A stretch of 64,000 nucleotides of DNA, taken from the NCBI GenBank assembly GCA_023205875.1, contig CP060755.1, positions 372,001 through 436,000 on the forward strand, written 5' to 3'. Numbering within the stretch: the first letter of the stretch is position 1; each line of letters opens with the position of its first letter. The DNA is from Chloropicon primus (Eukaryota). A program made the translations under genes and the position numbers. Shown here piece after piece: positions 1 to 64,000 of the stretch. Under the pieces are notes generated by a model that saw only the letters and a program-made list of their open reading frames with translations, was not told where the DNA came from and searched no databases.

Positions 1-31
1 GCGCCGACCGACTCGTTCCCCCCACCCCCAG

Positions 32-851
32 GCCAGTGATCACGGGCGAGGCTGTGATGTCCCTCGCGGTGAGCGAGCCTTACGCTGGCAGCGACGTCGC
101 AAACTTGAGAACCACTGCGGTCCGCCAAGGTGACCACTACGTCGTCAACGGCGAGAAGAAATGGATCACCGGAGGGTGCAAGGCCGACTTCTTCACGGTA
201 GCCGTGAGGACAGGAGGCCCCGGCTTCAAGGGAGTGAGCCTTCTCCTGATCGAGGGGAACAGAAAGGGCGTCTCCACCAGGAGGATGAAGACTCAGGGTT
301 GGTGGTGCAGCACGACGGCGTACATTACCTTCGACGAGGTGAGGGTTCCGGTTGGCAATCTCATCGGAGAGGAGAACAACGGCTTCAAGTACATCATGAA
401 CAACTTCAACCACGAGAGGTTCGTCTTGGGTGCCCAGGCCAACCGTTTCGCGAGAGTGTGCCTGGAGGAGAGCATCAAGTGGGCCAGGCAGAGGAAGACC
501 TTCAACAAGTCTCACATTGAGCACCAGGTGATCAGGCACAAAATTGCTGAGATGGCAAGGAGGGTGGAAAGCACCCACGCCTGGATCGAGCAGCTGGCTT
601 ACCAGTACCAGACAGGGCAGTCCGATAGCAAGTCTCTCGGAGGAGCGATCGCGTTGATGAAGGTTCACTCGACGAAGAACTTCGAGTTTTGCGCGCGAGA
701 GGCGAGCCAGATCCTCGGGGGCTCGAGCTACGTGAGAGAAGGAAAGGGCCAGATGATCGAGAGGCTTTACAGAGAGGTCAGGGTCAGCGCAATTGGCGGC
801 GGGTCGGAGGAAGTCCTCATCGACATGGCTGTCAGGCAGGCCAAGCTTTAA
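32..851 (+). CDS. Acyl-CoA dehydrogenase, last exon (5' part outside the window), C-terminal PTS1-like AKL
   Basis: ACAD motifs SLAVSEPYAGSD, VNGEKKWITGG, RKTF, ERLYREVRVSAIGGGSEE; pyrimidine tract plus CAG acceptor ending at 31. Confidence 0.92.
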
Positions 852-1017
852 GAGAGACCGGTCTTTCTCCAGCTATTTTATGACCTGGCGACGGCCGACG
901 AAGCCACTCGTCGTCATATTGAAACCAGAAGAAAACTGATAGGTGATGGTGATTATCTAATACAATTTAGGAGGGATTTTCTTATTAAAATTGCCATGGG
1001 CAACAACTGTTTCTCGT

Positions 1018-1749
1018 CTATTCCTCTGGGTTGTAGATGTGTCCCTTGCCGTTGACATAGACGCCATCCAAGAACTTTCTAATGTCCTTGGCCCTCACGA
1101 GGCAGCACGAGTGAATCTGAGCAGCGGATCTAGAGACATTCTCGATGTCGTTTCCTTCCAGGACGAGCTGGTCCTTGACGCCCTTGTCCTTGGCGATGGT
1201 GACTCCATCAAGCATCTTCACAATCCTGACCCTCTTCTCACCCAAAAAGTTTCTGATTTCGATGGTCTTTCCCGCGTCCTCGATGGTCACGTTGATGGGG
1301 AAATGAGCGTAAACAAGCCTCATGGTGTATCTGTAACCCCTAGTCACTCCCAAGAACAGGTTGTTGACATGGGAGACAACAGTTCTAGTTCCAGCGATCC
1401 TCTTGCTAGTTCCGTGCCAGACCTCGACCTTGACGTGTGGCTTGCCGTCGACCTCGGTCTTGAACAAGTCGACCTGCAAGTGGCTCAAGTCCTTCGTGAG
1501 CGTTCCTGCAAACGTGGGAGTCGGAGAGAAAGGAAAACCAAAGTGTGAGTCCCTCATGCATCTCTTATAGCACAGGAATAGGAAGGAGAAACGACAAGAG
1601 AAAGAACGAGGCGTTGGGTTCCTTGGCAGCTCTTGGTGCGAACGGCAGTGCCCACCCCTCGGCGGACCCCCCCCCCCCCAAGGAAGCGCCGCCCCTCCCC
1701 CACGGTCCCCAACCCTCTCCCTCCGTGTCCTGGCCCAAAGCGAAGGAGG

Positions 1750-1784
<35 letters not shown>

Positions 1785-1890
1785 AAAAAGACGTACCTCT
1801 TGGTCCCTTGACAGTGACGACCTTGGACTTGATGTCACACTCGACATCCTCAGGGATCTCGATCTCCCTCGTGTTGTAGATCTGCTTCAT
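1018..1890 (-). CDS. RPL9: 60S ribosomal protein L9 (uL6); exons 1890-1797 and 1505-1018, 193 aa
   Basis: VTVKGPRG, MRLVYAHFPINV, IRNFLGEK, KDIRKFLDGVYV; GTACGT...TGCAG intron 1796-1506 (291 nt, in frame). Confidence 0.96.
1751..1784 (+). repeat. (CGAACA)5 microsatellite in the RPL9 intron
   Basis: Read directly. Confidence 0.9.
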
Positions 1891-2708
1891 GGTTGCCTTA
1901 AGTCTCTTAAGTCGTAGCCGCGACCCTTGTCTCTCTCTCCTCTCTTGCCTTTTCCTTCCCCGGCGCTTCTCGCCTCTTTCCAGCCGCCGACAAAATTCCC
2001 CCTCTTGCGGAGCGTAGAAATCCCTTCTTACCAACCCCCTCCAAAAAAAAACAAGCGCGAGCGCGAAAAAACAAGGGATTTCTACACGCCGTCCGGCGGC
2101 GCTATTTTATCAGAGACGTTACCCGAAATTTCTCAAAGAGGAGAGAAGAAAAGCCCCGGGGCCTTTTTGGTTTGGGTATTGGGCGTATCTTGGGGAGAAT
2201 TGACGTCAATCGCAGAGGACGAACCCCTGGTTGGTTGGTTTTTTTGTCTCCTCAACACAAACTAATCCAAGATTCTTGGACCCAAGAAAGACCGCATCCC
2301 CTTGTTTCTTTCTTTCTCTTTGGGTCTTTCTTTCTTTCTCCTATCATCCCTTCATCTTGGTCTCCCACTCAAGAGAGGAGGCGGAGGCCAAGACCAGGAG
2401 AGAGAGAGAGAGAGACCTAAAGCAAGACCTAAGGTCCTGTGTTCCTGACACGAGTCAAGCCTTGCCTTGACTGGGACAAAACCCTTTTCGTGCTTCTGAA
2501 ATGCGCCCTTTGGAACACAGCAATACATACTGCGCTGGGGTTTAGGGGGGAAACAAGGAGACACAACAACAACACGACAAACAGGAAGACAAGCAATTCT
2601 TCATTTCCTGTCCCAGTCTCGTCTCTTTGCTTTGACCGAACAGGGGAACCGAACGGAACGAGAGGGTTGGAGATTGACTTTGAGGGGTTTGACTTCTGCA
2701 GCGACACC

Positions 2709-4067
2709 ATGAGCAAGCAATCGAAAGAGGAGCACCAGAGGCACATGAGGATCCTGCAGAGGTTGCTCAAGAAGCCTGAAAACGCTTTGTGCGCGGACTG
2801 CCCCAGCAGGAGCCCTCGGTGGGCGAGCATCAACCTCGGCGTGTTCATCTGCATCACCTGCTCGGGAATCCACAGAGGCCTTGGCGTCCACATCTCCAAG
2901 GTGAGGTCCACGAACTTGGACACTTGGTTCCCGGAGCAGGTGGACTTCATGACGAAGATGGGAAACAAGAAGGCCAACGCCTATTGGGAGGCACAGTGTG
3001 GCCCGGACTTCAAGAAGCCCGGCGAGCAGGACAGGAGGAACTTGGAGGACTACATCAGGGCGAAGTACACTCGCAGCAAGTACGCAGACCCGGAGGCCGT
3101 GGCCCCGACGTACGAGAACTTCATCGCGGGGAAGGTGAAGCTGGAAGCGGAGGCGCCAGCGCCAGCACCGGTCCAGAAGGCGGCCGCGCCGGCTTTCTCG
3201 CCACCAATCCCGCAGCAGCAGAGCCAGCCGGCGGCAGCTCCTGCTCCAGCGGCGGGCGGTTTGAACGAGTGGGCGGACTTCTCCTCCGCCGCTACGCCTA
3301 CCACGAGCCAGCAGCCCGTTGAGGACCCCTTCCAAACGGCAGCCGCGCCTGCTGCCACCCCGGTCTCGGCACCGGTGGATTTATTCGCAGCACCCGCGGG
3401 GCAGCCTGCCCAGGCCGTGCCTGCAGCCGCTCCCGCGGCAGCGCCGGTGGATCCGTTTGCTAGCCAAGTTCCGGCGTCCCAGCCTGCCGCGGCGGCCACG
3501 ACCCCCGCGGCTTCTCCAGCTCCTGCCTCGGATCCTTTCGCGAACAGCTCTGGGTTCGACTCTTTGATGACCTTCGAGAGCTCTGCTTCGCAAGGCCAGG
3601 CTGCTGCTGCTGCTGTGACAAAGACGCTGACGGACGACATCATGAAGAAGTTCGACGAGGCGGCAGGCGGAATGCAAGCGGCGGTGCCCCCCCAAGGAAT
3701 GGGAATGGGAATGGGTAACGTGAGCATGAACATGGGCATGGGCATGGGGGGCTTCCAGATGCCGAACCAGCAACCTGGGTTTGGGATGCAACAGCAGCAG
3801 CAGCAGCAACAGCAGCAGCAATTTGGTATGATGCAGCAGCAACAACAGTTTGGAGGCATGATGCCCCAACAGCAGCAGTTCGCGGGAGGTATGCAGAACT
3901 CCATGCCCATGGGAGGAATGGGCATGCCACAGTTCCAGCAACAGGGTATGGCGTCTTACCAGATGCCTCAAGGGTACCAGGTTCAGCAACAACCAGTACA
4001 ATTTCAGAACCCAAATGGAATGCAGCAGCCCGGGATGCAACAATTCAACTTCCACCAAAACAACTAA
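2709..4067 (+). CDS. ArfGAP (SMAP/AGD5-like) with DPF/WxxF motifs and a Met/Gln-rich tail
   Basis: CADC-x16-CITCSGIHR zinc finger, LGVHISKVRS, YIRAKY; three DPF motifs; TGTAA at about 4145. Confidence 0.93.
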   Translation: MSKQSKEEHQRHMRILQRLLKKPENALCADCPSRSPRWASINLGVFICITCSGIHRGLGVHISKVRSTNLDTWFPEQVDFMTKMGNKKANAYWEAQCGPDFKKPGEQDRRNLEDYIRAKYTRSKYADPEAVAPTYENFIAGKVKLEAEAPAPAPVQKAAAPAFSPPIPQQQSQPAAAPAPAAGGLNEWADFSSAATPTTSQQPVEDPFQTAAAPAATPVSAPVDLFAAPAGQPAQAVPAAAPAAAPVDPFASQVPASQPAAAATTPAASPAPASDPFANSSGFDSLMTFESSASQGQAAAAAVTKTLTDDIMKKFDEAAGGMQAAVPPQGMGMGMGNVSMNMGMGMGGFQMPNQQPGFGMQQQQQQQQQQQFGMMQQQQQFGGMMPQQQQFAGGMQNSMPMGGMGMPQFQQQGMASYQMPQGYQVQQQPVQFQNPNGMQQPGMQQFNFHQNN

Positions 4068-4190
4068 AAGACAAACACTTTTGGGGTGTGCGCTTTTTGA
4101 ACAAAACGACTCGGTGGAGAGGAAGAGTCTCTTCTTCTGGCCAATGTAATACTATATAACACATTTTTATGATCTGCATTCTTTCAGGCG

Positions 4191-6086
4191 CTACTCCTTC
4201 TTCGTCTCGGCGTCCATGTAGTCCTTCCATTCCCCGTACGACAGGTCGTGGTCCATTTTGTTGTTCCACTCAAAAGTTTGCGCTCCAATGCAGACCGTGT
4301 CTCCATGCTTGATCCCTTGCCTCTTCAAGGCGTTGTACAGGCCCGATACCTTGATAATCTTTCGGAACCTCTGCCACGCTTGATAGTATTGCCAGTCCGT
4401 CATTTGGACGTAACTCTCAAAGGCTCTGCCCTTGACAAGCCACGTCCTTGTCGCGCCTTCGAAGTGCAAGGTGAAGTCACTGAAGTCCCTGCGGGTCGTC
4501 GCCTTGTCGGCCTCTCTTTTGAGCTTCTTGTACTCGGAGGCCCTGTCTAACTCGTCTTCCGGTGGTCCAAAGCCATCTTCCACAAAGCCCCCATACGTGG
4601 AGCCAAACTCCTGCTCTTGCTCCTTGGTAAACCGAAGGAGCACAGAGTCCACAGACTTGAGCAAAGGGTCTATTCCTTGCCTGGCAGCAGCGCTGATGGT
4701 GTGCAGCTCGATGCCATTCTCCGTCAGGTACTCCTGCAAGTCACGGGTTCTGTCCAGAACTCCAGGAATATCAATCTTGTTTATCGCCACGATGAAATCC
4801 TTGGCGGCCAAGGATTCGCTGAACAAGTCGAGCTCTGTTCTTATGGCGTGGAAATCTCCCAAGGGGTCTGGGCTGTCTCCATCAATCACCTGCACGAGCA
4901 CGTTGCACCTCTCGCAGTGCCTGAGGAACTCTTGCCCCAGACCAACCCCAGTATGCGCTCCTTCCAGCAGGCCAGGAACATCCGCAAAAACAATGCTCTT
5001 GTAACCCAACTTGTCGCACACTCCGAGGTTCGGCACCAGAGTCGTGAAGGGGTAATTCGCGATCTTTGGCTTCGCATTGCTCAAAGAAGCAAGGAGCGTG
5101 CTCTTTCCCGCGTTCGGAGCACCGACGATGCCAACATCGGCAACGAGCTTGAGCTCCAGCTCAAACCACTCCTCTATGCCTTCCTCGCCGCTCTCGGACA
5201 GCCTCGGGGTCTTGTTGGTGGAGCTCCTGAACGACGCATTTCCCCTCCCGCCCCGCCCCCCGTGAAGAAGAAGCTTTCTCTCCCCCTCCCGAAGAAGCTC
5301 TAGCGAACCAAGCTGGTCCAGCTCAGAGAGGTTTGCTTCCGAGTTATCAAAAGACACCGTTTCGACCTCGGACACGTCGCTGTACCCAAAGCCACCCGTG
5401 GCGCCTCCGCCTTCGTGCTCGTCCCCCCCCTCGATGCGGGAAAAGCCAGGTCCCATCCCAGCTTTCCTGATGATCGTGCCGATGGGGACTTGTATCTCCA
5501 CATCTTCCCCGGCAGCTCCTGCGCAGTTCCTTCCCTGTCCCGGCGCCCCCTTCTTGGCGCGAAAGTGGATCTTGTTCCTGAACGAGCTGAGAGAATTCAG
5601 GCCCTTGGCGGCCACAACCCACACGTGGCCCCCTCTCCCCCCGTTCCCCCCGTCCGGACCCCCTCTCGGGACATACTTCTCCCTCCTGAAGGACACTTGG
5701 CCGTCTCCCCCCTTCCCCGACTGAGCACATATCTTCGCCGTGTCGAAGCACCTCACCTCCGCTGGCACGCTCCTCCTCTCGCGCGCTCGCGGCGCCTCCT
5801 CCGCTTCGAACCCGCCGCCACCCCCAAAGTCCCAGTCCTCGTACTCGTCGTACTTCCCTTGACCCCTCCTCTCATCACGAGAGCTCAACGCCTTCAAGGC
5901 AGAGCCCGCAGCATCCCTCCTCCTCGTCGTCGTCGCCGCAGTGCGGAAGAACAGTCCGTGAACAAGGTTGCCGCACGGGTGGGGCCTCGTGACGCTCACC
6001 GAGGACCTCAGGCATCTCGACTGGTTCAGGGCGAGCACCTTGGCGCTCGCCTTCACCTTGGCAGCGAGCTCGAGCGCAGACATCAT
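4191..6086 (-). CDS. obg: Plastid-type Obg/CgtA GTPase with a C-terminal OCT (DUF1967-like) domain
   Basis: FRREKYVPRGGPDGGNGG, GAPNAGKS, YPFTT, DVPG, NKID; transit-peptide-like N-terminus. Confidence 0.93.
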   Translation of the reverse strand: MMSALELAAKVKASAKVLALNQSRCLRSSVSVTRPHPCGNLVHGLFFRTAATTTRRRDAAGSALKALSSRDERRGQGKYDEYEDWDFGGGGGFEAEEAPRARERRSVPAEVRCFDTAKICAQSGKGGDGQVSFRREKYVPRGGPDGGNGGRGGHVWVVAAKGLNSLSSFRNKIHFRAKKGAPGQGRNCAGAAGEDVEIQVPIGTIIRKAGMGPGFSRIEGGDEHEGGGATGGFGYSDVSEVETVSFDNSEANLSELDQLGSLELLREGERKLLLHGGRGGRGNASFRSSTNKTPRLSESGEEGIEEWFELELKLVADVGIVGAPNAGKSTLLASLSNAKPKIANYPFTTLVPNLGVCDKLGYKSIVFADVPGLLEGAHTGVGLGQEFLRHCERCNVLVQVIDGDSPDPLGDFHAIRTELDLFSESLAAKDFIVAINKIDIPGVLDRTRDLQEYLTENGIELHTISAAARQGIDPLLKSVDSVLLRFTKEQEQEFGSTYGGFVEDGFGPPEDELDRASEYKKLKREADKATTRRDFSDFTLHFEGATRTWLVKGRAFESYVQMTDWQYYQAWQRFRKIIKVSGLYNALKRQGIKHGDTVCIGAQTFEWNNKMDHDLSYGEWKDYMDAETKKE

Positions 6087-6244
6087 CGCTCCGTCTTACG
6101 CGTTTCACTTTTTGGATAACGAGGAGAGCTCAAAGGTGAAGGGGGAAACGGTTGAAGGACACCAAGGTAATTGGAGGCCTCGGCGCAGGAAGAAAGAATG
6201 ACACACGTCGTTACATGATACACGGAAGTGGTTTACAAGTTTAG

Positions 6245-7662
6245 TTACTGGTTTTCGTTGGCGTGGGCCAGCATGTTTTCCAACTCTTTGAGTTCCTCCT
6301 CCTCCTCTTCCACGTCAAGGGGGTCGTCGAGTGGCTCTGACTTGTCGTCGCTTTCGAGGCTTTGGATCTCGTCAAGGAGCGTCCGGACGTCCTCCCAGCA
6401 GCCATCGCAAGAGTCCAACAAAGCGACCACCAATTCGGGGAGGATTTCGAACCCAAGCGAGTGCCTGTGCGCGGTCTGGCTGACCACGGTGTGCCATAAG
6501 TGGGACACTTCCCCCGTGTCCCCGATCGTGCGGGTGTTCTTGAAGAGCCTGACTGCCCCATGGTAGTCCGGAACACTCATCAGCTTCCCGTCAGGCAGAA
6601 GGTACTTGAACGAGGAGCCCCCATTCCTGTCGGTGCTTATGAGGTACAGGCGGTAGGGCACGCCGTTATTGTCGTACTTGTTGGTGTGCCACATGAGGAA
6701 CCCCTCTGGAGGCATGTAATTAAAATTCTTGACGAACGTGAGCTTCTGCATCTGGTGCTCGTCTCCCTCGAAGCCGAGGCCCGCCACGACTCTCCGATAC
6801 TCGTCGCTCAAGTCCCCATTCTCCTTCGTGTTCCAGTGCGTGATCCCTCGGAAGACCTTTTGCTCAATCTGGAGCTTCGAGTTCCCCCTGCGAAGGACGT
6901 CTTTCACGATGCTTTTCTTCCCGTCGTACTCGCACAGGCAGCACTGGGGGGTCTTGCACGCGGTGCAACACCCGTACTTGGCATTATTGTCGCACGTAGG
7001 CTCCTTGAGATCCCCGGTAATGTTCCTGTGCTTCATCTTGTACAAGAACTCCTTGTCGTTGTAAAACTCCTTGTCGAACTCGCCAGACAAGCTGTCCTGG
7101 TAGTAATGGTCGCAGCTCTTGTCGTAGTCCCCCATTCTGAGGGACTTGACGAAGTACTTTTGGGCCTTCTCGAACTCGGAGAAGAGCCTTTGCAGCACGG
7201 GCACTCTGGAAACGTTCACCTCAAAAATTCTTTGCGCCAGAACAGCGTCGACTAATCTCATCTTTTCCTCGAAGAGAACCTTTTCCATGTCCTGCGTCGG
7301 GTCAACGAACTCGTGCTCTGCTATGGGCTCCGCTTCCAGCCCCCCAAGCTCTGCTCCTGCTTCGTCCCCGAGGGCTCCTTCCACATTGGTCCGGTCCACG
7401 TGAGCCTGGACTTCCTCCGCGTCCATGTCTTCGTACCTCCCCGCCTGTCCCATGAACTGGCCCCACGAGGTCACCGACGTCTGGTACACCATCAAGCATA
7501 CCACGAAAGCCAAGACCGAGGGAACAAGCCGGCTCCTGGTGCGAGCGAGAAACAAAACCAGCAGAGTTGTCGTTGATGATGTTGATGAGTTGTGAGTAAC
7601 CAGACTTCAGCAAGATGACTGCCAACTTACCTCTTGCCACCACCCAAGCGCTTCTCCCGCAT
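6245..7662 (-). CDS. Type II membrane protein with a Cys-rich segment and a C-terminal 2OG-Fe(II)/cupin-like domain; exons 7662-7631 and 7535-6245
   Basis: GTAAGT...CAG intron 7630-7536 joins MREKRLGGGKR to the TM segment; motifs YMPPEGFLMWHTN, HLWHTV, RHSLGF. Confidence 0.75.
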
Positions 7663-7812
7663 CTTTCTCGGTTCTTGCAGTCCAACCAACGCCCAGAGAT
7701 CCTCAAACCGGGTCCACACCCCCACGCCTCACCCTAACACCGCACCCTCTGTCCAACGCCTCGCTCTGTCCTGAACTCTGTTGTCTCTTGCTCAGTGGAT
7801 TGGGTTGAGGGC

Positions 7813-7850
7813 AAGAGAAAGAGAAAGAGAAAGAGAAAGAGAAAGAGAAA
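7813..7850 (+). repeat. (AAGAGA)~6 microsatellite in a divergent intergenic region
   Basis: Read directly. Confidence 0.9.
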
Positions 7851-8017
7851 AGCTTGTTCGTTCCTTGGACAGAGCACGAGGCAGGAGGACATCAAACGAC
7901 CGAATGTCCCTTGTCCTCTTGCGCGGTTGGCCTTGCTCTCGCTCTCGCTTCTTCTCTCTGGGTAATGATAAAATTTTGTCCGCGGGGGTGGCGGGAAGAA
8001 GGAGAAGGAGAGGAGCG

Positions 8018-9776
8018 ATGGCGATGGCGATGGGGGGAGGTCCGAGGAGTACGAGGCACTTGGGGAGGTCCGCGGGTTGCAGATCCGTTGCTTTTACGGG
8101 CGGGGGAACCGGGGGGCGGGGGTGGAGCCGACCTTTAGCACGGACGAGGAGGGTGTGTCCCAGAGCCGTGATCGTGGAGGACTGGCCACATAGAGTGGAG
8201 GTAAGCTTCGTGCGTGCGTGTTTGTTCGACATCGGTCTCGCCCCGCATTGCACCCTCGCAAGTCGATCCGTGGACTGACGTTCCCGCGTCTTGCCTGTTG
8301 GTTTCCCTTCTCTCGTCCCGGACGATGATGATCATGATCACCATCATCTTTTCGTTCGAGCAGGAGTTGCTGGCCGTTTCGAACGCGGTGTGCCTGTTTG
8401 CCATGCTGGGGCGGCAGTCCGCGGCCACGGGTGGGCTTGGCGTGTTCTGGCGAGGCCTGGGTTTCGGTGACAAGGAATTTGGAGGGTCTGGGGGCGAGGG
8501 GTGGGAGAAGGAAGTTGGGAGCTCGAGGGGCTCGAGTAGGCCGTCCACTACTGGAGAGCCCAGTGTCGCGGAGCAGCACGCGGCGAGCGAGGCTCGTGCC
8601 GGGGTCGTTGCCCTCTCTGGTGAGGAGGTATGGGAACGGCTTGGACACAACTTTGGCGGCACTGGGCGGGGCGACTTGTGTGCCGGAGAAGAAGCCCTGC
8701 TTGGTAAAAGCACGGGGGGGAGCGGGGATCTGCCCAAGCTGGTGCTTCAGTGCCTGAAGCCTTCTGAGAGGAAAGTCCTGCTGCAAATTTCGTACGAATC
8801 CCTGAAGCGGAAACTCTTGGAGCTCAAAACCCTTGAGGGTGGAAAGGAGGGGGAAAGCTTCGAGGAGGTGTGCTCTCAAGTCCTTAACAGCTGCGTGAAA
8901 GACGCCGCCGAACGGTGGTTGGGCTACTCTCTGGATACCAAGTGGATGGAATACGGAAGGGAAAAGGAAGTGGCGAAGAGTGGGAAGCCAGAAGAGCAGT
9001 CGTGGACCGTCCTAAATCTCTTGCAGGAGGACAAGCGATTCCTGTACACATCCGCTTTGCGTTACTTGACCGACGAGGGAAATTGCTTTGACGACTCGAG
9101 CCTTAACATGTCCAAGGGCTGGGTGAGCAGTGCAGGGGCAATCATGGGAGCATGCTCGAACATATTGGAGGACTGTATAGTAATGATCGCGGAGACAATT
9201 GCTGATGCATACCTTGAGGAGGTCTGCCAGGGCAAAGCAAGTTATGTCTCGCCCGCCACTGCGGAAAAGGAACCTTTTGCGTTTGCGCTCGACGCTACCC
9301 TGGTCCACCCAGTGCTGAGCAGCACCCGGAAGATCGAGCGCTTCAGGAACCAAGTTGGACTCTACAGGCTCCTCTACAAGTATTTCTTTTCTGTCCAGTC
9401 CATTTATGAAGACAAGTACAGACTGTGGAGCGTCTCGAGGGAGGCTGGGTTGATTGCGCAGAAGACTATTTCGCTGAAGAGGGCAGCGGATCTAAGAGGG
9501 CTCACTGGGGTCAGGAGGGCGTACGGTCTTCTTCTAGAAGCTTCAGACGTGGTTCTTCCGATTGCTAGAAGGCTCTTTGACTTTGCGCAAGAAGGCATTC
9601 AACATCTTTTGGTTCTCGTGATTGGCAGGAGTTTAGGCCTCATCCTTAGAGGAGTAAGAGAGAGTCTGAAGGGCACGGCTGCCATTGGAAGGAAGGCGGA
9701 AGGGACAAACAAAGACAATGGAAGCGAAAAAGGATTTCCCTTGATGCAGGAAGATTCCTTCTCCTTTTCGTACTAG
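8018..9776 (+). CDS. DUF3685/Ycf55-like plastid protein; exons 8018-8200 and 8364-9776
   Basis: STRKIERFRNQ, SIYED, LLLEASDVVLP, VIGRSLGLILRGVRESL; phase-0 intron GTAAGC...CTGAC...CAG; start ATG uncertain. Confidence 0.75.
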
Positions 9777-10075
9777 TAATAAATGGAGGCGTACTTCGAG
9801 GGTAAGGCGTACTCCACCAGGATCTACAAATCAATGCATGCACAATATTTCACACTACTACTACCTGTCCTAGCGGGGGACGAGATCGGTGAGAAGGTGG
9901 GGAGGAGCAAGGCCAGGAGGCAGGAGCAAAGGTTCGATTGTTGTTGTTTTCCGATTTCTCAAAGGGTTTATTTATAGTCTAATACTCTACAGAAAGATCC
10001 TATCGATTCACAAAGATTCTGAAAGCAACAAACACTCTTCATGTTAAACGCCGCGCGTGTCCACAGTCCACCAAG

Positions 10076-11393
10076 TCACTTGAGGTAGTACGTCTTGGAG
10101 ACCTCTTCTCCGCTCTGCTCCCCCGAGCAAGCTCTGTGCGAGATCTTCACGTCGTACAGACGCCAGTTCGCTTTCTTCCTGGTCATCTCTATTTGGCCCT
10201 GGACCTTGCTGGCGCCGGTCAGATCGATGGGAGGGTGCACGATGAACCCTTCGTGGCTCCAGTGAGCCTCGTCGTTGTACGGTCCCGTGTCACACTCCAC
10301 TTGGACTAGAGAGGGGTTGTCCGGCGACCCATTGAATTGAACCGCGAACCAGCCGACCCAAAGATCGAAGTTCCTTCTCTTCTCCTTGTCCATGCTGGGA
10401 TCCAAATCGATGCAGAAGCTCTGGCTCACGCCCTTCACGTCATCATGAGTTGCGGTGAGAAGATCAATTTCCTTTACCGCCACGGGAGGTCCGAGCAACT
10501 CGTTCGCCTCGAGGTGCACGCTGCAACTCGAGTGCAGGGCGAGCTCTCGCACCTCGTCCTTGTACATGTCCGACAGGCACGTCAAGTCGATCTCGCATTC
10601 GTTGAACATGTAATCTTTCACCTCGTCGAACTCCTCGAGAGATTCGTGGTGGGCTTCCACTCTGCTCTCGCCGTGCCTGGACGAAGAAGCTGCGGCGAGG
10701 AACATCTTGCAGTGGGAAGGGTAGATGGCTCCGGTGCTCTTCAGGAACTTGTCCCTCGCAAGGATTACGTTGTCTATCATGGACTCCTGCAGGAGGAAGT
10801 GGCCCATGAAGTCGGATACGATGATATCCACCTTCTCTGGCAGGTCCGCCTCCTCCACGCAGCACTCGAGCACGGTCACGACGTCTTCCAGGCCGTGAGC
10901 TCCCACCAGCTTCCTGGCGTGCTTGGTCGCATTCGTGGCCTCCACGGCATACACCTTTCTGGCCCCGGCTCTGGCAGCCAAGATGGAGAGAACCCCGGTC
11001 CCGCAGTCAACGTCCAGGACCACTTTACCCGAAAAGTTGTCCTTGTTCTCGTCTATTGCTGTCCGGTAGGCGTCCATACGGACGGGGTCGTACAGCATAT
11101 CCATCTGACTTATGAGGTAGCCGTAGGAGAAGAAGTAGTTGGAGTCCTCGAGTGCAGTTACCTTTCCGTCCCAGTGCAAATCTTTCCCACTTCCCCCCGT
11201 TTCTCGCTTGTTCTGCCTCTCAGACCTCCCTGTCTGCAAGTTCGGACGCAATCTCCCGCTCAGGCTTGCACAAACCTCAGCACATGTATTACCGAACCAT
11301 TGCTGACCAGCCAGGTTCTCAACACAAAGAGCTACGTACGTCTACAGCATTGCCAAACAAACCCTCGTTAACAGTGCTAACTTTGCGACCCAT
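10076..11393 (-). CDS. PRMT10: Protein arginine methyltransferase, PRMT10-like, with divergent motifs; exons 11393-11340 and 11233-10076
   Basis: DMLYDPVRMDAY, AGARKVYAVEAT, LPEKVDIIVS, YPSHCKMFLA; phase-0 GTACGT...CAG intron 11339-11234. Confidence 0.82.
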
Positions 11394-11861
11394 GCGAACT
11401 GCGCGACCAGTGACAGTGACGATGATGATGGCGATTATGGTGATTATGGTGATGATGGTGATGATGGCGCACGATGTTTCATTTCGTTCGTTCGTATTGT
11501 TGTGGGTTGGTACGACAAGGAGAGTAGATTGTCCCAACCTGGTCACCCGAGAGGTTAACTACGTTTCTATCCGACTCGACAACGTGTTTAAAAAGCGCAA
11601 AAGCTTGATCTCAGATCCTGGCGCGGCTACAGAGCCACAGATCTAGAACGGTGTTAGCTTGCGCAAGGGACTCCTTCACCGTAGTATGAACGCGGTCTAA
11701 AGTGAAACGACGCAAAACATAATATCCTAATTGCCTCTGATATAGACTTTTGGGGTTGAATTGCTGAAACGACGGTTTCCCCGTGAGACCGAGTTGACAG
11801 GAAACCGAAGACAAAGAAAAACTTTCCTTTTTTTTTTTCCTTTCTTTCCGGGAGAGTATAG

Positions 11862-12260
<399 letters not shown>

Positions 12261-12367
12261 GCCCTTCCGACCGCGGGTCTGGATCCAGCAGACCCCCCAC
12301 ACACAAATTGTATTGTTCAAAGAAGAAGAAGAACAATTCAAAAGAAAAAAAACAATATTTACCAAAC

Positions 12368-12385
12368 TGGTGTTCTATAACACCA
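12368..12385 (+). terminator. Candidate histone-mRNA 3' stem-loop GGTGTT-CTAT-AACACC
   Basis: 6-bp stem and 4-nt loop, GG...CC base, top T-A pair, CCAAA 5' flank and AC 3' flank, about 110 nt after the H4 stop. Confidence 0.5.
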
Positions 12386-12792
12386 CTGATCCCGGCGAAA
12401 GCTTATCAACTGCAGCAACACACACACACTTGTTTCCCCAGTAAACAAGAGCCCCGCTCGTCCAAGAGATGGCTTTAGGCAAACTGTCTCTCTCGTGCGC
12501 GCGCTTTCACCGTTCCGCCCACCGAATCGGTGCGAGAGAGACTCTCCATCTCTCAAAGCCAAACAAAGGGAACAGCCAATCCATCCATCAAGCAACGCTG
12601 CGCTTGTGTCCAATGTCTCGCATGCAGGCCAAGGGATGAGAATGCTGATGCTCTCAAGCCCTCCTCTCTCACTCTGGGGAGCCGCAGGGACAGAAGCGTG
12701 TACTCACTTTCAAAACAAAAATGGTTCGTAAGTGTTCATAATAATACATTTATTGATTCCTATCGTAGTAGTGGCACAAGCTGGGTGGGCAA

Positions 12793-13152
12793 TTAGGCAG
12801 AGGTGTACTTGGTGACCGCCTTGGTTCCCTCGGAGACGGCGTGCTTGGCCAACTCTCCTGGAAGGATGAGCCTGACAGCGGTCTGGATCTCCCTGGAGGT
12901 CACGGTTGGCTTCTTGCTGTACCTGGCGAGCTTGGAGGCCTCGCCGGCGATCTTCTCGAAGATGTCGTTGATGAAGGAGTTCATGATCGACATGGCCTTG
13001 GAGGAGATACCGGTATCAGGGTGCACCTGCTTGAGGACCTTGTAGATGTAGATCTTGTAGGTCTCGACCTTGGCCTTTCTCTTCTTGGTGCCGGAAGCTC
13101 CCTTCTTCACGGTCTTCTTGGCAGGCTTCTTGTCAGCTTTCTTTGGTGGCAT
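12793..13152 (-). CDS. H2B: Histone H2B
   Basis: [25 protein letters not shown]...AVTKYTSA. Confidence 0.99.
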
Positions 13153-13583
13153 CTTGAATGAGGTGTTACTTTCTTGGGGGTGTTGTGCGACGAGTGGCTC
13201 GTTGTTCTGGTCAGCCAAGGTACCCTGCGCCCGCCTCCAGTCACCTCCTCCATCATCGTTTCAAGCGGAGGAGAAACCGAAGTCTCCCTTTTGAAAACAA
13301 AACGCGGGAATTTCGAAAGGGAGACACGCGACGGACATCGTAAAAGACTCTATTGAAAAGACGTCTTAAAGGCCCAATCTTGGGTTTTGACAAAAACGAA
13401 ATGGTTTCAACATTTCCGTATTCGGTTTCGCTTTCGCTTTCGTCGCGATGGCGTCCGTGTTCCAGGGCGGGCCCCGGTGCGCAGTCGATCAAACGCAAGG
13501 TGAACGCCGTCGCACACTACAGCACGAAGCGAGCGAGTCAAACAAACACTTCTTCACACAACCAACACTTGTACTTGACCGTC
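13153..13583. promoter_or_regulatory. Bidirectional H2B/H2A promoter with E2F-like, TTTCGAAA and CCAAT motifs
   Basis: Divergent pair; CGCGGGAA 13303-13310, TTTCGAAA 13311-13318, CCAAT 13374-13378. Confidence 0.55.
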
Positions 13584-13955
13584 ATGTCCGGAAGAGGAAA
13601 GGGAAAGAGCGGCAAGAAGGCCGTGACCAAGTCCGCCAAGGCTGGACTCCAGTTCCCAGTGGGAAGGGTCAGAAGGTATCTGAAGAGCGGAAAGTACGCC
13701 ACCAGGATCGGATCCGGTGCCCCTGTGTACTTGGCCGCCGTCCTCGAGTACCTCGCCGCTGAGGTTCTCGAGTTGGCCGGAAACGCCTCCAGGGACAACA
13801 AGAAGTCCAGGATCATCCCAAGGCACATCCAGCTCGCCATCAGGAACGATGAGGAGTTGAGCAAGTTGCTCTCCACCGTCACCATCGCCGCTGGTGGTGT
13901 CTTGCCAAACATCCACTCCGTCCTTCTCCCAAAGAAGTCCGGAAAGAAGGCCTAA
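13584..13955 (+). CDS. H2A: Histone H2A (canonical, no SQ tail)
   Basis: [45 protein letters not shown]. Confidence 0.99.
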
Positions 13956-14270
13956 GGGTTGGGGTTCTCAAAAAAGAAGAAGAATGTATTTCTGTATCTA
14001 TTGTGATTCTGTATTATAACGTCCAAAAACAAAACGCTTGCTGTTCTCCGACTAACTTGTCCGGCCCGCACCGACTTGCTCGTTTCTGTGCCAATTCACA
14101 ACCGACCAGCTTTCCTCCTCCTACCCCATCACACACACACACTAAACATGACGATGGTGGATGATGATGATGGTGACCAGTTTCTTCCCCAAGATCCTCT
14201 GCGTGTGGGTGAATTGAGCCCAGGCCTCAAGGTCAACCCCCAATCCGTCCACAATTTGCTGTGTCCCCCC

Positions 14271-14295
14271 CACCACACCACACCACACCACACCA
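14271..14295 (+). repeat. (CACCA)5 microsatellite
   Basis: Read directly. Confidence 0.85.
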
Positions 14296-14621
14296 CGGGC
14301 AGGGAGGGCGCTCTCAAACCAGGAATCCGTGGCGTGCTGCCTCCTGGAAGTCGGGAGGGAGAGAAGAAGGGAGAGGAGGGAGGTGATGGTGATGGTGATG
14401 GCGGGGAAGGAGGGGGACGGCGGTGGGAGGTCGAAGGACAATGAATTCACGCTCCTCTCCCTCTTTCCAAAGAACCCTCGCTTGATGGGGTAACCGGGAA
14501 AGAAGGTCATGGATCATCACTGATCAGGCCAAAAGGGCTTCCCTCTCCCAGATCTCCCTGCTCTTGCTCTGCCAGAAGATAAGGTAAGGTAACAGCGGAG
14601 AGAGGAGGTCGAGAGGGAAGA

Positions 14622-15995
14622 ATGGGGAGCAAGTACTTGTGCGCGTCGTGCGGAAGCAGCCACACGGCGATCATCTTGAGCGAGAAGAATGCCGTGTTCA
14701 CGTGGGGACGCGGGGAGGACGGACAGCTCGGTCACGGCGACGCGGAGTCTCAAATCGTGCCGGCGCTCGTGCAGGCCCTGGAGGACAAGGAGTGCGACGA
14801 GGTCGTGTGCGGGGCGGAGTACACGATAGCCGTGTCGCACAAGAGGCAGAAGATTTGGAGTTGGGGCTGGGGAGACTTCGGTCGTCTCGGCCACGGCAAC
14901 CCGACGGACCTCTTCATCCCCAAGCAAGTGTCGAGCCTGTGCGATGTCAAGATAAAGATGGTGGCTTGCGGCGATTCGCACACCATGGTGGTCACGGGCG
15001 ACGGGTCCGTCTTCAGCTTCGGAAGGAACCAGAACGGCCAGCTCGGGCTCGGCAGCAAGATCGACAGCATGCTTCCCACGCAGATAATGGACTTGAAGGA
15101 CCACCAGGTCGAGTCCATCGCGTGTGGCGCGGAGCACACGGTGGCTTGCACGTCCAAGGGAAAGACGTTTGCGTGGGGGTGGGGGCTTTACGGCAACCTC
15201 GGCCTCGGCGACAACGAGGACAGGTAAGGCGGGAGGCCCGCAATCACCCGTAACGGTTGGAGCGCGCGGGGGGGGGCGTGGAGCGAAGTGAACTCCTTTC
15301 TTGGCTTGGGAGGTAAGACTGACTCTTTCGCGTTTTCATTCTTTCGCAGGCTGCACCCCTCCGAGGTCCAGAGCCTGACGGCCTCGAACACCTTCATCCA
15401 GACGGTGGCTTGTGGCTGGAGGCACTCCTGCGCCGTGACCGACAAGGGGGAGCTGTACACCTTCGGCTGGAGCAAGTACGGGCAGCTCGGGCACGGGGAC
15501 AACGAGATCGCGGCCACCCCCAAGAGGGTGGCGGCCCTGGAGGGCCGGACCGTCGTGAACGTGAGCGGCGGCTGGAGGCACACCATGACGTCGGACTCCG
15601 AGGGCAAGGTGTACGCCTGCGGCTGGAACCAGTACGGCCAGGTCGGAAACGGAAACAACGAGGACGTGAACACGATGACGGCCATCAAGGCGCTCCAGGA
15701 CGAGTTCGTCACCTTGGTCAGGTGCGGTTGGAGGCACTCTGTCGCCATCACGAAGTCGGACAAGCTCTACTCCTTCGGAAGAGGCGTGCACGGGCAGCTG
15801 GGGCACCCGCAGAGGAAGGACTTCAGCGTCCCCACCCTGCTCACGGGCCTGGACGGCGGCGTCGGGGCCGGATCGAGGCCGGCGGCCCAGGCCAAGGACG
15901 CCGTCCTGATCTCGGCCGCGGATAGGTACGCCACCGTTCCGGACAACCCGACGCCGGGCCAGGGCGCCGCCAAGAAGCTCAAGACGGATCCGTGA
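14622..15995 (+). CDS. UVR8: UV-B photoreceptor UVR8; exons 14622-15223 and 15350-15995, 415 aa
   Basis: RCC1 repeats with three GWRH[S/T] motifs, WGWGDFGRLGHG, C-terminal RYATVPD (VP motif); GTAAGG...CTGAC...CAG intron. Confidence 0.93.
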
Positions 15996-17059
15996 GCGTA
16001 GTCGAAGGTGGGAGGAAAGAGGAAAGGGGAAAGGGAGGGACATGTAATAATTGTTGTTGAATGGACAATGTTTTCCAGCAGCAAGAAAAAAAAAACCGGA
16101 TTCCAGATCAACACCAATATCGATATCAATATCAATCAGAGGTGTTGTATCTATATCTATTCACACACACAACAACAGCAACCCACACGTGCATGCATGC
16201 ATGCATTGAGAGAGAGAGAGAGAGAGAGAGGGAGAGAAGAGAAGAGCTCCTTGAGGATGTATGTATGTCAATTATTTTCTTGAGGAAAGTCCGTCCGTCC
16301 ACACCACACCTTCCATTGATGGATGGATGGAATGGGATGGATCCAATCCATTCATTCTACCAAGGAGAAGGAAGGAGCAAACTACACAATCCACAATCCA
16401 CAGTCCTTAGTCATCATCCCACCATCGGTCATGACAGCCTCCTCACGCGCCATTGATAGGTCATCGTCCCAGTAAAAATAACGTCTTTAACAGAACCTTA
16501 ACTCTCAGCCTCTCCTTCGGTGTTGCAAAGCAGAGAGGAGCAAAAAAAACGGACGGTCCCTTCGCGCTCGCGCTGTCGGGGTCCAAAGTAATCTCCAGGA
16601 AGAAGAGAAACAAAGGGCGTACGAACGGTGAGGCCCGCTAGATTCACCTCCCTCCCTGTTACAGGACCTCCAAACACTCGGGGAGCTCGTGTTCGTTTTC
16701 TCGGTGAAGTAATAAGGTAATCACTATCGAGTCCTCAGCTCAGCTCACGTGAACGCTGTTACGTGTTCGCTCGTGTTGCTCCGGGCCGGGTCTGGTCTGG
16801 TCTTGAAGTTCTAACCTCTTCCCTCGTACTTCGTTACTTCTTTCCTCCTTCCTCTTCCTCTTCATCTCTCTTGTTCTCCCACCAGTGGTCGTGGTCGTGG
16901 TTGTGGGTGTTGCCAACTTCGACTTCGACTTGGCCCCAAGCCCGAAGGACGAAGGGGCAGACGAAGTGCCAGCGCACGAGTGGCCGAAGAATTTTGGCGG
17001 CACGACTTGGGAGGTGGTTTCTGCGCCTTTCTTGGTTGGGGAAGGGCGGGCCTCGTGCC

Positions 17060-17222
17060 ATGAGCTCGGGTAGCAGAAACAAGATGGCAAAAGTTCGGAA
17101 AAGGGTGAACAGGTTCGACGAGTTCGAGAAGGACTTGCTGGAGCGGAAGTACGTGCATCGACTGGGGCAGTTCGAGCCCTCGGACGGCGGGGGAAACCCG
17201 TCGCCAGAGACCCGACTCAAAA

Positions 17223-17263
<41 letters not shown>

Positions 17264-18628
17264 TTTTGCAACTTGTCTTGTGGCCTTTTTGACGAAACGC
17301 ACTACACAACACCCAACCCCGGCAACCGCAGGTTCAAGGCGAACAAGACCCCCAGCTCAGAGGCCTGCCAGGAGATAGCGAACCTGATCAACGACAACAG
17401 GAAGAGCAAGAACACGACGGAAAAGAACGGAGCCATGTTCGTGCTGACGGGGAAGCAGATAAAGTTCTGGTTCGACCACAGGCGAAGGATACAGAACCAC
17501 GGGACGTACAAGCCCCTGAAGCCGGGCTCGAGGAGCTCCAAGAAAGCCTCGACGCCAAAGAGGTCGACCAAGACCGTGAAGGCGGAGCAGAAGAGCGGCG
17601 CCAAGCAGGTGGCGGGGAACCTCAAGGAGGAGTCGAAGCGCCAGCAGCCCGCCAAGGGCCAGCAAGCCTCTGCGAGGCAGCCTGCCGCGGAAGACCAGGG
17701 TGTCGCGAGCACCAGCGGCTCCAAGTCAACAACAGGCCCGGAGATGACGAGCTTGCCGTCCTGGATGCACTCCTTCCAGCTCCTGCCCTTGATGTCCACG
17801 ATGAAGTACGCGACGTATCCCCCGGGGACGGTGATCATCAAGAACGGGGAGCTCTCGGACGACCTGTATTTCCTTCTCAAGGGTTCTGTGAAGGTGATCG
17901 ACGTGAACAACAACGAGGTCGCGGAGCTCAAGGAGGGAAGCTTCTTCGGGGAGATGGGAGTCATTGACAAGGGCCCGAGGACTGCCACCGTGGTTGCGGA
18001 GGACCACTGCCACGCCTTCATCATGTCGGGAGAAGTGGCCAGGGACATGCTGGAGTGCGAGCCGGTGGTGAGCAAGGACGTGGTGGACCAAGCGACCAGC
18101 CGGCTTCTTGACTTGCTCAAGGCCTACGAGACGTCGCCAGCGAGCAAGTTGGTCGGCGCCAACATCCTGAAGTTCAACGTGTACAAGAAGGGGCAAATCA
18201 TCCTCAAAGAGGGCGAGTACACGGATGACTTTTACTTTTTGAGCAAGGGGAGCGTGGTGGTGACGAAGCAAGGGAACTACATCAGCAAGCTCAACGAAGG
18301 AACGTTCTTCGGGGAGATGGCAGCCTTGTGCAGTGGGGCGAGGACGACCACCGTGACTTCGGCCGAGGACTGCGAGGTCTTCTTGCTCCCGGGCGAGATC
18401 TTGAGGATGCTCTCCAAGGACGACAAGGACCTGAAGAATGGCATTGGGGAGACGCTGAGGAACGTCGTTTTCGCAAGGGCGTATGACACAATGATGGCGC
18501 TGACTGATAACTCGATCAGGCCAACGACCGCGGATATCGCTGTGTCAACGATGACCATGAGTGCTGACCTCAAGCTGGCCCTGTTCCAGCTCCTCAAATG
18601 TATACATAACGTTACTGTGAACATATGA
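17060..18628 (+). CDS. Homeodomain plus two cyclic-nucleotide-binding domains; exons 17060-17148 and 17332-18628, about 461 aa
   Basis: Spliced RKRVNRFDEFEKDLLERKFKANKTP...LTGKQIKFWFDHRRR; two cassettes FFGEMGVIDKGPRTATV and FFGEMAALCSGARTTTV. Confidence 0.85.
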
Positions 18629-19360
18629 TCATGATTGGGTGTGAGATTAATTTGATTAGAGTGAGCGTAAAGGAAGAAGCGAATTTGATTGTAATTTGTT
18701 AGCGTGATTTTTCTAAAAAACAAAACGCTCGTCGTTTCGTTTTCGATAATGCTGCTCTCAAGCTGCTAAAACTCCCCTCCCTCTCTCTCTCTCTCTCTCT
18801 TGGAAATTTCGACAAACCCTTTTCCCTCCTCTGACCCACCATTGACTCTCTGAAAAACCAGAGAGAGAGAGAGAGAGAGAGGTTCTCTCCCTCTTCTTGT
18901 TGTTGTTGCTGTTCACGAGTTAAAAAGCTACGCCTAAGAAGGAATTAGCACTGCGGAAAAGTTCACCCCCACCCAAGAGCAGAATGCAGAATTCGGCCGG
19001 CCGAAATATATTTGAATAGAGGCGAGATTTCATACCAAGGACGGGGAGTGGGAGAGGCACGAGGAACTCAAGGGAAGAGACTTTCTTCGACTTTGCTTTG
19101 GTCTTGAGGCTTTGGTTTCTGGTGAGGACTTGACTTGGTGGTTCACCTTGTTTTTGAGCAACTTGAATTGAGCAAGGCAGAAAGGCTTTTCGGGTTTTTT
19201 GTCCGAGTTGTTTCGCAAGAGGACAACAAACGAGGCGGAGAGGGGAGAACAAAACGGGACAGATTCCATTCTCGTCTGATCTCTTTGGAAACGGAACAAG
19301 TCTGGCTAGGTTGTTCTGAACGCAAAACCTTTAGGAATTTAAGAGCACAAGGAAGAAAAC

Positions 19361-19964
19361 ATGGCTTCTCAAGGGGCACAGCTTCAGAACTACAACAACG
19401 AACTCGTCAAATGTAAGTTTTTTGTGTGGGACTGCCGTTCATCCTGGCGCTGCCTCGGCTCGGGAGAGAGACGGGGCGGGGAGCGCTCGAATTGCCTTCC
19501 TTCTTTGCAGGTGCTGCAGCGTCTTTGCGCCCCGCTCTGCTTTCTCTTGCCAGGTGCTTTGCTGCCCACAGACCAAGCAACGGTTTGGTGGCTTCCCCCA
19601 AAAAAGGTTTCAGTTAGTTTTATTTTTGCTGACTCCCTCGCTTTTGCTTTTGTCTTGAAACCTTGGCTTGGGCTGCTCAGGCATCGAGGATCTTCGCGAG
19701 AAGAGGGAGGAGATCAATAGGACTCTGGCAAGTGACGAGCAAGAGAAGGCCAAGATTCAGAATGACCTTGCCATCTTGACGAGGAGGCTGGCCCACCTTA
19801 ACGAGAAGCTCTCCAGGCAAATTGCTTCCAGGAACGAGTACGATAGGACGATTCAGGAGACGGAGGCTGCGTATAGCAAGATCCTTGAATCTTCACAGAC
19901 TTTGCTTACGGTCCTCAAGCGTGAAACTGTAAACATAGCAAAGAAGAGACAGTCGTCATCGTGA
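19361..19964 (+). CDS. DIP13: SSNA1/NA14/DIP13 microtubule and basal-body coiled-coil protein; exons 19361-19412 and 19681-19964, 111 aa
   Basis: [25 protein letters not shown]...[29 protein letters not shown]...CTGAC...CAG intron. Confidence 0.95.
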
Positions 19965-20068
19965 TTTTCTTCCTCGCGGGACAGAGAGAACGGAGAGGAC
20001 GCCACTATGAAAACTAAGACACGAAGTAAAAAAGGTTATTAGAAAAAATTTCATATTTCGGACGCGCG

Positions 20069-22342
20069 TCACTGCATCGTGATCATGTTAAGTAGCTGAC
20101 TCGTTTGAAGAGGCGAAAGCGCGTGGATGCTGTGGGCACGCAACACGCTCAAGCTCTCGCTCTCCTTCAGGCTTCCTATTTCTTCCAACAGAGCTTGACC
20201 CTCCCCAGACCCCATGGACAGGACCTCGCTGGCTTCGACCATCAGCTTGAAATAGGCTCTGGGCCGCCTCGAGAATTCCTCAAAAGCGCTCACGAGGAGT
20301 GGCACTACTTTCGCAAGAACGGCCGCCGTGCCGTGGTTATGCTGAACCCCCAGTGCGACCTTGTTGAAGAGCTGGGTGTTGATACACGCGGCAGCGGACG
20401 TCCAAATCACTCGGTACACGTCTGACGTCACTTTAGGCCTCACCTCTCTCAGCTGGACCACAAGGTCATCAAAGATCATCAGAAAGTCGCCGAGAATCGT
20501 GTCCTCGTTGATCTGGGACTTGCCTTCCTGCAAGAATTTCAACTGTTTCCTGAAGTTGCTCACCCCGCCAGACTCAAACTCCTTCGTCAAAAGGGAGACC
20601 AACTTGCGAGTCCAATTTTGTATGTGGCTCACAAACCCCTTGGCGTTCTCTTTGAAGCACTCGACACCACTTGTGTGTCGATCGTAAATGCATTGGTCCA
20701 GCACAACTCCTTCCACGTACGCGGCAGAGGCCAGGCAGCTCGCTGTCGCTTGGATCGCAGAGTGCCTGCTGGTATCGCCATAAGGGTCATAAGAATCCAC
20801 TCTCCAAGACAATTTCTTGACCAAAACCTGAAGAAGAGGACAGCACAAGGAGTCCAGGAACTCTGCCCTCTTTGCATCAGGGAAGGACCTCGAAAAATTG
20901 ATGCACTCCGTCAAAAGGCCACACAACTGCTCCACGCATAGAGGAACTCCGTGGCCTTCAAGGTCAGCATCAGGGGAATCCAAGTCACGGAGACTAGAGT
21001 CCTCGGAAAGTGGCTCAGTGTCCCACGCGCCGGACTGCTTGAATAAGCCTTCAGCCTTGTCCACAAGAAAATCTCTTTCGGCTCCTATCCAATCATAAAA
21101 ATACTCCTCTCTGAGCAGCACGTTGATCAGGATGCCAAAGTCCCAAGAGCAAAGTGGAGAAAAGGGGTTTTGGCTGTAGAAGGACTCTCGCGAGGATGGG
21201 TTCAAAAGCTCCGCAAACTTCAAGTCGAACTCCCGAACCTTGTTTGCCAAGTGAAGCAGCAACAGACTGAAGTCCTGAGCTTGCGACGGCTCTTCGCCAG
21301 AGAAAGCCTCTCCAATTTCCAAGTACTGAGGAAGGATTTGCTGCAGTGTGCTCGTCACGCCCAAGGCAAGCTCTTGCGGGATCGAGTAGATGTCCTCGAG
21401 GCCTGTCCCCTCTATTGCTCTCGACAGCGTTTTCCCCTCACTCTGCAGGACGGTCGCCGCATGCAAACCGTATCTTAGCAGCCACTCAGGTTTATCCAGG
21501 CGGAAGGTGCCACCTTGCTGTCCGAAATGAAAGCAGATTTTTCTCTTGAACTCGTCCAAGAGCGGCTCGGTCATCCACAAGCTCTGCTTCGCCACAAATG
21601 CCCCTGCATTCTTCGCCGTGCCTTCCTCGGACAAGTCCATATGAGATTTTTGGAGGGCACACAAATGCCGCAAGGAGGTGCAAAGCAGCGTAAACGTCGA
21701 AGGGTCCCTCGCTTGCATTGATTTGAGGACGCCCCTGGCCTCTCCCTCGCCCTGGGGGGCGCTACCTGGTGACAAGTGTATCCGAGGTGGCCAGGCCTCG
21801 CACTTGGTTGACAGGACTCGTCGAAGGAACTTCTCGAGCTCTCTCCTTATTTGCTGGCACATGGACAGCAGATACGACCGCGTCGCCCCCGAGAATGGAA
21901 AGAGTTCGCCGCCATCGGATCGCCCCATCTTCTTCTTCCCTGTCCTATTCTCGCTGAAACTGGTGCAGATGACTTGCATCACTTCGATGGTAGACCTGAA
22001 GCCCTCGAGCTTCAGGTGCAGGTCACTCGTCACACCCTGGAGCTCAGCGAGCGACCTCGCCAAATCATCCTTCAGACGAATCACGTCACCCTGAAAGCGG
22101 AGGTCGCTCTCAGCCTGGTGAAGGAGCACCGAGTCTCCCAGCTTTGACACAAACGAGTCGTAGCTGTACCCACTCAACCCCTCACCAGCGTCTTCGGCCT
22201 CCCGGTTCGCCGTCCCAGGCTCCGCCCCCTTCACCCGACACTGTCGCTCGAACTCTTCCGCGATCTTCCTTGCGAGGACCTCCCTCCTCTCCCTCAGACC
22301 CACCAGCTTTCCCTCCTCCGCCGCCAGGTTGCCGTCCTTCAT
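20069..22342 (-). CDS. RINT1/TIP20/MAG2-family ER tethering protein
   Basis: FHF-x6-RLDKPEW signature; N-terminal coiled coil; 757 aa. Confidence 0.8.
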   Translation of the reverse strand: MKDGNLAAEEGKLVGLRERREVLARKIAEEFERQCRVKGAEPGTANREAEDAGEGLSGYSYDSFVSKLGDSVLLHQAESDLRFQGDVIRLKDDLARSLAELQGVTSDLHLKLEGFRSTIEVMQVICTSFSENRTGKKKMGRSDGGELFPFSGATRSYLLSMCQQIRRELEKFLRRVLSTKCEAWPPRIHLSPGSAPQGEGEARGVLKSMQARDPSTFTLLCTSLRHLCALQKSHMDLSEEGTAKNAGAFVAKQSLWMTEPLLDEFKRKICFHFGQQGGTFRLDKPEWLLRYGLHAATVLQSEGKTLSRAIEGTGLEDIYSIPQELALGVTSTLQQILPQYLEIGEAFSGEEPSQAQDFSLLLLHLANKVREFDLKFAELLNPSSRESFYSQNPFSPLCSWDFGILINVLLREEYFYDWIGAERDFLVDKAEGLFKQSGAWDTEPLSEDSSLRDLDSPDADLEGHGVPLCVEQLCGLLTECINFSRSFPDAKRAEFLDSLCCPLLQVLVKKLSWRVDSYDPYGDTSRHSAIQATASCLASAAYVEGVVLDQCIYDRHTSGVECFKENAKGFVSHIQNWTRKLVSLLTKEFESGGVSNFRKQLKFLQEGKSQINEDTILGDFLMIFDDLVVQLREVRPKVTSDVYRVIWTSAAACINTQLFNKVALGVQHNHGTAAVLAKVVPLLVSAFEEFSRRPRAYFKLMVEASEVLSMGSGEGQALLEEIGSLKESESLSVLRAHSIHALSPLQTSQLLNMITMQ

Positions 22343-22733
22343 CTCTCTGTCTCTCTCTTCTATCGAACGACGACAGAGAACTTCAAATCATCCAAACGAA
22401 ATATCATACGAAAGCCCTCGAGATGATGCTTCCTTTCGTGACACCTCCCTCCCCTTCCCTTTCCCCTCCCGCCCTTCACTCCTTGGCGAAACCGTGCCCC
22501 CCTCTCTCAGCCTCCCCCTGTCTGGATCGTCTGCAATATGGCGAAGAGAAGCAGCAGAGGGAGGAAAGCGCGCGAACGAGACCGAGACGAAGGGAGAGGG
22601 AGAGGGAGAGGGACGATGGCGAGGTGGTCTAGGACAAGGATTACCTGTGATCGGTAAAGGTGGTGACGGTTGACGGAGCTCGAGGAGGAGGAAGGCGGGC
22701 GAAGGGAGGTGTGTGGTGGCGTGGAGGAGGAAG

Positions 22734-24470
22734 ATGGAAGGGAAGGGTAGAGGTGGGGAGGAGGGAGAGGACGTGAGGCCCCTGACGGCGTTACCGTGCA
22801 GCTTCGAGGAGCTGAACCTGCCGCCCTGGCTCTGCGCTTGCCTGAAAGGGGAGGAGAACGTCGTCGGCGCAGGCAAGGGAAGAAGGGGGGGAGAAGGCAA
22901 GCGGAAGGCTGGTTTCGGTTACTGCAGGCCAACGCCAGTGCAGCAGTGCGTGATCCCTCTCTGCCGGTACAATCGACATCTTGTCGTTCAAGCGAAGAGC
23001 GGGACGGGGAAGACGATTGCTTTCGCTTGCACGGCTGTTTTGAAAGCTGCTTCTGGGGGTGGAGGTGCACCTAACGCGGGGGGGTGCTGGGCCATCATCC
23101 TTGCGCCGACGAGGGAGCTCGCATTGCAGCACGAGGCGATCGTGAGGAAGATGGCCAAGTGGGCCCCGAAACCTCTCAAAGTACTGTGCTGCGTGGGCGG
23201 CCAGACAGGGAAAAAGTCCACCCACGAGAGAGAGAATGAGACCATGGCACGTATGCTGGAGGGAGCCGCGGAGAGGGGGGTGCTGTGCGCGACTCCTGGG
23301 AGACTGAGCGCCGTCCTCGCCTCGCGGAATTTTTCGAGAGAGACCACGCGTCGGATCCGATGCGTCGTTCTGGACGAGGCGGACAGGCTCATGGACGGGA
23401 ATTACGACGACCACCTCGGAGGTTTTCTGTCTTGTGTTCCAGGCAGGGCTCAGGTGCTTTGCTTCTCCGCCACGTACACGGAGAGGCTGCTTCACAGGAT
23501 TGAAAACATCACCGGGAGGACCAACTTTGTGACCCCGCAAATGAGAAGAGAAGGCGACCCCAAAGCCGAGGCTGGTGGAAACGCCGGTAGGGCCAGCGAA
23601 GGGGCAACAAGCGATGTTGGTGGGGGTGAAAGCAGTTTTGAGGGACCTCGCGAGGTGATTGAGGGCGCTGGGAGACGGGAGCATGGGGGGGATGTGGTTT
23701 ACGACGCGGGAGAATTCGATCGCGTGAGCTTGAAGCGGGTCAAGCAGTGTTACCACGAGTGTGCTGATCTTGCTGCTGCCAGCGCAGGCGCAGCTGGGAA
23801 TGGCGCCGCGCAGGACGACAGGGCTGGGGCCTTTGATCTCAAGGTGAACTGCCTCATCAAACAGGTCCTCTCTTCCCTTTCGTTTGACCAGGCCATACTG
23901 TTCTGCAATTCCAAGCCCCTGTGTCTGTTGCTTCACAAGAAGCTGGCCCAGACCGGATTCAACGGATGCTTTGTTCTCCATGGGGAAATGCCGCAGAGCC
24001 AGAGGAATCACACGATGGCGCTGATGAGGCAGCGGAAGGGCCGAGTGCTTGTTGCGACGGATCTTGTGAGCAGGGGTATTGATCTGCCCCAGGTCGATCT
24101 GGTTGTCAACATGGACCTGCCCAGGGAGGGAACCACCCTCATGCACCGAGTGGGAAGGACAGGGAGGTTCGGGAAGGAAGGAATGGCAGTGCATCTCCTT
24201 TGCCCTGGAGAACTTGGGAAGCTCTTTGATTTGTTGAAGCAGGGCGGAGCCCACAGCGCGAACCCCCAGCCCCTTTTCTCTGAACCAGCGGAGTTTAGAC
24301 CGCCTCCGGACGAGGAGGGGGGGGATGTCCGTGGTCGCCCAGAAAGCGCGGAGAAGGCCAAGCCGATGCAGACGGAGGTGGAAGACCTTCCGGAGCACGT
24401 CCAAAGGTGGCTCTGGTGGAAATGGAGATACTTGTGGTGGCAAACTGTGTGGGGACAGCGGAGGTTGTAG
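22734..24470 (+). CDS. DEAD-box RNA helicase, DDX20/Gemin3-like
   Basis: PTPVQ, VQAKSGTGKT, PTRELA, DEAD, SATY, SRGID, HRVGRTGRFG; Trp-rich C-terminus. Confidence 0.85.
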   Translation: MEGKGRGGEEGEDVRPLTALPCSFEELNLPPWLCACLKGEENVVGAGKGRRGGEGKRKAGFGYCRPTPVQQCVIPLCRYNRHLVVQAKSGTGKTIAFACTAVLKAASGGGGAPNAGGCWAIILAPTRELALQHEAIVRKMAKWAPKPLKVLCCVGGQTGKKSTHERENETMARMLEGAAERGVLCATPGRLSAVLASRNFSRETTRRIRCVVLDEADRLMDGNYDDHLGGFLSCVPGRAQVLCFSATYTERLLHRIENITGRTNFVTPQMRREGDPKAEAGGNAGRASEGATSDVGGGESSFEGPREVIEGAGRREHGGDVVYDAGEFDRVSLKRVKQCYHECADLAAASAGAAGNGAAQDDRAGAFDLKVNCLIKQVLSSLSFDQAILFCNSKPLCLLLHKKLAQTGFNGCFVLHGEMPQSQRNHTMALMRQRKGRVLVATDLVSRGIDLPQVDLVVNMDLPREGTTLMHRVGRTGRFGKEGMAVHLLCPGELGKLFDLLKQGGAHSANPQPLFSEPAEFRPPPDEEGGDVRGRPESAEKAKPMQTEVEDLPEHVQRWLWWKWRYLWWQTVWGQRRL

Positions 24471-24529
24471 CATGGAGTCATAGCCATCGCAGTAAAAGAC
24501 TTTATATTTATTATCCACTTATCGTCTGT

Positions 24530-25501
24530 CTACAGCAAGCACTCTCCTTCCACCGCCAAGCCGATCTTCTCCCTGATCTTTCGCCCCACGATGAAGATGA
24601 ATTGCAGGGTGAAGACAGCCGTGAAGACGACTAGCAGAGGACCCAATACGGGAGGAATTTTGTCCAGGAAAGGGTAAGGATACTTCCCCGTGTGGTTCTT
24701 GATGAAGTGCATCCAGGCCGTGTAGGTGAGGCCGTAAGCCCACGTCGCCTTGATCGTGTCACCGCACAAGCTCATGTTCTTCGTCGTCAGAAGGTCGATC
24801 CAAGACGTCACGCAATTGATGAGGTGAACCGAAATGTTAAGGTAGGGGGGCCTGTCCACGTTTGAGCCCTCGATGGGGTCGCTGAACTGCTGCATGACTC
24901 CGTAGTACATGAAGGTGACCACATTCGACATCGTAAATACGAGGCCTGCGAGCATTCCCGTTGCTTTGTGGAAGCGCCTGCCAACTCTCTCCTCCCCGGC
25001 AAAGTCACAAACGACTGCACAGGCATAGTAGAGAGCCTGCAGAGTGTAGGTGCAGAACGTCAAGTAGCGGAAGAAAAGCCCGTACAGCTGCCTCCCCGGG
25101 AGGTAGCTGGCCGCCGGCGTGAAGTGCCAGAACCAAACGCTGAAGGTCTGGATGAAAGCAACGACGTGGAAGACCTTTTGAAACACAGAAGCCTTTGTCG
25201 AGGTAGTCGCACTAGGCGGGGTGTTCTCTACGTAGGAAGCGCACAAACCAACCTTCCTTCCCGCCCCACTCGCGGTCGTCAGTCCTTCCCATTCCGCGCG
25301 AGACTTCCCGATCGCCTCAACCACCGGACCAGCTACCATTCGACCCCCCCTCTCCCTCGAAAGGTTGTCCAAGACAGCCTTATTGTTTCCCATTCTCAAG
25401 GCACCAGCAGACCTCGAAAGATTGTTGGCGCGTGTTGCGTTCAAGGCCCCCGGCAACACCCTCCGGGTGCTCCCTTGCCGACGCGCCATGTTCACATTCA
25501 T
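24530..25501 (-). CDS. FAR-17a/AIG1-family polytopic membrane protein
   Basis: FFRYLTF (Thr), ISVH (His), GKYPYPFL; about 6 hydrophobic segments. Confidence 0.8.
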   Translation of the reverse strand: MNVNMARRQGSTRRVLPGALNATRANNLSRSAGALRMGNNKAVLDNLSRERGGRMVAGPVVEAIGKSRAEWEGLTTASGAGRKVGLCASYVENTPPSATTSTKASVFQKVFHVVAFIQTFSVWFWHFTPAASYLPGRQLYGLFFRYLTFCTYTLQALYYACAVVCDFAGEERVGRRFHKATGMLAGLVFTMSNVVTFMYYGVMQQFSDPIEGSNVDRPPYLNISVHLINCVTSWIDLLTTKNMSLCGDTIKATWAYGLTYTAWMHFIKNHTGKYPYPFLDKIPPVLGPLLVVFTAVFTLQFIFIVGRKIREKIGLAVEGECLL

Positions 25502-26765
25502 ATCCCTCTTGCGGTGCGCACTCCCCTGGTACCCTTTTGCCCTCTCTTCGCGTCGTCCTCCCTTGGTCCACCTTGAGCTTTGGCGGCGATTCGATCTTTT
25601 TTCCAGCCATTAGGCAACACCTTTGACCTCTCTCGGCCCTTGTCGATAATTTTGACGATAGGGGATGGGTGGTCAAGATCACCCCAAACAGATCCGTGAC
25701 GGCAGATCTTGTCAAGGTCAAGTCAAGTCTTGTCAAGGAGAGGAGGGAGAGAGTGGAGTGTGAGAGAGAGGACACGATGACGATGACGATGAAGATGACG
25801 ATGGCAAGTCCTCGTGGACATGCAGACTAGACATGGATTGGAAAGGAGGACAAAAAGGGCGACGAGTGAGAGTGGCTGGGAGAATGGTTGATGCAAAGGT
25901 CTGATCACAGGCAGTCTCTCTCTTTCTCTTTCTCTTTCTGTCCCTCACTCTTTGGTGCTGAAACAAGGCAAGGCAGATCTTGTCAAGGCCTCAAGGCGCG
26001 AACATGCAAACTTTGGGAAGGAGGAAGGGGAGGAGAGAGAGGAAGCGGAGGGTGGGTGCCACAGGGATGGAGGATAGAGGATGGCGATTGGATTGTGCCC
26101 CCAAGGTGCCATCCTATCACGTAAACACCATCTCACAACATTGGGACGACCTCGTGGCGATGATGCAGACTTGGGAATGGCGAGGGCCCTGGCAAGGACG
26201 GTGGGGACGTCGCAGAGGATTCCGGAGGATTCCGAAAATTTCAAAGTCTCATCGATCGCCTTGCTGCCCAAGCAAGCGGGGTTCGTGGCAACCCAGAGAG
26301 ATCTGCTCTTGAAGAGGTGGATGAAGAATTCAGCCCCAGACTTGTTGGAGTTCCCAAGGTCGAATCTTTTCGCCGCACGAGCAAGAAGATGGCGTGCTTG
26401 ACACCTCCCCGCGATCTATCTCTCCCCCCTCCTTCCCCTCCGCATCCAAAAGCTCAATTGTGATTTTCAGCAAAGCTGATCATTGCTGGGGCTCGAAGGT
26501 GACCGACCGAAGCGAGGGTGGGTTACGTTACGCTCCCGAGCGCCTCGTGGGGCAAGAGTTTGGGGGCGACGGAGAGACGAAGCCCTTGGTCCACACACAC
26601 GCACGCACGCGCGCGCGCTCTCTTTCTCTTTCTCTCTCTCTCTTCTGTCCGCTCTGCTGGCCGCTTCGCGCTTGAGCAGATGGTTTGCGTCCAGAGAGAG
26701 CGACGGTAGGTTGGGATGGACTGGGAGGACGGGCGGGGACGGTAGCGCGGGAGAAGGTCAGACTC

Positions 26766-28169
26766 ATGAGCAGTGCGGCGTGGTGCTCGAAGCATCGTCC
26801 GCGGCGCTTGCGGGATCTGAGCGTCGCCCCGAAGAAGGTGAACCAGGTGAAGCAGTGGCTGGAGGACTTTCGCAGCAGCGAGGGTCGTACCGGCGCTGAC
26901 CCGGGCGGGGGGAAGCCTCGGGTCCTGGTGCTGACGGGCCCGACAGGTGCCGGGAAGAGCCTGACCGTGGAGCTGATCTGCCGGGAGGCTGGCACGAGGC
27001 TCCTCCAGTGGAATGCCCCGACGCCGACGCTCTGGCACGAGCACGCCTACCACAAGGACCTGGGGAACGAGTACTTTTCCAAGTTGAGAGAGTTCGAGGA
27101 GTTCCTGCGGAGGTCCACGATGCTGTCGCAGATTCCCATGGCTTCTGCGGCGGCCAGCCCGTCGATCGCTCCTGCCGGGGCCAGGGGAGGGGCGGTGGTG
27201 CTGATCGACGACCTGCCGGCCACGCACAGCTTCGACCACCACTCGAGCTTGCTGAGCCTGCTCGACAGGTTCTCGAGGACCACGAGGTTTCCCATCGTCC
27301 TTTGCCTGTCGAACTTGCACCGGATCGGGGAGAGGGACAGCCAGAGCTACTACCAGGACAGGATCGTGAAGACGCTCCAGTCGAGCGGCCTGGCCACGGT
27401 ATTGAGCTTTCCTGGCATCACGAGCGCGAGGACGCTCAAGGTGCTGGAGAGGGTGAGCGAGAGCGAGGGCTTCCTGGTGGAGGAGTCGGCGCTGAGGGGG
27501 ATAGCGGAGGCGAGCAACGGGGACGTGAGGAACGCCCTCACCTCCCTCGAGTTCTCCGTGGCGGGGGACCCGCTCCACGCTCCGGGGGCGATCAGGGCGA
27601 AGAAGAGGAAGAGGAAGAAGGGGGGGAAGAAGGACGAGGGCCCGAGCCGGCGGGACGCCCAAGTAGTCGCCTCCAGGGACCGGGAGCTCGACCTGTTCCA
27701 CGTCCTGGGGAAGATTCTGTACAACAAGAGGGCGGAGGGCGGGGAGCTGGAGAACCGGGCGGAGGACGTCATCGTCCGGTCCCACCTCGACGCGGGGGGG
27801 CTCCTGGCCTACCTGCACGAGAACTTCGTGGACTTCGTGGGCGACGACTCGATCGACGAGGCGGGGGAGATCCTCCAGTGCTTCTCGGACGCCGCCTTCC
27901 TGACGGGCGACGGCCTCGGCAACGCGGGCCTGGGCGCGAACCCCTCCTCCCTCGTGGGCGTCCTCGGCTACCAGTGCGCGAAGGGGGCGACCAAGGTCTC
28001 CCTCGGGTTCCACACCATGAGGAAGCCCGCGGCGTTCGACGTGGAGAGGGCGAGGGCGCGTGGCCGGTGCCTGCATCCGCGGGGGGGAGACGATCCCCTC
28101 GAGCCCGCGGCGGCAGATCTGCTGGGCGGCGAGGACGAGGAGGACGAGATCGAGGAAGTGGTGGATTGA
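26766..28169 (+). CDS. RAD17: Checkpoint clamp loader subunit RAD17
   Basis: WCSKHRP...VAPKKV, GPTGAGKS, LIDDLP, GDVRNA, LFHVLGKILYNKR, LHENF. Confidence 0.92.
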   Translation: MSSAAWCSKHRPRRLRDLSVAPKKVNQVKQWLEDFRSSEGRTGADPGGGKPRVLVLTGPTGAGKSLTVELICREAGTRLLQWNAPTPTLWHEHAYHKDLGNEYFSKLREFEEFLRRSTMLSQIPMASAAASPSIAPAGARGGAVVLIDDLPATHSFDHHSSLLSLLDRFSRTTRFPIVLCLSNLHRIGERDSQSYYQDRIVKTLQSSGLATVLSFPGITSARTLKVLERVSESEGFLVEESALRGIAEASNGDVRNALTSLEFSVAGDPLHAPGAIRAKKRKRKKGGKKDEGPSRRDAQVVASRDRELDLFHVLGKILYNKRAEGGELENRAEDVIVRSHLDAGGLLAYLHENFVDFVGDDSIDEAGEILQCFSDAAFLTGDGLGNAGLGANPSSLVGVLGYQCAKGATKVSLGFHTMRKPAAFDVERARARGRCLHPRGGDDPLEPAAADLLGGEDEEDEIEEVVD

Positions 28170-28549
28170 TGGATGGATGGATGGAAAGTATATACCTAAG
28201 GCATGATAATAACATGATATATATTTATGGCCTCGGTGTAATGTACGATACGATACACACAAACACACCCACAGAGCCGGTGCCAAGACTTGAAGACGTA
28301 CTCTCACTCTCCTGGGAGGACTTTCTCCTCCTCCTGCCGCCGGGAGCATCATGAGTCATGTTTACGTTTACAAACAGGTCATCATGAGCTCCTCGACTGG
28401 TCGCAGTATTTCATAAATTTTCCCCCTATTCTCCAATCTATTGGCTCAAAGAAGAAGAAAAAAAACGGACGGGGCGGGAGGGTTTTGGGTCGGGGGTTTT
28501 CTTCTTCTGGACTCGTACGCGCGCGACTGCGGTGAGGGGGAGGCGCAGG

Positions 28550-29596
28550 ATGAGCTCTCCGTCGGACGCGAGGGTGGAGGATGCGAAGCGGGAGGCGGGG
28601 GTGGTCCACCAGCTGATGCAGAGGCTCGAGCAGGAGGTGAAGGTGTTTGAGGGTGGGAAGGTGTACCTTCCCCTGGACGAGGTGAAGAGGAGCCTGGGGC
28701 ACGGGGACGAGGGCGGGGAGATGATTCAGCGGGAGATCGTGAACGTCTCTCTTGCCCTCGCGGCCGAGTACGACAAGATCAGGTGCGCGCACGAGACGCG
28801 GGGCGCGGCGGAGGGGGCCGGCGACCTCCGGGGCGTCCTCGCGAGCACGGTGGCCCTCACGAGCAGGTGGTGCGCGTACAGGGTGAGCAACGTGGCCCAG
28901 ACTCCTAACGTGGTCTCGAACGACGACTACGGCCTGGTGTACGACGTCATCGAGGCCGACTTCCCGATGGTCCACGAGTGGATGGATGTGGCCCTGTGCC
29001 CCACGGGGTACCTGAACATGTTCCAGGACCTCGACCAGTTCCAGTTCGACGCGGGGCAGAGGAGCCTGTTCAAGTTCGCCTACGGCATCCTCTCGCGGGT
29101 GGAGGAGCTCCTCGCGAGCCTCATGAACTGCGCGGGAGGGCTGGACGAGACCCTCGCCGTGCTCTACCAGAAGTACGTGGCGCCCACCAACGCCGCGGCC
29201 GGCCGGGAGGAGCCTCCGGAGACGAAGCAGGTGCAGAACACGCTCAGCAACATCACCAGAATCCAGGAGAGCATCCTGGGGGACGTGCCGTACCTGGGGT
29301 CCGCCACGCAGGGCGAGCTCATGGGCCTGATAGCGCTCAAGGTCACGAGCTACGCCACGTGCTGGCTCATGACGGAGCTGCACCTCCGGACCGTCGTCCT
29401 CTCCAAGGATGGCAGGGAGGGCCCGCCGGTGCTGAGCTCCCTGCAGTCCGCGGGGGTGATCACCCACATCGTCCACATTTCGAACAAGGTCAGGATGCAG
29501 GACTTGCTGGTGAGGACCGGGGACGCGGGGAAGTACCGGCAAGAGGGGGACCCCAATGAGGCAACGGGAAGCAGCCGGGGAATGATTGGTGCTTGA
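28550..29596 (+). CDS. Hypothetical protein, 348 aa
   Basis: Long ORF with strong GC3 coding bias; no motif recognised. Confidence 0.75.
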   Translation: MSSPSDARVEDAKREAGVVHQLMQRLEQEVKVFEGGKVYLPLDEVKRSLGHGDEGGEMIQREIVNVSLALAAEYDKIRCAHETRGAAEGAGDLRGVLASTVALTSRWCAYRVSNVAQTPNVVSNDDYGLVYDVIEADFPMVHEWMDVALCPTGYLNMFQDLDQFQFDAGQRSLFKFAYGILSRVEELLASLMNCAGGLDETLAVLYQKYVAPTNAAAGREEPPETKQVQNTLSNITRIQESILGDVPYLGSATQGELMGLIALKVTSYATCWLMTELHLRTVVLSKDGREGPPVLSSLQSAGVITHIVHISNKVRMQDLLVRTGDAGKYRQEGDPNEATGSSRGMIGA

Positions 29597-29746
29597 CGCG
29601 CTTAGACGAGGAGCACCAATTATTCTCAGCAAGGGATTTTTCATTTCCAATAACGGTTAAGAGTGTTATACAACCATATACACACACGAACACAAGCACG
29701 ACCAGACGAATGTTAGCAAGCGTTTCGCCCTCCTCTTCCTCCGTCC

Positions 29747-31507
29747 TCACAGGCCCCTGAAATCCTCGATCGAGGCGACCGAGCTGGAAAGGCCGATGCT
29801 CCCCACCAGGAGGAGACCGTCGTTTTTGCCGCCCAGGATGGACGGGCTCTGCTTCCCCTCCTCCTCCCCCTGAGAAGGTTTTTTGGAAGGTGCGGGCTTC
29901 CTTGGTTTCGTGGCCTTGCTCCAGTCAAGAAAGCACTCGACGGTCCCTTGGAGGTTCTCGACCTCGTCGTCCGAAGAATCCTCGAAACCCAAGTCCGCAG
30001 GAGAAGTCTTGCCCTTCTCCGAATCAGGCGCGGGGTCCACATCCAGGACCTGGAAAGGCAGCAATTCCTGGGGGACCTGGAAAGGCTTGGGCGGCGCGCC
30101 CGCAACCGGGTCATCGCTGGACAGGCCCCAAGCTTCCTCCATGAGCTCGTCCACAGGCGTCCGGTAGGGAACAATCGCCTTGCTTGGCGAGGAGGTCGGG
30201 GGTTGCCTTGAGCTGGCCTCCCTCGCAGAGATCTCGTTCAGAACCCTGTCTAGAGTGAAGACCTCCATGTTGACGTTTGGGTTGAGGCCCAGGGCCCTCC
30301 AGCCCCAAGAGTAGTCTAGCAAGACTTGGTCGGCAATGTCCCCCGCGCAGCAGTAGGCCTGGCCCAGCAGGGCCGTCGTGCTGCAAGCGATGCTGCCTGC
30401 CACCCTGGAAAAGGCGGTGAGTGGACTCATCCTCCCAAAGTTACTCGATGAATTGCTTCCGGTGCCCTGAGAGTTGGACTCTCCCAGCTCCTCCAGGAAC
30501 TCCTTGATCTCCGGGGGATCGCCCATGCCATCCATGGCATCCAGGTCGTCGCTCTCCGGGCCATTCTCCTCGTTGTCGCTCTCGAACCCAGAATTACTCG
30601 AGCTCGGGAGGTTCAGACCAGACACCATGGTCGCCGCCTTGACAACGTCCGAGACGGTCTGCTTCCTATTCGATTTCCTTTTCGATATGAGTGACTGGCA
30701 CAGGATCCTCCTGGCGATCGACCAGGCTTGCTCGAGCTGGGTCGAGGACAGAAACATCGGCTTGTAAGAGACTGCGCCTTTGTCTGTTTTGAGGACCACC
30801 CTCACCCCTGGCACGGAGAAAAGGGGCACCACGGACGTTTGCCGTCCCCCCAGAAGCCTTGCCGCCTCCTTCTCCCCGCTCTCCTCCTGGACGATCTTCC
30901 TGGCGCTCTCGCGCTCCGCTTCGTCGCAGGCAATCTCATAGTACGTTGGGAACTTCCGCGTGAGCTTGAAAGCCAAGGACAAAGGCAACGAGCTCACTTG
31001 GTCCGATTTTTCGTCTCTCTTCGCCACCCGCTTGGCCTTTCTCTGCCTCTCTTTCCCCTTCGAGTCGGCCGGAGTTTCGCGCATAGGCAAACACACAAGG
31101 AAGCAAGTCAGTCCGCCACGCCAGGCAATGCAGCCCACTCAGGAGAGACAGAGAGACACAGAGAGACAGAGATCAATAGGCAAACGTCTCCTCACCTTCG
31201 CAAGCCTCGGCGCCCACTCGGCGAAGCTTTGCGTCCACTGGACCCCGTTCCACCACCCCCGCCCCTTCCCCTCGCCCCGCTTCAGCTTCCTCCTCGCCCT
31301 CGAGACGACCTCTCGCCTGACTTTGCAGGCACTTTTCGCAGACTCCTTGCTCGCGAAGAACTGCAGCTTGAGTCCCCCTGCTCCTTCCCTCGTCCCGAGC
31401 GAGTCCACATTCACCGTCGCCCTGTTGAAGTGGTACAGCACCCCAAGGCACGCCACCGGGACCCTCTTCCCCTTCCTCCTCTCCTTCCCCTCCCCACCGC
31501 TCGCCAT
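29747..31507 (-). CDS. Tic22-like protein with insertions; approximate exons 31507-31196 and 30964-29747
   Basis: VVPLFSV...YKPMFLSSTQLEQAW and EVFTLDRVL resemble Tic22 blocks; phase-0 GTGAGG donor; acceptor choice uncertain. Confidence 0.5.
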
Positions 31508-31559
31508 TCCTCGTCCCACAAACTGGATAACAAACCGCTCCGCTTGTGGCGCACACTCC

Positions 31560-31560
<1 letters not shown>

Positions 31561-31599
<39 letters not shown>
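31561..31599 (+). repeat. (CGA)13 microsatellite
   Basis: Read directly. Confidence 0.9.
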
Positions 31600-31600
<1 letters not shown>

Positions 31601-31935
31601 GATGATGATGGAGAGCAGAGCGTGACGGTGAGGGAGGCACGCCGCACCGGGCCACGGGTGGGACAAGGAACTGCTTCCGCTTCCTCTGGCGAAAGAGAAC
31701 GCGAAGGACGCACGCGGGGAGGAGGAGGGACCTGGTTTGGGGATGGGATGGGATGGGAGACAGGGATAGGGATAGGGAGCCGCTGTGGAGGGGAACGGGA
31801 ACCGGGAGATGTCGTCGATTCGCGTGTGATTCCAGGAGATTGGGGGCCACGCCCACCGATGAGGCAATGTGGTGAGGCAAGGTCGGACGGTGCAAGTATT
31901 GTTTGAGGTGGTTGGGACATCTGAAACCAGCGGGG

Positions 31936-32908
31936 ATGCGTTTGGTGACGAAGGCTTCGTCGAGGGGCGGCAAAAGTCGCAAGGATCTCGTCCTGAAGTT
32001 TGCGGGGAGGGCGGAGAGGGCGGCGGAGAGGTACCAGACCAGGTGGGTGGGCAAAATGGCCCAAACCTCTTTCGTTGGCATTGGCGCACGCGTTACTGAA
32101 CGAGAGAGAGTCTTCGTCTTCTTCTACCTTGTTTCCCTTGGGCAGCGTCACCCCTTTCCTTCCGCTGGCCACGTGGAGGGACCTCGAGCAATACTTCAAG
32201 CGCAGAGCGGACGTCGCGTGCGTGGCGACGGGGGGTTACGAGGAAGCGGAGAGGAGGCTGGTGGTTTTGGGAAGGCCTGAGCTCGTGCAGGCCAAGACAG
32301 GCGTCGAACTCGGAGGAGAAGGCGAGACACGGTGGGAGGAGGATTACGTGGCTTGCTTGTCCATCAACGGGAATTTCAAGTTCGACGAGAAGAAGAGAAG
32401 CCACAGGCATGTCTTGGGCTCGATCTTAGGTTGCGGCATCGGCAGGGAGGTCGTCGGCGACGTCCTCGTTCCCCCCCAAGGCTCCTCTGTGGACGAGACA
32501 GATCTCACCATCCACGCCATCGTGTCCGCGGACATGAGCGACTTCTTGGAGCACAGCCTGACCCGGATAGGGAGGGTCCCCGTGAAATCGACCCGAGTAC
32601 CTTTGAGCGAGGTCGTCAACCTTCCGTCGTCCAACTCGGGCTCCGAGGACAATGCTGTGATGAGGACTTGCTCCAGCAGCCGGATCGACGCTGTTGCCAG
32701 CGCCAGCTTCAAGATCTCGAGGTCGAAAGTCGTCGAAGCTGTGAAGAAGGGAGAGATTCAGCTGAACTGGGAGCCGTGCACGAAGCCCGGAACCGTCGTC
32801 TCCAAAGGCGACGTCATCACATTCAGGGGAAGGGGAAGGTCTCGCATCCTTTCTCTGGAAGTGAACCGAAGAGACCGAACGGTTGTGGAATTCTGCCTCT
32901 TCACCTAA
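31936..32908 (+). CDS. YlmH/Sll1252-type S4-domain RNA-binding protein; exons 31936-32042 and 32146-32908
   Basis: TPFL, GGYEEAERR, HRHVLGSILG, RIDAVASASFKISRSK, GDVITFRGRGR; tandem TGTAA after the stop; start uncertain. Confidence 0.85.
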
Positions 32909-33050
32909 AGATCGATCATGACCGCATCGGTTGTGTAATGTAACTTCTTATTCCTTGTTGTTGCACTCTCTCTGTTGCTCTTAACTCTCCAGCAAGCTTC
33001 ACTCTCATCTCGTCGTCAGTCGAAGGCGAAGGCGAAGGCGAAGGGTGGTG

Positions 33051-33350
33051 ATGAGCTTGCCGAGGAACGGACGAAACGGTCTGAATAATCTGCTCAAGGC
33101 TGCGGACAGGGTCGGACTCGCTCTCTGCGGCGCCGCCTTGGCCGCCTACGTCATCTTTGAACCGGGCAAGGAGTAAGTCACGTCCAGGTTTCTCCACCTC
33201 AACTCGATCTCGATGGAAACGCACACTGACACACGTAGCTCTCTCTCTCTCTCTCTGCTGGTTCCGTCGGTGCCCAGAAAGCCGCTGCAGAAGGAAAAGC
33301 AGCGCAAGGCTACCGAAGCCCTCAAGGAGAGGGCGGAGAGGCGAGGGTAG
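33051..33350 (+). CDS. 64-aa single-TM microprotein, absent from the ORF track; exons 33051-33172 and 33278-33350
   Basis: MSLPRNGRNGLNNLLKAADRVGLALCGAALAAYVIFEPGKEKPLQKEKQRKATEALKERAERRG; intron GTAAGT...ACTGAC...(CT)n...CAG. Confidence 0.65.
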
Positions 33351-33393
33351 GCGCAAAGGCGTCACTCGGAGGCACGGCCTCGAGCTGAGAGAG

Positions 33394-33612
33394 ATGCCAT
33401 TGTTGGGAGGTGCGAGGGCTGGGAGCGGGGAATTCGTGTCGAGCGCCAAGGAGGACTGCACGAGCTGTCGCGTGATTGGGACCGTCGCTTGCCTCGGGAG
33501 CAGCGCCTACATTGCATTTCATACGCAGGGAAAGAAGGGTTTCCACAGATCGATCGGGGTGTTTGCCTCGACAGGCCTCATCGTCATGGGAGCTATGAGA
33601 GCCTTGACGTGA
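33394..33612 (+). CDS. DUF4536/DMAC1(TMEM261)-like small membrane protein, 72 aa
   Basis: EDCTSCRVIG CxxC followed by two short hydrophobic helices ending MGAMRA. Confidence 0.72.
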   Translation: MPLLGGARAGSGEFVSSAKEDCTSCRVIGTVACLGSSAYIAFHTQGKKGFHRSIGVFASTGLIVMGAMRALT

Positions 33613-33650
33613 GAGAGGGACAAAGGCGTTTTAGACGTTGGGAACTGAGG

Positions 33651-34760
33651 ATGGGGACAAAGCGGTGGGGGCTGAGCCCCGTGTGGCACCCCATGAACAT
33701 GATCCGAATGGTGGTGTGGTTCATATACCTGTTGCTGTCCCACGCCCAGGTTTTTCGGAAACCAGGGGAACGTGATGACTGGAAGCAGAAGCTCCCCAAA
33801 GTGAGCTTGGGAGGCTCCACCGTCATGATCACCGGGCCATCCTCTGGCCTAGGTTTCGCGTTTGCCCTCGAGTTCGCCAAAGTGAAGGGTTGCCACGTTG
33901 TGCTCCTGTGCAGGACCGCAGCGAGTGCCGAGGCCACGGAGTCCAGGATAAGGCGTGCGATTCCGGACGCAAGCTTGGAATCCTTTGCTCTTGACTTGCG
34001 TGATCCCCAAGGTGTTCTCTCGTTTGCAAGGAGATTCGCTCAAGGGCTTGGCGCAAGGGGAAAACGCCGTCCACCCCTGAAACTCTTGGTGAACAATGCT
34101 GGGGTCTACAGTCGCCAGGCCACTTACACCGAGGCGCACGGTTTGGAGAGGACGTTTGCAGCAAATATTTTCGGCCACTACCTTCTGACCGACGAGCTCC
34201 TGCCCCTCCTTTCCGAGGCCCGGGGCACGGTGGCGTTCACCAGCTCCTTCTCGCACAGGGCGGTGACGGAGTCCGAATTCCAGGCCTTTCTGAAAGGAGT
34301 GGTGCACCGCGGGGAGGACAAAGGCCACAGCAAGGGCGGGTCAAGGAAGGCGAAGATGTACCCCGCGCAGGCATACGCATGCACGAAGCTGGCCGTGCTG
34401 CTGCTTCCTGAATACTTGAGATCCGCGAGCAGATACGAGGGGGTCAAGTACCTTTGGGTCGACCCCGGAGCAGTGAACACAAGAATCACGAGATCGTGGC
34501 CCTGCTTGCTAGTCGGATCCTATCAGATAGTGCTGAAGGCACTCGGTCTGTTCGCGGACCCCGCGAGAATTGCAGCGAGCCTTGCCGGGGCAATACAAGG
34601 CGGCTTGGACGGCGTCTACCTTTTTGGCGAAAGGGGGGATCGCTTGAACGCCTCGATGCTTTCCAAGGACTTGGGCCTTGCCCTGCAGCTGGTCCACAGG
34701 TGCGAGGACGTCAGGAGGAGCTTAAACTTGTGCGAACAACGCGAGTTGTGTCAGCGGTAG
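33651..34760 (+). CDS. Short-chain dehydrogenase/reductase (retinol-dehydrogenase/FEY-like) with an N-terminal anchor
   Basis: TGPSSGLG, NNAG, YACTK, DPGAVNT. Confidence 0.9.
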   Translation: MGTKRWGLSPVWHPMNMIRMVVWFIYLLLSHAQVFRKPGERDDWKQKLPKVSLGGSTVMITGPSSGLGFAFALEFAKVKGCHVVLLCRTAASAEATESRIRRAIPDASLESFALDLRDPQGVLSFARRFAQGLGARGKRRPPLKLLVNNAGVYSRQATYTEAHGLERTFAANIFGHYLLTDELLPLLSEARGTVAFTSSFSHRAVTESEFQAFLKGVVHRGEDKGHSKGGSRKAKMYPAQAYACTKLAVLLLPEYLRSASRYEGVKYLWVDPGAVNTRITRSWPCLLVGSYQIVLKALGLFADPARIAASLAGAIQGGLDGVYLFGERGDRLNASMLSKDLGLALQLVHRCEDVRRSLNLCEQRELCQR

Positions 34761-34806
34761 CTATGTGATACAACAGAAATACATTTTAACGGGTCCGCTT
34801 CCCTTT

Positions 34807-35565
34807 TTACATATCAAGCAAGGCGTCGAGCTCGTCGTCTTCGTCGTTGAGTCCCAAGCCGCTCACTTGCGCCGTAACGTCTTGCTCACTTTCCCCTCGA
34901 TTATCAAAGCTCAGAAGCTCCTCTAGGTCCTCGTCCTCTTGGTTTTGCCCCTGCACCTTGACCACGCTCTTGGCCTTGTGGTTTGGTTGATCAGCAGCAC
35001 CTTGCCCCCCCTTCGCTCTTGGCTTCCTTGGCCTTGCAGGTTTGTGTGGTGGCGCACCCATCTCGGGCACCATCCTTTCGTCGAGGCCTCGAACAAGCTT
35101 CTCGGCAGGTAGCTGAGCCAAGGCGTACTCCAGCGCCCCCAGATCCAAATCGAAGAGGTCCCTCGTGGATGTGTCAAACTGGAGTGCATCCAGCGAGAAG
35201 CCATCGCTTGACTCCCCCCACACGAACCCCCATCGCTGCTCTGCTGACGTCGACGTCGCGGCCGCTCCCGCCGCGTACCATCGGTCGCTCGACGCCTGGC
35301 TTATCAATTCTTCGAGGTCCAGATCGCGGTCCACTTGGTTGTAATCCACCCCATCCCTTGTGAGGGACTCCACCTGCTGCTGCTGTTCTGCGACTCGTTG
35401 GCCCTCGCCTTCCTCGACGTCCCTTTCGCGCCTCGGGTCGATGGGCTTGGTGCTCGTGTCGTCCTTCCGCGATTTCGTCGGACCGCCACGCTTCCTGTGG
35501 TCTCTCCCCTTCTTGCCCTTGTAGGCCTTCCTGGCCGGGGCGGTGGAGAACTCGCCACCCTCCAT
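34807..35565 (-). CDS. Low-complexity protein, possibly Aven/CER16-like
   Basis: Basic RG-rich N-terminus, LDLGALEYALAQLP block, C-terminal DELDALLD. Confidence 0.5.
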   Translation of the reverse strand: MEGGEFSTAPARKAYKGKKGRDHRKRGGPTKSRKDDTSTKPIDPRRERDVEEGEGQRVAEQQQQVESLTRDGVDYNQVDRDLDLEELISQASSDRWYAAGAAATSTSAEQRWGFVWGESSDGFSLDALQFDTSTRDLFDLDLGALEYALAQLPAEKLVRGLDERMVPEMGAPPHKPARPRKPRAKGGQGAADQPNHKAKSVVKVQGQNQEDEDLEELLSFDNRGESEQDVTAQVSGLGLNDEDDELDALLDM

Positions 35566-35851
35566 GATATGATTGCTCGTTTGTCTGATGGCCACGGCCA
35601 CCACTTGGGCATTGCCCGAGGGAGGAGGAGGAAGCGAGGAGTTGTCTTGTTGATTAAATGATCAATTAGCAAGTCATAAGTAATAAGTGGTCTCAATCCT
35701 TGCTGCTGCCGTTGTGGGACCAGACCCAGAACGCGATGCCGTCGTTCCCAGGGCCATCACCCCCCGTGCTCTCCCACAAGGGGCAGCAAGGATTCCGCAT
35801 CCCCCCTTCGCTCGGGGACAGGAGACCCCTCCAAGCAATGCTGCGGGGCGA

Positions 35852-36658
35852 TCAGATGCCGAACCAAAAGGTTCTCAGCGTGCCCATGCAAGTGGAGCAG
35901 GAGGAGCGGCTTTCAACAAGGAGGAAGCGGTGGGAAAAGAGTTAGAAAGTCATCGAAATCGTCTCCGGAGCGGAATGATTCTTGTGCCGGGCACGGACGG
36001 TCGCCCTCACCTCTTGCTCGCTTGCTGGTGGTAGTAGTAGTACTGCAGCTGCTGATTGGTGTGGAGCGAGATGCGGCTCTGGCTTCTGTTCTGGACCGCG
36101 ACGCTGCTTCTGTCCCTCCATGTCCCCCTGTCCGACCGGAACGACCGAGGCGTAATCAGGTGATACTCCGAGATTGACCTCCCCGGTATTTCCTTGTCGA
36201 TCCACGTCACAGACTTTTTCACGGGACTGACCCGGCTCCCCCCGCACCCGTCGCCTTTCCAAGGCCTCTTGAGAGACGGCCTTCGCTGCAGCGGCGCGTG
36301 CCGCCTCTTCTGCCGCGAATCCTCCTCCTTGTCGTCGAGAGCGTTTGCCGAGTGGTAACTGCCGAGCGATGAATACGATTTGATTGCGGCGGTAAAGGGA
36401 GAGAGAGGGAGGAAGGGATGGAGGAGCGCGCGCGTACGCTCTCGTCAGTCATCGCCCCGACGAAAGGCAGCCGAAAGAAAAACATTCTCACCTGGCGCTA
36501 TCGGTAAGCGTTCTGTGCACCTCCTGCATTCGCTGGACCTGCACGCTGTACGGCTCGCTCGCTATCCTGTGCAGCTTCGTGCCGCCCTTCTTGTGCTTCC
36601 CCTTCCCCTTCGTGTGCGACAGCACTTGGTCGTCCCCAACCACCCACGTCTTCAGCAT
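35852..36658 (-). CDS. Three-exon protein of about 190 aa with PP1-docking motifs; exons 36658-36492, 36358-36011, 35909-35852
   Basis: Two phase-2 GTGAG introns with ACTGAC and CTAAC branch points keep the frame; RPSLKR...KKSVTWID. Confidence 0.65.
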
Positions 36659-37388
36659 ACCTTCCCAGCAATCGACAGAGCGCCCGCGTACCCGTTACTC
36701 TGGACGTGGAGTCTTGCAGACGGCCCTCATCCGGAGAACACCAGAACCGTGTTCCTCCCGCGTTCCTTCGCGGCGTGCGTGGTGGCCCCCCAGCCTCCGT
36801 CGTCGTCGTCCTCGTCGTCGTGTGGACTGTTTTCAATGAGACCAAACCTCCGTGCGATTGCGAGGGGTCGACTCCACCTTCCTCGTTGCCGTCGCCCCTC
36901 CCTTCCCTCGGGGGTAACGCTCCCCATGGCGGAGGGCTTTTGCGAGGGGCGGGAGTTGACACCGGGGGAGAGGGATGGGGATGCGAGAGGGCTCGCAGGG
37001 GGATGGACTCTCCTCCCCCTCCCCTTTCGAAAGAGCTCTCCCTCGACGCCATCGGCGCACGGACGGAGGAACTGAGCCAAGGATCCTCATCGGTGCGGAG
37101 GATGCTGAGGATGGCGGCCCTCGGCGGCGAGAGATGGAGGGCGCCGAGGGGAGGGATGCGAGAGATGGAATGCGAGAGGTGGAATGCGAGGGATGCGAGG
37201 CCGCCTTCCCCTCCTCTCCCTCCTAGCCGTCCGACCCCCATTGCGCTTTCGCATCGCAGTGCAATCGCGGTCTCCAGCAGGAGTGTCCGAGATCGAGGCG
37301 CTGGAAGGCGAGCGACAAAGTGTGTGGCTCTCCTGCGCGCGTCGCGTCGCGTGGCGTCTCTCCTGGTGTCTACGTCGAGGAGTCAGAG

Positions 37389-38420
37389 ATGGGCGGAGGG
37401 TTAGCGCTGGTGCCGGAGCTGGCGGCGGCGACGAGGTATGCGGCTATCTGCGTGGGATCGGCGCAGGTGGCGTCCGTCGTACTGAAGAAGGGGAAGGACT
37501 CGGGCCAAGTCCTCGTGGTGGGATGCGATTCGTCTTCGTCGTCTTCGTCGTCGTACAACACGGGCGGACTCGATCTGGCGGGCGAGGGAGGGGTGGGGAG
37601 GAACAAGACGTACGTGCCGGAGCCGAAGCCGTTCATGGAAGTGTTCAATCCGAGGACGGCGCTGTTGGTGTTGGGGAGGAACCTCACGTCGCGGCTGGCG
37701 CTTTGGATGAACGAGCTCCAGGAGAACTTGAACGAAGCGGTCGAGAGGGAGGAGGAGAGCGAGGAGGAGGAGGGGCTCGATGTGGACGTCCCCCCCTTCA
37801 GGCCGGTTGTCTCCAAGGCGTTGGTCGGGGTGGCGATGGACTACGCCGTTCTGATCCTGAAGAGGACGTTCGAGATCCTGGCGAGCACCCTCGTGGAGCC
37901 CAAGCTCGCCTGCAAGCTCCTGAAGGACTTCCACGACTCCGCCAAGAGGAAGAGGCTCAAGTACTTCTTCGACAGCGACCTTTCGCTCAAGGTTAGGGTT
38001 GTGACGGGGGCCACGCGGGTCAGGAAGTGCGCCAGGACGGCGGCCAGGGGCGCCTTCCTTGGCTTCCTGGCCGAGCTGACCATCAACGAGGTGGTCGTGA
38101 TCTACAGGACGGCGAAGCTGGCCAAGGACGAGGACAACACGTACTCCGAGAGCCTATGCGAGAAGGAGGGGAGGTATTACACCGACAGCTTGGACTACTT
38201 CCAGCGCCACACGCTCTCCAACTTCGTGAGGGTCTCTTCCAGGTTCGTTTTCGCTTCTGTTGGGGTGGGGGTCGGGTCCCTCATATCGATAAACGAGCCC
38301 AAGGTGCTGCCGGCGGCATTCGGGAAGCTGGGGACCGTCTTGGGCTTTGCAGCGGGCAATTTTCTTGGCGGCAAGCTGGTCGACGTTTTCCTCCTCGAAG
38401 AGACGACGACGGGCTTTTGA
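37389..38420 (+). CDS. Conserved-looking green-lineage membrane protein of unknown function
   Basis: KLLKDFHDSAKRK, TAARGAFLG, Gly-rich hydrophobic C-terminus FASVGVGVGS...GTVLGFAAG; coding bias. Confidence 0.7.
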   Translation: MGGGLALVPELAAATRYAAICVGSAQVASVVLKKGKDSGQVLVVGCDSSSSSSSSYNTGGLDLAGEGGVGRNKTYVPEPKPFMEVFNPRTALLVLGRNLTSRLALWMNELQENLNEAVEREEESEEEEGLDVDVPPFRPVVSKALVGVAMDYAVLILKRTFEILASTLVEPKLACKLLKDFHDSAKRKRLKYFFDSDLSLKVRVVTGATRVRKCARTAARGAFLGFLAELTINEVVVIYRTAKLAKDEDNTYSESLCEKEGRYYTDSLDYFQRHTLSNFVRVSSRFVFASVGVGVGSLISINEPKVLPAAFGKLGTVLGFAAGNFLGGKLVDVFLLEETTTGF

Positions 38421-38682
38421 TGACTCAGAGAGAGGCAGCAACTCTTTCAGAAAGCGAGCGGGGGCAGAACTAATTGGTGTATTTTCTGGAAAGGAAGGAC
38501 GGCGTGTCGGCGGCGAGGCCGCTGGTGACGAACGAAAATCAATTCTATATTACCATATATCAACCTCTGTTGGCGTGCTTTTTTTTTCTTCTCTTTGATC
38601 GACCATCAAAATTTGACATACAACTCCGCGGTCCCCTTGCGTGCCCCCCGCCCCCCCCTCTCTCTCTCTCTCTTTCCTCCCT

Positions 38683-39441
38683 CTAGCTATGGATGAATGG
38701 GATGGCATCCGTGGTCAGGATGTTGTTCACAAAAGGGTTGGCGAGGTGGTCTCCCCAGCACTCGATAGGACCCTTCCCTTGGACGTTGTACTGGAGCCAG
38801 AAGCCAATGAAGGAGAACATGGCGAGCCTGCCGTTCTTGATCTCCTTGAGCTTGAGCTCCTCCAAGTCCTGGGAGGACCTCGTGGACCATCCGAACAAGT
38901 CGAAGATTCCCCCCGGGTATCCAGACTTGTTGTCGCTGGGCAGCTCGTACTTCTGGAAGATGGGGTCTTGGTTCACGCTCCCCTCCTTCTGCATGTCCTG
39001 GTACCTTCTGATCTCGACCCAGTGCATCAAGAAAAGCTGGATGACGAAGTAGACCTTGGAGTCGTAATCGTACTGGAAGGTCGCGGCGTCCACGAAGTTG
39101 ACGCCGGCGCCCGGCCACTGCACGCCGAGCTTGGCCGCGGCCTCGGGCGCCAGGACCCCGAGGCACCCCAGCATGGCGAAGCGGGCGTGCAAGAGCTCCG
39201 CCTGCGCGAACCACTTGAGCTGCTCCGGCTCCGTCCCGAGCTGGAGAGGATCGAACCCGTAGTCACCCGGGAGGCTCCCGTCCAAGTACTTTGGCTTCGC
39301 CGCTCCAGGGTACCACGAAGGCAAGGTCTTTCCGGCCTTGGCCACCACCCTGCGACGCTGGATCAGCGTCGTCGTCGTCGAGGCTCCCTTCCTCAACGCT
39401 CCGGCGTTCACCTTCGTCATCGATGACGCGCTCGCTTGCAT
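38683..39441 (-). CDS. LHCA: PSI light-harvesting chlorophyll a/b protein (Lhca2/4-like)
   Basis: YLDGSLPGDYGFDPL, AELLHARFAM, EIRRYQD...GSVNQDPIF, YPGG, KEIKNGRLAM. Confidence 0.95.
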   Translation of the reverse strand: MQASASSMTKVNAGALRKGASTTTTLIQRRRVVAKAGKTLPSWYPGAAKPKYLDGSLPGDYGFDPLQLGTEPEQLKWFAQAELLHARFAMLGCLGVLAPEAAAKLGVQWPGAGVNFVDAATFQYDYDSKVYFVIQLFLMHWVEIRRYQDMQKEGSVNQDPIFQKYELPSDNKSGYPGGIFDLFGWSTRSSQDLEELKLKEIKNGRLAMFSFIGFWLQYNVQGKGPIECWGDHLANPFVNNILTTDAIPFIHS

Positions 39442-39954
39442 TCTCTCTCAACTCTCTCTCAACTCTCTCTCTCACTCTCAGCGTCAGCGCTCTCACAACT
39501 CTCGAGTCTGCCTCGCCTCTCTGTCACTGGATCAACGCGCGATCAGCTCCCTCTCCTCTGCTAACGCTTCGCGCGCTCATTGGAGGAAAAGAATCTCTTA
39601 TCCTCAATCGTCTTTTTAGGTGTCACGATGGTGTCACGATGGTTGCACGATTCTGCACCAACCGATCGAGGAGGGGAGGAAGGGAAGGGGTTGACCCCTG
39701 AAACAGGAGGGAAGTTCAGCTGGCAACTCTTTCTTCTTCTCTCTTCTTCTCTCTTCTTCTCTCTTCTTCTCTCTTCTCCTTCTTCTTGTTGTTTGTTTGG
39801 AGAACTTGCTTGGAACTTCACTTTGTTGAGAATGGCCTTTAGCATTCACCACCACCACGGTCCATACCCATACATCGGGGAGGGACTCTGGGTCTTGTGC
39901 GGCGTCTTGGTCGAACAACAAGACGACTTCTACATCCCTGGGTCCCCCTCCCAG

Positions 39955-39984
<30 letters not shown>
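39955..39984 (+). repeat. (TGA)10 microsatellite
   Basis: Read directly. Confidence 0.9.
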
Positions 39985-39986
<2 letters not shown>

Positions 39987-40494
39987 CTCCTCCCTCCTTC
40001 TCCTCCCTCCTTCTCCTTCTCCTTGTTTAGTTTCCCGCATCTTGCGAAAACACGAAAAGAAGTTGGAATCGATTTAGTAGTGCGTCTCAACGCGCTTTTG
40101 TCCTCTTCTCTCGTCCTCCTCCTCTCCTCTCTCTCCCTCTCTCTCCCTCTCTCTCTCTCTCTCTTGTCGCCGGCTCTTGTCCTCTCTCTTGTCCTGGTAC
40201 CAAATAACCTAAAAAGACCAAGACGAGAACCTTTGGCCTTGTTGTGGTTTTGCCGGCGGACGCTTGGGGCTTTGGGCCAAGAAAGGCGGGACGGAAAGGA
40301 GGTCAAGACTCACTTGAGACGTGCGCCCCCTCGAAAGACCTTGGAAAGACCTAAGACCTTTGGGTCAAACACACACACACACAAGAAAGACAGTCTCGTT
40401 TGTCTTTTGCTGCTTGGGACTTGTTTGGTACCGTACGAAGGCGACGTGCTCCTGGTGCTTGTTTGGTGCTTGTTAGTTAGGGTGAGAAAGAAGG

Positions 40495-41595
40495 ATGGAG
40501 GACCTTGAGGCCCGAAAGCAGAGGCTTGCCGAGTTGACGGGAGGCGACAAGGCTTCCCCAAGCGGCGGAAGGTCCAAGGCGGACCTGGCGCGCAGAAGGA
40601 GGCGTCTCTCCCAGACCGCCGGCCTTCAGACCACGCAGAGCCGAGAGAAGGAGGTTAGCGTTGCAACTAGCGGAACGGGCGGCTCCCTTCCCACGGACAG
40701 GACCTACAATTTGGGCAAGGTGACGATATGCTACTCGTGTTCCACGCACCCCGGAAACGACCCTGGTGGCATGCAGAAGACCAACCAGGACTCTTGGCTC
40801 GTGCGCGAGAATTTCGGAGAGAAAAATATGATACTTATGGGAGTTTACGACGGTCACGGCTACGAAGGGGAGAAGATTAGCCGCACTGTGGTGAGCAAGC
40901 TACCTGGATTCATGACCGAATCGAAGGAGTTCATCACCGGTAACTTGAGGGATTGCTTTAAGTACGCCTTGCCCGCGTGCAACAAGTCCCTAAAAAACTC
41001 GGGCGTCATAGAGTGCTCCCTCAGTGGCAGCACAGCGGTTCAGGCCCTCCTCTACGGGGACAAGTCCGTCTTGTGCGCCAACGTGGGAGACAGTCGCGCC
41101 ATTGTCGGGGTCGTGGAGTCGAACGGCAAGACCTCCGTAGTGGAGCTGTCTCACGACCACAAGCCCACCAACCCCGAGGAGCAGGAGAGGATCGAGTCCA
41201 GCGGAGGAAGGGTCGAGCCATACATGTACGAGGGCGAAGCCATCGGACCACCAAGGGTCTGGCTGCGTGACGAGGACACCCCTGGCTTGTGCATGTCGAG
41301 ATCCATCGGGGACAGCATCGCTGCTTCTGTTGGAGTCATCGCCGACCCAGACCTCGTGGAGCACGAGTTTAGCCCACAGGACAAGTACCTAGTGTTCATG
41401 AGTGACGGCATCTTCGAGTTCATCTCGAACGAGGAGGTCATCGAGTTTATTCACAAGCATGCCCAGCAGGGCTTGAGCCCAAGGGAGGTCGGAAAGAGAC
41501 TCGTCAAGGAAGCGAGGAAGAAATGGCAGGAGGAAGAGGAGGACGTTATAGATGACTGCACCGCGCTCGTTGCCTACCTCACGGTGGAGGCGTGA
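40495..41595 (+). CDS. Protein phosphatase 2C (PPM family)
   Basis: NQD, YDGHG, SGSTA, ANVGDSRA, DHKP, MSRSIGD, SDG, DDCT. Confidence 0.95.
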   Translation: MEDLEARKQRLAELTGGDKASPSGGRSKADLARRRRRLSQTAGLQTTQSREKEVSVATSGTGGSLPTDRTYNLGKVTICYSCSTHPGNDPGGMQKTNQDSWLVRENFGEKNMILMGVYDGHGYEGEKISRTVVSKLPGFMTESKEFITGNLRDCFKYALPACNKSLKNSGVIECSLSGSTAVQALLYGDKSVLCANVGDSRAIVGVVESNGKTSVVELSHDHKPTNPEEQERIESSGGRVEPYMYEGEAIGPPRVWLRDEDTPGLCMSRSIGDSIAASVGVIADPDLVEHEFSPQDKYLVFMSDGIFEFISNEEVIEFIHKHAQQGLSPREVGKRLVKEARKKWQEEEEDVIDDCTALVAYLTVEA

Positions 41596-41755
41596 GAGAA
41601 GGGAGCTGAATTCTTGCAAAGAGCGACTATAACGCACCGGGATTAAATTACGGTTTTCTTTCTTCACGGTCAAAAGAAGAAAACAAACAATTAAAAGGTG
41701 TTTATTTAATTCACATATATCTATCAAGTTTGCCCCGCTCGCCTCCCCGAGGGGT

Positions 41756-42587
41756 TTAGCACTCGTCCTCGTTGAGAAGCAGGTTCGGGATCCCCTTGGT
41801 GATCGGGAACCTCCTGCCGGTCTCTGGGCAGATCAAGGCACCCTCCTGCACCTCGACCTTTCAGGCAAGGAGCAGCAGTCGGTCGAAAGGGAAAAGAAGT
41901 CGCGAGTAGTGTCAGGAAATCTCTGCAAGCAACGGCGAGGCTGCGGCCTCCCTCCCTCCACGACAGAGGCGAGCGAGTGACTTACCTCCAGAAGGGCGTG
42001 GTGGAACGCCCTCAAGAAACTCTCGTCCCCTTTCAGCATCTCCTCGGATACGCTCTCTGGCAGTCCCTCGATTTTCAACTTTTGTTGGTGTTGTTCATTT
42101 CGATCGAGCGGAGATGGACACACGCAAAGACCGTGCGGGACGTCAGTAAGCACGATGCACCAGCCGATTCGCACCAGCAGCATAGATTGCCTCCTCGGCA
42201 CCCAATCTCCTGAGCGCCAACGAGACCGCCGGCGACGACGACGAGCGTGGAGGCTCAGGGGTCACTTACCTCGTCCGCCGTCTCTTTCAGGGCCTTCCAG
42301 TCCAACTTGGGATACATCCGCCGCAAGAAGTCTGCAGCACGCGCGCGAAGAAGCCGCCGAGGTCGTTCGAAGAAGCAACAAAGACCTCCGAGTCAGCACA
42401 AGCTCGGAACGAAATACTGCTGCCCTCGGGCACACCACCTCCTCTGTAGTGAGGTCAGACCTCTTGTCTTACCTGGGTTGAACTCGCACTCGCAGTTCTC
42501 CATCTCCTCGGCCTCCACTTTGAAGGGATACTTGTTCGTAACCCCTTTGATGTGACACTCCAGCATGTTATGCGTCAACAGCTTCAT
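41756..42587 (-). CDS. TRM112: Methyltransferase activator TRM112; exons 42587-42473, 42331-42270, 42078-41986, 41857-41756, 123 aa
   Basis: [48 protein letters not shown]; three GTAAG introns keep the frame. Confidence 0.93.
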
Positions 42588-43181
42588 CCTGAACTCCCTC
42601 CCTCTCTCTCCCTCTCTCTCCCTCTCTCCCTCTCTCGACGCAAGGACGCCCTACCCGATCGCCAAAACGGTCAACCGCGATATCACTGGAAAGCCCTGGA
42701 GGTCTAGTTTCGTCCAATTACCCTCCCCTTCCCTAAAAACTCCCTCGACGCACGAAAACAAGTCCGCAAACCTCACGAGGTTCCTCACAGTCACCCCCCC
42801 CCTTCGCCGTCAAGCACCAGGAAACACTGTTTTTTCATTTTCAGTGTGAATTTTTGTGCACTCATTCGACGTCCCTGCGTCTTATCCTTCGCTCAGCCTC
42901 TCGTTTTGGCCAAACGGTTTCAAGGGACAGGAGGCGAGGAAGAGGTGAGTACTGGGAGGGCGAGTGGGGTGCGAGGAGGGAGAGGAAAACGAAGAAGGTG
43001 TCAATCGATGGATGCGTCGCATCGTTGTCTTTCGAATGACCCCTCGCGCCAAGGTTTTGAGACCCTGGAGATGGATTCGGTCCCTGTGGAGGAGTGAGCT
43101 GACATTTGTGTGTGTGTGTCGCCCAAGTTTCTCTCTCTCTCGGTTGTGAGGCGAAGGAAGGAGAGGAGCAATCGGGGCGCG

Positions 43182-44837
43182 ATGGTGACTGCTGGAGTGG
43201 CGAGGAGCGTGGCGGGCCAGGGGAGCGGCGTCGTTGCTGGCGGGTTCGGCTTCAGTGGGCCACAGGCCGCGGCGAGGAGGACACACGCTCAAGCGAGGAG
43301 GAGCGGGCCCAGGACCAGGACGACCTTGGGGCTGGCGCTCGGGGCTCCCAGGAGGAGCGCCGGGGGGATCGCGAGCAGGAGGCTGGGGAAGACGGATGCG
43401 TCGGCAGAGAGGGGGGAGGCGCAAAAGTGCCAAGCGATCTCGAAAGTCTTGATCGCGAACCGTGGAGAGATCGCGGTGAGAGTCATAAGGGCGTGCAAGG
43501 AGCTTGGCTTGAAGACCGTGGCGGTTTACTCCGTCGCGGACGAGACGTCGCTCCACGTCCAGCTGGCCGACGAGGCGGTGTGCATCGGACCTGCGCCCAG
43601 CCAGGAGTCGTACCTGAACGTGCCGAACATTCTCGCCGCGGCCATCAGCCACGGGGCTGACGCCATCCACCCAGGTTACGGCTTTCTCTCGGAGAACGCC
43701 TCCTTCGTGAGCATCTGCAGGGACCACGGCCTCAAGTTCATCGGCCCGGACCCGGAGTCCATCACGATGATGGGGGACAAATCCACCGCGAGGGACACGA
43801 TGAAGAGCGCCGGAGTGCCGACCGTGCCCGGCAGCGAAGGTCTCATCGAGTCGGACGAGGACGCGCTCAAGTGCGCCGAAGAGATTGGGTTCCCCCTGAT
43901 GATCAAGGCCACGGCCGGAGGCGGAGGAAGGGGAATGAGGCTCGCGAAGAACATGGAGGAGTTTCTGCCGCTGATGAAGCAGGCCCAGGGCGAGGCCAAG
44001 GCCGCTTTTGGCAACGGAGCCGTGTACATCGAGAGGTACGTGCAAAACCCCCGCCACATAGAGTTCCAGGTGCTGTGTGACGAGCACGGCAACTGCATTC
44101 ACCTCGGGGAGAGGGACTGCAGCATACAGAGAAGGAACCAGAAGCTGGTGGAGGAGGCCCCGAGCCCGGTCTTGACGCCAGAGGTGAGGCAGGCAATGGG
44201 AGACGCGGCGGTGAACGCGGCAAAGTCCATCGGGTACAAGGGGGTCGGGACCATCGAGTTCTTGTGGGAGGAAAAGGGTTTCTACTTCATGGAGATGAAC
44301 ACGAGGATCCAAGTCGAGCACCCCGTGACGGAGATGATCACCGGGTTTGATCTCATCCAGGAGCAGATCAAGGTCGCCATGGGAGAGAAGTTGAAGGTCA
44401 CCCAGGAGGAGGTGACTCTGAGCGGGCACGCGATAGAGTGCCGCATAAACGCGGAGGACGCCTTCCAGAACTTCAGGCCTGGGCCTGGAAGGATCAACGC
44501 TTACCTGGCACCCGGAGGTCCCAACACCAGGATGGACTCTCACATCTATCCGGGGTACCTTGTGCCTCCGAACTATGACTCGCTGCTGGGCAAGCTCATC
44601 GTGTGGGCGCCAGACAGGGAGCAGGCAATCGTGAGGATGGACAGGGCCTTGGGCGACATGGTGATCAGCGGCGTGCCTACCACCATCGACTACCACAAGC
44701 TGATCTTGGCCCACCGAGAGTTCAAGGCCGGCAACGTGGACACTGGATTCATCCCCAAATACCAGGACGAGCTCTCCATTCCCCCTGAGGCTGCCCAAAA
44801 GGCGGTGGTCGCGTACCCTGCAAAGTCCCAAAAATAA
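43182..44837 (+). CDS. accC: Biotin carboxylase subunit of the heteromeric plastid acetyl-CoA carboxylase
   Basis: [53 protein letters not shown]; transit peptide; stand-alone domain. Confidence 0.96.
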
Positions 44838-45058
44838 AAACAAACTTTTGTCACACCACATGTAACACACAGACACACACACACAGACACACACACCTTT
44901 TTCTTTCTCCTTCATCCGAGTCATCGAGTCCTCCTCCTCCTCCCCTTCATCTTTCCTCCTGTCCAAAAGGAAGCCGAGGCCCTGACAGATGCTCCTCTGG
45001 AGGGGAGCAGCAGGAGCCCAGAGAGAGAGAGAGAGGCTCTTGGCAGTGTCACTGTGCC

Positions 45059-46787
45059 ATGGAGAGGGTGCGAGGGCGGTCGGGGCTTGCGGTGAGGGGG
45101 GACACGCTGGTGGTGCCTCCGTTTGAAGCAGGCTGGCTGAAGCTTGGGAGGCGGTCGTGCTGCCTGCACTTCGAGGCGAAAAGCACGAACGACATCACCT
45201 TGATACTTGACACGTCTTCGAGTCCTGGCGGGAAGCGCTTCGGAGTGCAGAGGCCGAACTCGAGCACCTACACGGTGATCATAGGAAGCCACGGTAACTC
45301 CAGGTTGATCATAGAACGTAATGCGAAGATTGTCGTGGCCACGAGCCACGTGCACAAGCAGGGGGAGGATTTCAGCCAGTACTGGGTCGATTACAACGCC
45401 GGGAAGATAACTGTGGGGAGCGGGAGGAGGGGGTCGGGGTGCCTCGTCTCGTGGCAGGACGAGACGCCGCACGACATCGAAAGCATCGGCCTCAGTTCGT
45501 GGGACAAGCACGTCTTGTACAGGAACGTGTCGCTCAGTAATCCAGTTGACGACGACTCGTTCAGTTCCAAGGCCAGAAGAAGAAGCTCGGCTTCGGGGGC
45601 GGAACTCATGCCTGGCGAGGTGGCGTCCTTGCAGGCGCTGAGCTGCGAGAAGCTTGCAGACTCGCTCAGGGTGAGCAACTGCCTCAGAACCCTGGCGGTC
45701 GCCGAAGACTTCAACAAGAAAGCTCTCGTGAACGTGGTCCTGGAGTTCGTGTCCATGAACTTTGTGGGTGTCGTCCAGCGGCACGAAGAGATATTCTCCC
45801 TCTCCGAGCGAGACCTGGCAGACATTCTGGATAGGGACGTCCTTAACAGCATTTCAGAGGTAAGTTTGACCTGCAAGACCCTCCTCGGGCTAGAAGCGGC
45901 GCGACTGACTGAACGGTGTTTTTGTCTTTGCATAGATATGGATTTTTGACGTCCTGATGCTTTGGTGGGGCAAGCAAGCTGCTTCGAGGGACCCCAAGAC
46001 TCTGCAGAACCTCTTCCAGTTCGTGCGGTTCCCTTTGATGGACGCGAAGGATCTTGGGCGAATCGTGGAGATGGACATCTTCAAACAGAGCGCGTGCTTG
46101 CGCTCGTTGATCGAGGAAGCCAGAGAGAGTCACAGCCATGGGGACTCGACGAGCAAAAAGGGAAGCTTTCGGATCATCTCGGGGAGGGACATTGAGATAG
46201 TAGACGACGGCCACATGGCGAGAAGGCGCCTGCAGCCTCGGAGGTCTCCCCACCTCAAAGAGCTCCTTTACACGCATGACGGGGACGAGGGAGGGGTCTG
46301 CTTCTTCCTTGGAACGCTCCAAGGAGTTCCAGTCGCCTTGACCAACTCGGTCTCGCTAAGCGCCTCTAGCCCCCACTCGAGGTTCTCGAACCCCAAAGCC
46401 GTGCTGTCGAGGGTCTCTCTCCCCACGTCCTATTTTGAGCCCCAGTACCACCCGGAGACTGGGCGCAAGGAGTCGTGGTGGGAAATCAACCTGCACAGGA
46501 ACTTGAGCTGCAACCACTACAGCCTGAGGCACGACGCCTCGCCCGATGGATTCCTGAGGACCTGGGAGCTCAGAGGCAGCGCGGATGGGAAGACTTGGAC
46601 GACTCTTAGGACACACACCAACGACACGACGATCCAGAAGGCGTATCAGTACGCCAGCTGGCCGATTTTTGCGGACGAAGACTTCAAGATCTTTAGAATC
46701 GTCCTCACCGGTCCAAACGCATCGAAGATGAATCCTTACAGGCTCTACATCAGCTGGTTCGAGCTGTACGGCTACCTCGAAGTGTAG
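45059..46787 (+). CDS. Farnesoic-acid-OMT-like + BACK + F5/8-type-C domain protein; exons 45059-45859 and 45936-46787
   Basis: YTVIIGSHGNSRLIIE, IGLSSWDKHVLYRN, VRFPLM, CNHYSLRHD...WELRGSADGKTW; phase-0 intron. Confidence 0.8.
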
Positions 46788-46885
46788 CGTGCCACTTGGG
46801 CTTTCGTAATATATATTTTGTGTATGTGTATATATCGTTATTATCTCAACTGCGTTGTCATGGTAGACGTGTATCAGCGGCGCGG

Positions 46886-47617
46886 TTACGACTGTATCGT
46901 CGCGTGCGAGTCCCAGTACTTGACGGATGCCTCGTACTTGTCCCTGTCCATGGGAACTCCGCTCCCCCCTTCCTCCTTGCCCAGCGCGTTTCTCATCATC
47001 GTAATGGGCTGCATAGGGATCTCGTGGTCCTCGTCCTGAGCCTTGATGGAGATGATGCCCCAATCCACCTGAGGGAGCTCTGCGTCCACGTCCTCCTCCT
47101 TGTCGCCTTGCGCGACCCTCTCCGCGATGATTTGCTTCCTCGAGTACAAGATCACGTCAAGCATCTTCGCCACGGGCACGGTCTCCAAACTGCTTTCGCT
47201 TATCCACCGGGAGAGGACCGGGAGCTCCTTCGGCGTGCGACGGACGTAGCCGCTCTGCACCAGCTTCTCGTTCGAGTCCGTGATTGGCACGGCCTGCACC
47301 GGCAACTCGAGGAAGTTCGGGACGAACACGTGCTTGCAAAATGGCGCGTACCCATCGACAAGGTCTCCCCCGACCTTCTCGTGGTGGTCGTTCACCCTTT
47401 GCGTGAACTCCTCCTTGCTCTTGGTGATCCTCCCCCCCTTGTAGGAAGGGTCATCCCACTGCCTCTCCGCGAACGGGTCCAGGAAAAAGTGCTTCCCTGT
47501 CAAGTACTTGGATGCTGCCGTGCTCATCGCCCTCACCGTCCCTCGAGCCCCGCAACTCCCCTTCAAGCTCCCTCCTCCCCTCAAACTGCGGAACGCTTGC
47601 CTGATCGCCCCTGGCAT
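46886..47617 (-). CDS. DUF3228-family protein
   Basis: LVDGYAPFCKHVFVPNF, ELPVLSRW, LDVILYSR, PMQPITMMRNALGKEEGGSGVP. Confidence 0.82.
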   Translation of the reverse strand: MPGAIRQAFRSLRGGGSLKGSCGARGTVRAMSTAASKYLTGKHFFLDPFAERQWDDPSYKGGRITKSKEEFTQRVNDHHEKVGGDLVDGYAPFCKHVFVPNFLELPVQAVPITDSNEKLVQSGYVRRTPKELPVLSRWISESSLETVPVAKMLDVILYSRKQIIAERVAQGDKEEDVDAELPQVDWGIISIKAQDEDHEIPMQPITMMRNALGKEEGGSGVPMDRDKYEASVKYWDSHATIQS

Positions 47618-47910
47618 CCCCCCTCTCTCGGCTTCTCCACCGAGGGGAGGGAGCTCTCCTCTTCAGACCTTCATGAAGGGGAAGGCATGATGGACGGGGA
47701 AGACTGAGACTGAGAGAGAGACTGAGAGAGAGAGAGAGAGAGAGGTTGAAGCGGAACCGTCTTCTCTTCGATTCCACACCCACACACACGAGAAACAAAC
47801 AAAAGACGAATGGCGCTTTCAGTTTTAAATGCTTTTTAGTCTTTCGCGTTCGCTTGGCCCCACATCACCTGCCTGGGAGGAAAGATAAAGTTTGCTTGCA
47901 ACTGGGGCGG

Positions 47911-48987
47911 CTACTGGTTTTCCCACGTGACTTGTCCCAACATGGTGAGCGCGCTGACGAGGGCCTTCTCGTCGTTCACTTTCTGAGGGAATCCCATCCT
48001 AATATCTTTGGGGAACTCGCCAAACTTCTGGAACCTGATGTACAACCCCAAAGAATCGATCCAGAGGAGCTTGCACATCTCAAGCTCCTCGATCATGGCC
48101 CCCGTGAGAAACGTGCAGAACCTGACGATGTCGTCCAGGTGCTCCTCGTTCCACTTCTCCACCATGTAGGGAGCGACGAAAGCCAAAGGATCGGTGGCTG
48201 CCTTCTGGTACTCCTCCCCCTCGACGACCTCGACCTCCTTCTGCTGCGTGATCACGCAAGCGAGCCTGCGGACGTAGACCTTCTCCACGTCGACCCTGAA
48301 GACCTCGTCGTTGTCGTGCACGAGGTCCTCGAAGCTCCTCTCGCTCGGGGGAAGCCTGGCGGCGACCTCGCCAAACTTCTGGCGGACGTCCTCGAACGAG
48401 TCGTCCCCCTCCCTCCCCAGGTGCACCGCGTTGCCCATCAGGGTCACCCTCGCGATGCAGTCCGACGCGTCGCCACTCGGGTGGATGTAAAGGCTGCACT
48501 TCCCGTCCTTGAGCAGGTTGAGGTCCTCCACGGAGTCCGAGGGCACGCGAATTATCGGCGAGCCCGTCGCCTCATCCACGAGGTAGTACACATGGGTGCC
48601 GAACGGGGTCCCCGTGTCGGAGGCCAGCGTGCAGAAGGTCCCGTGGCGGACCAGGGAAACGGCCGTCCTGGCGTCCTCCGCTGCGGTCGGAGTGTAGCCC
48701 TTGATGGCCTCGTTCGAGCCAATCGGGCCCCACGCGTGGACGCCCTCGTTCCCAGAGCTGGAGGTCTCCGCGTTCACCGCAGCCGAAGCCTTCGAGGACG
48801 AGGACAAAGGAGGCGGTGTCCTCCTCCCCCTCTCCCTCCTCGTCGTCGTCGTCGTCGCTCTCCTCCTGGCGTCTTCTGCCACCACCACCGCGTGAAGTTT
48901 CAGGCTCCCTCTCCCTCTCCCACGCCTCACCCTCACCCCTCCCAAGCCGCCACCCTCCTGCCCCCTCACCCTCACCCTCGCTTCCAT
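47911..48987 (-). CDS. Glutamyl-tRNA-reductase-binding protein (GluTRBP/PGR7-like; split barrel + DUF2470)
   Basis: AEDART, GTFCTL, DPL...N...DDIVRFC, WIDSLG, DIRMGFPQKVNDEK...QVTWE; transit peptide. Confidence 0.8.
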   Translation of the reverse strand: MEARVRVRGQEGGGLGGVRVRRGRGRGSLKLHAVVVAEDARRRATTTTTRRERGRRTPPPLSSSSKASAAVNAETSSSGNEGVHAWGPIGSNEAIKGYTPTAAEDARTAVSLVRHGTFCTLASDTGTPFGTHVYYLVDEATGSPIIRVPSDSVEDLNLLKDGKCSLYIHPSGDASDCIARVTLMGNAVHLGREGDDSFEDVRQKFGEVAARLPPSERSFEDLVHDNDEVFRVDVEKVYVRRLACVITQQKEVEVVEGEEYQKAATDPLAFVAPYMVEKWNEEHLDDIVRFCTFLTGAMIEELEMCKLLWIDSLGLYIRFQKFGEFPKDIRMGFPQKVNDEKALVSALTMLGQVTWENQ

Positions 48988-49818
48988 CGTCTCCACGCCT
49001 CTCGTCTCTCGTTCTCTCCCACCAAGGGCGTGCTTTCTCGCTCCTGCGCTTTCTCACTCCTCACCACCCAATCAGGCGAGGAGATCCCAATCGGATAAAA
49101 TCCTTCCTTCCCCCATCATTAACGGGCGAGTTTAAGAAGACGAAGAAGGGGAACCAGCCAGCAACGCAACGCAAAGCAAGGTCCTTGGCGAGGAAGACGA
49201 CTACCAGGCAGAGGAAGGACAAAGTAAGTGACGGGAACTTTTTCCTTGGCGGTACCCACAGCAAGATGGTGTCACGCAAGTTGGGGGAGGAAGAGGTCAA
49301 GATTCTCTCCTCAAGATTCCTACGGAAAAAAGAAGACTCAGAAGACTCACTTGGGGAGGGACACAAGACTCCTGGAGAGGATCAACCAGGCGCATCGCCC
49401 ATCACCACTGCACGACCTCAAGGGACCCGCCAAGGCAAGACCTTGCTTTGGTTATCCCCCCTCCTCATGTTTCCTTTCCGTTAGGAACAGGGGGACGAGA
49501 AAACTTTTTCCATTTTCGTAAAGTGAACGACGACGACTTTTGAATACCGAGGAGGACAGGTGAGGGCAGACCATTCGGTTGCACCGGTGGAGAGACGGGC
49601 GAACGGACGGACGAACGTAACGAAGGAGGACACCGAGTTCCTTCCTTCTCCTTTTCCTTCCTTCCTCCCTTACTGCGCTTTACACCTTTGCCTTAGGCGC
49701 GCATTGCGTTTTACCTCTCATCCAGTGGAGGGAGGGAGAACAACAAACGGGAGGTGTTGGACAGGAGCGTCTCTGTCTCTCGCTCCCAGCGACGGGGAGG
49801 TCGGCAGCAATCGTCACC

Positions 49819-51234
49819 ATGTGCGAAAGAGGACACAGAGGAGGAGGGGACGAGGGTTCAGAGGAGGAGAACAGGAGGTGCAGCGGCGTCCTGGAAGGGC
49901 GTGAGGCTTCGACGACAACGACGACGACATCCTCGAGCGGGAAGAAGAGGTTGTACTACAAGTTTGGGGACATCAAGGACGGTCAGGTCTGCGCGCCGGT
50001 GATCGTGCGTCGAGTGCTCGAGGAGGAGGGGTGGAGGGAAGCGGGGGAGGACGTGGCGTGGAACCTTTTCTGGAAGTCCGGGCGCTTCACCGTTGGGGAG
50101 TACGACAGGGCCCGGTCCTTCGACCAGCGTCTGAACCACTTTGCCAAGAGCGGCCAGATATGCACCAAGGATTCCCTGGTGAGGATCATGAGGAGGAACA
50201 AGGCGACTCACGGGCGGGTGTACGACTTCGTTCCGGAGACTTACCTCCTGCCGAACGAGTACAACAAGTTCATCAAGTCTTACGGCGAGCAGAGGGACCA
50301 GGACACGCTTTGGATTTGTAAGCCGACGGACCTGAGCAGGGGTCAGAAAATATTCGTGATGAAGGACATCAGGGAGCTCGTGTACGACTGCTCCAGCGTG
50401 ATACAGAGGTACATCCACAACCCCCTGCTCGTGGGCGGCTACAAGTTCGACCTCAGGATCTACGTTCTGGTGAGCTCCATGCACCCCCTCAAGATTCACC
50501 TGTTCCAGGACGGCCTGTGCAGGTTCGGCACGGTGCCTTACTCCAAGGGCAACTACTCCGATATTTGGGCCCACCTCACCAACTTCTCCATCAACAAGAA
50601 TAGTCCGACGTACGATTGGGACAAGGATACGATCGGCGTCGCCAACAAGTGGACCCTGAGGCGGCTGACCGAGTACCTCAGGTCGAGGGGCGTGCCGATG
50701 GAGGCAGTCATGCTCAAGATCAAAGCCCTCGTGATCCTATCCCTCGTTTCCCTTCCGGGAATCGTGCCAAAAACGAGCAGCGGCACCTGCTTCGAGCTCT
50801 TTGGTTTTGACGTCATCCTCAGCTCCGACTTCAAGCCCTGGCTTTTGGAGGTGAACACGAGCCCGGCCCTCGGGATCGATTGCTTTGAGGACGAAGACGT
50901 GAAGGAGCCACTGATCAGGGATCTTCTGTCCGCGGTTCAATTCGGCAAGCTGAGCGACAGGAAGAGGGAGAGGAAGCGCCCTTGGTCGAGGAGGTCGGGC
51001 ACCAGGGTGCTAACGGGCAAGACCAGCGATCAGAACGAGAACGGGGAGGGAACCTTCCAGATGAATCACGCGGGCCAATACGAGCAGATCTTCCCCTTCA
51101 ACCAGAAGACCTTCCTCCTGTCCAACCAGCTCGACTGCGCCAAGGATCCGGTCCCCATTGTCAAGCAGGTCATCGCCGAGATCAAAACCTGGAAGCGAGA
51201 AACCATGAAAGAAATCCGTAACCAGAAAGTGTAA
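49819..51234 (+). CDS. Tubulin polyglutamylase, TTLL2-like
   Basis: LNHF, WICKPTDLSRG, QRYIHNPLL, KFDLRIYVLV, HLTNFSINK, FELFGFD, LLEVNTSP. Confidence 0.9.
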   Translation: MCERGHRGGGDEGSEEENRRCSGVLEGREASTTTTTTSSSGKKRLYYKFGDIKDGQVCAPVIVRRVLEEEGWREAGEDVAWNLFWKSGRFTVGEYDRARSFDQRLNHFAKSGQICTKDSLVRIMRRNKATHGRVYDFVPETYLLPNEYNKFIKSYGEQRDQDTLWICKPTDLSRGQKIFVMKDIRELVYDCSSVIQRYIHNPLLVGGYKFDLRIYVLVSSMHPLKIHLFQDGLCRFGTVPYSKGNYSDIWAHLTNFSINKNSPTYDWDKDTIGVANKWTLRRLTEYLRSRGVPMEAVMLKIKALVILSLVSLPGIVPKTSSGTCFELFGFDVILSSDFKPWLLEVNTSPALGIDCFEDEDVKEPLIRDLLSAVQFGKLSDRKRERKRPWSRRSGTRVLTGKTSDQNENGEGTFQMNHAGQYEQIFPFNQKTFLLSNQLDCAKDPVPIVKQVIAEIKTWKRETMKEIRNQKV

Positions 51235-51631
51235 TCCATTTTTTTTTCCTGGCCAAAGGTGGCCTGGTCACAAGCCCACGCACACAACCCTTTCCTGGTG
51301 GCACCACCATTCAACATTGCGTTGTGGTGATGACGATGGCCCCCTCCCCCTCCCTCTCCCATCACGAGGGAGGTCGAGGAGTTCGTCCTCCGCGGCGGCC
51401 GGGTAACTGTAACTCTTCTCCGTCGCAGACACAAGTCTGTGGTGTGATTGCGCTAACGAGGAGAACGTGTTCTCCTTGGCCTCCTCGGTCTGCCCCCCCA
51501 CCCCCCTCTTTAATTTTCAATTAGCACCCCCCGATGTCATTGTATTGTCGAGGGGGATGGAGGCCAACGAGCGAGCTGAGCCGAGCCAAGTTGCGAGCAG
51601 TGAGGGGTGAGGAAGGAGTGTGGAGGGTGTC

Positions 51632-52427
51632 ATGGCGCCGGAACGGGTGTCGAAGAAGTTCAGGAAGCTCTATGGGCGGTGCAGTCGGGAGATTGCGCGT
51701 TACGCGGAAGAAGATGCCCTCGCATCCGCCAGACTGAGAAAGGTGGTCACCATCTGGGAGAGGTGGTCGCTGCTGGAGCAGGAAGACTTGTACTGCGCGG
51801 CGCTCGCGAAGGCTGGGGTGAAGGACAAGGTCGTGGGAAAGCAGGCCCTCGTGCTGCAAACGAGCGTCGACGAGCTCGAAGGCGCAATGTAAGTTGCAAT
51901 CTGCTGTGTTTGCCGGACTGGTTTTGGCATCCTCTCACCCAGGAATTGACAACGAGCTTTCCCTTGGCGAACCTCTTCGCCTTCTCTGTTGCTGCATGAG
52001 ACAGGTCTGAGCTCGAGGATGCTGTGGAAGCCCTGAGGCAGATGGCCAAGGAGGGGCGAAATTTTGTGGCGAGCGAGTACAGGCAGGCGGGAGGGGCGGG
52101 TGCTCCGGAAGGCGGAAGGGGGGAGGACAGGACACTCACGATAGCAGCGACGGACTATGTGGATGGCCTCGACGCAATATTGTAAGCCCTTCGGTCTCGC
52201 ACCATTTCATTTTGTTTCGTGTGTTTCCACTTGCTGACTGCCCTCCGTTGTTGCCTTCGTGAAGCAAAATGCATGAGAAAAGCTTCAAGCTCAAGCAGGC
52301 GGTGTACGGGGAGATCAAGGCAAGCAAGGACGTTGCTGAGAGGGAGGATCTTCTGTCGTATTTCGTCTCGCCGCCTTGTTTCGACCACAAAATGGTCGAA
52401 AGCGCTTTGGCCCGAGCCAAGACTTGA
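51632..52427 (+). CDS. C1orf109/AIRIM-like helical protein; exons 51632-51888, 52005-52181, 52265-52427, 198 aa
   Basis: Two GTAAG introns keep the frame; DYVDGLDAIFKMHEKSFKLK block resembles the plant family (from memory). Confidence 0.65.
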
Positions 52428-52465
52428 GGGGTGTTACGTGTGAGCAACATCATAAACACGTGTTT

Positions 52466-55209
52466 CTAATTTACTTCTATACTGTTCTTCAGCTCCTGAG
52501 CCACTTCGATCTCGTTCTGCAGCGCCGCAGCCTCATCATAGTTTTCCTCGCTGGACGCGGCTTCCATTGCTTGGTTGAGCATGTCTATCGTGATCGAGAT
52601 GTGCTTATTTTGCAGGACTCTTCCCTCCTGCTCCGCAGCAGAGAGTTCCCCTTCAAGCTTCTCCACAACCTCCTCCATCTCCTCGGCCTTCTTCCTTGCG
52701 TCCTCCACGCTGCCCTGCAGGTCCGAGAGAGAAGACTCCGCCTGGATCTTCTCGTCGGTCAGGGCCTTCGCCTCGGACGAGAACTTTGCTGCGTCCTTGA
52801 AGTTCTTCTTGGCCACCGCATTCTTTTTCTCCTCTTCGAGCTTTGGTAGCATCTCCTCCGCGTTTTTGATCACAGATTCGGCCTCTCCGATCGCCAAGAC
52901 CATTTGTTCAAGCTCAGCCTTGGAGCGCGACAGCCCCTCCTTCTTCTGATCCACCTCGGACTTCAAGGCATCAATCTTCTCATTCGCAGCCTTTTCCTCC
53001 AGCCGGAGCTCTGCGAGCGTCTGCCGAAGGGCATCAGTCTTCTTCGCGTTCTCAATGTCATCCTTCATCTGGGATTCAGTTGCCTTCGAGGACTCACAGG
53101 CCGCCTGAGAGTCTTCAATCAGCTGCTGTTTCCGTGAGGATTCCTTGGTAATCTTCTCCTTGATCACGTCTTGCCCCGCCTTGAGCTGGTCTTGGAGGGC
53201 CTGGAACTTCTCTCCCTCCTCTTCGATGTCCTTTCTCTCCGAGTTGAGCTTATCTTGCTGCTTTGCGAACTTTGCTTCCACTTTTTGGATCTTCCCATCA
53301 ATCTCGTCAATCTCCCCTTGAACCTCGGCCATTTCCTCCTCCTTCTTCCTCAGCGTTTCCCTTATTGCCTCCAATTCCTCCTCGAGCTTGGATTTCTCCT
53401 CCAGGTGCTTCTCCTTCTGCTCCACGAATTCGGTCGTCTTTTCCTTGATCTTGTGCTGGACTTCGCCTTCTCTTTCTTCGAGGACGCGTCTAAGGGCGTT
53501 CAGCCTGGACATGTCATCCTCGAGGATCTCAGCCATGTTTGCCTCGTGCTCCGCGTTCTCCTTTTCCAGCTCAGCGATGCTCTCGTCGATGCTCCCGGCT
53601 CTTGACTCCAAAGCCTCCCCCAATTTCTTCAAGGCACCCGCGTACTTCAACTTCACCTCACTCTTTGATTCCAGGATAGAAGCAAGCGTTGCCGAAATGT
53701 CTTCGCACTCCTCCTGAGCCTTGTACCACTCGTTGATCGCCTTGGTGTAACTTTCCTTTGCTTCATCGATGGACGAATTCAGCTCGTCTGCTTTTTCGAA
53801 CTCCTCGAGCTCCACGGCTTTCATTTGCTCCTCTTCGAGAACCTCGCTCTTCTTCTTGGCTTGCGCAATATCGTTCGCAGCACCAATTCTCTTGTCTCTC
53901 GCTGACTTCTCCTGCTGCAGTATTTGACTATTTTGCAGCTCCAGCTTTATGAAGTTCGCGCTGAGGACTTTCTCCAACTTGGCCGCTGACTCCGCATACG
54001 TCTCATCGTCCCCAAAAGCAATGTCCCCAAAATCAAGAGAGAAAGCTGCTGCACCATCCTGCTCCCCAATTCTCTCAGCAGCGTCAGGAACTGAGGCAAT
54101 TGGCTCGGCGGGGGCCTCGTCTTCCGCAGCCAGGTCATCAAGAGACAGCAAGGGTGCGCCGCCCTTGCTCCCTTCCTCCTCCACCGATTCCTCCTCGTCC
54201 TGAGGTGAATCGGCGTCGCCGTCCTGCTCTTCGCCGCCTTCTTCCTCGTCGCCACTGGGCCCCGCACCAAGGGTGGGCGAGACGCTCTCTGCAGGCTGAG
54301 TCGCTCCAGCGTCTTCGGTCATCAAGACGGGTTCCCCTAAAATTTCGTCCGCGCCGTCCTCTTCCGCGGCGGCGACAACGTCCACGGGGTCAGCCTGGAC
54401 TGCAGGACTCTCCATGACGAATTCGTCCGACAAAGGAAGCCTCTGGGAGGATTCAGTGGAGTTGTCTGAGACTGCTGGAGCTGGGGAGGCCACCAGATTG
54501 GTTTGGCTCTTTTCCTTCCTGGCATACCCAACTCTCAAGTTTTTCTTCCTTCTCCTTCCTCCGCCCCCAGGCTGCTCATTGGACTCGGAGGCCCCGGGTG
54601 CGGGAGACAGCTGTGCCAGACTCTCCATAGGGGAAGGGACAGGGGCAGGGACAGGAACAGGGGCGCCGGCAGGGGAGGGAGCCAGAACTGAATCTGCTGG
54701 TGGCTCGGCAGACATGGTCAGACCTGCAAAGAGTCCGCCTCCACCTGCGTCGCTCCCGACCTGCATGCCATCGAAGAGGCCTCCCTCTCCGCCCCCTCCC
54801 AGGTCCAGCGCAGGGGATGAGGCTTCTCCTGCGCCCTTGTTGCCCGCCTCCCCGCCTCCCCCCATGAGGGAGTTCATGACGGTCTCAATTTCCTCATTCA
54901 CGACGGCTTCGAACACAGAAAGCAAAGGAAGCAAACGAAGGTCAGACGCAGGGTGGCGAAAGTTTCGCGCCGAATTCACTTACCGAGCTGCGAACTCCAC
55001 AAGCTCTGCTCGTCCTTCCCCTTGAGCCTGTTCACGAGGGTTTCCAGCTCCTTGGCCAACCTGCGGGCCTCGTTCACTTGTGGAAAGCTCGACTCCGTCC
55101 TCGCTGCCTGAAGGCTCTCTTCAATCTTACGAAGGATGTCATGGGCATCCTTCGACGGAGTGCTGGCACTCTCCTTGGACTGAGACTTGCGACTGAGGCG
55201 GCCAAACAT
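52466..55209 (-). CDS. Long acidic coiled-coil protein with UVR (UvrB/C)-like motifs; exons 55209-54984 and 54906-52466
   Basis: AVELEEFEKADEL, AVAKKNFKDAA, ASSEENYDEAAALQNEI; GTAAGT...CTGAC...AAG intron. Confidence 0.8.
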
Positions 55210-55420
55210 CACTGCTCTATGCTCTCGCTCTCGGTCTCCTCCCTCGAGTCAAAAAACAAAAACTCCCTCGTTTTCTTCGACCCAACCTGTCATGCATGCT
55301 GCACTTTTTTCGGTGGGTCTGTGGGTCAGGCTCTGAGGATGAGGAGAGGATGGGATGGATGCGATGGTACAACGAATACAATACAAGCAAGTGGGAACAA
55401 AAATAAGAAAAACAAGGCCG

Positions 55421-57958
55421 TCAGCCCTTCCAGGACTGAGACCAGATCTGCTGCACGAGCTCCTCGGGGGTTACCAAGCCGTTTTTGTCGAGGTCAGCGT
55501 TCACGAACAAGTCGACGAGCTCCTCGGCGGTGGTGTGGAAGCCGATGAGTTTCATCGTCTCCTTGTGGGAGTGACTGTGCTCCTCCACCTCCTCGATCCG
55601 CACTGGTCCCCCCGAACCTTGGCTGGCAATCGTGTGAACCTGCCTGGCCAGATCCATGGACAAGCCGTAATGAATCATCTCCTTCCGAGCGAGCTCCGAC
55701 GTTTTCCTTGCCCTGTTCCTCTCCTCCGCGCTGAAAATGGAGGCCACAATGCCACCCGTCTCTGGAGGGGGGAGCACCTCTGCCTGTGGAGGCGAGACCG
55801 AACCGGCTCTGTAGGGTTCCTGGACCTTGTCTCCCTCTTCCTCCTCCTCTTCTGGTGCTGCTGCGCTTGGCTGGGTTCGAGGCGCCGCAGACTGCGGATC
55901 GGGGAGCGTTATCTTGAAATGGCCAGCCAAATCGCTTGCGACTTCGCCGTGCCCATTTTGTTGGAGCGACTGGAGCCAGTCCTGTATCTTTTCCTCTTCC
56001 TCTTCCTCTTTCTTCTTCGCGTCTTTTTCCTCGGCTTGCTCCTCGTCTGGCTCGGCGAAAAGAGGCTTGGGACCCTCGTCAGCGACCGGGGCGCTGGCCA
56101 AATCGTCTGGCAAGATGCTGGTTTCGGCAGCACCAGAATCGCCCGGCTGCTCCGAAACGTCTTTCTCGGGTGCTTCAACTTCCTCCACAGCTTTGGAATA
56201 CTGCTCGAAAACTTCCTCGGGGGTTGCTTCGAGACCCCCTTTGGCTTCCACGTCCGCTTCCGCGTTCATCTTCTCGATGATGTTGTCCACTATTTTCCCA
56301 GCGTAGGTATCTGTGTCGATCATGGGCAAATCCGTGGAACCGTTGTCGTCCCCTTCGGACGGATCCTCAACGCCAATGGTATCTTCGCCAGAGGTATCTT
56401 CGCCGTCGACTTGAGGGTCTTGCTCGCCTCCGACGCCAGGTTCGCCCGATTCTTCGTCTGCAGGCACGCTGTCTGTGTCCTGTGAAGCACCGCCTTCTGC
56501 TGTGTTCTCCTCTGCCTGAGGTGGCGCAGGGACCTCGGGGCCGTCTTCGTCTTGTGCCGCGTTCTCTTCTTCCTGGGGCGGCGCGGGAGGCTCGGCTGCA
56601 GGCACGCCACTGCCAGGTTCAGGGTCAGGTTCAGGGTCACTGGGGGTTTCGGCGACCGATTCGCCCGAATCACCTGCTGGCTCTGGCTCTGGGGCAGGCG
56701 TGTCTACAGGTAGGGGCAGCTTCCCTTGGGCGTCTTCCGTGCCGCTCTCCTCCTTGTTGGTCGCATCGGAAGTCGCCTCGTTCCCGCTGGGGTTGGGGTC
56801 GTCCTGCTGTGCTTCTTGGTCCCCAGAACCTTCTTGCGATCCTCCTTGTGCAGCCTGTTGGCTTTCCCCACCTTCGCTTACGGGGGAGAGATCCTCCCCT
56901 TCCCCTGCAAGAGGGGGCACGGCATCCACGGGAGATTCCTTTGCCTCGCTGGGGCTTGGCTCGCTGCGATCGCTCTCTGGCGCCGCGGGGGGCGCCTCCG
57001 CCTCGTCGTCGCTTGGATCCGTCCCCCCGGACTCTCCTTCCTCCTCCTCTTTCTCGGAAGGTTCATCGACCACCCGGTTTCCAAGCCTCGAGGTGCGGGA
57101 GGATTCCACCTCCTCCCTCCTCTCTCGCGCTTCCTCTTTGGCATCCTGGATGACGTTCTTGGCGATCTCGAAAGCCAGCGTCGAGGTTCTCGGGGTCGGC
57201 GCTACCTCCACCCGCGATCCCGTCGGCCTCGGAGAGACCGAAGGTGTGCTGCTTCCCGAGGTCGGGGCCTTCTGCACCGGATCCGCGGCCGGGGTCCCCG
57301 GGGCGAGTCGTTGCGGCCCCGTCGCAACGACGACGGCGACGGTCGGGGTGGAGATGACCACCGACGCGGCGTCCTCCTCCCCGGACGACGCTGTGGGAGA
57401 GAGCACCGAGGGAATCACCGGGGGTGGAGAGGAATTCACGTCAGGCTCGTACTTCCTCTTCTCCTCCTCTTCCTTCTCCTCGTCCCTTGCGTCCTTCTCC
57501 CTCTCCTTGTCGTCCTTTTGTGGTGGCGATTCCACAGCCTCCTCCTCCTCGTCGGCTCGCGCGATCTCCTCCTTTTCCTCCTTTTCCTCCTCCTTTTCCT
57601 CCTCCTTTTCCTCCTCCTTTTCCGCTTCCTCCTCGGGGTCCACGGACCAAACTCTGAGCTTCCTGGGTTCTCCGGCCGCTCTCGGAGGCCCTCCCTCTCG
57701 CTTGTACTCGATGACAGGTCGATGCTCCAGCGCGCAGTCGTACAAGCCCTCCCCCTCCACGTCACAATTGTCCAGCACCGCCATCGTCCACGCACTCAGG
57801 TAGTGCAGGAGAACCTCCTCTCCCCCTTCCCGCCGCTCGCCGAGCAGCGTCCTCGTCGCACGCGTGCCCCGGCACCCCAGTCCCAGCAGAGCGACCCATA
57901 ACGCGACCCACACTGCGACAGTCACCCACCCCCTCCTCCTCCCCTCCGTCACCCTCAT
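55421..57958 (-). CDS. Secreted or anchored acidic low-complexity protein with a C-terminal EF-hand
   Basis: Signal-like WVTVAVWVALWVALLGLGC; E/D/P/S-rich body; DLDKNGLVTPEE loop. Confidence 0.75.
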   Translation of the reverse strand: MRVTEGRRRGWVTVAVWVALWVALLGLGCRGTRATRTLLGERREGGEEVLLHYLSAWTMAVLDNCDVEGEGLYDCALEHRPVIEYKREGGPPRAAGEPRKLRVWSVDPEEEAEKEEEKEEEKEEEKEEKEEIARADEEEEAVESPPQKDDKEREKDARDEEKEEEEKRKYEPDVNSSPPPVIPSVLSPTASSGEEDAASVVISTPTVAVVVATGPQRLAPGTPAADPVQKAPTSGSSTPSVSPRPTGSRVEVAPTPRTSTLAFEIAKNVIQDAKEEARERREEVESSRTSRLGNRVVDEPSEKEEEEGESGGTDPSDDEAEAPPAAPESDRSEPSPSEAKESPVDAVPPLAGEGEDLSPVSEGGESQQAAQGGSQEGSGDQEAQQDDPNPSGNEATSDATNKEESGTEDAQGKLPLPVDTPAPEPEPAGDSGESVAETPSDPEPDPEPGSGVPAAEPPAPPQEEENAAQDEDGPEVPAPPQAEENTAEGGASQDTDSVPADEESGEPGVGGEQDPQVDGEDTSGEDTIGVEDPSEGDDNGSTDLPMIDTDTYAGKIVDNIIEKMNAEADVEAKGGLEATPEEVFEQYSKAVEEVEAPEKDVSEQPGDSGAAETSILPDDLASAPVADEGPKPLFAEPDEEQAEEKDAKKKEEEEEEKIQDWLQSLQQNGHGEVASDLAGHFKITLPDPQSAAPRTQPSAAAPEEEEEEGDKVQEPYRAGSVSPPQAEVLPPPETGGIVASIFSAEERNRARKTSELARKEMIHYGLSMDLARQVHTIASQGSGGPVRIEEVEEHSHSHKETMKLIGFHTTAEELVDLFVNADLDKNGLVTPEELVQQIWSQSWKG

Positions 57959-58317
57959 CACGAAACCGACAACACCCTCCTTGCTTTCCCCCCTCCACTC
58001 CCTGAGGCAAACACCAACGACGACCGTGAAACCCGCACGCCGGTCGGGACGGGCGAGTCCGACGAGGCGACGACAAAGACTCTCCCTCCCCCTCTCCCTC
58101 TCCCTCTTCCTCTCCCTCTCTCTCGTCGCACAGGACACGACGATCCGATCGGACGATCGACCGCACCACCACGCTCGCTTGCAAAACGACCGGACCTTGA
58201 GGCCATTGGCGATTCTTCCCGCCTTTGAATTTGAGGTTCAGTTTTTCGAATGTAACGCACGCTTGAGCGTTACATTAGAGGAAGAGAGCGGGGCGGAGAG
58301 CGGAGAAGGGAGATTGG

Positions 58318-59451
58318 ATGAGGGACGAGGAGCTTTTGAGGACGGCCGAGGACCCGAACTTGGTGGTGTCGCTGTCGGACGAGGACTTGAGGAGGTTGGC
58401 GGTGCTCCGGGGTATGCGGTGCTCGAACCCGAGTGGCGTGCCGAGGCGGGAGCTCGTGGGGTTCGTCCTCGGGGGGTCTGGGTCTGGGTCTGCGGGGGGG
58501 GCTCGGCCCGAGCGGCCCCTCGGGCGTCCGGCCGGAGGGAGGAGGAAGGCCCTCCTGATCGGGATCAACTACAGGGGCACGCGGTCCGAGCTGGGGGGGT
58601 GCATCACCGACACGAGGTACATGAACTACTGCTTGTGCTCCAGGTTTCGCTTCGAGGCGGACCAGATCCTGATGCTGAACGAGGACCAGCGGAACCCGTA
58701 TCAGGTGCCGACGCACGACAACATCCTGAGGGCGATCGAGTGGCTCGTCTCCGGGTCGTCTCCGGGCGACTCCCTCGTCTTCATGTACTCCGGGCACGGC
58801 GATCAGGTCAGGGACAACACGGGCGAGGAGCTCGATGGGATGTGCGAGACGATCCTCCCCCTGGACCACCAGAGGGCGGGCCCCATTGTGGACAAGGAGC
58901 TTTACGTGCGGATGGTCGCCCCGCTAGGTCCGGGCGTGAGGCTCTTCGCCCTGTGCGATTCTTGCCACTCCGGAACAATTCTGGATCTTCCCTATGCCTT
59001 CGTGCCGGAGCTGAACCCCCGGGGGGGTTGGGGCCAGAGCCCGTGGCGGCCGGCCGCCAGGGTCTTCAAGGGCACCTCCGGCGGCGATGCCGTCTGCATC
59101 AGCGGCTGTCGGGACGACCAGACTTCGGCGGACACGAGGCAGCTCAGCGGCGGGCAGGCGACGACCGGGGCCATGCTCTACAGCTTCATCCAGTGCGTGG
59201 AGCACGGCAGGGCGCGGACCTACGGGGAGCTCATCACCTCGATGCGGCAGACGATCGACCACGCCTTGAAGCACGGGGTGAGCTGGGGAGCTCTCGCGAA
59301 CGCGGGGATCCAGAGCATGATCTTCGGTCCCCGCATAGGCATGGTGATGGCGGCGCCCTCCCTGGCGTCGGCCTTCACTGGGGGGAGCGTCCAGGTGCCT
59401 CAGCTCTCGTCCGCCAAGGAGTTCGACTTGAGGGCGCCTTTCGGCCTCTGA
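58318..59451 (+). CDS. Type I metacaspase
   Basis: KALLIGINY, YSGHG, DSCHSG dyad, SGCRDDQTSAD, PQLSS. Confidence 0.95.
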   Translation: MRDEELLRTAEDPNLVVSLSDEDLRRLAVLRGMRCSNPSGVPRRELVGFVLGGSGSGSAGGARPERPLGRPAGGRRKALLIGINYRGTRSELGGCITDTRYMNYCLCSRFRFEADQILMLNEDQRNPYQVPTHDNILRAIEWLVSGSSPGDSLVFMYSGHGDQVRDNTGEELDGMCETILPLDHQRAGPIVDKELYVRMVAPLGPGVRLFALCDSCHSGTILDLPYAFVPELNPRGGWGQSPWRPAARVFKGTSGGDAVCISGCRDDQTSADTRQLSGGQATTGAMLYSFIQCVEHGRARTYGELITSMRQTIDHALKHGVSWGALANAGIQSMIFGPRIGMVMAAPSLASAFTGGSVQVPQLSSAKEFDLRAPFGL

Positions 59452-59525
59452 GACAAGCAACTTGTGTTTTGCTTGGATTGTAGGATGTATAAAAATCTGT
59501 TAAAGTATTAGTTAGCGCTCCTTCT

Positions 59526-60867
59526 TCAAATGTCCAGAACAACCCGAGCTGGGTCCTCGACAACCTCCTTGATTCTCTTCAGAAAGGTGACGGCCTCTCT
59601 TCCGTCAATGAGCCTGTGATCGTAAGTCAGGGCGACGTACATCATTGGCCTCGCCTTGATCTCGCCGTCGACCACCATGGGCCTCATGTTCGTGGCATGC
59701 ATTCCCAAGACCGCGGACTGGGGGGGGTTGATAATCGGCGTGCTCAACAAACTTCCGAAGACCCCTCCGTTCGTGATGGTGAAGGTCCCCCCGGCCATCT
59801 CGTCGATGCTCATGGTTCCGTCCCTGGCCTTCTGTCCCAGCATGGAGATGGTCTTCTCGATGCCAGCGAACGACATCTTGTCCGCGTCTCTCAGCACGGG
59901 CACGACAAGTCCTTTCGGGGAGGCCACAGCGATGGAGATGTCCACGTAGTCCTTATAAACGATGTCATCCCCGTCGATCACGGCGTTCACCGCTGGAACC
60001 TTCTGCAGAGCATCGGCAGCGGCCTTGACGAAGGCGGACATGAACCCGAGCTTCACTCCGTGCTCCTCGATGAACTCGTCCTTGTACTTCTTCCTCAATG
60101 CCATCAGGTTGGTCATATCAATCTCGTTGAAGGTGGTGAGCATGGCGTAGGTGTTCTGGGCCCCCTTCAGCCTCTCGGAGATCCTCTTCCTCATTCTGGT
60201 GAGCTTGACCCTCCTCTCCCTCGGACCCGTGACGGGCGCGGCGGTCTGGGTGGTCGACTGGGCAGGTGGGGTTGGTGGTGCCGGAGCTGACTTTGCCTTT
60301 GGTGGCGGAGGCGGCGGGGGCGCGCTCGAAGCCGCCTCCACCTTGACCTCCTCTGCCTTCGGGGCCTCAGCCACGGGCTCCTCCGGCTCCGCGGCCGGGG
60401 CGGCGGACTCCGCGCCCGCCGCTCCGAGGTTGACCTTGGCCACTGCCTGCCCAACGACGACGGTGTCCTCCTCGGCGACGAGAATCTCCTCGATGACTCC
60501 AGCGCCCGGAGAGCGAATATCTATGGTCACCTTGTCTGTCTCGACCTGAACGACGACCTCGTCCTCGGCCACCGAATCGCCGGCCGCCTTCTCTATGGTC
60601 GCGATGCTGCCCTCGGTAATCGAGTCACCCATGGGAGGAACTTCGATGGTGGTCACGCTCGAGAACGCAGCGCTCGTCGACCGCAGCATGCCGTGCCTCG
60701 CGACCCAGGAGCTCGCCATCGCGCCTTGCGTTCCGAAGACCGCCTTCGCGGCACTCCTTCCCGCCTCCACATTCTTCGTCAACAGCCAACTTCCGAACAG
60801 CCTCACGCCTCCCTTTGCGCCCTCGGCCTCAAGCTGTTGTTCGTTCGTTCGTTCGGACACACACACG

Positions 60868-60906
<39 letters not shown>

Positions 60907-61216
60907 GAGAGAGAGGTGTGTTTCGTTCGCAGCAAGGGGAATGGAGTCGAAGGAAACGCAATCGCTTGTCAGTCGCTGAGAGAGGGAGACGCCGATAGAC
61001 CCCGCACTATGCTCCGTCTTGTGCTTATTCATGCACGCATATGCATATGCAAATTGCGAGGCTGGAAGGGGTTGTTGGTTTGGGTTTGGGTTCATTTTCG
61101 CTCGGCTCGTCCCCAGTCTGTGTTCTGTGGTCTCGCGCTCGCTCGCCACTCACCTTTTGGTTTTGAAGGCGTACCGCCCTGCCAATGACCTCCCTCGCAA
61201 GGCGTCCTCTCATCAT
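59526..61216 (-). CDS. DLST: 2-oxoglutarate dehydrogenase E2 (dihydrolipoamide succinyltransferase); exons 61216-61154 and 60833-59526
   Basis: Lipoyl [31 protein letters not shown]; exon 1 encodes the Arg-rich presequence [17 protein letters not shown]. Confidence 0.95.
60872..60902 (+). repeat. (AG)n tract, which is the polypyrimidine tract of the DLST intron on the minus strand
   Basis: Read directly. Confidence 0.9.
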
Positions 61217-61770
61217 GTCGGAGCCCCTACCCTTGTCCCGTCTTGGTCCTCCTCTCCTTTGCTGCGGTTGGCCTTCCCCTCCCTTTCACTTTTCGTCCTT
61301 TTTTTTTTTTTTTTTGAAAAGGTCTAGAAAGAGAGGAGAGAGAGAGAGCATAAATATCTCTTCTCTGGAGCTTGGTTGGGGCAACGGGCGACGGGGGAGG
61401 GCGATGGGGGATGTTGTCTTTCGCGACATTATGAGGTGGGTGGATGGATGGAAAGGTGAGTGGATGGATGGGATCGGGGATTCCAGGCAAGGCACGGGAA
61501 AATGTCTTGCCAGCAAGAGCTAGCAAGAGCTTGGCGATGGCGGTTGTGGACGGTTATGTCAGAGTTTTGCGTCGCAACACCACCGCGAGATGTGTTTGGA
61601 AGGGAAACATAAATACAAATATACAATCCATGGTGATACATGCCACGGCGGCGAGCAAAAGGCGAGGTCCTGGCTGCCCCGCGCGTTCTGAAGGGGAAAG
61701 AGGGCGTCGTCATCACGCGCTGGACCTCCTTGGTTACATCGTCTCCTCTTCGCTGTAAGTGTTCCGCTAG

Positions 61771-62355
61771 CTACTTGCCAAGCCTCTCCCTCCTCCTCCT
61801 GGCGATCTCCTCCGCCCACTTTCGGCCGGTCTCGGTCTTGAGCTTGCCCTCCACCGAGTCGAAGAACTCGGCGAGGTCCAGGTCGGCTTGCTGGTCCTCG
61901 TACTCCAACGCCTGGAGAATCATCTCGACCTTGTCGAGGTCCTTGAGCAGCTTGGCCTCCTCGGTCTCCCCGGCCTCGTACTCGTGCCAGAGCTCGGAAA
62001 GCTCCTCGGAGACCTCCCTGTCCCCGCCCAAGACCTCTGTCATGGACTCCAGGGCCTCGCGCTCCAACCGGTGCTTCTCCTCCTTGGGGACGTTGTCCGA
62101 GGGGGCGATGTCCCCCGCGATGGCCTCCGCGATGTCGTGCGCGATCGCCAGCTTGATGCACTTGTTTCTGTCGAGCTTGCCGCCGTCGTCCCCGGCGATC
62201 ATGGCCATCACGCTCATCCTGTACATGTGGTCCGCGATGCTCTCCGGGCCGCGAACTCCCTTGCGAACCCACCCGGTCCTCTTCGTGGCCTTCAAGTTTT
62301 GCAGAATCCGCAAGAAGTCGATCGCCCTCTTGGGCTCCACGCCGGGCTTCTTCAT
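61771..62355 (-). CDS. HDDC2: HD-domain 5'-deoxynucleotidase, HDDC2-like (a short upstream exon is possible)
   Basis: LKATKRTGW, ESIADHMYRM, AHDIAEAIAGDI, KDLDKVEMILQALEYE. Confidence 0.92.
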   Translation of the reverse strand: MKKPGVEPKRAIDFLRILQNLKATKRTGWVRKGVRGPESIADHMYRMSVMAMIAGDDGGKLDRNKCIKLAIAHDIAEAIAGDIAPSDNVPKEEKHRLEREALESMTEVLGGDREVSEELSELWHEYEAGETEEAKLLKDLDKVEMILQALEYEDQQADLDLAEFFDSVEGKLKTETGRKWAEEIARRRRERLGK

Positions 62356-62798
62356 CTTACCGCTTCCGATTGCGAGAGAGCAAGGACACCCCACAGGCGG
62401 CACTCGGTTCCCTCCCTCCCCGTCCTGTCAGAGAGAGAGACACACACACATAGAGAGAGATCAGAATTCAGTGCTCAAATCCTCAATACCTCGTCATTCC
62501 TTTCGAGCGAGAGGTCGTTGGAAAGCCCCCGAACAACAAGACGCATCCTTCACCCCCAACCCCCAACCTGTTCCTCCCCCCTCACTCGCGTACCTCGGTT
62601 CCCTCGTCTGTTCTTCGGTTCTTGGTTCCCTGGGTCGTCTGCCCTCCTGATTTTGATTGCACTGTTATTTGACCTTTACACTAGGTGTTCGAGAGAGATC
62701 TCATTGGTGGAGATCTGGAAAGATAAGACGAGCGGAGAGCGCGCGCGACGAGGAGAGAGGAGAGGAAGAGAGAGAGAGAGAGGAGAAGGAGAAGGAGT

Positions 62799-63727
62799 AT
62801 GCAGTGTTTGAGAGTGAAGTCCACCACCACCTCCAGGGTGGGACAAGCGGCGGCGTCCACCCGTAGGACGACCCAAGTTGTGAGGGCCCAGAGGACGAAC
62901 CAGGAAAACAAGGTGAGTGATGCGAGGCGAGGCCGTGGCGTGTGGAGAGGGAGGAGGAAGGGGAGGCTTCACGCGGACCCGTCGTCGTGATGGTCTCTCC
63001 CTCCCCCCTCTCTCTTTCTCGGGGGTGGCAAGTGTTCGGGGGACTGACTCTTCCCTCTTCCCTTCCCTCTTCTCTTCTGTTTCTGCTTGCTCGTCGTGCT
63101 TGTGTTTTCCCATGGCCTGGCCAGCCCCACCAGAACGAATGGGTGACCAAGGGGGCGAAGACCCTCGCCGCCGTGGCCCTCGCCGCGACGATTAGCGTTG
63201 CCAATGTCGAGGAGGCCCAGGCCAAGAAGGACATCTCGGGCTTGACGCCCTGCGCCAAATCCAAGCCTTACGCCAAGAGGCAGAAGCAGGAGATCAAGGC
63301 GCTGGAGAAGAGGCTCAAGAAGTACGAGGAGGGAAGCGCCGGCGAGGCGGCCATCAAGGACAGTATCAAAAAGACCAAGAAGCGCTTCAAGATGTACGGA
63401 GACACCGGCGTGCTCTGCGGCAAGGACGGGTACCCTCACCTCATCGCGGACCCCGGTTTCGCCTTGCAGTACGGCCACACGGGAGAGATCCTGGTGCCAA
63501 CCTTCGGGTTCGTCTACATCGCGGGCTTGATCGGGTACGCTGGAAGGACCTACCTCAACTCCCTCAAGGGGGACGCCAAGCCGCAGACCGGAGAGATCAT
63601 CATCGACGTCCCAAAGGCTTTGGACATGTTCTTGCAGGCCACGCTCTGGCCCGTCAAGACCTACACCGAGCTCAGGAACAACACGCTCTTGGCCGCCAAG
63701 GAGGACGTGACCGTCTCTCCAAGGTAA
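62799..63727 (+). CDS. PSAF: Photosystem I subunit F; exons 62799-62912 and 63125 (or 63134)-63727
   Basis: Bipartite transit peptide ending AQA; DISGLTPC, LCGKDGYPHLI, YIAGLIGYAGR, EIIIDVP, TVSPR. Confidence 0.96.
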
Positions 63728-64000
63728 GGTGAGAGCCGAACCGGGGTGGGCGGGCTTCGCCAGATTGGATTGAAATCGCCGCAGAAATTGTGGGAGTAAT
63801 GGGAACTTGGAGGGTTGCTCTCACAAGTAAACGCGCGGCATAAACGCTTCTTTCTTTGTTTCACAACAGATGGATTAGTATATACACTAAAAGAACAAAC
63901 ACCTAAACGAGCTCCTTGAGCACGACCCTTCTCTTGACGGCGTTGGTGACCCCCTCGTGGTACGTGTAAAGCATAGGGTAGGCAACCTCGCGGCAGATGG

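Follow-up and report, generated by a model that had tools for sequence, protein, structure and literature searches.

Eukaryotic cells couple cyclic nucleotides (cNMPs) to transcription by way of kinases, exchange factors, and channels. Bacterial CRP/CAP regulators combine a cyclic-nucleotide-binding (CNB) domain and a DNA reader of the helix-turn-helix type in one covalent chain, and the classification of Kannan et al., in its accessible text, gives DNA-binding CNB fusions for prokaryotes only (PMC2246266). A 2026 algal review asserts a link from cNMPs to gene expression and, in the part available, names no direct receptor for it (PMC13436692). The gene described here lies on the forward strand of a 64,000-nt stretch (the window) from Chloropicon primus, a chlorophyte of the class Chloropicophyceae; Chloropicon is a tiny marine green alga and an abundant oceanic picoalga. 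It encodes a homeodomain followed by two CNB domains, an architecture that is real, conserved, and apparently undescribed. The initial annotation knew of no such architecture in green plants, and no description of a homeodomain–CNB fusion was found in the openly accessible literature searched, which consisted largely of titles and abstract openings.

The protein itself is visible in the databases and has been left uninterpreted: it is named "cyclic nucleotide-binding domain-containing protein" at NCBI (QDZ18723.1), and its database entry already lists precomputed Pfam matches to Homeodomain and cNMP domains. In the survey of Joo et al. (2018), cNMP domains are unmentioned in the main text and four supplements, in which the sequence cells hold ∼400 characters, and the entries Pycno_01462 and Pycno_06062 have blank Class and Domains cells in Table S2 (PMC6219170). 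The main texts of two Chloropicon genome papers contain neither the term "cyclic nucleotide" nor a discussion of homeobox genes (PMC6731263, PMC12301720), and a further paper, in the text available, mentions TALE factors only (PMC13213038).

The coding sequence begins with exon 1 (17060..17148). Besides the start codon, this exon encodes the basic arm at the N-terminus (RKRVNRF) and the greater part of homeodomain helix 1. The coding intron (17149..17331, 183 nt, GTACGT...CAG) interrupts homeodomain codon 19 in phase 2, and exon 2 (17332..18628) ends with the stop codon. The intron is in frame and free of stops; it contains ACTGAC (17222) and a CT repeat and closes with CAG (17331), where the first AG after ACTGAC lies. 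Its presence, proposed in the initial annotation, was borne out by transcript contigs joining 17148 to 17332 (GT..AG) in six of eight public runs from three studies (X1, X3, X4; X2, X5, X6). The short side of the joint is only 20 letters in X6; X3–X5 are recorded as RNA, and X1, X2, and X6 are presumed RNA. The intron was unbridged in X8 and X9, which do not cover both flanks, and depth was zero in bins fully within it in four of four runs (X1, X3, X4, and one more). In a relative at the metagenomic locus L001 (56% identical), an intron occupies the same codon and phase and has a frame-breaking length of 184 nt, so that the in-frame read-through in C. primus is incidental.

The initial annotation had overlooked a second intron, in the 5′-UTR (16717..16885, 169 nt, GTAATC...CAG), the joint of which was found in three of four runs (contigs from X2, X9, and X5, with a short side of 20 letters in X5). 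It follows a 5′ non-coding exon (16542..16716; the X2 contig joins 16542–16714 to 16884), and the transcript start may lie further upstream. The 349-nt 5′ leader contains no ATG, and stops occur in frame upstream. The spliced coding sequence yields 461 residues identical to QDZ18723.1 (P0002 in the family set), and the locus is a real, spliced, and expressed gene of Chloropicon primus. Environmental contigs show 19 differences in the coding sequence, of which 17 are synonymous; an in-frame 6-base deletion at 17074, in the N-terminal tail, was seen in one environmental contig of run X4 at a depth below 5.

Pfam analysis of the 461-residue protein returned Homeodomain and two cNMP_binding matches and no other domain. 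The homeodomain covers residues 12–88 (17093..17506, intron-interrupted). The Homeodomain family (PF00046) scored 29.8 bits over residues 14–81 of the spliced protein against a cut-off of 22.9, and 20.4 bits in the unspliced frame, under the cut-off; the gain is due to removal of the intron. As whole-protein fold searches were filled by the CNB domains, the homeodomain was folded and searched alone. AF2 predicted three helices (pLDDT 80) with a long insertion between helices 2 and 3, and the VIA matches ranked 1–33 were all homeodomains by title. The best was HMBOX1/HOT1 on DNA (4j19; Z 9.1, rmsd 3.4, 75 aligned), with others within 1 Z unit, among them HNF1A on DNA (8pi7; Z 8.6, rmsd 3.1, 71 aligned). 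Foldseek also placed 4j19 at the top, at an E-value of only 0.047; the best continuous sequence matches were 2cuf and 4j19 (E 0.002–0.004), and the Atlas features for the homeodomain alone scored 0.84, which was taken as a lead only.

The residues from which a full homeodomain pattern had been proposed (F8, L16-E17, F20, P26, I34-A35, W48-F49, and R52-R53) are all present in C. primus. That description agrees with the Pfam score and the predicted fold; it omitted V5, D50, H51, and an insertion of 17 residues between helices 2 and 3. The insertion ranges from 15 to 22 residues across ten aligned members of the family, and its variable part (residues 54–68; 17402..17446) has a mean pairwise identity of 0.24. 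The three-residue insertion of TALE proteins between helices 1 and 2 is absent, the spacing from F20 to P26 being canonical. In HNF1 and HMBOX1, as in the C. primus protein, helix 2 is extended and helix 3 is preceded by a long loop; however, HMBOX1 has N51 in place of H51, and no HNF-1_N or POU-like Pfam match was obtained in 17 members, and the resemblance is probably convergent.

The recognition helix (17450..17500) reads W48, F49, D50, H51, R52, R53, and R54, with the H51 codon at 17477–17479. W48, F49, R53, and R54 are invariant (the first three in 17 of 17 members each), and position 50 is Asp in all 17. Position 51 is His in 15 of the 17, including C. primus, and Asn in two deep members; position 5 is Val in all 15 members compared, none having R5, and position 7 is Arg in the same number. 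Asn51 makes paired hydrogen bonds to adenine, and Arg5 contacts the minor groove (PMC11832328, in the text available). Since both of these classic base contacts are absent in C. primus, binding to canonical TAAT is unlikely, and DNA binding by the homeodomain appears less certain than the initial annotation implied. Homeodomains reading W-F-D-N occur in five other prasinophyte rows of Table S2, as far as that table displays them (Joo et al., 2018; PMC6219170). Given these and the two deep members with N51, a single codon step probably separates H51 from a state able to read DNA; H51 is inferred to derive from N51, with a specificity that would be altered rather than lost.

Conservation within the homeodomain is concentrated in the recognition helix, the N-terminal arm, and the tail after helix 3 (mean pairwise identities of 0.77, 0.78, and 0.79), with helices 1 and 2 at 0.51 and 0.49. 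This pattern is the one expected under selection on a DNA-facing surface, although the conserved surface of helix 3 might just as well serve to bind protein. The tail (residues 85–95; 17495..17527) is family-specific, with T88, Y89, and P91 invariant, and may contact DNA or act as a motif for docking within the molecule.

The two CNB domains, A (17747..18133; cassette 17945–17992) and B (18155..18505; cassette 18308–18355), matched cNMP_binding (PF00027) in two stretches with 130.9 bits. AF2 predicted two CNB barrels with long C-helices at residues 274–297 and 395–421, the first carrying R287 (18101–18103), and in structure domain A came closest to the CNBD of the SthK channel (Z 19.2, rmsd 2.8, 127 aligned). 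The intact phosphate-binding cassettes reported in the initial annotation were recovered throughout the family: the cassette Gly, Glu, and Arg are present in 17 of 17 members in domain A and 16 of 16 in domain B, with mean pairwise cassette identities of 0.84 and 0.81. Judged by these residues, both domains look functional.

A Thr follows the cassette Arg in 16 of 17 A domains and in all 16 B domains, as in PKG. In PKA regulatory subunits, the rule is an Ala at this position. PKA-R and PKG also share the tandem layout and the canonical cassettes; however, the C. primus protein has a homeodomain and, in Pfam, no docking/dimerization domain of the PKA-R type, and it differs from PKG in ending without a kinase domain (the stop codon lies at 18628, and none of the 17 members has a kinase match in Pfam). 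The cGMP selector of PKG CNB-B, which we take to be the Arg nine residues before the cassette Gly (β5), has no equivalent in either domain, the position being A227 in A and S348 in B, and dual cAMP/cGMP specificity is therefore as likely as cGMP selectivity. The Thr had been put forward as favoring cGMP, and this argument proved weaker than stated: PKG I CNB-A, with the same Thr, prefers cGMP just ∼2-fold, and the Thr permits syn-cGMP (PMC3080414, in the part available). The cassette Thr may thus be taken to permit cGMP and does not prove selectivity.

The tandem arrangement had likewise been compared to PKA-R and PKG, and the layout is indeed shared, but the pair does not group with the PKA-R/PKG-like matches. 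Domains A and B are 40% identical to each other, and for 32 of 33 family domains the best match in the opposite domain beats the best of 848 outside domains. In a tree of 107 columns, built from 11 of the 17 members and the best 70 of the 848 non-family domains, with four family fragments dropped, A and B form one branch (support 97/94), and no supported sister group was found for that branch among these 70. Among the sequences sampled, the pair is a family-specific internal duplication rather than a captured PKA-R or PKG cassette; its ancestor may have come by bacterial transfer or from an earlier eukaryote. LR_CC, the eukaryotic class of tandem CNB domains with F-box/LRR, has a similar cassette consensus in the available text of Kannan et al. 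(2007; PMC2246266), and a fungal F-box/LRR member (P0042) was among the family-search matches; its output, however, is ubiquitin ligation rather than DNA binding, and it is not sister to the Chloropicon family in the tree.

Over 103 aligned columns, 31% of positions are identical between domain A and E. coli CRP, and G71, E72, and R82 are matched. The C-helix Arg is in register, R287 aligning gap-free to CRP R123, and is found in all 17 members in domain A only; R123 is described, in the text available, as an allosteric residue, mutation of which cuts CRP activity (PMC4526232). The differences from CRP/CAP are that the DNA-reading module is here a eukaryotic homeodomain, is N-terminal, stands behind a 72-residue disordered linker, and is joined to two CNB domains. 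No HTH_Crp Pfam match was obtained in the 17 members, and the NCBIfam CRP model scored 81.1 bits against a cut-off of 266. These comparisons suggest a CRP-like logic that would have been built independently, outside the CRP family.

The linker (residues 97–168; 17531..17746) is basic in its first half and poorly conserved (identity 0.28), and residues 94–169 had a pLDDT below 50 in the full-length AF2 model, which had a pTM of 0.42 and left the arrangement between the modules undefined. Residues 1–96 contain 23 Lys/Arg against 10 Asp/Glu, and domain A contains 11 against 19. The C-terminal tail (18506..18625) is conserved (identity 0.61), and its profile matches family members only. It includes a predicted amphipathic helix at residues 441–453 (L-F-Q-L-L), modeled at low confidence, which is a candidate partner or oligomer interface. 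Prediction of a homodimer of residues 165–461 with four cAMP, run without an alignment and without controls, scored 0.21 against a mark of 0.32 and weighs neither for nor against a dimer formed through the C-helix.

The architecture recurs in a conserved family of ∼18 clusters, with identities to the C. primus protein from 78% down to 37%. The family search gave 17 proteins at E ≤8e-47 among 434 matches, followed by a gap to 1e-26. Of the 17 members aligned, all match cNMP_binding and 16 match Homeodomain (E ≤0.01). With a profile of the homeodomain only, all 18 matches carried PF00027; this search, which covered 7,995 scored candidates without recovering any protein like Pycno_06062, is thus insensitive. 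Members were found in C. primus, C. roscoffensis, and C. mariensis, and a EukProt entry labeled Picochlorum sp. RCC944 falls inside the C. mariensis cluster. The deep branch comprises P0015, P0016, P0017, and P0359, and P0016 has a 30-residue insertion at the A–B junction. The displayed and aligned members of the P0017/P0018 cluster (328–333 aa) all break off at one shared position in the early part of domain B, which probably reflects an intron or a truncated gene call and possibly a real form with one CNB domain. The full-length profile gave 74,435 matches, mostly multi-CNB proteins, among 1.84 billion representatives; in the best 150 of these, only P0005 and P0017 hit the homeodomain profile, and no other lineage with both domains appeared. 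A metagenome scan found one family locus, L001, among the 80 retained of 546. On these searches the family looks lineage-restricted, although its range may be wider and distant homeodomain–CNB fusions may exist.

As far as Table S2 displays the sequences, Pycno_01462 appears by eye to be a family member when set against the C. roscoffensis cluster, and Pycno_06062 has a V-N-R-F/W-F-D-H homeodomain with a long insertion like that of C. primus (Joo et al., 2018; PMC6219170). In the latter, however, a Gln/Pro-rich region follows, and there is no cNMP motif in the ∼400 residues displayed. Pycno_06062 is likely a paralogue and could represent a pre-fusion state.

While the gene structure, the spliced mRNA, the domain order, and the conservation are observed, and the homeodomain and CNB folds are predicted, what the protein does can be proposed with only slightly better than even confidence: it would be a nuclear transcription regulator with an atypical homeodomain, switched directly by cGMP and/or cAMP with no kinase between. 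In this proposal, cGMP from guanylyl cyclases, or cAMP, would very probably bind both cassettes. Ligand would then, with good likelihood, close the hinge and C-helices and thereby change the activity; such closure on ligand is established for CNB domains in general. It is reasonably likely, with somewhat less assurance, that the homeodomain uses helix 3 and the basic arm to bind DNA, in view of D50 and H51 probably at a site other than TAAT. With a disordered linker of 72 residues between the modules, docking would be expected rather than rigid coupling of the CRP type. The most likely route would accordingly be one of two: ligand either detaches the basic homeodomain, together with its conserved tail, from acidic domain A or makes the conserved amphipathic helix at the C-terminus accessible to a partner.

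The genomic context favors cGMP as the ligand, and more strongly than the initial annotation could take into account. The C. primus genome paper reports 30 guanylyl cyclases and, in the text available, links them to gene regulation (PMC6731263), and C. roscoffensis strains have guanylyl cyclase expansions of their own (PMC12301720, likewise in the available text). A PKG and a cyclic-nucleotide-gated channel subunit are also annotated in C. primus, so that the cyclases need not act through the homeodomain–CNB protein. A wider reading, held more tentatively and at somewhat less than even confidence, is that the C. primus protein founds a eukaryotic class of direct cGMP-binding transcription factors, as a single-chain and independently evolved counterpart of CRP whose His51/Asp50 homeodomain would read a new DNA code, and that it is one direct nuclear output of the 30 guanylyl cyclases.

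Against the regulator proposed here stand the missing N51 and R5 and an acidic D50 that would face the DNA position. The same features (H51 in 15 of 17, D50 in 17 of 17, and V5 in 15 of 15 members) are what would be expected of a cNMP-sensing adaptor, in which the homeodomain binds proteins, or chromatin non-specifically, and does not read a DNA sequence. HOPX and SAWADEE-type homeodomains are the precedent for such a role, and both kinds occur among the structural neighbors, HOP at Z 6.8 in VIA and a SAWADEE-homolog cluster at TM 0.64 in the Atlas search. SAWADEE-homeodomain (SHH) proteins differ in their second domain, as no SAWADEE Pfam match was found in the 17 members. The retention of R52–R54, W48, F49, and the basic arm, the presence of N51 in two members of the same architecture, and DNA-bound homeodomains as the top folds weigh against the adaptor, which is unlikely on balance while being the most probable of the alternatives. 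It is distinctly less probable that the protein does regulate by binding DNA while its CNB domains recognize a different ligand or form a constitutive scaffold. This would agree with the missing β5 Arg in both domains and with the cAMP-independent CRP-family proteins or trypanosome PKA-R among the fold matches (6flo, 6hyq), DdrI being, in the source text available, a further such case; however, the Gly-Glu...Arg of the cassette, which grips the cyclic phosphate and ribose, is invariant in A and B, and non-cNMP ligands go with altered cassettes in the accessible part of Kannan et al. (2007; PMC2246266).

PKA-R and PKG were the top whole-protein PDB matches, owing to the tandem CNB domains, which could point to a kinase inhibitor like the PKA regulatory subunit, tethered to chromatin by the homeodomain. 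Such a role is very improbable: Pfam detected neither a docking/dimerization nor a kinase domain, the linker, where an inhibitor site would be expected, is unconserved, the A–B junction accommodates the 30-residue insertion of P0016, the tandem match has an rmsd of 12–18 Å, and A and B form their own clade. A gene-prediction artefact or chance motif match could be argued from the read-through of the unspliced frame and its sub-threshold Homeodomain score. It has a negligible probability and was refuted by the transcript joints in six of eight runs and by the conserved intron position at L001 with its frame-breaking length; a family of full-length proteins also exists.

If the proposed regulation by ligand holds, a homeodomain factor that binds cGMP or cAMP directly would be a convergent eukaryotic CRP. 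As a small protein that could be purified, it would serve for testing how cNMP signals lead to gene expression in the green lineage. The still unexplained expansion of guanylyl cyclases in Chloropicon would gain a concrete candidate effector, base reading by His51/Asp50 could be put to the test, and synthetic switches that respond to cGMP might be built on the protein as a scaffold.

No cyclase or further cNMP gene was found among the 36 long ORFs scanned in the window. The upstream neighbor (14583–15995, forward strand) is an orthologue of the UV-B photoreceptor UVR8 (best PDB matches UVR8, E 5e-95), with three G-W-R-H motifs, a C-terminal VP motif, and an intron spliced in three of four runs; its adjacency is probably chance. 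The downstream neighbor (19361–19964, forward strand) is similar to SSNA1/DIP13 (9dsm, E 6e-4), a protein of microtubules and basal bodies, and no contig covered its coding part in four runs (X2, X5, X6, X9). Chloropicon is coccoid and is not known to be flagellate, which makes such a gene notable there. A functional link to either neighbor found no support and was rejected; the transcripts are separate. Three long ORFs on the reverse strand (42882–45194, 52466–54979, and 55421–58237; 770, 837, and 938 aa) had no Pfam match at E 1e-5, and some of these may be antisense frames of real genes. The window also contains genes for RINT1/TIP1 (20069–22387, reverse), a chlorophyll a/b-binding protein (38683–39447, reverse), PP2C (40486–41595, forward), a tubulin-tyrosine-ligase-like protein (49621–51234, forward), and PsaF (62921–63727, forward).

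Follow-up and report, generated by a model that had tools for sequence, protein, structure and literature searches.

A tight arrangement of three ORFs on the forward strand of the Chloropicon primus nuclear genome was found to be a genuine conserved feature, and it is probably transcribed as one tricistronic mRNA yielding three separate proteins: a predicted membrane microprotein (ORF1), a DMAC1/Dmo2-like protein (ORF2), and an SDR enzyme (ORF3). The locus lies in a 64,000-nt stretch of contig CP060755.1 (positions 372,001 to 436,000; hereafter the window, whose numbering is used throughout) with a base composition of ~57% GC. The coordinates of the three co-oriented ORFs and of the 43- and 38-nt spacers given in the original prediction all check out, and neither spacer contains ATG or TGTAA, as had been claimed. 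The locus and its neighbours consist of the following parts:

32909..32955, forward strand: 3' end of S4/YlmH, the gene before the unit, carrying TGTAA in tandem; a control outside the unit
33001..33050, forward strand: 5' leader of at least 50 nt, without ATG; the X1 contig starts at 33001
33051..33172, forward strand: ORF1 exon 1, encoding the conserved motif PRxGR..L..LL...DR.G and a single predicted transmembrane helix
33173..33277, forward strand: ORF1 intron, GT-AG, 105 nt; the joint 33172>33278 is present in the X1 and X2 contigs
33278..33350, forward strand: ORF1 exon 2, encoding a charged C-terminal tail, with a TAG stop; ORF1 totals 64 aa
33351..33393, forward strand: spacer 1, 43 nt, GC-rich, without ATG
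33394..33612, forward strand: ORF2, 72 aa, DMAC1/Dmo2-like, with CxxC and two hydrophobic segments
33586..33612, forward strand: Met65 of ORF2, a conserved internal AUG flanked as G-xx-ATG-G; the mini-frame beginning there has 8 codons and closes at the ORF2 stop
33613..33650, forward strand: spacer 2, 38 nt, without ATG
33651..34760, forward strand: ORF3, classical SDR, 369 aa, with a hydrophobic N-terminal segment and the motifs TGxxxGxG, NNAG, and YxxxK
34761..34820, forward strand: 3' region past ORF3, AT-rich (37% GC), with TGTGA at 34764 and no TGTAA
34807-35565, reverse strand: convergent gene, protein cluster name A3770_02p12510

In C. primus the S4 stop is separated from the ORF1 start by a 142-nt gap. 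At the other end, the 3' region at 34761..34820 doubles as the 3' end territory of the convergent gene; the stops of ORF3 and of this gene are 46 nt apart, and the TGTAA of the convergent gene overlaps its own stop codon (34761-34823).

A metagenome scan with an ORF2 alignment gave loci for four of 93 candidates (L001-L004), representing two other lineages, and an ORF3-based scan found no relative among the 93. L003 overlaps L002 with identity at 294 of 297 nt, and L001, L002, and L003 stand for one of these lineages. All three ORFs (75, 66, and 367 aa) are present on a single contig in L004, with spacers of 6 and 48 nt; L003 carries ORF1 and ORF2 with a first spacer of 169 nt, and L001/L002 carry ORF2 and ORF3 with a second spacer of 28 nt. 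The order ORF1-ORF2-ORF3, for which the original prediction had proposed a synteny check in related algae, is kept in these two further lineages, and ORF1 and ORF2, on whose conservation it had made itself depend, are conserved proteins there. Identity to the relatives is 41-50% for ORF1, 67-70% for ORF2, and 41-47% for ORF3. The three ORFs are more than chance, all of them being under purifying selection as proteins; pS (0.54-0.77) exceeds pN (0.19-0.44) in all nine comparisons, with values of 0.56-0.62 and 0.19-0.24, respectively, for ORF2.

The genes flanking the three ORFs are also syntenic in the relatives, and a majority of genes are collinear among Chloropicon species, as described in the available text of PMC12301720, so gene order by itself carries little weight. 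What is telling is how close the ORFs lie: over the three lineages five of the six spacers fall within 6-48 nt, the remaining one being 169 nt, and the 6-nt spacer of L004 leaves no room for a 3' end plus a promoter. The 169-nt spacer 1 of L003 is large enough for a promoter. Spacer 1 is polymorphic just 5' of the ORF2 start, with an AT microsatellite in L002 and L003 and a longer, different stretch in L001 (100-128); the 128 nt of spacer 1 present in L001 contain no ATG.

Transcript evidence came from short-read contigs of five runs out of nine, the run type being presumed to be RNA. The spliced contigs of two of the five runs, X1 (33001-35556) and X2 (33064-35573), which belong to two different studies, cross both spacers; the only joint seen by ORF1 is 33172>33278, and no joint in them skips either spacer. 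In all three runs that cover the S4 gene (X1, X2, and X3) its contigs stop at 32925-32955, close to the tandem TGTAA that the original prediction had correctly placed behind this gene (32934 and 32939), and a gap follows until 33001. X3 (depth 7-8) has contigs over 33654-34767, starting after the ORF3 ATG, and none over ORF1 or ORF2; this would fit a separate SDR transcript, but a stretch lacking coverage is not a finding, and X3 was counted neither for nor against. X4 covers neither ORF2 nor ORF3, and X5 yielded only unrelated short matches plus the convergent gene. The X1 and X2 contigs also extend into the convergent minus-strand gene, which implies overlapping 3' ends and means that such contigs can merge separate overlapping RNAs. 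The contigs are compatible with one mRNA and are no proof of a single molecule.

The S4 gene was considered as a fourth cistron and rejected on account of the contig break and of an F-box/ankyrin gene that separates S4 from ORF1 in L003. This gene (L003:2308-3378, minus strand, 356 aa, F-box plus ankyrin repeats) is absent from the corresponding place in C. primus, and the comparison does not polarise gain versus loss.

The original prediction had set the TGTAA-free spacers against the tandem TGTAA of S4, an argument that is weak. Among 37 long window ORFs (some of them spurious or intron-cut), just 8 have TGTAA behind them; the motif occurs in the window at 0.00033 per nt and is next met downstream of ORF3 only at 35340, none being found downstream of ORF3 in any of the three lineages. 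TGTAA was therefore rejected as a 3'-end marker, and its absence from 81 nt of spacer is uninformative. An AT-rich patch is a better marker and is clearest behind ORF3. When the lowest GC content over 40 nt within 120 nt past the stop was determined for 32 control ORFs, including ORF3 and S4 (35 were listed and three with a donor-like motif nearby were removed), it was at most 0.42 in 30 of them. The values in the three lineages were 0.35, 0.35, and 0.38 for ORF3, 0.60, 0.65, and 0.47 for ORF1, and 0.42, 0.50, and 0.55 for ORF2, those for ORF1 and ORF2 partly reflecting the coding sequence behind them and the loci of the relatives being GC-richer than the controls.

The spliced ORF1 of C. primus has no internal ATG, as had been predicted; the ATG at 33213 belongs to the intron and is deleted by splicing. 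No ATG occurs from start 1 to start 2 in any of the three lineages (235, 231, and 358 nt), and from start 2 to start 3 each has only two in-frame Met codons, which in C. primus are those expected late in ORF2, at 33586 and 33595. For C. primus alone the ATG-free 235 nt are unremarkable, 44 of 356 coding windows of this length being without ATG, so the stretch gains weight only across lineages. In ORF1 and ORF2 there were 0 out-of-frame ATGs where synonymous shuffling predicts 2.85 (product P 0.036), a modest post hoc statistic, like the other ATG counts, obtained on related lineages; there was no deficit elsewhere, with 13 against 11.0 expected in ORF3 and 157 against 157.6 in the window ORFs. 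Counted from the homologous start, which in two cases replaced the longer start of the gene caller, seven ORF1 homologues have no internal Met in 470 codons, compared with 1.9% Met in the window ORFs.

The start contexts read gtgATGa, gagATGc, and aggATGg, letter for letter as proposed, and AUG1 is not clearly weak: its context (G at -3, A at +4) is ordinary among 32 unverified window starts, 26 of which have a purine at -3, 12 an A and 14 a G at +4. A weak T at -3 was found at AUG1 and AUG2 of L004 and at AUG2 of L003. The two late AUGs of ORF2 are present as predicted and are not harmless, one of them being conserved in a strong context: Met65 is invariant in five of five aligned sequences, lies in G-xx-ATG-G in all three loci, and in each opens a frame of 8-9 codons ending 28-48 nt before ORF3. 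In the portion of PMC11892635 available, a strong internal AUG sharply lowered downstream expression. With such an AUG conserved in ORF2, leaky scanning is probably not enough for ORF3, which would call for reinitiation or another start site in addition.

A tricistronic mRNA could work as follows. One capped transcript would run from a putative promoter near 33000 to a putative single poly(A) site past 34760. Some 40S subunits would initiate at AUG1, and the remaining ones would leak across the AUG-free ORF1 and spacer 1 to AUG2. ORF3 would be reached by leaking past AUG1 and AUG2, after which ribosomes would either pass over the late ORF2 AUGs or translate the mini-frames of 5-8 codons that these open and reinitiate 38 nt downstream. 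A shared pathway for the three proteins would not be required.

As the main alternative, the transcripts could be nested or overlapping: a long RNA may extend over the three ORFs, but most translation of ORF3, or of ORF2 and ORF3 together, would come from a shorter mRNA with its start inside an upstream ORF or spacer, and the locus would be partly polycistronic or bicistronic; we regard this as possible rather than probable. The strong AUG in ORF2 ahead of ORF3, the ordinary context of AUG1, and the 169-nt first spacer of L003 speak for such transcripts, as does the compactness of the genome, given as 0.5 genes per kb in the accessible part of PMC12301720. In the part of PMC7896298 at hand, 87 of 174 Chlamydomonas reinhardtii loci are just partly polycistronic, and the available text of PMC2803860 describes microsporidian transcripts that span several genes, overlap, and start internally. 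The microsporidian system shares with Chloropicon a compact genome and RNA coverage across neighbouring genes; however, downstream genes there have their own start sites, whereas at the Chloropicon locus AUG avoidance and the upstream break point to shared translation. Spacers of merely 6, 28, 38, 43, and 48 nt argue against nested transcripts, as do the lack of an AT-rich end patch behind ORF1 and ORF2 and the clean coverage break at the separate neighbouring S4 gene, and the avoidance of AUG and Met in the seven ORF1 homologues would have no evident purpose if ORF2 had a downstream start of its own.

A stronger version of the tricistronic reading appears unlikely. It would make the locus an obligate, Chloropicon-wide tricistron with leaky scanning to ORF2, the Met65 AUG serving as a built-in mini-uORF that relays ribosomes to ORF3 by reinitiation, and ORF1 being an unrecognised microprotein of a mitochondrial membrane, made together with the DMAC1-like factor.

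A profile search with ORF1 against 1.84 billion representatives returned 11 matches, seven of which are short family members; the other four are one apparent chimera and three long proteins, unrelated or unexamined. Common to all seven short homologues are the basic motif, a single hydrophobic segment, and a tail of charged residues. The residues encoded by exon 2 are identical to those of L003 at 11 of 16 positions. The intron is missing from L003 and L004, that is, from both related lineages, and was therefore gained or lost inside the group; in C. primus it contains a CT microsatellite. ORF1 had no Pfam match at the cut-off (MAS20 reached E 0.028 in one homologue only), no NCBIfam match, and no PDB match below E 0.08. 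Its leads in the Atlas search, COX6C, UPF0640, and MITRAC7, all scored below 0.9, and the AlphaFold model is a single long helix with a pTM of 0.30. As a weak lead, ORF1 may be a mitochondrial inner-membrane assembly factor as well.

In L003, an in-frame ATG at 3508 lies 105 nt 5' of the ORF1 start, and a 98-aa form is possible if transcription begins earlier. A 241-aa ENA protein (P0038) has an ORF1-like N-terminus followed by a sequence that looks GAPDH-like; it is probably an assembly chimera.

ORF2 matched Pfam PF15055 with an E value of 9e-5, under the cut-off, and the four ORF2-type sequences all scored below the 27-bit threshold (23.0, 21.8, 25.5, and 25.0 bits; E 1e-5 to 2e-4), the match spanning 25-41 of 47 profile positions. 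The best ten family-bearing matches in the Atlas search were all DMAC1_Dmo2. Members of this family, DMAC1 (TMEM261) and yeast Dmo2, are like ORF2 small proteins with a CxxC near the N-terminus and two hydrophobic segments; in ORF2 the two cysteines (C22/C25) are invariant in five of five aligned sequences, and hydropathy plots have two peaks in two of three sequences, the first being weak. Unlike these members, ORF2 reaches just 21.8-25.5 bits, short of the 27-bit cut-off, and it is therefore classed as DMAC1-like, as originally proposed, and not as a family member. Yeast Dmo2 is an inner-membrane protein in which CxxC is essential, according to the available portion of bioRxiv 2023.06.12.544600. 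The likely role of ORF2 is that of an assembly factor in the mitochondrial inner membrane.

The predicted SDR identity of ORF3 was confirmed by a match to PF00106 (E 2e-22, 80 bits against a cut-off of 26.6) and by the catalytic motifs. TGxxxGxG, NNAG, Ser, and YxxxK are retained in the alignment of all three lineages, NNAG being CNAG in L002. With PF00106 and these motifs ORF3 resembles classical SDRs of the retinol-dehydrogenase/LPOR-like group, to which its nearest NCBIfam profiles belong (PRK05854 and PRK06197, all far under the cut-off), and its best solved-structure relatives are LPORs (E ~1e-15). Close homologues form six clusters only, the next matches having E values of 1e-25 or weaker; the orthologue cluster contains a C. 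mariensis record. An SDR bicistron of C. reinhardtii, Cre13.g587650/587700, was weighed as a possible orthologous pair but set aside: its upstream ORF has 639 nt and it failed a later high-confidence filter, so that its equivalence to the Chloropicon genes is not evident.

The protein search with ORF1 returned only a 39-aa call covering exon 1, and the exact sequence of ORF2 was not found among 15 billion proteins, so both small genes appear to be unannotated; the exact ORF3 sequence is present. That ORF1 and ORF2 are short and have no entry among the C. primus protein records, and that ORF1 has no Pfam family, would fit regulatory uORFs of a monocistronic SDR mRNA with functionless peptides. 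Such a role is very improbable: ORF2 is better conserved than the SDR (67-70% vs 41-47%) and retains the CxxC of the pan-eukaryotic family that it resembles, and the seven ORF1 homologues retain the motif and the membrane-helix layout. That the ORFs are parts of one or two longer proteins made by alternative splicing or stop-codon readthrough is hardly credible, for although acceptors slightly downstream (33281, 33290, and others) would join exon 1 in frame to ORF2 and L004 has all three ORFs in one frame with TGA stops, 33278 is the sole acceptor seen, the relatives are intronless, no joint skips a spacer, every ORF has its own stop, and the relative frames of successive ORFs (1/2, 0/0, and 1/1) and the stops vary by lineage.

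As a tricistronic mRNA, the Chloropicon locus would join a known class. Nuclear polycistronic loci and leaky scanning are established in other chlorophytes, according to the available text of Gallaher et al. 2021 (PMC7896298) and Duenas et al. 2025 (PMC11892635), and three-gene loci are known though uncommon, a third gene being listed for 2 of the 87 fully polycistronic C. reinhardtii loci in the accessible part of the former. The same part gives up to six genes for C. zofingiensis loci. In A. protothecoides, the available sections of PMC11892635 report a median spacer of 40 nt, a 5' UTR of 54 nt, a short AUG-poor ORF1, and many mitochondrial assembly factors among the polycistrons. The features common to green-algal polycistrons and the Chloropicon locus are short upstream ORFs, spacers of tens of nucleotides, a short leader, preserved colinearity, an AUG-poor upstream region, and a likely mitochondrial assembly factor upstream. 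Unlike the typical case, the Chloropicon locus has three ORFs and a conserved strong AUG ahead of the last one. It is known from sequence and contigs, and its AUG depletion is full before ORF2 and partial before ORF3.

A literature search found no report of polycistrons in Chloropicon or of this gene set. No member of the Chloropicophyceae is mentioned among the species in the available text of PMC7896298 and PMC11892635, the searchable portion of their supplements, in which many listed ORFs are unlabelled, has no DMAC1/DUF4536 label, and the word 'cistronic' occurs 0 times in the text at hand of PMC6731263 and PMC12301720. What makes the locus valuable is its build of three ORFs, its place in a new algal class, and a pair of microproteins that had been overlooked. 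If the tricistronic reading is true, green-algal polycistronic mRNAs extend to the class Chloropicophyceae, with a compact (~1.7 kb) conserved three-ORF case beside the two-ORF loci on which mechanistic work has so far been done, and natural variation in start context and in the spacers, which range from 6 to 169 nt, makes access to the third ORF directly testable. Two conserved small genes, one of them a likely DMAC1 homologue, are lacking among the C. primus protein records, so further microproteins in these genomes probably escape gene callers that assume a single ORF for each mRNA.

Other genes recorded in the window were the following:

45059-46787, forward strand: one gene with two long ORFs and Methyltransf_FA, BACK, and F5/8 type C domains
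31139-31507 and 29747-31084, reverse strand: two ORFs divergent from S4, conserved in L003, with no Pfam family
35663-36761, reverse strand: spliced transcript with joints 35909-36011 and 36358-36492 and conserved DNA blocks in L001/L002

The first contains an apparent gene pair only 7 nt apart (45949/45957), which was rejected as a bicistron, both ORFs being parts of one intron-containing gene with a donor at 45861. The two minus-strand ORFs at 31139-31507 and 29747-31084 are probably exons of one gene.
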